DNA of 28,124 nt from Pseudonocardiaceae bacterium (GCA_035712045.1 DASTBN010000213.1:1-28124), one strand, 5' to 3'; positions 1 to 28,124 are shown, counted from the first letter of the stretch. The notes: generated by a model from the letters alone, not told the origin. Translations and numbers: made by a program.

Positions 1-90
1 GTGAGGTTGCGGGGCAGTCTGGAAGCGACGCCTGGAAGGCTGGGCCCGCAGCCACTGCGCCAGCTCATCTGGTCGGGGATCTGTGGGTGA
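1..90 (+). CDS. 3' end of an upstream gene (partial, product unknown)
   Basis: Frame 1 is open from base 1 to TGA at 88-90. That stop overlaps the GTG start (87-89) of the next gene (GTGA), typical of operon coupling. Confidence 0.4.
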   Translation: MRLRGSLEATPGRLGPQPLRQLIWSGICG

Positions 91-1388
91 GCAAGCGCGC
101 GAGGCGTGGCGTTTTCTGGATGGTGGCGTGTGCGGCCGTGCTGGTCATCGCGGCGTGCGGCGGCGGAATCAGCGGCGCGGGTCCGGGGTTCGCGCCACGC
201 GATCAGGTTTCGATTAGAGGCCAGGAGATCAACGTCTTGCTGCCCTATCAGATACCCGAGCCGCTCTTGGCCGATTTTACGCGCCAGACTGGCGTGAAAG
301 TGAGCCTCAACATCACTGGCTGGGACGCGGTGCGCGCCAAGCTGATCGTCGCTAACACGGCGAAGACCTATATCGCCGACGTGACGGAGTTCGATTGGTC
401 TTTCACCGGTCAGTTCGCTGCCGCCAGGTGGTATGAGCCGCTGGAGAAGGTGCTCGATCCGGCCCTGGTGCAGGATCTTTCTCAGGCTGATGCGGCTTTC
501 AACGCAGGTGGCCACACTTACGCGGCGTGTTACTCAAATGACTATCGCCTGTCGTTGTACAACACCAAGATGTTCGCGGCCGCCGGCCTTGGCGAGTTCC
601 CCAAGACGTTCGCCGAGCTTGGTCTGGCAGTGGCCAAACTGAAGGTCTCGGGTGTGCGCTATCCGCTGGGCATACCAATGGCCGCTACGGAGGGCGGCGT
701 CACGCCGTGGTACCTGCTCACCGTGGCGATGGGTGGCCAGCTGTTCGACCACGACTTCAAGCCACTATTCGCTGGCCCTGGCTCGGCTGGCTTTCGGGCC
801 CTGCAGTTCGAAGTTGATGCCATGCGCAACGGCTGGGCGTCCCCGGGCAGTGTCACGTTGGACAACGCAGCGGCCTTCGACCAGTTCGCCGCTGGTTCCA
901 GCGCGATCCTGTTCGCCTCCAGCCCCGGTAACCTGTCGACCGCCAACAACCCGAGGCTGTCAAGCATCGCCCCCGACGCGAAGGCCGCCCTCATCCCGGG
1001 CGTCCAGGGTCCCGGCCCCACGTTTGGGCTGCCGGAGGGCCTGGCGATCCCAGTGACGGCTAAACATAAAGACGCAGCCCGGACGTTCATCGAGTGGTGG
1101 ATGCGGCCCACTACCCTCCGCCTGCTGTACAAGCAGGCGGGCATGCTGCCTTGCCGCGGCTCGCTGGTCGCAGCCATGGCCCGCAGCGGTGAACTCGACG
1201 GTGGTCTGGTCTTAAGCGACGAGCTAGCTCATGTTGTGCCGCTGTTCCCGCAAGGCGCGCCGAAATGGTATGGCCAGTTCAGTTCCACCGCCCAGGGCCT
1301 GCTGAATGCCGCCGTGAAGGGCGATATGAGCGTCGAGGCAGCGCTGAAGCAGCTCGCCGCCAAGGCCACGGAGCTGGCCGGTTCGTAG
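87..1388 (+). CDS. Carbohydrate ABC transporter substrate-binding lipoprotein (SBP family 1-like)
   Basis: Signal peptide with lipobox LVIAA-C24, an SBP_bac_1-like body (FIEWWMRP near the C-terminus), and position at the head of a permease-permease-ATPase operon. Confidence 0.92.
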   Translation: MSKRARRGVFWMVACAAVLVIAACGGGISGAGPGFAPRDQVSIRGQEINVLLPYQIPEPLLADFTRQTGVKVSLNITGWDAVRAKLIVANTAKTYIADVTEFDWSFTGQFAAARWYEPLEKVLDPALVQDLSQADAAFNAGGHTYAACYSNDYRLSLYNTKMFAAAGLGEFPKTFAELGLAVAKLKVSGVRYPLGIPMAATEGGVTPWYLLTVAMGGQLFDHDFKPLFAGPGSAGFRALQFEVDAMRNGWASPGSVTLDNAAAFDQFAAGSSAILFASSPGNLSTANNPRLSSIAPDAKAALIPGVQGPGPTFGLPEGLAIPVTAKHKDAARTFIEWWMRPTTLRLLYKQAGMLPCRGSLVAAMARSGELDGGLVLSDELAHVVPLFPQGAPKWYGQFSSTAQGLLNAAVKGDMSVEAALKQLAAKATELAGS

Positions 1389-1394
1389 GCAGCA

Positions 1395-2342
1395 ATGGGA
1401 TCGGACACTGCCCAGCGGGACGTTCGCCCCGGCGGAGCATCGCCGGGGCGAACCTCCCGCCGGGTTGACCCTGCCGCACGGGAAACGACGCGGCTGGGGA
1501 TGCTGATGGTGGCACCCGCGGTGATCGTTACCGCGGCGCTCGTTCTCTACCCGCTCATCGCAGGCTTTGTGACCAGCCTGCGCTCCGGGGACGTGGCGCT
1601 TGGCGAGCAATCGCGCTTTGTGGGTCTAGGCAACTACGGCGACGTTGTGAGCTCCTCGACTGTGCACGAGGCGGTTGCGCACACGCTTGTCTACGTGGTG
1701 CTCGCGGTGACACTCGAGCTCGCCTTGGGCTTGATCGTCGCCATAGCGCTACATCATGTCTTCCCGGGACGCGGCATCGTGCTGGCGATCCTGATCCTGC
1801 CCTGGGCATTACCGTCCGTGGTCAGCGGCGTGCTCTGGCGGCGGATGTTCGACCCTGATAGCGGGCTGCTCAACAGTGTGCTGATGCAGCTGCACCTGGT
1901 GAGCCACCCGCAGGTCTGGTTAGCCAGTCGCACATGGGCGCTGGCATTCATCACGCTGGTACACGTCTGGAGCGTCTTACCGCTGGTCAGCCTCGTCCTC
2001 ATCGCGGGGCTCCAGAACATCCCCGACGACGTCTACAGCGCCTCGGCGGTTGATGGCGCAACACCGTTGCGGCAGTTCCGCCACATCACTCTGCCGCTGC
2101 TGCGGCCCTCGATCGCGGTCGCGTTGACCATCGGCACAGTCTGGGCGATCAAGATTTTCGACGAGATCTACGTGCTCAATGGCACCGCGCTCAACACCCG
2201 CTCAATCGTCATGGAGGTCTATACCACCACATTTGTCAACGCCGACTTCCCTCATGGCACGGCGCTGGCGTTCCTACTCACCGGTATCACCGCGGTGTTG
2301 GCGGCGGGCTATGCGCTCGCCTTCGGGAGGTCGAGGACATGA
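1395..2342 (+). CDS. Carbohydrate ABC transporter permease (MalF/UgpA-like)
   Basis: Multiple TM segments, FVGLGNY motif, EAA loop YSASAVDGATPLRQFRHITLPLL. Confidence 0.95.
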   Translation: MGSDTAQRDVRPGGASPGRTSRRVDPAARETTRLGMLMVAPAVIVTAALVLYPLIAGFVTSLRSGDVALGEQSRFVGLGNYGDVVSSSTVHEAVAHTLVYVVLAVTLELALGLIVAIALHHVFPGRGIVLAILILPWALPSVVSGVLWRRMFDPDSGLLNSVLMQLHLVSHPQVWLASRTWALAFITLVHVWSVLPLVSLVLIAGLQNIPDDVYSASAVDGATPLRQFRHITLPLLRPSIAVALTIGTVWAIKIFDEIYVLNGTALNTRSIVMEVYTTTFVNADFPHGTALAFLLTGITAVLAAGYALAFGRSRT

Positions 2343-3199
2343 CGCGTTTCCGCGCTGCGCGATTCGTGCGGACCGTGGCGATCGCCGCGATCATCCTGTG
2401 GTCGCTTGCGCCGATCGCGCTGGGCGTGGTCACCAGCGTCTCGACGCAGGCCGACGTGCGGGCGATCCCGCTCCACTGGCTGCCCGATCATGTGACGATG
2501 GATCCCTACCGTGGGCTGCTCGGCGGTACCGCTGATATCCGCGCTGGCGGCACCGTCTCGGAGACCGGTGCCTTCGCCCAGGCGATGTGGAACAGCGCCT
2601 CGATCACGCTGATCTCGACGCTGGCAATCCTGTGTGTTGCGATCAGCGCGGGCTACGCGTTCGCCCGGCTGCGCTTCCCCGGCCGCAACGTGCTGTTTTG
2701 GGTGGTCGTCGCCACGGCCATCATTCCAGTGTTCACCCTCGTCATCGCACTGTTCCAGCTCCTGGCTGAGGCTGGCCTGATCGACCGCAAGCTCGGGCTG
2801 GTGCTGGTGTTCGTCAGCACGAGCACCCCGCTGGCGATGTGGCTGGTGCACAATCACGTCAAAGAGCTACCGACCGAACCGGAGGAGGCGGCCCTTCTCG
2901 ATGGCTGCACGCGCTGGCAAGCCTTCTGGCATGTCGTGCTACCCCAGATGCGATCGAGCATCGCCGCGCTCAGCGCAATCCTTGTGCTGTCAGTCTGGGG
3001 TGAGTTCCTCATTCCGTTGCTCTTGACCTCCACCAGCGCGAGCAAGCCCGTGGCGGTGCTCATCCCAGAATATGTTGGCAAGTACACGACGAACTACCCA
3101 CTGCTAGCGGCGGCGGGGGTGCTCGCGCTCCTGCCGCCCGCCGTCGTGGCTCTTGTCTTGAATCGCCATATTCGGGGGATGCTTAGTGGATCGTCCTAA
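2339..3199 (+). CDS. Carbohydrate ABC transporter permease (MalG/UgpE-like)
   Basis: AGYAFARLRFPGR motif, EAA loop EEAALLDGCTRWQAFWHVVLP, ATGA overlap with the previous gene. Confidence 0.95.
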   Translation: MTRFRAARFVRTVAIAAIILWSLAPIALGVVTSVSTQADVRAIPLHWLPDHVTMDPYRGLLGGTADIRAGGTVSETGAFAQAMWNSASITLISTLAILCVAISAGYAFARLRFPGRNVLFWVVVATAIIPVFTLVIALFQLLAEAGLIDRKLGLVLVFVSTSTPLAMWLVHNHVKELPTEPEEAALLDGCTRWQAFWHVVLPQMRSSIAALSAILVLSVWGEFLIPLLLTSTSASKPVAVLIPEYVGKYTTNYPLLAAAGVLALLPPAVVALVLNRHIRGMLSGSS

Positions 3200-4328
3200 C
3201 GCCGCCTCCACAAACGGAATCGTCCTCGAACGCGTCCGCAAGGAATTCCCCGGCGGGATCGTCGCGGTGCGCGACATCAGTCTGGAGGTCCACCCCAGCG
3301 AGCTCCTCGTCCTGGTGGGCCCGTCGGGCTGCGGGAAAACCACCACACTGCGCATGATCGCAGGACTCGAGGCGGTCACCGCCGGCGAGATCCGCATCGC
3401 CGGCCGCCTGGTGACCAATCTGCCGCCGCGGCATCGCAACGTGGCGATGATCTTCCAGAACTACGCTCTGTATGCGCACATGAACGTGCGGGCGAACATG
3501 GGTTTCGGGCTGAAAATGGCCGGCATGCCCAAACGCGAGATCCGCGCGCGAGTCGACCAGGCGGCCGGCATCCTCGGCCTGACCGACCTGCTAGACCGCA
3601 AGCCGCGTCAGCTGTCCGGCGGCCAGCGTCAACGCGTGGCCATGGGCCGAGCCATCGTCCGCGAACCCACGGCGTTCCTGATGGACGAACCACTGTCGAA
3701 CCTCGACGCGAAACTCCGTCTGGAGATGCGCGCTGAGATCGCCACCATCCACCGGCGCATCGGCGCACCCACCCTGTATGTCACCCACGACCAGACCGAA
3801 GCCATGACCATGGGTGACCGGGTCGCCATCCTTCGCGACGGAGCCCTCGAGCAGATTGGCACCCCCCTAGAGCTATACGAACAGCCCGCTAACGTGTTCG
3901 TCGCCGAATTTATTGGCTCGCCGGGGATGAACCTCCTGCCGGCGAAGCTTGACATCGACACCTTCGATGACGCCTGGTACGCCCGCCTCGGCGACTCCCG
4001 GCTACTGATTCCCCCGAAGGCCCGTGCCGCACTGCGGCCCTTCGCCGGTCACAGCGTGGTCCTTGGGCTTCGCCCGGAGGACTTCATGCCCAGCGAGCAC
4101 CTGCGCGACAGCCAGTCCCGAATCATCCAGGCAACAGTGACGCGAACCGAGTCGCTGGGCAGCGAATCGCTCGCCTACTTGTCGATAAACGGAATCGCCA
4201 ACTCGCAGCCGCTCCTGGCACGCCTGGATCGCCGCACCACGATCCAGAAGGACACACCCATCCTGATCGGCGTGGACATTGACCGACTGTATTTCTTCGA
4301 CCCCACAAACGGCACTACTCTCAAATGA
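3186..4328 (+). CDS. Carbohydrate ABC transporter ATP-binding protein (MalK/UgpC family)
   Basis: Walker A GPSGCGKT, signature LSGGQ, Walker B FLMDEP, YVTHDQ, FVAEFIGSP, and a C-terminal TOBE-like region. Confidence 0.97.
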   Translation: MDRPNAASTNGIVLERVRKEFPGGIVAVRDISLEVHPSELLVLVGPSGCGKTTTLRMIAGLEAVTAGEIRIAGRLVTNLPPRHRNVAMIFQNYALYAHMNVRANMGFGLKMAGMPKREIRARVDQAAGILGLTDLLDRKPRQLSGGQRQRVAMGRAIVREPTAFLMDEPLSNLDAKLRLEMRAEIATIHRRIGAPTLYVTHDQTEAMTMGDRVAILRDGALEQIGTPLELYEQPANVFVAEFIGSPGMNLLPAKLDIDTFDDAWYARLGDSRLLIPPKARAALRPFAGHSVVLGLRPEDFMPSEHLRDSQSRIIQATVTRTESLGSESLAYLSINGIANSQPLLARLDRRTTIQKDTPILIGVDIDRLYFFDPTNGTTLK

Positions 4329-4555
4329 ACACCCGGCGTAACCCTCGCGCGATGGCTAGGTCGCGGGCAGTGGCTCCGGCACGGTAGGCGCAGGCCATGG
4401 CTTGGATCATGTCGTCGGAGAGCCGTTCGTGAAGGCTCCACGGTGTCGCGGTGATCAATTCGATCCCCTGGCTACCGGTTCCGTGCGGCCGCGAGAACGC
4501 AAATATACCGGTCAGCGGCTTGCGTGGAGTGCGAGTAAGCGGTGAGTATCTCCAC
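4321..4555 (-). pseudogene. Degenerate small HTH-like ORF of the repeated att-like element (copy A)
   Basis: Minus strand reads VEILTAYSHSTQAAD...stop, then after a frameshift PWSLHERLSDDMIQAMACAYRAGATARDLA. This is homologous to copies B and C (PWSLRERLDEREIDELITA / PWSQRGRLDEREITELITAYRNSATAAFLA). Confidence 0.7.
4510..4555 (-). repeat. 46-bp att-like core, copy A
   Basis: ggtcagcggcttgcgtggagtgcgagtaagcggtgagtatctccac matches 15049-15094 at 43 of 46 positions and contains an internal GTGGAG/CTCCAC inverted repeat. Confidence 0.9.
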
Positions 4556-4667
4556 GGCCGAGTGTCTAGGCCTCTGACCTGGGTATCTCTGATTCTTAGG
4601 TGTGCTAGTAGGGTGGTGTAGGTCGTCTCGTCGCCGGCCTACGGCATTTCGTTTCGTTCACCACAAA

Positions 4668-4772
4668 CGGATCGCGCGTCGCCCGGTTCTGGGTGGCTTG
4701 ATCAACGAGTACGAACGAGCGGCGTAAAGCCGCTGCTCGGCAGGAGGTGACCGACTTCCGGAACCCCACAGG
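4668..4772 (+). mobile_element. 3' end and right terminus of an actinobacterial integrase-core (rve-type) IS transposase
   Basis: Reads RIARRPVLGGLINEYERAA* (4668-4727), a C-terminal motif I recognise from this transposase family, followed by a terminal-looking sequence ...ttccggaaccccacagg. Confidence 0.7.
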
Positions 4773-4996
4773 CCGATGATTTGGGTACCGCCGCGGCAGG
4801 ACAGCGTGCGCTGGGCCCGGGCGGGTCGTTGGTCGATCAGCGGAGCAGGGTCTGGCGGGCGAGCGCCTTGGAGGCGGGCGCGTTGGGCCGGGGTCAGAGT
4901 TAGCGGGATGGTGCGGGTTAAGACCCCGTCGATGATGACGTGGGCGACGGTGGTTTCCAGGCGCGGGGTGATGCGCCGCCCGGCGAATCGCTGGTC
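4772..4996 (-). mobile_element. Internal C-terminal fragment of an IS481-like transposase
   Basis: An unlisted minus frame reads QRFAGRRITPRLETTVAHVIIDGVLTRTIPLTLTPAQRARLQGAR...QRTLSCRGGTQIIG, resembling the C-terminal region of actinobacterial IS481-family transposases. It breaks off at the neighbouring IS end. Confidence 0.65.
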
Positions 4997-6011
4997 AGAA
5001 ATTCCCGCCGATGTCCAGCACCGGCTTGGTGGCGGTGCGGACCCCGCCGTCGGCGTCGGCCACAGCCGTCGCGATGTCGGAGGGCTTGTACCGGACTATC
5101 GCCGGCAACCGCAACGCCCCTGAGCTGAGCCGATCAAGCACCGTCGAGACAACGGTGACGGATTCGGCCAGAGGTGTGGTCTCGAGCCAGTGGAACAAGA
5201 ACCAGCCTTCGACTCGGGTGCTGCGGTAGATCATCGTCGGTGCGACGAGCGGCATCTCGAACGCCGACCGGTCGCTCTGCCGGTGTGAGGACAGCGCGCC
5301 GAACACAAGCAGCCGGCCTCCCGGGGCGAGCGTCTCAGCGAGCGTGGCGCCGACTCGCCCGGCGACGCAGTCGATCGCTTTGCGCGGGCCGCCGCGGGTC
5401 GCCTCGATCAGTTGCCCGGCCCAGTCCTGGTCCGTGGTGCACAACGTGATATCCGCGCCGAGCGCGGCGAGTTCGTCGATCTGGGCGCGTCGACGGACAA
5501 GGTTCACTGTGCGGAACCCCTCCGAGCGGGCGAGTTGCAGTATCAGCCGGCCGACGGTCGAGCCAGCCGCGGTTTGGGTGAGGAGTTCACCTGGCGCGAG
5601 GCGATGCTCGCCAACGGTGAGCATCCACGCCGCCACCGGATTGACGATGGCTTGTGCGGCGTCGTCGTCGCTCACCCCGTGGGGCACGACGACGAGCTGG
5701 CCGGCTGGGCACACGACCCGCTGCCGCCAGGTGCCGATGACGTTCAGCAGTACGACCCGGGTTCCGGGCACCGGCCCGCTCACGCCGGAACCAAGCTCCT
5801 CGACGACACCGACCGCCTCGATGCCGGGGCTGGCGGGTAGTCGCGGCTGGCGGCCGTAGCGGCCGCGGATGATATGCAGGTCCGAGGGGTGTACCGGGGC
5901 GAGCAGGATCCGGACCGCGACCTCTCCGGGTCCGGGCGCCGGATCGGGCAGCTCCCGCAGGCCGAGGACCCGCAATGGTTCGCCGTTGGTTTCGAACACA
6001 AAGGCTTTCAC
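4995..6011 (-). CDS. MDR-superfamily NAD(P)H-dependent oxidoreductase (zinc-ADH-like / enoyl or quinone reductase type)
   Basis: PVHPSD, PGIEAVGVV and TAAGSTVG nucleotide-binding motifs, with no catalytic Zn cysteines. Start moved to GTG 6011 (MKAFVFETNGEP), which is preceded by ACAGGAAAC. Confidence 0.9.
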   Translation of the reverse strand: MKAFVFETNGEPLRVLGLRELPDPAPGPGEVAVRILLAPVHPSDLHIIRGRYGRQPRLPASPGIEAVGVVEELGSGVSGPVPGTRVVLLNVIGTWRQRVVCPAGQLVVVPHGVSDDDAAQAIVNPVAAWMLTVGEHRLAPGELLTQTAAGSTVGRLILQLARSEGFRTVNLVRRRAQIDELAALGADITLCTTDQDWAGQLIEATRGGPRKAIDCVAGRVGATLAETLAPGGRLLVFGALSSHRQSDRSAFEMPLVAPTMIYRSTRVEGWFLFHWLETTPLAESVTVVSTVLDRLSSGALRLPAIVRYKPSDIATAVADADGGVRTATKPVLDIGGNF

Positions 6012-6143
6012 GATGTTTCCTGTGGGATCGGCTGGTGGCGTGAACGACGTGCTCAGACGCCCTCGACGGGGCGCGTGTCGCGCTCTGCGCCACCGTCCAC
6101 AACGGCCAGCGTCGATACGCATCGCTGTCTTACGCGGGCCACC

Positions 6144-6300
6144 GAGGAATTGTCAAGACCTGTGGATGAAGATCTTTTAGGTGGCGCCCGCAGCGACGGG
6201 CTGGCCGTCGGGGCGTTCGACCAGCTCCGGCCGGGCACCCTCGCGCACGATCTCATCGATCAACGACGACGAACCAGCGGTGGAGGCAACAATGCTGAGT
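6144..6300 (-). mobile_element. Internally deleted IS256-family remnant
   Basis: Minus strand reads LSIVASTAGSSSLIDEIVREGAR (IS256-type N-terminus) joined directly to ELVERPDGQPVAAGAT* (C-terminus), then a terminal-IR-like AAGATCTTCATCCACAGGTCTTGACAATTCCTC. Confidence 0.75.
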
Positions 6301-6690
6301 CCCTGCTACATGGCGGGTCAAGCACTACATCATCACCAGAAACAGCTATGGGCTGGCGCCGATGAGTCCTCACTTCAGGCATCGGCCGATGAGGTGAACG
6401 CTCAGACCGACACTCACTGCCGAGCAGCACAAGCAGAACAGGGCGATCATTGCCGAAGCTCGCGCACGGCTGCTCGGCAGCGCCAGGAAGGACATGGCGC
6501 GGCCTCGGTGGGTGCTGAGGCCAGGGCAACGAAGGGCCCACACAGCGGCGCGGCGCGGAGTCTCGTGCGAATCCGAACAGGATCCTTGATGACGGCGAGT
6601 TTGCCGCACTGGACTACGACGCGGGGTCTCCAGACGGGTCGGCAAGCCGCTGACTGCGCCTATACTCGCCGAAGCCAGCAGGTTGACACA

Positions 6691-6737
6691 GGTCAGCGGC
6701 TCGCATGGATGTGCGAGTACGCGGCACCACACCCCAC
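6691..6737 (-). repeat. att-like core, degenerate copy D
   Basis: Minus strand GTGGGGTGTGGTGCCGCG-TACTCGCAC-ATCCATG-CGAGCCGCTGACC has the same GTGG-N14-TACTCGCAC spacing and downstream GCCGCTGACC as copies A and C. Confidence 0.75.
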
Positions 6738-6910
6738 TCACACGCGCGGCGGTGTCCGCTTATGCCGATGAGAGCGCGCGGGGGAACCGTCTGTGTTCCC
6801 GGAGCGGGCCTGGGTTGAACGTGGGTGTTTGGCGCGTGAGTGTTGCGGCAGTGCTGTCGCAGCGGCGGGTGGGTTGCCGGCATGGGTGTCATTGGGCCGG
6901 ATCTTCTCGG

Positions 6911-8272
6911 TCAGGCATAGCTGAATAGCGGGGGGAGGATCAGGACCACGATCCAGGCCCACGCGGCGTATACCGGCAGGTAGCCGGTCTGCCAGTGCTC
7001 AAGGGCCGCGAACGGGGTGTGCCGGCGGGTGAACCTCAGCAGTAGCCACGCCGACCAGGCGAGGTTGGCCAGCAGGATGATGTTCTCGCCGAGTGCTGCG
7101 GCCTTGTTGGGTGTCGTGCCGTATGCGGTGATGCGCCCGGTGATCTCCAGGAGTACCAGCATGTCAATGGCCAGCGCGCTGAGTACGAGGGCGAGCTGCG
7201 GTTGGTCGGGGAGGCCGGGCGGGGCCAGCGGGTCGCGGGCTGAGATCGAGTAGAGCAGCAACCCCAGCACCACGACCAGCAGGAGGTCGGACAGGATCAG
7301 TGCTTCGCGCTCGAGGTCGATGCCAGCGCTGGTCCAGATGATGGCGGCGAGGAAGGCCAGCAGGACCGCGGTGAACAGCCGGGTGAGTACCGGGGCGATG
7401 TTCCCGGCCACACTCTGTTTGGCTTCGACGAGCCAGGCGGCCACGATGGTCGCGGCCGCGGCGCCGCAGGGCAGCAGCCACTGTGTGATGAACTTCTCCG
7501 GGTCGATCCCGATGGCGTGGAAGGTGCCGGTCATGAACGCGACGAGGACACCGCCGCCGAGGGCGATGAGGACGAAGCAGACGAACCACTCGCCGGTGAA
7601 GCGGATGAAGTCCATGCGCCGGCGGGACGAGCGCCAGTCGCCGGCCACATAGGCCAGGCCCACCACGAGCCACAGGGCGATGGGGAGGTGGATGCTGGTG
7701 ATGACCACCGACTGCGACTTCTGGGCCAGGGGGTAGGCGTTGGCCGCCGCGGCGGCGAGCGCGAACAGCGCCACCAGTATCCCGATCAGCGGGCGGCGGG
7801 CCCCGCGGCGGCTGGCCAGGAAGGCCGCCAGCCAGGGCAGCGCGAACAGGCTGGCGTTAGGCCCGTAGAACGAGCCGTCCCGCTCCAGCCTCATCCCGAA
7901 CAGCTCCGGCACCGTGACCGACACCGCCGCGCCCGCCGCGCAGAGGACCATCGCGAGCAGCTCACGCCGCGACCGGGTGCCCGCCGCCGGGTCCTCGGTC
8001 TCGCCGGTCAGCACCAGTTGCTTCCACAGCCGTTCCGAATGCTCCCGGGCGAACTCGCGGGACAACTCCTCCAGGCCACCCATGCGTTTGACCGCGATCA
8101 GGAACGCCTCGTCGGCGCGCAGGCCGAGTGCGACGAGCTCGTCGACACAACCGCGGAGATGGTCTTCGAGTTCGTCGGCGTCGCAGGGCCGCAGCTCCCG
8201 GCGGCGCTGCAGGTAGTGACGCCACTGCGCGAACCGCGCCTCCAGCTCGTCGGGACCCTCTAGCGCGCTCAT
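6911..8272 (-). CDS. Permease prefix domain 1 (HAAS-like)-containing membrane protein
   Basis: N-terminal DELEDHLR...EAFLIAVKRMG motif followed by many TM helices. The ATG at 8272 (MSALEG) overlaps the PadR stop (ATGA). Confidence 0.85.
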   Translation of the reverse strand: MSALEGPDELEARFAQWRHYLQRRRELRPCDADELEDHLRGCVDELVALGLRADEAFLIAVKRMGGLEELSREFAREHSERLWKQLVLTGETEDPAAGTRSRRELLAMVLCAAGAAVSVTVPELFGMRLERDGSFYGPNASLFALPWLAAFLASRRGARRPLIGILVALFALAAAAANAYPLAQKSQSVVITSIHLPIALWLVVGLAYVAGDWRSSRRRMDFIRFTGEWFVCFVLIALGGGVLVAFMTGTFHAIGIDPEKFITQWLLPCGAAAATIVAAWLVEAKQSVAGNIAPVLTRLFTAVLLAFLAAIIWTSAGIDLEREALILSDLLLVVVLGLLLYSISARDPLAPPGLPDQPQLALVLSALAIDMLVLLEITGRITAYGTTPNKAAALGENIILLANLAWSAWLLLRFTRRHTPFAALEHWQTGYLPVYAAWAWIVVLILPPLFSYA

Positions 8273-8643
8273 GCCCTGCCCCCCAGCGGGATCGTCCTCA
8301 ACGGCCTGAGATCGCCGGGGCCGGGCCAGATCTCCTTGAGCGCATCCACGACCGTGTCCCACTGGCGGCGTTGCTCGGCAAGCTCAGCCAGGCCCTGGCC
8401 GGTGATGCGGTAGTACTTGCGCCGCCGCCCCCCCGTGACCGGCTGCCAGCTCGACTCGACATAGCCCAGGCGCTCAAGCCGGTGCAGCAACGGGTAGAGC
8501 AGTCCCTCGGTCCAGTCCAGCTCGCCACCGGAGAGCTCGTTGATCTGTCTGAGGATGGCGTAGCCGTAGCTTTGCCCCCCGGCCAGGATGCCGAGCACCA
8601 TCGGCGTCGCCGAGGCGGCCACCAGATCCTTGGCTACCTTCAC
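8269..8643 (-). CDS. PadR family transcriptional regulator
   Basis: SYGYAIL...GLLYPLLHRLE...RRKYYRIT winged-helix pattern, in the usual pairing with a permease-prefix membrane protein. Confidence 0.95.
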   Translation of the reverse strand: MKVAKDLVAASATPMVLGILAGGQSYGYAILRQINELSGGELDWTEGLLYPLLHRLERLGYVESSWQPVTGGRRRKYYRITGQGLAELAEQRRQWDTVVDALKEIWPGPGDLRPLRTIPLGGRA

Positions 8644-8825
8644 CTGACCTCACCCGTCCACACCCTAGAAGTACGATGCATAGTACTGCCAGGTATTTTC
8701 GGGCACAACGACCCGGTCACGCGTCCGTGCCGGCGGTATCCGCGATCCCGCCACGGCACAGACGCACTCTTCCGCCGCTGACCGCGCGCGACGAACGCCG
8801 GGCATGAGAAGGGGCTGCGGATGCG

Positions 8826-8975
8826 TCGCCGTCGCGGCAGGCGGTGATCAGCTCGTCGATCTCTCGCTCATCGAGGCGCTCGCGCAGGCTCCACGGGCGC
8901 CTCGTGCCCGGTCTCACGGCGCGTCCAGGGGTGGTGAGCGCCATGGTGTGGCAAAGCCGCAGGCCAGCGGCCTTG
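8826..8975 (-). pseudogene. Truncated small HTH-like ORF of the repeated element (copy B)
   Basis: 8831-8975 aligns along its length with 14917-15062 (shared ggcggtgatcagctc, cgctcatcgaggcgc, ggctccacgg, ccatggtg, aaagccgcagg). It translates ...LRLCHTMALTTPGRAVRPGTRRPWSLRERLDEREIDELITACRDG. Confidence 0.8.
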
Positions 8976-8976
8976 T

Positions 8977-9116
8977 ATGGTCGCCGAGGACCGCGAACTG
9001 CGGCTGTGTGGCTACGAGGTCTACCGCTTCGGCGGCGCTGAGCTCACCGATTCCCAGCCACTGGCAAGCGGCTCACCGCCTTCTTCGACTGGCTCGCCGA
9101 GCGCTACTTCGCCTGA
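8977..9116 (+). pseudogene. C-terminal remnant of an AbiJ-related / Vsr-like nuclease-domain protein
   Basis: MVAEDRELRLCGYEVYRFGGAEL, then after a frameshift GKRLTAFFDWLAERYFA*. This matches the C-terminal motif I recall from actinobacterial AbiJ_NTD3-containing proteins. Confidence 0.6.
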
Positions 9117-9331
9117 CTCCGCCGTTCAACCACATGCATGTTCGAAGTGCATGCGATGCCCGGAGTTGCGGCAGAGCTACTGAAGCTCTCTGCTCAACCC
9201 ACTACGTGAACAGGACCGCCGGCCGCTTCCGGTGTGACTTCTGGGGCGCGCGTGAACACCGGGCAAGAGCGGCGAGGATCGATGCGACGTGTGGTTGTTC
9301 CTCCCTGGGACCGACGGATGAGGTGACGGGG

Positions 9332-9357
9332 GGTTTCTGCAACGTGCGTTGTGGGTA
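9332..9357 (+). promoter_or_regulatory. SigF/SigB-type promoter (GGTTT-N16-GGGTA)
   Basis: GGTTT at 9332-9336 and GGGTA at 9353-9357, ending 10 nt before the GTG at 9368. This matches the actinobacterial SigF-type consensus. Confidence 0.6.
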
Positions 9358-9367
9358 GAGACAGCTC

Positions 9368-10002
9368 GTGTTTTTGGTGCGGCCACCGGGGGTGTATCGG
9401 GTCGGTAGTGATACCTCCTTGTTGGTTGATGTCCTGCGGGAAGGTGGTTACGCGGTGGGGCGGCGCGTGCTGGATCTGGGAACCGGCACCGGTGCGGTGC
9501 CGCCTCGGTCACCGCGGTGGATCTGTCGCTGCGGTCAGTCGTGGCCGCCTGGCTTAACAGTCGCTTGCGGGGGTTTCGTGCCGGATGTACTGGGGTGATC
9601 TGTGTGGGCCCGGGGCGGGTCAAAGCTTTGATTTGATTGTGGCTAATCCGCCTTATGCTCCGGCTGCCAGCAATGTCTTGTCCCGGCATCGGATGAGCCG
9701 ATGCCGGGATGCTGGCTGGCCTAGATGGGCGGATGCTGCTGGATCGCGTCTGTGCGGAAGGGCCTGCTTTGCTTTCCCCGGAGGGGATGATGTTGCTGGT
9801 GCATTCCGCGGTCTGTGATGAGGACATCACCGGCAAGCGCTTCGCGGGCACGGGCCTGCGGGCTGAGGTACTGACCCGCCGCAGGGTGGCTTTCGGGCCG
9901 GTGATGCGCGCCCGGGCCACCATGCCGCAAGCCTGCGGATTGATCGAATCCGGGCAGCGGGAGGAGCAGCTGGTGGTCATCGGGGCCCGCCGTGTGCCCT
10001 GA
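9368..10002 (+). pseudogene. HemK2/MTQ2-family SAM methyltransferase, multiply frameshifted
   Basis: PPGVY...DTSLL, VLDLGTGTG, DLIVANPPY and GRMLLDRVC...MLLVHS lie in different frames (ORFs 9368, 9585, 9709). Confidence 0.85.
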
Positions 10003-10172
10003 GCCATGGCGGCGCCGGGTCAGCCTGACCGAGGAGGGACCGGGGTTAGTGCAGGGTCCGAGCGAGGTTGTCCTGCCTGATGGCCGCAGCTCTGATCGGG
10101 CGGTGAGCGCGCTGTGCACATGCCGCCGCAGCCGCCGTTACCCGTTTTGCGACACCAGACAACGTCGGCGGC
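9992..10172 (+). pseudogene. CDGSH iron-sulfur domain protein, degenerate
   Basis: GPGLVQGP...ALCTCRRSRRYPFCDT motif. The terminal His ligand reads Gln (DTRQ) and the 3' end is joined to the next gene remnant. Confidence 0.75.
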
Positions 10173-10340
10173 GAGCCGGAGCTGGCCGTTGATGTGGTTT
10201 TCGGTATCCAAGTCAGCACCCTGCTGGCCGAGCGGCTTTCCGAGCTGCTGCGGCACTGGGCCCAGAACGAGCCCACGCTGCGCCATCCCCTTCCCGACAC
10301 CCCGCTGGTACACCGACTGCGGAACGTGATCTGGGGGTGA
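10173..10340 (+). pseudogene. C-terminal remnant of an iron-containing redox enzyme family (heme-oxygenase-like) protein
   Basis: An unlisted frame reads EPELAVDVVFGIQVSTLLAERLSELLRHWAQNEPTLRHPL...*. This family normally follows HemK2 and CDGSH genes in actinobacteria. Confidence 0.65.
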
Positions 10341-10430
10341 CGGTCCGGACTGGATCGGGCACCGCTCGCACCGCGTCGCCGTGAGCACCGCCCGGTTCAC
10401 ACCTCCGTGCAGGGGGACTGCATTGAAAGG

Positions 10431-11632
10431 ATGGTCGAGATGGTTGAGCAGCTGATCGCCAAACGGGTTTTGGCGGTGCAGCGGATCCTGCATCCCTTCT
10501 TCGAAACGGTGCTGCGCCCCCCGATCCAGGGCGGGCAGACAATGATCGCCAATTTCCTGACCGGTGATCCGCAGGAGCTGCCCCCGTCCGGGTTCGTCGA
10601 GACGCTGCGGCGATACAGCGTTCCCACCTCCAGCGACTGGTTGCCTACCGTTTCCAGCACGAGCCCGCCCGTCGGGCAGCCGCAGTCTCGCTGGGTGCTG
10701 AGCTGGGCGCGGACTTCACCGCCGAGGACATATTCCTGACTCGCGGTGCTGGTGGGGCGATTGCGCTGGCCTTGCACACCGTGGTCGATCCGGGTGATGA
10801 GGTCGTCTTCTTGAGCCCGCCGTGGTTTTACTATGAAGCAATGATCCTCGCCAGCGGCGCCACGCCGGTTCGGGTCCGGCTCGAACCTCCGGCCTTTGAT
10901 CTGGACATCGAGGCCATTGTCGCGGCGCTGGGACCACGCACCCGAGCCGTGCTGATCAATACTCCGCACAACCCGAGCGGGCGGATCTACCCGGCAGCTG
11001 CCCTGCGGAGATTGGCCGAAGGCCTGGCCGAAACGGCGGGCCGCTATGGCCGGCCGATTTGGGTGATTTCCGACGAAGCGTACAGCCGGATCCTGTTCGA
11101 CAATAACCGCTTCGTCAGCCCCGGCCTCTTCCACCCGTATTCGATTCTCGTCCATACCTACACCAAAAGCGCGCTGGCACCGGGGCAACGGCTAGGCTAC
11201 CTCGCTTTGGCGCCCGGCCTACCACGGGCCGAGGCCATGCGCACAGCCCTATTCCATGCCCTGTTCTCCTCTGGGCTGGTGATGCCCGACGCGGTCATGC
11301 AGTACGCCCTGCCCGACATCGATGGCCTTCTCGTCGACATCGCCACGATCCAACGCCGCCGCGACCGCATGGTGGCAGTATTGCGGGAACAGGGTTACCA
11401 GCTTCACATCCCGCAGGCGACCTTCTACCTCCTGCCCCAGGCCCCCATAGCCGATGACCACGCCTTCTGCGCATTCCTGGCCGAGCAAGGAATTGCCGTG
11501 CTCCCCGGCCAGGTCATCGAGCTACCCGGCTACTTCCGCATCTCCTTAACGGCCACCGACGAAATGGTGGAACAGTCACTTCCCATTTTTGCTGAGGCCA
11601 TCGAACATGCCCGGTCTCGCTGGCCTGCGTGA
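10431..11632 (+). pseudogene. PLP-dependent aminotransferase class I/II with one frameshift
   Basis: Start at ATG 10431 after GAAAGG. A single missing T near 10641 (gactgg-tt-gcc, expected DWFAY) joins ORF 10407 to ORF 10772. Motifs INTPHNPSG, SDEAY and TYTKS...GQRLGY are present. The frameshift could be a sequencing error. Confidence 0.85.
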
Positions 11633-12291
11633 TGGCCGATGCGTCATCGGATAGCAACACACGTAGACCGTCCCGTACGGGCGGGCGCATCGAGATCATG
11701 TGAGAGATCAACTCCGTAGACTCCTCGACGTAGTCCAGGATCTCCATCGTGATCAAGATGGTGGTAGCGGAGTGGAAGGCCGCCGACACCGGGACCTTCG
11801 GGGGAGTGCCAGCTGCCCTGAGACATCCTGGTTGGGCCCGTGGCGGATCGTCCATCAGCTCGCCGGGTTCTTCTCAAAGACATATTGTGGCCGTTGTGGA
11901 GGTCGGCTGCGCCGCTCCTCGTGCCGCCCTGAGCCTCGGTCATGGGAACACTCCAGCATCCGAAGCCCTTCTATAGATATGAGAAATCGACTATAGAGAC
12001 TGGTGTGTGATGGTGCGGAGAGATCTTGTCGTCGTGAGAGCAGCACTGGACGAGCTGTTCCGGTTGGCCGCCATCCCGGTGAGCGGGCAACCAAGCGCGG
12101 TACCCGGGACGAGATCATCTGCGCGCTCAGGGTGATGTTGATGGACGGGAACCATCCTCGACGCCCGCTTCCGACCCGGCGGGCAGTCCGGTCGCTTCTG
12201 ATTCCCGGCCCGGGAATCAGTGCCGGTGTGGCCGACGATGCCGGTGGCACCAGATCTTCAGCACGGAACGCGCGACCCCGTGCGAGGCCAT

Positions 12292-12341
12292 CAGGTACTG
12301 AGGCGGAGACTGAAACCAGGTACTGAGACGGAGACTGAAAC
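12292..12341 (+). repeat. 25-bp tandem duplication
   Basis: caggtactgaggcggagactgaaac / caggtactgagacggagactgaaac (1 mismatch), ending immediately before the GTG at 12342. Confidence 0.9.
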
Positions 12342-13625
12342 GTGGACAAGGCGTCTGTCATCCGACGGTCTGTTGCCGGCGCCGGTCTGGGTCTGACCGG
12401 GATCTACGCCTACAACGTGGCCCGATACCGGCGCGCCGCAGGCCAGGGATTCGATCTTCCCCACCCGCCCGCAGTGGGCAGTAACGAGTTCGCGCACCTG
12501 ATCGAGGCGCTGGCCCAAGCGCCCCGCCGGGACGGCAACCGAATCATGATCCTACGCAACGGCTGTGAAATCTTCCCCGCCATGCTGGAGGCCATTAGCT
12601 CCGCCCGGAAGTGCATCGACTTTTCCACCTACATCTACTGGACGGGAAACATCGCCCCGCGGTTCGCCGACGCTTTGGCCACCCGGGCCGCTGAGGGCGT
12701 CGAGGTGAACGTGCTTCTCGATGCGCAGGGCAGCGCCAAGATGGACCGCGGCCTCATCGAACACATGCGCGGCGCCGGAGCGACCGTTATCTGGTTTCGT
12801 CCACCCCATTGGTATAATGTGCAAAAATTCAACAAGCGCATGCACCGACGGATTCTGGTTATCGATGGCAGAATCGGCTTCATGGGTGGCGTCGGGATCG
12901 CTGAGCAGTGGGACGGAAACGCCGAGGACCCCGAACACGAGCGGGAAACCCACCTTCGCCTTGAAGGTCCAGCTGTCCGGGACCTGCAGGGTGGTTTCCT
13001 CGAGAACTGGACGGAGGGGACCTCCTCACTGCTCTCCGCCGCGCATTTCCCCGACCTCCACGTGTTTGACGATGGGATCCCGGCCCAGGTGGCCCGGACC
13101 GTGTCCACCGGCGGGACCAGGGGGCTGGAGGAGATGCTCTGGGCCGCTGTGGCCGGGTCCAAGGAACGCCTTTGGGTGACCACGGCCTTCTTCGCCCCGC
13201 GACGCGCTTTCATCGACGCGCTGTGTGACGCCGCGAGCCGGGGAGTCGACGTCCGCATCCTCACCGGGGGCCCCCACCAGGACAAGCAGATCGCCCGCGA
13301 GGCAGGTCACCGTTCCTACGAGAAATTGCTCAAAGCCGGCGTGCGGATCTTCGAGTACCAACAAGCCAAGCTCCACGCTAAGGTAATCACGATCGATGGC
13401 ATCTGGGCAAACATCGGCTCCAGCAACTTCGAGAACCGCTCCCTCGCACTCAACGACGAAATCAACCTCTCTCTCCAGCACACCAACGTGGTGGCCGAAC
13501 TCGAACAACACTTTCGCGAGGACCTGGAAGTCTCACAAGAGCTGAACTTGGAAAGCTGGAAGCGTCGGCCACCAGCAAAGCGAGCTCGGGAATACGCGAC
13601 CGAGCTGATCCGCCAGTCACTATAG
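12342..13625 (+). CDS. Cardiolipin synthase-like phospholipase D (ClsB-type)
   Basis: Two PLD motifs (HRRILVIDG...GG and HAKVITIDG...IGSSN), LRNGCEIFPAML, and a short N-terminal hydrophobic anchor. Confidence 0.9.
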   Translation: MDKASVIRRSVAGAGLGLTGIYAYNVARYRRAAGQGFDLPHPPAVGSNEFAHLIEALAQAPRRDGNRIMILRNGCEIFPAMLEAISSARKCIDFSTYIYWTGNIAPRFADALATRAAEGVEVNVLLDAQGSAKMDRGLIEHMRGAGATVIWFRPPHWYNVQKFNKRMHRRILVIDGRIGFMGGVGIAEQWDGNAEDPEHERETHLRLEGPAVRDLQGGFLENWTEGTSSLLSAAHFPDLHVFDDGIPAQVARTVSTGGTRGLEEMLWAAVAGSKERLWVTTAFFAPRRAFIDALCDAASRGVDVRILTGGPHQDKQIAREAGHRSYEKLLKAGVRIFEYQQAKLHAKVITIDGIWANIGSSNFENRSLALNDEINLSLQHTNVVAELEQHFREDLEVSQELNLESWKRRPPAKRAREYATELIRQSL

Positions 13626-14419
13626 CGTCAACATCCCGGTGCTCCGGAGCGCTTGGCGTGATGGCTCGGTGTGTCCGCTGTGCGTGAGCGGTGCTCGCCT
13701 CAGCAGTCAAAGGCGTAGCTCGTCAGCGCACCGCCTGACTGAATCGCCCGGTGCCGGGGACGACTCGCATACCGGGTTCGTGAGCGCGACCGGGGAACCC
13801 ATCAGTGGAAACATCGACGGGTGCCCGGGCCAACCTCACCAGTTTTGCCCGAAAGCCTCGCTCGCGGAGCCGTATGGCACCCCGTGCTGGAAGCACGGCC
13901 GTGACTATGACCGCACGACTAGAGGAGTTCCTCGGCCAGGTCAACAACCGCGTGGCAGAGTCCGCCGTAGTGGGATTGGGCCGCACAGGGTGCACTGGGC
14001 CTGGTGCTAGAGGTCGCACGTGGAGGATTAGTCGGCCGTATCCATCAGTCCTTTATTGATCGAGAAAGCGAGCATTCAGCGACGCGGAAGCCCAATTCAC
14101 GGTCGCCGAAACCCTCCTCTTTAACTGCGTCACGAACGGATCTGAGGTTTCGAAGGAAACTCGAGGGCTGGTCATAGCGCACCCTCGACCCCATGCATGA
14201 GCCTGTGGTTTGTTTGCATGGTCATCGGTGTTGGATACGGAGTAGAGCGCACCCGGCGGGAAAGACCTACTATCGCGGCCTTGATGGCTGTGGCTTTTGG
14301 TCATGCGGGTGTCCCAGATGGCGCGCCTTTGCGGGAATCTCTAGGAGTTCGCGCGCCCTGCCTGACCGCCCTTTATGGTGGGGGTCGCTCAGCAGGTGGT
14401 GGTGTAGCGGCAGGCGACC

Positions 14420-14739
14420 ACTGTGGCTTCGGTTCCCTGGTGTGGGTCTACGCGGGTGAAAGCTTCCCCGCTCACCTGCGCTCGCTGGGGTCCAGCGCGA
14501 TGCTCACCTCCGACCTCGTCGCCAGCGTCATCGTCGCGGCATTTTTCCTGACGTTGCTGCGGCAGCTCAGCGGCACCGGGATCTTCGCGATTTTCGGTGC
14601 GCTGGCTGTGGCCGGGTTCGTGTTCGTGTACCGGCTCGCTCCCGAGACCAAAGGCCGGCGTCTGGAAGAAATCCACACCTACTGGGAAAACCGCGCTCAG
14701 TGGCCGCAGACGACCGATGACGCCAACAGAGCCGACTGA
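14420..14739 (+). pseudogene. C-terminal fragment of a sugar-porter MFS transporter
   Basis: GFGSLVWVYAGESFPAHLRS...PETKGRRLEEI are sugar porter TM10-12 motifs. The N-terminal three quarters are absent. Confidence 0.85.
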
Positions 14740-14769
14740 ACGGACACGGCAGGAGAGGCCCCCGGGGAT

Positions 14770-14805
14770 GAAGGGCTACGATACGTAGTAGCCGGTGTAG
14801 CCTTC
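14770..14805. terminator. Imperfect hairpin between convergent ORFs
   Basis: gaagggctac...gtagccttc arms lie between the MFS fragment and the small HTH ORF. There is no U-tract. Confidence 0.3.
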
Positions 14806-15096
14806 CTAAGATCCCCGGATGGATGGCGCGCGGCAGACACCAGCGGTGCGCAGGAGGCGTTTGACGCTACTGAGACTCACGCCGTGAGCCGTGGCGAGAA
14901 AGGCGGCGGTGGCGCTGTTGCGGTAGGCGGTGATCAGCTCGGTGATCTCGCGCTCATCGAGGCGCCCGCGCTGGCTCCACGGCCGCTTCGCGCTCAGTCC
15001 CGCGGCGCGCACGGGGCTGACAAATGCCATGGTGCAGCAAAAGCCGCAGGTCAGCGGCTTGCGTGGAGTGCGAGTAAGAGGTAAGTAGCTCCACAC
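14806..15096 (-). CDS. Small HTH-like protein of the repeated element (copy C, most complete)
   Basis: RLDEREITELITAYRNSATAAFLATAHGVSLSSVKRLLRTAGV has a helix-turn-helix pattern. Compared with copy B there is one extra base near 15040, so the N-terminal frame is probably shifted from the ancestral VELLTSYSHSTQAADL. Confidence 0.65.
   Translation of the reverse strand: MWSYLPLTRTPRKPLTCGFCCTMAFVSPVRAAGLSAKRPWSQRGRLDEREITELITAYRNSATAAFLATAHGVSLSSVKRLLRTAGVCRAPSIRGS
15049..15094 (-). repeat. 46-bp att-like core, copy C
   Basis: Matches 4510-4555 at 43 of 46 positions. A 10-bp direct repeat CGCAGGTCAG occurs at 15045-15054 (overlapping the left end) and 15116-15125. Confidence 0.9.
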
Positions 15097-15499
15097 CGTC
15101 GACTAGACTGATTAGCGCAGGTCAGTCGGCTTATTGGGGTCGGTCGGGCAGTTCTCATCAGTCTGTCGTTTCCGTTGGTGCTCCCTTCGATCTCGCCTGC
15201 TTTACTTCTGGTTGGTCACGTTTCGCGTGTTTTCTGGAGTGGTTCTCGCCTCTTCCATTGCTCTGATTACGCGTTCTCGCGGGTTGTGATCAAGGGGCGA
15301 GGGGTTCGTCGGGAGGTGTGCCCATGACGCGGCGCGCCTCCAGGCTCAGGAGCATGTCACCGTCAGCGACTGGAGGGGGCTGGATCACGACGCTCTCTGG
15401 GCCTAGGTAGATCAGGGGCGTCGGTGATCCCGGGTTTTCCCATCGGATGCCGACCTCCCAGTTCGGCCCGGGTGAGCCTGCTTACCGTCGGCTGGGCAT

Positions 15500-16060
15500 C
15501 CTCAGCCGGGCCTCCATGATCCTCAAGCTGCTGGACGACGCCCGTCCTGTGTTCAACCGGCGAGGTATCGGAAAATAGCCCGCGCGCTTCAGCGGCGCCG
15601 AAGGCTGGCGCATCGACCGGATCCGCGCCTACATCGACAACGGGCACACCTGGCTCGTCCACCAGCCACACCCCGGTGGCCACCTTCACCCCTCCGCTCC
15701 GCCGACCCTGACTACGCCGACGGCTGGCCCGATGGCCCCGACACCGGCCTCTACATCTACCGCATGGCGGTCTGCCGCACCCACGCCGGGCACGACCTCG
15801 GCGGCCACATCCTGGACTGGGCCAGCGCACGCGCCGCCGCACTCGGCTACCGCTGGCTACGCCTGGACTGCCACCGGGACAACTACGCACTCCAGGGCTA
15901 TTACAAGGCACGCGGCTTCGACCGGGTGGGCACGCTCGTGCGCACCATCGACGACCCCATATCCGGCGACACCAACGGCCGTTACACCCGCAAGTCAGGA
16001 GCCCTGTTCCAGCGACCAGCGGGCTCCATCCTCATCCCCCACCCGCACCGTGCGAAGGAA
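15500..16060 (+). pseudogene. GNAT-family N-acetyltransferase, with stop and frameshifts in the N-terminal half
   Basis: ILKLLDDAR...RRGIGK*PARF...RIRAYIDNGHTWLV, then LYIYRMAV...GHDLGGHILDWA...WLRLDC...ALQGYYKARGF (GNAT motifs A and B). Confidence 0.8.
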
Positions 16061-16066
16061 CCCGCC

Positions 16067-16291
16067 ATGACCCTCGACCGGTACGACCCCCACCACGAAG
16101 CCGCCATCTGGCAACAAGCATCCGACCTGGTCGCCAGCCTCAAGACCCACGACCAGCCACACGACCCCAACGCCTGGAACACCGCCCTCGATCAAGCCGC
16201 CAGGCTCCTCGAACGCAAAGCGCTAGAGACCCGCCAGCGCAACGGCATGTACTACCGGGTCCTCACAGACAACAACCGATCACGGCACTGA
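16067..16291 (+). CDS. Hypothetical protein, 74 aa
   Basis: ATG 16067 is preceded by AAGGAA and starts the helical sequence MTLDRYDPHHEAAIWQQA.... It is in frame with the GNAT relic, with no stop between them. Confidence 0.55.
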   Translation: MTLDRYDPHHEAAIWQQASDLVASLKTHDQPHDPNAWNTALDQAARLLERKALETRQRNGMYYRVLTDNNRSRH

Positions 16292-16646
16292 GCAGGTCTT
16301 CATCCCCCACCTCAAGATCGCCAGGAGTCAGCACCGCGCCACACCGGGCGGCGAGCACACCCACCGGCCCGCCGGCGGGCACCCTCACCGCGTGCACAGT
16401 GCGTCTCGTCTCACCCACGACCCCAGCGCGGTAACGAACCAGCAGCACCAACCCGGCAAGCCCGGCCCGGTCCAGGTGGGCGTCACTCACCAGCATCCCT
16501 CCCGCCGGTCGTGGCCGATCCTCTCGAGCCCTGGCCAGAGCGCGGCCGCGAGCCGCTTGTACCGATCGTGCCCGCTGGACGTCAGGCTCATCCGCTGCAA
16601 TCCCGTCAGGTCCCGCTGCTCGGCGCCCTTGATATCGGGTGGTCAA
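16263..16646 (-). pseudogene. Truncated conserved actinobacterial hypothetical protein
   Basis: LVLLVRYRAGVVGETRRTVHAV...AARCGAVL resembles a small Cys-containing family I recall near XRE regulators. The expected C-terminal Cys pair appears lost. Confidence 0.4.
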
Positions 16647-16904
16647 GCTATGCCAGGAGTGGTCGGGCTATGCCGGTGTCGATGAGGTGGCACGAAGATC
16701 CCCCTTTGATGGAGATACACCCGACCAGATTCGTCTCGTAGCCCGTGTCTGTCCGAGTCCGTCCCGCTTGCCCGGGAGGGCCTGGATGCGTCAGGCTGGT
16801 GGCACTGAGGGCGTCCTCGTGATACGGGCTGCCGTATACTGTTCCTTGGCGAATGGCTATACGGTGCCCCGGTCGCTCGGGTTGCCGGGTGAGGTCGCCG
16901 CGCA

Positions 16905-17636
16905 ATGTCACGACCGGTACCCGCCGGGGTGGGTTCTGCCCTCTCGGAGTTGGCGGCTTTGTTGTTGTCCACCGACTCCTTCGAGGAGTTGCTGCAGGGA
17001 GTGGCTGAGCTCTCGGTGCGGGCGATCGAGCCGGTGGCGACGTGTGGGATCACCCTGGCTCAGAACGATCGGGTGATCACAGCCGCCTCGTCCGATGCGC
17101 TGGCTCGTCAACTCGACGAGCAGCAGTACGAACACGATACGGGTCCGTGTTTGCAATCCTTGACCAGCGGGGAGGTGGTGGAGTCGGTGGACCTGGCTGC
17201 GGAGAACCGCTGGGGCCCCTATCCGGCCCTCGCGATGGCGCACGGGGTCCTGGCGATTTTGTCCACCCCATTGATCGTGGACGGTAAACCGGCCGGCGTG
17301 CTCAACCTCTACGCCTGCACCCCGCAGGCCTTCCGCGCCCTGGATCGGCAGCTGGCCGAGCTGCTGGCCGGTCAAGCCACGATCGCGATCACCGCTGCGT
17401 TGCGGCACTACGATGAGGTCACGCTCTCGGATCATCTGCGCATCGCGTTGTCGTCCCGCTCGGTCATCGATCAGGCGATCGGGATCGTGATGGCTCAGCA
17501 ACGCTGCGACCCCGACGAGGCCTTCGCGACCTTGCGGACAATCTCGCAGCGGCGCAACATCAAACTCCGCGACATCGCCGCTGAGCTGGTCGAGGCCACC
17601 CGCCGCCCCGCCCAGGTCAACCCGCCACCAGCCTGA
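16905..17636 (+). CDS. GAF and ANTAR domain-containing protein
   Basis: GAF region (LDEQQYEHDTGPCL, GVLNLY) and ANTAR motif SRSVIDQAIGIVMAQ...AFATLRTISQRRNIKLRDIA. Confidence 0.93.
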   Translation: MSRPVPAGVGSALSELAALLLSTDSFEELLQGVAELSVRAIEPVATCGITLAQNDRVITAASSDALARQLDEQQYEHDTGPCLQSLTSGEVVESVDLAAENRWGPYPALAMAHGVLAILSTPLIVDGKPAGVLNLYACTPQAFRALDRQLAELLAGQATIAITAALRHYDEVTLSDHLRIALSSRSVIDQAIGIVMAQQRCDPDEAFATLRTISQRRNIKLRDIAAELVEATRRPAQVNPPPA

Positions 17637-17887
17637 CGGGTGCCGCGAACGCTCCGCTTTCCACCAGCACCGTGTCCGTGACGAACCTACCGCCGCTCTG
17701 GCCGCAGTACCGTGCCAGGCGCGTAGTGCTTTGGGGTCATGACCTCATCGTATGGTTGCCGCTCTTGGCGCGGCTGCCTTATTCTCGTGGCCAGGTTGGA
17801 TCACTAGCCGCTTCTGGCGCATGCCTGCGGGGTGGTCCAGCTCAGACCCCCCCGGTGGCACGGATACACGTGACGGGGGTGTCGACA

Positions 17888-18364
17888 ATGGGCGAGGTTA
17901 TGGGAACCGGTTCAGGCCGGGTCGGCCTAACGGAGTTCGCGGTAGAAGTCAGCTCCGATGCCGAGCGCACTCGGGTGACTCTGAGCGGAGAGCTCGACCT
18001 GGCCAGCGCCCCCTGGCTGCAGCAGGTACTCGATCAGCTCTGCCGGGAGGACCACCGGGAAATCGTGCTCGACCTGTCCGGGCTGGAGTTCCTGAGCGCC
18101 GTCGGGTTGACGGTGTTCCTCCGCGCTGATGACCAACTCCGCGCCGAGGGTGGTCGACTGATCCTCACTCACCCCGGGCGTCGGGTCCGCCGGGTGCTGG
18201 CCATCACCGAACTGGACACCGTGCTGACCATCCAGGAGGAGGCCGCGCGAGACCTCGACCACGCGAGCATCAATAGCTGTTCTCGCCCACGGACACCGCC
18301 AACCAACACACACCGGCAATGGCGAACCAGCGTGTCAATCACGCACCGGGCGCTCACGCCATAA
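17888..18364 (+). CDS. STAS-domain anti-sigma-factor antagonist
   Basis: VTLSGELDLASA...IVLDLSGLEFLSAVGLTVF...RVLAITEL. Start moved to ATG 17888. Confidence 0.9.
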   Translation: MGEVMGTGSGRVGLTEFAVEVSSDAERTRVTLSGELDLASAPWLQQVLDQLCREDHREIVLDLSGLEFLSAVGLTVFLRADDQLRAEGGRLILTHPGRRVRRVLAITELDTVLTIQEEAARDLDHASINSCSRPRTPPTNTHRQWRTSVSITHRALTP

Positions 18365-18383
18365 CGACCGCCTGGCCACCAGG

Positions 18384-19010
18384 ATGACAACCCACGACGC
18401 CGTGACGACGAGCTATGTCACCGGGCACCGAAGCTCAGGTGATGTGCCGCCGGGTTCGGCGCCCGTACTGGCCGCCTTGTGGTGCCGCTCGGTGGGGTCT
18501 ACGTGGACGCTGGAGCTTCACCAGCTCCGCCGTGGCACACCACACATGACGCTCATGGACTGGATCAGCTCGGGTGTGCCTATCTCACAACCGGAGCCCC
18601 CCGAGGCACTGGACCGCGACCTACTCGCCCAACGCGGGCTGCACCTATTCCGCGATCCGCTCACCGGCCCGTGCACTGACAGTCGGCGCGGCATTGGCTA
18701 CGCGGCGCGAAACGCTGAGCTCATCACTCTCGCGCACCTCATCCAGGTTGAGGCCGTCCAGATCGGGCTCCATCCCGTGATGCTGGCCGTGCACTGGGTC
18801 GCCGCCGGATTTTCTGCCGACGCCGCCACGAGATGGATACGCCAGGGAGTCCCTTCACCGCCAGCAGCACCCCCCGCAACCCACCATCGCAGCCTCGTGC
18901 CACCACCATCAGTCAAGGCGCCCTCACCCCATCACATCGGATCGGCCATAGACGGTGAATCAAATCCGCCCGGCTACCGGTGCGATGTCCAGGAGACCAG
19001 GTCCAGTTGA
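18384..19010 (+). CDS. Hypothetical protein
   Basis: 208-aa ORF directly after STAS, with a WVAAGFSADAATRWIRQG segment and a Pro-rich tail. No function recognised. Confidence 0.55.
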   Translation: MTTHDAVTTSYVTGHRSSGDVPPGSAPVLAALWCRSVGSTWTLELHQLRRGTPHMTLMDWISSGVPISQPEPPEALDRDLLAQRGLHLFRDPLTGPCTDSRRGIGYAARNAELITLAHLIQVEAVQIGLHPVMLAVHWVAAGFSADAATRWIRQGVPSPPAAPPATHHRSLVPPPSVKAPSPHHIGSAIDGESNPPGYRCDVQETRSS

Positions 19011-19012
19011 TG

Positions 19013-19230
19013 TCATCGAAGATCACCATTACCGTCCGCGTTGCCGAGGCCGGGCGAGAAACCTCCAGCCGTAGAAGACGTACCCTTCACCAGCCCGCTC
19101 TCGCTGATCGCGTCAGCGATCTGCCTGTCACGACTTTGGCTCGCGTGCTGGTAAATCAGTGCACGGACAAGTGCCCCATCGAGGCCATCAGTTCTTTGGT
19201 GCTCGCGCCCGTGGCCGCCGCGAGAGCGTT
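19013..19230 (-). pseudogene. C-terminal fragment of a tyrosine recombinase/integrase
   Basis: An unlisted frame reads NALAAATGASTKELMASMGH, then after a frameshift ALIYQHASQSRDRQIADAIS. These are the catalytic His/Tyr-region motifs of phage integrases. Confidence 0.8.
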
Positions 19231-19329
19231 GCGGCGTTGCCAGGGCCGCGATCTACAGCCGGATCAGCCATCGACCGCGAAGGCGCCGGACTCGGTGTAG
19301 CCCGCCAAGAGGAAAACTGCCGTCCGCAC

Positions 19330-19881
19330 CCAGGCGACGCGACATTGGTGGCCAGGCGCACCAGGGTGTTCGCCGCTACCTGGCAGACCTGCCCGGCGAG
19401 GTCAGCCACGTGGTCGTCCCCGGTCGTGGCGGCATGCTTGGCGGCCTGAGCCTCCATCAGCAGACGGGGCAGTGTCGCCGCTAGCGGGCCCGTACCGTCC
19501 AGCCCGGTACGAACCCCAGGAGTAGACGACCGCGCGCTCTAGCTCAGCCAGATCAGGACCGTCGGCGTCGTCCAGCTCGCCGATGAGGTCATCCACACTG
19601 GTCAGCGCGTCACGGATCGCCCAGATCCGATCCTGGTCGGCCACAGCGGCCGAGCCTGGGCGAGCGGGGCCCAGCAGCCCGGCGATGCCGACACCCAACG
19701 CCCGGGCGACACGGTGCAGGCTCCCGATCGAGGCGGTACGCCGCTGGCTCTGCTCCAGCTTGCGGATGAGATCGGTCGAAAGCCCAGCGGCAGCGGCCAG
19801 ATCATCCTGAGTCATCCCCACGTCGATGCGCAATTGGCTGATGCGCCCGCCAATAGTCGGCTCCACGCGGTCGTCGTCCAC
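19330..19881 (-). pseudogene. XRE-family HTH regulator, frameshifted and C-terminally truncated
   Basis: IGGRISQLRIDVGMTQDDLAAAAGLSTDLIRKLEQ HTH. After about 19490 it continues in another frame (LMEAQAAKHAA...LAGQVCQVAANTLVRL). Confidence 0.85.
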
Positions 19882-20109
19882 GGGGACGCCACTTTCCTCA
19901 CCTAGTCCCCCACCAATACCCCGGAGAGCGACCCCGGGGCGGAAACCTCGATGAGGAGATCACTCAAGGCTACGCCGCGACCGCATCGGGCTAGCGCGCG
20001 AACCTCACCGGCCCGCTGCCGGTCTTCACCACGGCCGAGTGGCCGACGTTCACTACCGGAATCCGAGCCGACGAATTCGGCTAGAGAAATACGCGGAACG
20101 GCCCCGCCA

Positions 20110-20837
20110 GGCGGAACGACGCAATCGGCGATTAGTAGGGTCGGGCAGCTGATGGGCCAGGTAGTCGGGCTTGGCCAGCTGGCGCCACCAGTGTCCGCCC
20201 ACCCCATCATCAGGGCTGCCACTGAGCGCACCGGCAGGGTAGTTGATTTCTGGATGCACCGTCCCGACCGGAACCCGGGCCCGGGCGTGCTTGATAGGCA
20301 GAGCAAGGTCGCTGTCGTTCGAGATCACCACAGCCGCATCGATGTTCTGCTCGCACACGTCAGTCAGAAGATGGGTGGCAACGTTCACGTCGGAACACTT
20401 CTCTTCCCGGTCTGCGATCGACACCATGAAGACCGCATCGGGGTCATCAAGCATGGCTCCGGTCTTGACCATCACCGGCCATCCGGGGTGGACGAGCTTC
20501 GGCCGATCTTTGTGATCCGGGACTGCCAACGGCCGAGTCTTGACCTTGCTCGTGTAGTAACCGTATTCGATCAATCCACACTGCCCGACGAAAGTAACGC
20601 CTTCAGATATACATCTTGATCGCGAGATCCGCTCGCGTTGTCACGAGCGCTAATTCGCGCAGTGCAATAGGTCACTCGCGTCACTCGCGCCTGCGTCCAC
20701 GACTCGGCCTGCTCACCGATCAGGGTCGACGCCAATGCCCGAAGGTCAAGCCAACGCCAGCCAGCCACTCCACCACCGAAGTGAGCACGGCCCCCGTAGT
20801 AGAGGTTGAACGCATCCACGTACACACCCACGCGCAT
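20110..20837 (-). pseudogene. NYN-domain (PIN-like/LabA) ribonuclease, frameshifted
   Basis: MRVGVYVDAFNLYYG (start 20837), EEKCSDVNVATHLL and VISNDSDL. A one-base loss near 20572 (GSVD-W-IEYG) and a probable further shift near the C-terminus. Confidence 0.85.
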
Positions 20838-21030
20838 CAGGCGCCAGATGCTATCGCCTCCACACGGCCACCGATACTTGGGGCGAAGATCCTTAATGCC
20901 GGATCCGGCTACTACTTGGCCCGGCGCGCCCCGCGTGCCCCGAGCCGTGCGCCGACCTCCCAACCGGCACCCTAGCGACGACGCTGCCGCATTCCCGTAC
21001 GAAACAGCCAGGGCGCATGCTCCTTTATCC

Positions 21031-21546
21031 ATGCGTACAACGCGTCAGCGATCTCCCCGGGACACTACGAACACCACGCCCGCTACCACGTCACCCGCCC
21101 GGCATCTGATCGCGATGGCCGCGCTTGGCCTGAGCGTCGCTCTGGGTCTATTGGGCTGCGGCGCCCACGCCGCGACCGCACCGCCCGCCACCTCAGCTCA
21201 GGGAGGTTATGGCCAGCGTGCCGTCGAAGAGCTCAGCAACATCGTGAGCGGCAACGACGCCGCTGTCATCGGCGATCTCGACCCGGACATGCACCAACTG
21301 CTCTCCGCTGATGCCCTCGCACAATACTGGACGGCGTTTCAGCAAAAGTTTGGGACTTATCAGTCACACGGCCAACCGGACGTGATTCCGCGAGGCGAGC
21401 TGACCGTGGTCAACGTGCCACTAAACATGGCACGCCAACCCGGACAGTTCCGCATCACCTTTCACCGGGATGGGCGCATCGCGGGACTGTACTTCCTACG
21501 CCCCGGAGTTCCCATGCCCCCGTCCCAATCCGGGGGCAACTCTTAG
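21031..21546 (+). CDS. DUF3887-like secreted/lipoprotein
   Basis: Hydrophobic signal ending LLGC, then LSADALAQYW...FGTYQSHG...VVNVPL...RITFHRDGRIAGLYF. Start moved to ATG 21031. Confidence 0.75.
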   Translation: MRTTRQRSPRDTTNTTPATTSPARHLIAMAALGLSVALGLLGCGAHAATAPPATSAQGGYGQRAVEELSNIVSGNDAAVIGDLDPDMHQLLSADALAQYWTAFQQKFGTYQSHGQPDVIPRGELTVVNVPLNMARQPGQFRITFHRDGRIAGLYFLRPGVPMPPSQSGGNS

Positions 21547-21639
21547 TCACGACCGGTTCAACGAGGACCAGTCGTGACCACGGCTTGTTGCATCCTGGAT
21601 TCAGCTGGTCTCATCGTGCGGGGCAGAGGCGATTCGGGC

Positions 21640-22040
21640 GGGTTCAGCGGATGCCGATCGTCAGCCCGGGTGCTCCGAGCGGGTCGGCACTGAGCGGACG
21701 TCGGTCAGCCCGGCGCGTGCCAGCAGCGTCAGGGCCGCCTCCGCATTCAGCGGGGTTTCGCCGAAGGCGAGAGTCTTGAACCGCGTCAGCGACGTCCTGC
21801 TGCCGGACATCAACCCGGTCGGCGAGCCAGCGTGTCGGCTAGGCCGCCGCACCCGGGCAGCACGAAGCGGGCGAACAGGTCTGAAGCCGAGGCGATGCCA
21901 TCGAGTTGCTCGGGGGAGAACGGGAGGGCGGTGGCGACGACAGAGGTGAGCCCGGCCGTGGCTAGGACCTCGCGTGCGGCGGCGGCGAGCGCATTCTCGG
22001 TCCCCCCACGGCTGGTGAGGCTGACCGCGGCGAGGCACTA
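21640..22040 (-). pseudogene. Internally deleted SAM-dependent methyltransferase remnant
   Basis: Fragments EVLATAGL...DGIASASDLFARFVLPG and FGETPLNAEAALTLLARAGLTDVRSVPT resemble the N- and C-flanks of a HTH-methyltransferase family. The SAM-binding core is missing. Confidence 0.45.
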
Positions 22041-22353
22041 AGCGGGCCCCGATCCCAGTCCCGCAGCGCCGCTGCTATGAGCGTCGCGGCTGCTTCTGTT
22101 GCCTGCGCGCTGGTCATCCCGACCTGCCGCCCGTTCCGATACCGTGACCCGCCACGCCGGAGAACACCAAATCTCCGCCGTCATCCCCGGGGAAACCCAA
22201 CTCGATCTTGAGACGCCTGTGCCTCCCGCACTCACTGGTGTCACGGAAAGCGGATGCCGCTTCCTGAGGGCGTTGGGTGAGCGGAAAATTTTCCCGGCAT
22301 ATTCCCATTCTTAACACAGACTATTGCCAGGCCGTCGGGAAACTCTCGGAACT

Positions 22354-22791
22354 ATGAAAGATCATCACCCGGCGACCATGCCCGCGACTGACGATGAGCT
22401 TAACGCTCGCACCTGTATCCGGGCATACCTGACGCGCCGTCGAGCCGCCGGTCCTGTCACGGTGGATGGCCAGTATGACCGGGGTACGCGGATAGCCCGG
22501 TTCAACTCCGCGCTCGCGGTCATAATCACCAAGGGTGTGGGGTCGATGTGGTGCGCTTATGCCTTCGTCGCCTTGAGCTTGCTCGGCTTGCCCAGCGCCA
22601 TCCAGGCCGGCCTGGCCAGTACCGTACAGTGGATCGCGCAGACCTTTCTCCAGCTCGTCTTACTCTCGATCATCCTGGTAGGCCAGAATGTTCAAGCCGC
22701 CGCCGCAGACAAGCGAGCACATGAGACCTACCGGGACGCCGAGGAAATCCTGCGCCAGGTTTCCCAGATACACGCCCATCTGATAGAATAG
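22354..22791 (+). CDS. DUF1003-like membrane protein
   Basis: VGSMWCAYAF...QWIAQTFLQLVLLSIILVGQNVQAAAADKRA motif with two TM segments. Confidence 0.75.
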   Translation: MKDHHPATMPATDDELNARTCIRAYLTRRRAAGPVTVDGQYDRGTRIARFNSALAVIITKGVGSMWCAYAFVALSLLGLPSAIQAGLASTVQWIAQTFLQLVLLSIILVGQNVQAAAADKRAHETYRDAEEILRQVSQIHAHLIE

Positions 22792-22805
22792 AACACCGCC
22801 GTGCT

Positions 22806-22834
22806 CCGCTCCAGCCTCGCGGCTGGTGGAGCGG
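22806..22834 (+). terminator. GC-rich hairpin after the DUF1003-like gene
   Basis: ccgctccagcc-tcgc-ggctggtggagcgg, 15 nt after the stop. There is no U-tract. Confidence 0.4.
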
Positions 22835-23003
22835 CCGCTGATTAAAGAACACGTGCCTCGCTCAGTGGTTAACGCCGGGTAAGGGATCTGGCTAATGACC
22901 GGTCAATAGGACGGGATACCACTTCGAGCCCGCCTGCCTCGCAATCGGAACACCCGTTTCGGTTTCCAAGCACAGTCCCTCGACTGAACGGCGGGATTCT
23001 TCG

Positions 23004-23285
23004 TTAGTGTCTGCCCTTCACGAAAGGACGCTGATCTGAGCCGTCCACGTTATTACTGTCTCTCATGAAATCCCGCATTTCTTCATCGAATTCCACAACG
23101 CCACCATGGTGGCATTCCACGATGATCCCCATACGCTGAGCCGTGCGCCAGACGGGCAAGTCACGATCGAACGTGACATTCCTGTTGCGCGCTGCTCGCA
23201 CTAAAAGCACGAAGCCGTCGTAATCACTATCCTCGATTTCTTGCAGGTCTCGCAAAACGGCCACCCTATCAATATTAAATGTCAC
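23004..23285 (-). CDS. Hypothetical protein in an AT-richer patch, possibly the 3' part of a larger decayed gene
   Basis: 93-aa ORF. The frame stays open about 130 nt upstream of the GTG. Base composition is visibly less GC-rich than the flanks. Confidence 0.4.
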   Translation of the reverse strand: MTFNIDRVAVLRDLQEIEDSDYDGFVLLVRAARNRNVTFDRDLPVWRTAQRMGIIVECHHGGVVEFDEEMRDFMRDSNNVDGSDQRPFVKGRH

Positions 23286-23623
23286 TGGAGACCGATCGGC
23301 GTTACAAGTATAACTCGATAGTCGTCGCGTGGCGCGACGACCTGGCTTCTCTATCGATATGTACTTGATTCTGCGGCCAAGATCGCACTGACTCGCTTGG
23401 CTCGGAACGGCTTACTCGACTGGCTGGTTACCGGGAAATCACCGTCGGTGATCGAAAGCGCTTACTGATCGTACGCGGGAACACCTCCTTGGTCACGACG
23501 CGTGACAGCCCTTCTTGTCGCGTTATGGAAGTCGGGACCCGCATGGCCGATTTGAAGCGCTGCCAGACATGGACCGCAGCGTGATATCGGCGATTGAGCG
23601 TTGAACAGCTCGAGGCGCGAGGA

Positions 23624-23860
23624 TCAGTCGTTGTCCGGCAAGTACTGGTTGTTCTCGTAGTACTCGAGCAGGTCGATGAACGTCGGGTAGTCGTAGGTGA
23701 CTAGCTCGTCGCCCTCCCAGGTGGCGCCCAGCTCCTCGGCCCACTCCAGCTCGTTGAGACCGGGTGGGGCGTCGGCTGACCAGTGGAACGGCACCATCGG
23801 ATTGAAATCGTTACGCTGGCCCAGGACAACCCGGTCGCCCTCTTCCCACGACCCTGCCAT
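23624..23860 (-). CDS. Small highly acidic, aromatic-rich protein (78 aa)
   Basis: ATG preceded 49 nt upstream by the XRE stop, with GC3-rich codons. 18 D/E versus 2 R and 0 K; 4 W, 5 Y, 3 F. Confidence 0.8.
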   Translation of the reverse strand: MAGSWEEGDRVVLGQRNDFNPMVPFHWSADAPPGLNELEWAEELGATWEGDELVTYDYPTFIDLLEYYENNQYLPDND

Positions 23861-23908
23861 GGTGGTTGATCGTACTCGCGGAGCTGGGTGACGGGTACCG
23901 CTTCGGGT

Positions 23909-25033
23909 CTAGCGCTCGGCGAGCCGGACCGCGTAGGCGATGTCCGAGAGCTCGCGCCGCGCCTGGGGGCTGAGGTCACGATCCTCGGTGAGTTTTTCCA
24001 CCATGGCAGCAGTCGCGGAGCGCAGATGCGGATAATTGCTCAGCAGCGTTGGCTGGGCGAGCAGCAGTGCCCACACCGTGTGCAGGTTCAGCTCAGCCTG
24101 TACGGACCCGGGGTGGAGAAGTTCCAGGAGCTGTTCTAGCGGCCGGACTCCGCTCCAGCCCTTGTGATCGATGCGGTTCATGAAATCGTCATCGACTTGA
24201 ACCTGGTCGATCTCGCCCACCCAGTACGCCCAGTAGTTGAGATTGGCCTGCTCCAGGCGGTCGTGTTCCAGCGAATGCCGCAGCAGGATACGTAACGGCT
24301 CACGATCACCGCTGTGGCTGAGCGCGACGGCGGAGGATCGGACGGCCACCCAGGACGGCACGTCATCGGTCCGTCCGGCGTCCCGCAAGGCACGGCTGTG
24401 CTCGGTCCGCAGCCAGTCCGCTGTGCTCGTCCGGGTATCGAAGCCAAGCAGGTAGATCGCTTGACGGCGGGCGAGCGTGGCGTCCTCACGGGTGAAGGTT
24501 TCCGCGATCTCGGCGAGATGATCGAAGAAGCGCTCCCGTTTCTCCTCGCTGAGCGTCGGATGAACCGGGACTGGCCCTCGCCGAATCCGGTCGGTCCCGA
24601 AATCCTGTAAAGACTCGGGAGCCTGCCCGGTGAATGACCAAGTGATCATGTCGCTCAGCTTGCGCTGGTGAACCGTCGCGCCCAGCGGGTGCCCGTCCGG
24701 GTCGACGAGCTGGGTGCCGGCCTGCACCGCCTCGCCGATGATGAGATCCGCCTGGATGGCGTCCGTCAGCATCGGCAGTAGGATGGGCCGCGCACCGCAC
24801 CGCAACATTTGGAAACGCAGGCGGGTCAGGTCCGCGACGCGTAGGGAGGCCAGCGGTCGGCGACCGCTCTCCCATCCTTGTACACTGGCCACATCGACGC
24901 CGAGCTGCTCGGCCAGCTGCACTTGGGTGAGCCCCGCCGATTCCCGGATCAGCTTGAACAAGAACCCGGACACCGCTCCTGCTGAACGCGGAAAACCTTG
25001 ACCACCGCGCAATGTTCCGCGGCCGCCGACCAT
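23909..25033 (-). CDS. XRE-family HTH regulator with a large helical C-terminal domain
   Basis: LIRESAGLTQVQLAEQLGVDVASVQGWESGRR HTH. The C-terminal RRQAIYL...ANLNYWAYWVGE motif is one I recognise from a widespread actinobacterial family. Confidence 0.9.
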   Translation of the reverse strand: MVGGRGTLRGGQGFPRSAGAVSGFLFKLIRESAGLTQVQLAEQLGVDVASVQGWESGRRPLASLRVADLTRLRFQMLRCGARPILLPMLTDAIQADLIIGEAVQAGTQLVDPDGHPLGATVHQRKLSDMITWSFTGQAPESLQDFGTDRIRRGPVPVHPTLSEEKRERFFDHLAEIAETFTREDATLARRQAIYLLGFDTRTSTADWLRTEHSRALRDAGRTDDVPSWVAVRSSAVALSHSGDREPLRILLRHSLEHDRLEQANLNYWAYWVGEIDQVQVDDDFMNRIDHKGWSGVRPLEQLLELLHPGSVQAELNLHTVWALLLAQPTLLSNYPHLRSATAAMVEKLTEDRDLSPQARRELSDIAYAVRLAER

Positions 25034-25050
25034 TGGTTGCTCTCTTCCTT

Positions 25051-25098
25051 CCAGTTAGTTCGGGGAATACTCGTACTGGCAACCAGTTTTTTCTGGTT
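25051..25098. promoter_or_regulatory. Putative operator array in a divergent intergenic region
   Basis: CCAGT(25051)...ACTGG(25075)-CAA-CCAGT(25083), plus the perfect inverted repeat AACCAG-TTTTTT-CTGGTT (25081-25098). Confidence 0.55.
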
Positions 25099-25223
25099 AC
25101 GCTCCGTCCTAGCGTTGGGTGCCGCAAGTGACGACATACTGACCGCTTCCTAAGGATCGGTGCGGTGTGAGACTGCTACCTACGTCAGCGTGGCGCCGAA
25201 GGTTATCAGAACCGGAAAAAAAC

Positions 25224-25652
25224 GTGCGGGAGGCACAGTACGAGCGCTTCCTGGAAGTGCTTAATGACCTCGTTGAGCGTCTGAGCGTCAAGAAAATCGT
25301 GCCGCCAGCGGTGATGAACGATCACATCGTTCAGGTGCTGGCCGTGGTCATGATGCTGATTCGTCAGCACCAGGTCAACGAACGGGGTCAATGCAGATCC
25401 TGCGCGCGTCGGGGGTGGTGGAGGTTCTGGAGCCGGAAACCTGTGTGCGGCGTGTTCCGGACGACGTGTTTCGTCATGGGCCAGGGATTGGATATGACAT
25501 GGTGGCAGCTGTTCGATCGGGCGGGGAAAAGCTGGGATCTGGTGGCGGTCCGGGAGTGGCTGGAAAACCGGCAGCTCGACAGGAGCTGCGTCGTGTGCGG
25601 AGGAGCCCTGGGTGAGAACTGCAGGTCTTCCGGGCCATCCCGGGTGGCGTAG
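25224..25652 (+). CDS. Hypothetical protein with a putative Zn-binding H/C cluster, divergent from the XRE gene
   Basis: RQHQVNERGQCRSC...RKPVC pattern followed by Trp-rich segments. The likely start is GTG 25224 (the ORF track starts at 25167). Confidence 0.65.
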   Translation: MREAQYERFLEVLNDLVERLSVKKIVPPAVMNDHIVQVLAVVMMLIRQHQVNERGQCRSCARRGWWRFWSRKPVCGVFRTTCFVMGQGLDMTWWQLFDRAGKSWDLVAVREWLENRQLDRSCVVCGGALGENCRSSGPSRVA

Positions 25653-25668
25653 TGGCATCTGGCCGGCC

Positions 25669-26067
25669 TTAGTGATCCGTGAAGGCCGCTCTGAGAGCGG
25701 TGACCATGGCGGTCTGGTCGACGTCCCCGATGGCGACGATCCGGTCGAGTTCCGATTGGCCGCAGATGCCGATGAGGTGCATGATCAGCTTGTCGAACTT
25801 GGCCTGGATCTCGACCGCGTAACGGTCCGTTAGCCGGGTCAGGTCGCGATTCAGCCGTTCGACGCCCTGCCGTGCTTCATCAGTCACGATCCGTTCTATC
25901 TCGTGGGCGATCGATCCATTGAGCTGATTGAGTTCTGTTCGCAGGTCCCGTCTCGCCTCGTGCGCCAGCCGGATCGTTTCCCGGCATTCGGCCACCGTTT
26001 GTTCCAGCTTGTTGATGAGCTTGGCTGGGTCCTGCGGAATCACTGCGGCGTGCCGTGTCCTGCTCAT
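25669..26067 (-). CDS. Coiled-coil hypothetical protein (phage/ICE-like)
   Basis: Heptad-like ECRETIRLAHEARRDLRTELNQL, with ATGA coupling to the upstream ORF. Confidence 0.65.
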   Translation of the reverse strand: MSRTRHAAVIPQDPAKLINKLEQTVAECRETIRLAHEARRDLRTELNQLNGSIAHEIERIVTDEARQGVERLNRDLTRLTDRYAVEIQAKFDKLIMHLIGICGQSELDRIVAIGDVDQTAMVTALRAAFTDH

Positions 26068-26354
26068 GACGGCTGCCCGCCGCGGTGCGGCTGAGGATCG
26101 AGATCGAGCGGAATAGATGGCAGGGGCGGTCGCGGGGTGTTCGCCACGGCGAACGCCAGGGACCAGGCCGCGCTATCCAGGTCGACCCGGCTGCGGCCAG
26201 CCTCATCGCTAGTGACAGCGGACGCGCCGCGCACAAGATCCTCGAGCGCCTGCGCGCGGCGGTACAGGTCGTTGAACGTGACGCGGAACCAGTCCATCAC
26301 CTGCGTTTGCCACAGAACTTGTGGCACTACGGGTATGTGGTGATCGTCGCTCAC
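26064..26354 (-). CDS. Hypothetical protein (phage/ICE-like)
   Basis: GTG start preceded by GGAGGAG, and its stop overlaps the next start. Confidence 0.6.
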   Translation of the reverse strand: MSDDHHIPVVPQVLWQTQVMDWFRVTFNDLYRRAQALEDLVRGASAVTSDEAGRSRVDLDSAAWSLAFAVANTPRPPLPSIPLDLDPQPHRGGQPS

Positions 26355-26482
26355 GATGTGCGCTCCTCCGGCATTGAGCTGTGTGATGGTCTTCTTCGCA
26401 GGTGATGGACGCCGCTCGATCGGGTGGAGTCCAGGTACTCATCGCTCGCGGGACCGCACTGGTGACACTGATCTTGTGGCAT
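26351..26482 (-). CDS. Putative 43-aa leaderless first ORF of the leftward operon (not in ORF track)
   Basis: MPQDQCHQCGPASDEYLDSTRSSGVHHLRRRPSHSSMPEERTS*. The ATG is 8 nt after a predicted -10 and the TGA overlaps the GTG of the next gene. Confidence 0.4.
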   Translation of the reverse strand: MPQDQCHQCGPASDEYLDSTRSSGVHHLRRRPSHSSMPEERTS

Positions 26483-26490
26483 GACGGTGA

Positions 26491-26519
26491 GTGTTACAGC
26501 GGTTACGCTGTGTTGTCAA
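26491..26519 (-). promoter_or_regulatory. Leftward sigma70-type promoter with overlapping palindromic operator
   Basis: Minus strand TTGACA-N17-TAACAC. The inverted repeat ACAGCG-gtta-CGCTGT (26496-26511) sits in the spacer, and GTTGTCAAC (26512-26520) is itself palindromic. Confidence 0.6.
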
Positions 26520-26645
26520 CTAAGCTATCGGGTTGTAATGACGGCCGTGGATCCGGCGACACCATGGTCAAGGTCCTCCCCAGGCGCGGGGTGGTCCTAG
26601 CGACACCACCACACCGCTCCGGGGAGTAAGTGAGGACCGCCAGCC

Positions 26646-27074
26646 GTGGCATCACCACGCGACGCAGCAGCCGACGACTACGACGAGCGCACCGAAGGCA
26701 AGGGCCACCTGCGGGCGCTGCTGCTCGAAGCCGGAGTCAGCAGCAAATGGTCCACCCGCACGCTTGCGACCCGGTGCGGCCACCAGCTCTCGTCCGAAAC
26801 ATGGCGTCGCCTGGCCGCGCCCGTCGACAAGGCGCACCCCTGGGAGCCCTACGTCCTGCGCATCGTAGCGGAGACGCTGCGTGGCCTCGGCGCTAATATC
26901 ACATTGGCGGCCATAGAGCACGCAGCACTCACCGATTCTGGTTATCTGGGCTTCGCAAACCTCCAGTCGGGCGATCACATGGCCGATGTAGCGATGAGTC
27001 TGGTCCAGCGCCTGACCCCTGACGAGCGTGTGCAATTCTTGAAGGATCTGATCGCGCTCGTGGCGGGACGCTGA
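26646..27074 (+). CDS. Putative phage/ICE-type repressor (HTH-like)
   Basis: WSTRTLATRCGHQLSSETWRRL is an HTH-like segment. The gene is divergent from a small-gene operon across a promoter/operator region. Confidence 0.55.
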   Translation: MASPRDAAADDYDERTEGKGHLRALLLEAGVSSKWSTRTLATRCGHQLSSETWRRLAAPVDKAHPWEPYVLRIVAETLRGLGANITLAAIEHAALTDSGYLGFANLQSGDHMADVAMSLVQRLTPDERVQFLKDLIALVAGR

Positions 27075-27121
27075 CTGCCCAGCGATCACTGGGGGCACCG
27101 GCGACGAGGGGAAGCGACTGC

Positions 27122-27511
27122 ATGACGGATCGGATCCAGGTGCGGGAGCTGGCCGCCTGCGACGGTTTCGCTCTGCGCGTTGGAGACGGTGTCCTGGTCT
27201 ACGTCTCCACTGGAGTGCCCAGCTCGGCGCGGGAGGCAGTGGCCCGGCACTTGATCGATGTGGTGCGCAGCGCTCGCGGGGCACGTTACGCCAGCGCGAG
27301 CCTCGCCGTCGGCGACGCGAAGTGTCTCGTGCCGATCCCGGACGCGGCAGGCTCTACCGGCGCCCTCACCGCGCTAGTCACCGCCGTGCTCCCGAACTCG
27401 ACAGCGGGGCGGTTCACGCCAGTCCGACCGCTCACTGTCGAGTTCGGGAAGATGAGAGCGCCATGTTGGGCTAGCCGAGGTCTTCTTCGGCTAGGCGGTG
27501 GACCCGGATGA
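27122..27511 (+). CDS. Hypothetical protein downstream of the putative repressor
   Basis: ATG after GGGAAG. The N-terminal IQVRELAACDGFALRVGDGVLVYVST looks protein-like. The 3' end overlaps pyk convergently and may be degenerate. Confidence 0.45.
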   Translation: MTDRIQVRELAACDGFALRVGDGVLVYVSTGVPSSAREAVARHLIDVVRSARGARYASASLAVGDAKCLVPIPDAAGSTGALTALVTAVLPNSTAGRFTPVRPLTVEFGKMRAPCWASRGLLRLGGGPG

Positions 27512-28124
27512 GGTTGGTGGAGCCTATGGTGCCTGGGGGAGAGCCGGCCACGATGACGACGAGATCACCTGGCTGATAGCGGGCGATCGAGAGCATCGCG
27601 TGATCCACCAGGCGGACCATGGCGTCGGTGGATTCCACCCGGTTTACCAGGAAGGTCTCGGTGCCCCAGGTGAGGGTGAGCTGGTTGCGTACCGGTGCTT
27701 CGGGGGTGAAGGCCAGCAGGGGGAGCGAGGTGTGTAGCCGGGCCAGCCTGCGCGCGGTGTCGCCGGATTGGGTGAAGGCGACTAGTGCCTTGGCTTCCAG
27801 CCGCTCGCCGACATCGCGGGCGGCGAACGCCAGCACGCCTCGTTTGGTGCGCGGTATGTGGTTGAGTGGCGGGACGTCGACCGTGCTGGTCTCGGCGGCT
27901 TCGATGATGCGGCTCATGGTTCGCACCGATTCGATCGGATAGCGCCCGACGCTGGTCTCCCCGGAGAGCATCACCGCGTCGGTACCATCGAGTACCGCGT
28001 TGGCCACATCCGAGGCCTCGGCCCGGGTCGGCCGCGCGTTCCCGATCATCGAATCCAGCATCTGGGTGGCCACAATGATCGGCTTGGCGTTCTCCCTGGC
28101 CACCTGAACCGCCCGCTTCTGCAC
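27471..28124 (-). CDS. pyk: Pyruvate kinase, 3' portion (5' end outside window)
   Basis: KPIIVATQMLDSM, PTRAEASDVANAVLDGTDAVMLSGETSVGRYP, FTQSGDTARR and GSTNLIRVH motifs. Confidence 0.98.
   Translation of the reverse strand: MQKRAVQVARENAKPIIVATQMLDSMIGNARPTRAEASDVANAVLDGTDAVMLSGETSVGRYPIESVRTMSRIIEAAETSTVDVPPLNHIPRTKRGVLAFAARDVGERLEAKALVAFTQSGDTARRLARLHTSLPLLAFTPEAPVRNQLTLTWGTETFLVNRVESTDAMVRLVDHAMLSIARYQPGDLVVIVAGSPPGTIGSTNLIRVHRLAEEDLG

Follow-up and report, generated by a model that had tools for sequence, protein, structure and literature searches.

Integrase-less cassettes joined at a tRNA-Ala/tmRNA acceptor-end site: a probable decayed tandem array in a Pseudonocardiaceae bacterium

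Results

Related sites and gene blocks in the window

We analyzed a stretch of 28,124 nt from a Pseudonocardiaceae bacterium (GCA_035712045.1 DASTBN010000213.1:1-28124), hereafter the window, for a site that an earlier note had described as four same-oriented copies at the boundaries of unrelated gene blocks. Direct reading of the minus strand confirmed the motif at 4510-4555 (copy A), 6691-6737 (copy D) and 15049-15094 (copy C), together with a 5'-truncated copy B that has only the 3' half of the motif (8962-8975, minus strand). Copies A and C were the same at 43 of 46 nt (93.5%; BLAST E 2.6e-12), and the strict motif pattern had no chance match in 100 shuffles. The 46-nt site turned out to be merely the start of a unit of ~530 bp, made up of a non-coding arm of ~150 nt, a core and a 105-codon HTH ORF. 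We placed the copies with an nhmmer profile of the full unit, in which GTGGAG begins at model position 215. All four were placed by this profile, and they form a single site family, as had been proposed.

Pfam matches bore out the earlier labels for the ABC ATPase, MDR oxidoreductase, PadR/membrane protein, aminotransferase, PLD and MFS genes, while those of an AbiJ relic and HemK2 had no family match. No tyrosine or serine recombinase domain (PF00589, PF00239) was found on the window contig, in agreement with the earlier statement that the window holds no intact recombinase, and the window contained neither a tRNA nor an intact arm. The window had no Rfam 15 match at the gathering score, and the full unit had none at E up to 1. 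The features, with the cassettes numbered from the copy C side, are as follows:

3186-4328, ABC ATPase gene (Pfam), adjoining the array at copy A
4321-4609, minus strand, copy A region, an attP-like junction; nhmmer 4609-4366 = model 161-403
4609-4556, minus strand, copy A, last ~55 nt of the arm including the hairpin
4555-4548, minus strand, copy A, core GTGGAGAT
4539-4529, minus strand, copy A, box
4610-6687, cassette 3 cargo, an MDR oxidoreductase gene and a dispersed repeat
6122-4995, minus strand, MDR-type zinc alcohol dehydrogenase family gene (Pfam), cassette 3
6688-6778, minus strand, copy D region, a collapsed junction of an arm relic and a box/motif relic; nhmmer, two short relics, 6778-6749 = model 71-100 and 6726-6688 = model 226-263
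6779-8758, minus strand, cassette 2 cargo, PadR and membrane protein genes in the same direction as copy B
8362-6911, minus strand, 483-aa membrane protein, cassette 2
8643-8269, minus strand, PadR regulator (Pfam), cassette 2
8759-8978, minus strand, copy B region, an ORF-module relic; nhmmer 8978-8827 = model 245-395 and 8829-8759 = model 518-584
8979-14762, cassette 1 cargo, with several truncated genes and several ORFs without a family match
10772-11632, plus strand, class I/II aminotransferase fragment (Pfam), cassette 1
12342-13625, plus strand, PLD-family protein (Pfam), cassette 1
14197-14739, plus strand, MFS transporter fragment (Pfam), cassette 1
14763-15096, minus strand, copy C region, core and ORF module, a distal-type junction (foreign flank, core, ORF); nhmmer 15096-14763 = model 213-546
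15094-15087, minus strand, copy C, core GTGGAGCT
15078-15068, minus strand, copy C, box CTTACTCGCAC
15030 (ATG) to 14806 (stop), minus strand, copy C, HTH ORF of 74 aa (P0002)

Past the box, copy A has a divergent N-terminal stretch followed by the HTH ORF to about residue 70, where the ORF runs into the convergent ABC ATPase gene, which ends at 4328, and is cut short. In copy C, one additional base after the motif puts the first 21 codons of the family out of frame. Copy B is cut at model position 245, so that core and box are gone and only CAAGGCCGCTGGCC is left of the motif; it has also lost an internal segment (model 395 to 518) and carries a frameshift, but keeps the 3' region of the unit. 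Copy D is a heavily deleted junction in which the segment between the relics, core included, is replaced by ~22 nt, and its GTGG does not align with the core. Since B and D have no core, we regard them as former junctions and not as usable sites.

The flank of the array (15097-16765) had no homolog in 60 relatives except for one partial match (G022), and no empty site for the window array was found. The nearest syntenic loci had neither a unit nor a tRNA. Three soil metagenomes were the public runs that held the locus; as contigs at ~2x they had no joint at the core, at a depth too thin to bear on circles. A single joint in those runs (4987 to 7745) was disregarded, because one side was 21 nt and the likeness was below 95%. 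Read through its homology with other genomes, the window array appears to be decayed and detached from a tRNA.

Anatomy of the ~530-bp unit

Conservation extended from ~150 nt upstream of GTGGAG to ~60 nt beyond the stop codon, and the outer ends of the unit lay near model positions 60-70 and 584-596. These two ends have a common direct repeat of ~30 nt, which is not inverted. From one end to the other, the unit comprises an arm that ends in a hairpin, the core, 8 nt and the box CTTACTCGCAC, with the HTH ORF starting at the GTG of the core; the arm carries a box of its own, GGGACTCGCACACC. The core of 7-9 bp, GGTGGAGCT, is complementary to the 3' acceptor ends of tRNA-Ala and tmRNA and has the consensus GGTGGAG(C/G)T. 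The earlier note had put the crossover at TACTCGCAC, which proved to be wrong: the joint falls in GGTGGAG, and TACTCGCAC is a conserved flanking box 8 nt to one side of the core. In the core-adjacent hairpin, two-sided changes kept the pairing in 9 of 13 pairs, which was matched by 0 of 500 shuffles. The box or a close variant was present 7-8 nt past the core in 5 of 7 arm-less flanks (non-coding tmRNA and tRNA-Ala(GGC)), where by our own calculation ~0.006 per site would be expected by chance. This recurrence in non-coding flanks indicates that the box acts at the DNA level, and it may be a recombinase half-site. The idea that the 46-nt motif is a degenerate 3' half of tRNA-Ala or tmRNA found no support beyond the 8-nt core, where 20-80% of shuffles reached the local alignment score.

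The motif corresponds to the first 16 codons of the 105-codon HTH ORF. Its translation, V-E-L-L-T-x-Y-S-H-S-x-Q-A-A-D-L, begins a 105-aa family with 115 homologs, and the serine at codon 10 uses all four third-position bases. Residues 41-84 were modelled confidently as an HTH, while the N-terminal 24 residues had low confidence. Full-length members of the family had sub-threshold matches to HTH_23, HTH_58 and HTH_7; the window copies had no matches in NCBIfam and Pfam, and a fold search with the HTH model returned generic HTH matches only, at E above 0.2. Synonymous divergence was lowest in the motif codons (dS 0.19 versus 0.26-0.58 elsewhere), where third positions were conserved as much as first and second positions and dN/dS was 0.74. 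For the HTH ORF dN/dS was ~0.6, indicating that many copies may be decaying and that the activity may be ancient. The HTH protein could be a regulator or a directionality factor.

Junctions in related genomes

The relatives were Pseudonocardiaceae genomes assembled from metagenomes, and nearly all the data came from fragmented bins. Searching 68 records with nhmmer gave 115 matches, among which two partial classes recurred. Arm-only matches ended at model 214-224 (9 or more cases) and ORF-only matches began at model 212-217 (14 or more cases); the coincidence of these positions indicates a break at the core. Four site types were found: the empty tmRNA site, the tmRNA or tRNA-Ala joined to the arm at the core, the ORF end joined to native tmRNA flank at the core, and the arm-core-ORF arrangement between stacked cassettes. 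Relatives thus had the full set of attB, attL, attR and attP-like junctions, in support of the earlier proposal of tandem accretion by site-specific recombination.

Arm and core adjoined complete tRNA-Ala(CGC) genes in two records (L019 and L026) and a complete tRNA-Ala(GGC) gene in a third (L034, from genome G009, which is flagged as unpublished). They also adjoined tmRNA, with the gene complete, in four genomes (L071, L072, L078 and L088); in a fifth such genome (L050) the tmRNA was cut by the contig end. In L059 and L064, tRNA 3' fragments came after the arm and core. The unit was always antiparallel to the RNA gene. At the tmRNA locus of G007, an arm scar is all that is kept.

The empty site was seen in G002, where no unit intervenes between the tmRNA (L086) and its native flank. 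Past the ORF module, L018 has CCTCCACCA and after it native tmRNA flank; the repeat measures only 7-9 bp. The G002 native flank was homologous to the DNA beside the L018 core over 255 nt (77.6%) and again, at a greater distance from the core, over 519 nt, and this homology places the L018 island between tmRNA and its native flank. As in tDNA-integrating islands, the 3' end of the RNA gene is restored, a repeat stands at the far boundary and a relative has the empty site; an integrase of the island's own beside an att end was not found on the window contig or in the three cassettes beside a complete tRNA-Ala gene.

Arrays, cargo and synteny

The profile scan of relatives gave copies that were clustered, sat at synteny breakpoints and had different cargo at the same locus. 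They were co-oriented in 30 of 30 records with at least two copies, as are the four in the window, which the earlier note had correctly read as pointing the same way. Across 38 intervals, drawn from many genomes, neighboring cores were 0.5-9.1 kb apart (median 2.6 kb), and a genome had up to about ten copies. Cargo lay on both strands and included metabolic, regulatory and toxin-antitoxin genes. Three cassettes beside a complete tRNA-Ala gene carried an FAD oxidoreductase, a thioredoxin-reductase-like/methyltransferase set with a regulator, and PPK2, respectively; their cargo contained no recombinase and showed no remnants of replication, conjugation or phage functions. At the same tRNA, different genomes had different cargo. 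The synteny of G000 (contig C569), G006, G007 and G008 ended within 2-3 nt of the 3' end of tRNA-Ala(CGC), past which an integrase was present in two genomes and the arm with differing cargo in the other two. The same synteny break occurred at tRNA-Ala(GGC) and tmRNA.

Candidate recombinases

A census of tyrosine and serine recombinases in six genomes found none that was consistently adjacent to the arrays. A 459-codon open frame for a tyrosine integrase converges on tRNA-Ala(CGC) in G000 (C569) and G006, where it is joined at the same core. L032/L083 contain a truncated copy of that integrase, fused to a unit at model position 224. A relative with 35% identity to this integrase is present in a distant genome (L100), where it comes after a homologous core-box-HTH ORF and an excisionase-like ORF. 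These arrangements are consistent with recombination by a tyrosine integrase acting in trans, possibly of the family at tRNA-Ala(CGC) of this genome. Another integrase, beside a unit in G004 (contig C18, L077), was dropped as the cognate enzyme because it had no relatives near other units.

Discussion

Proposed origin of the array

We consider it probable that positions 4321-15096 of the window are a decayed tandem array of small integrase-less cassettes, which entered site-specifically at one att-site family that targets the acceptor 3' end of tRNA-Ala(CGC), tRNA-Ala(GGC) and tmRNA. Support for this tandem-accretion reading comes jointly from the classes of junction, the empty tmRNA site, the common orientation of the copies, the variation in cargo and the breaks in synteny. 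The ~530-bp arm-core-box-ORF unit would be the site on the mobile side (attP-like). On one side, integration would fuse the arm with the tRNA or tmRNA gene, whose 3' end would thereby be restored and whose terminator would then be the hairpin; on the other side, the end of the ORF would meet what had been the flank downstream of that gene. Recombination of later arrivals with the resident core would produce arrays of a single orientation that read flank, core, ORF, cargo, arm, core, ORF, cargo, arm, core, tRNA, with arm-core-ORF units as the cassette junctions. In the window, C would be the distal junction, A and D internal junctions and B a core-less ORF relic; the tRNA-proximal end would have been lost, leaving the ABC operon next to copy A. 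Against this reading, the core-less copies B and D could be deletion fragments instead of separate accretion events, a core of 7-9 bp is short for a tDNA-integrating element, and no integrase is consistently linked to the units.

Alternative readings

It could be argued that the motif is simply the conserved 5' coding end of paralogous small HTH genes, and that the arrays are diverged tandem duplications with rearrangement and have no role in recombination. The motif does translate and heads a family of 115 homologs, with the free third position at Ser codon 10, a confident HTH fold at residues 41-84 and the sub-threshold HTH_23, HTH_58 and HTH_7 matches. We nevertheless find this reading improbable: arm-only and ORF-only copies break within the same 8-10 nt, the arm meets each of three different tRNA-like genes precisely at the 3' end, tmRNA sites are seen both empty and occupied, and the box recurs in non-coding tRNA flanks. 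The coding pattern itself also speaks against it, given third positions in the motif as conserved as the first and second ones (dN/dS 0.74) and a low-confidence model for the N-terminal 24 residues. Insertion of the whole unit as a small non-autonomous MITE-like element with a target preference, the cargo being ordinary chromosomal DNA, would account for the many copies per genome, their fairly constant size and defined outer ends, the direct repeat common to these ends and the zero-cargo arrangements. However, the unit has no terminal inverted repeats, no transposase was found, and co-orientation in every multi-copy record is not expected of a cut-and-paste MITE. Moreover, the unit is repeatedly split at the internal core into halves that lie kilobases apart in fixed order and orientation, one adjoining tRNA or tmRNA and the other native flank, which makes a MITE-like origin very improbable.

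Two further readings concern the size at which the intervals were mobile. They might be stumps of full-size elements (prophage, ICE or IME) that lost integrase and transfer genes and were never mobile at cassette size, and we hold this to be possible although somewhat unlikely. The many truncated genes and IS-like scars in the window intervals point in this direction, as do the integrase C-terminus relic fused to the unit in L032/L083, the arm scar at the G007 tmRNA locus and the elements with an integrase that, in G000 and G006, occupy the same tRNA-Ala(CGC) core. Spacing tight around 2.6 kb across the 38 intervals argues otherwise, as do the retention of the same HTH ORF and arm in every cassette and the metabolic or regulatory nature of the intact cargo seen, free of replication, conjugation and phage remnants in the three tRNA-Ala-adjacent cassettes. 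We also put forward, tentatively and as rather unlikely, that units of 1-6 kb are true mobile cassettes, each of them a small circle made up of an arm, a core, the HTH gene and between one and three genes of cargo, and that they are captured serially at tRNA-Ala/tmRNA by a trans-acting tyrosine integrase. On this view, the integrase would use the box CTTACTCGCAC as its half-site, the HTH protein would serve the cassette as a directionality or regulatory factor, and such cassettes would amount to a tRNA-anchored functional analogue of the integron across an uncultured Pseudonocardiaceae genus.

Comparison with known systems

An integron-like array, which the earlier note had offered as one reading, was rejected. 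Small co-oriented serial sites that separate cargo of one to three genes, with toxin-antitoxin pairs in the cargo, do recall integron arrays. However, there is no IntI, no attI or Pc platform and no attC-type site; cargo genes run both ways, arrays in relatives end at a tRNA or tmRNA anchor, the cargo is set apart by the ~530-bp unit, which is conserved in sequence and contains an ORF, and the same HTH gene is present in every cassette.

The accretion reading has closer parallels among tDNA islands. The tandem islands of Islander/TIGER (PMC4383910) likewise integrate at tRNA/tmRNA 3' ends and restore the gene, have a displaced copy of the target end at the far boundary and form tandem co-oriented islands through repeated use of the site. 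The present islands differ in their joint of 7-9 bp at the extreme acceptor end, in the use of three RNA genes by one site family and in their size of 0.5-9 kb without an integrase. In Dehalococcoides, tandem islands downstream of ssrA (tmRNA) are bounded by direct repeats of its 3' end, with the sequence beside each repeat also conserved (PMC3146451). Fifteen of these have no integration module and were proposed to be cis-mobilizable elements that spread by accretion; the islands insert into the T-loop, have repeats of 20 bp and use DsiB/DsiA, a CcrB-like serine recombinase module (PMC3146451). The present units, in contrast, are joined at the acceptor end, have a tyrosine integrase as candidate enzyme and each contain an HTH ORF that begins in the core.

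The cassettes also resemble the CIMEs of the accretion-mobilization model of streptococcal ICEs (PMC5704250), in that they are att-bounded, have no recombination or transfer genes and stand in tandem with related elements. CIMEs are decay products of ICEs or IMEs, usually with one or two per site (PMC5704250), whereas a genome here has as many as about ten copies, in arrays spaced at ~2.6 kb, and no partner ICE was identified. Tycheposons of Prochlorococcus (bioRxiv 10.1101/2020.12.28.424599) are similar in the tRNA-targeted cargo that piles up in islands with adaptive metabolic genes, and in the partial tRNAs and degenerate remnants scattered within these islands. Tycheposons, however, carry their own tyrosine recombinase and replication genes, unlike the integrase-less cassettes here, and as far as tested there was no sequence relation.

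We regard the system as a form of site-specific tRNA-end integration, with small integrase-less cassettes at tRNA-Ala/tmRNA in an uncultured soil actinobacterial genus. The locus illustrates how accessory genes pile up in a poorly known lineage, with one short site, common to two tRNA-Ala genes and tmRNA, as the docking point. The unit profile together with the core offers a simple way to mark where islands begin and end in fragmented metagenome bins, whose assemblies break at these repeats. Should the cassettes be individually mobile, they would represent a second, independent route to integron-like gene capture and would provide, from high-GC actinobacteria, a compact att/integrase pair; otherwise, the locus would be one at which accretion and decay at tDNA sites are well resolved.

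Some features fall outside this scheme. Empty (zero-cargo) cassettes exist, and these, like the ~30-nt end repeat of the unit, are not explained by the simple model. The dispersed repeat of ~110 nt in cassette 3 (4658-4776) has at least 8 further copies in the genome and forms a separate repeat family.

Conserved unit around the motif

We re-read the motif in the sequence and found it on the minus strand at 4510-4555 (copy A), 6691-6737 (D) and 15049-15094 (C), as first reported from the sequence alone. A and C were identical at 43 of 46 bases, while B was indeed truncated and kept the motif 3' half alone (8962-8975). A pattern search of 100 shuffles gave 0 chance matches. Translation of the motif yielded V-E-L-L-T-x-Y-S-H-S-x-Q-A-A-D-L, residues 1-16 of a family of ~105-aa proteins, and the same small ORF followed the motif in A, B, C and a further copy on contig C281; B and C also had 139-146 nt downstream of the motif in common. 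The family comprised 115 homologs, all from Pseudonocardiaceae/Pseudonocardiales metagenome bins and soil metagenomes. Residues 41-84 were confidently predicted to form a three-helix HTH. Family members gave sub-threshold matches to HTH_23, HTH_58 and resolvase-HTH, and the structural neighbours were generic only.

We aligned the DNA of 48 related loci from species-representative genomes. In most copies conservation began ~150 nt before GTGGAG, and it continued to ~60 nt past the stop codon, delimiting a unit made up of an arm, the core GGTGGAG(C/G)T, 8 nt, a box and the HTH ORF. The 46-nt motif corresponds to core, 8 nt, box CTTACTCGCAC and ~19 further nt, and a related box, GGGACTCGCACACC, lies in the arm. 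The resulting profile (613 positions, with GTGGAG beginning at 215) had 115 matches in 68 records, among which two partial classes recurred: arm-only copies ending at model positions 214-224 and ORF-only copies starting at 212-217, which puts the break at a single point, the core. In 9 of 13 pairs of the hairpin between arm box and core, both sides had changed with the pairing intact; on the strand of the tRNA, this hairpin would be positioned to act as terminator of the tRNA or tmRNA gene once restored. A ~30-nt repeat, about GCTCA-CGGCATGAG-GG-CGT, is common to both outer ends of the unit (3' region and arm start). At L066:4244-4639 (= L048:7291-7686) and L019:4300-4430 the ORF 3' region runs directly into an arm through one repeat copy, and these arrangements are "empty" ~0.5-kb cassettes; at other loci cargo sits between two repeat copies. 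At locus L042 the ORF module was in three collinear pieces (2403-2473, 4000-4253, 5957-6043) separated by insertions of ~1.5 and ~1.7 kb, so the unit is itself a target for other mobile DNA.

Units adjoin tRNA-Ala and tmRNA genes

Arm-only copies run directly into the reverse complement of a tRNA-Ala or tmRNA gene. The adjoining sequence was a complete tRNA-Ala(CGC) gene at L019 and L026, a complete tRNA-Ala(GGC) gene at L034, tRNA-Ala 3' fragments at L059 and L064, and the tmRNA gene at L071, L072, L078/79, L088 and L050 (gene cut by the contig end). L034, the sole basis for the full-gene tRNA-Ala(GGC) junction and for the PPK2 cargo, comes from genome G009, which is flagged unpublished. GTGGAGCT is the complement of AGCTCCAC, the tRNA-Ala acceptor 3' end, and units adjoining tmRNA carry GTGGAGGT, matching ACCTCCAC of tmRNA. 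The following site types were recovered, and the sole segment common to all four was CTCCACC(A).

Site types at the RNA genes
Empty site (attB): tmRNA of genome G002 (L086); tmRNA, then native flank, without a unit
Proximal junction: arm-only loci (L019, L026, L034, L059, L064 and the tmRNA loci); tmRNA or tRNA, core, arm
Distal junction: L018; ORF module, CCTCCACCA, native-type flank
attP-like: full units; arm, core, ORF

The distal flank of L018 matched the native flank of G002 over 255 nt (77.6% identity), and synteny was found again in a 519-nt block farther out. The tmRNA of G007 was followed by only a 116-nt arm scar, after which native synteny with G002 resumed, and we read this as an island subsequently deleted. 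Besides its full tmRNA gene, genome G008 had a further, incomplete copy of the 5' end (126 nt, 98% identity) on another contig, at G008:C36:16582-16707.

Non-coding DNA after tmRNA (G002, G003, G006) and after tRNA-Ala(GGC) (G003 and contig C697 of G000, the genome of the window) likewise had the box, or a sequence close to it, 7-8 nt past the core. Such a box was present in 5 of 7 arm-less flanks examined, where we calculated a chance expectation of ~0.006 per site, and at the L018 distal junction the core is flanked by two boxes that face one another. Among 19 intact copies, motif codons had the lowest synonymous divergence (dS 0.19 versus 0.26-0.58 elsewhere), third positions in the motif were conserved as much as first and second ones, and dN/dS was 0.74 in the motif and ~0.6 over the whole ORF. 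We infer that the box is a putative protein-binding half-site that the ORF overlaps incidentally. A test for a decayed tRNA 3' half in the remainder of the 46-nt motif gave no significant result.

Synteny breaks and cargo

Homology among G000:C569, G006, G007 and G008 at tRNA-Ala(CGC) spanned the tRNA and its 5' side and ended no more than 2-3 nt from the tRNA 3' end. Past this point G000 and G006 had a tyrosine integrase; G007 had an arm, an FAD oxidoreductase and an ORF module; and G008 had an arm, a thioredoxin-reductase-like/methyltransferase gene with a regulator, and a full unit. The break at tRNA-Ala(GGC) was equally sharp, and at tmRNA homology continued through the arm and then ended. 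Copies were co-oriented in 30 of 30 records with at least two matches, and core-to-core spacing was 0.5-9.1 kb (median 2.6 kb, n=38). The earlier note had asked whether the sites are co-oriented and clustered, coincide with synteny breakpoints and enclose varying cargo; these results bear that out, and neither of its refuting outcomes, the random scatter of a simple dispersed repeat or breakpoints in relatives that fall elsewhere, was seen. A PhdYeFM/YoeB toxin-antitoxin pair was among the unit-adjoining cargo in 6 loci (L011 at 4325-4836, L018, L049, L050, L051, L056), directly upstream of the unit in L011, L049, L051 and L056.

The array in the window

Under the unit model, the window reads along the minus strand from C to A as follows.

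15096-14763, minus strand: C, distal-type junction
14762-8979: cargo 1, with an MFS fragment, PLD, an aminotransferase fragment and others
8978-8759, minus strand: B, ORF relic without arm and core
8758-6779: cargo 2, PadR and a membrane protein
6778-6688, minus strand: D, collapsed junction of arm relic and box relic
6687-4610: cargo 3, MDR-type oxidoreductase and an unrelated dispersed repeat
4609-4321, minus strand: A, junction retaining core, box, a truncated ORF and, of the arm, the final 55 nt
below 4328: convergent ABC operon

The window is the complete contig C213 of a metagenome bin (870 contigs, 4.67 Mb), and the tRNA-proximal end of the array is missing from it. No tRNA genes were found in the window and no Rfam families matched. 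The flank beyond C (15097-16765) had no homolog in 60 relatives except one partial match (G022) and is itself accessory DNA. The first flank part with homologs in related genomes was the region of a GAF-ANTAR gene (~16766-17600); this intact regulator (16905-17636) and an anti-sigma-factor antagonist (STAS) gene (17672-18364) lie just beyond the array. The dispersed repeat (~110 nt, 4658-4776) is unrelated to the unit and truncates the arm of A. It recurs at least 8 more times in the genome (78-88% identity), on the other contigs C325, C843, C651, C828, C563, C803, C682 and C867, and could be an insertion-sequence end. The start of the PLD-family gene at 12342 is immediately preceded by a 25-nt unit (CAGGTACTGAGGCGGAGACTGAAAC) tandemly duplicated in perfect register (12292-12341), the second copy being 96% identical.

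Candidate recombinase and relation to known systems

The contig carried no tyrosine or serine recombinase domain, in line with the earlier note, which had seen no intact cognate recombinase. Our best lead for the recombinase of the cassettes is a tyrosine integrase from a 459-codon open frame, which converges on tRNA-Ala(CGC) in G000:C569 and G006 (84% identity) and is joined there at the same core as the units. Its last codons, CTCGGTGG, resemble the arm end plus core, and a box-like stretch comes next. At L032/L083 a truncated copy of the integrase (86% identity) was fused straight to a unit at model position 224. Locus L100 comes from G071, a well-assembled genome of a distant member of the order. 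There a homologous GTGGAGCT, N8, CTTACTCCAAC begins an HTH ORF; at 8400-10406 this ORF, with its core and box, is followed by an excisionase-like ORF, then an integrase with 35% identity to that of G000:C569, and a tRNA 3' fragment in reverse complement ending in GGAGCCACCA. The element is possibly an autonomous cassette relative. These observations suggest an ancestral HTH-xis-int module of which the cassettes would keep the HTH gene only.

High-copy units were confined to the genus of the window among the genera searched, and elsewhere in the order 12 of 300 genomes showed matches, all of them weak and single or few in number. The suggestion of an integron-like array had to be dropped, since the defining integron parts are absent. 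CIMEs, att-flanked elements without an integrase that reportedly spread by accretion, are an established precedent. Tandem islands at tRNA/tmRNA genes are established as well (Islander, PMC4383910), the Dehalococcoides ssrA islands are a precedent for tandem tmRNA islands and att-flanked integrase-less accretion (PMC3146451), and tycheposons are counted among the related systems (bioRxiv 10.1101/2020.12.28.424599). Set against these systems, the core here is very short, lies at the extreme acceptor end and is common to three RNA genes; the cassettes are small and uniform in size; a conserved 0.5-kb unit has an HTH ORF starting within the core; and copy number reaches ten BLAST matches to the unit per genome.

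Located 2.7 kb upstream of a unit on a soil metagenome contig, L005:1-1202 encodes a Phage_integrase-domain protein of 634 aa and then a DUF6262 protein, a layout that we take to resemble the TnpB/TnpC pair of Tn554-type transposons.
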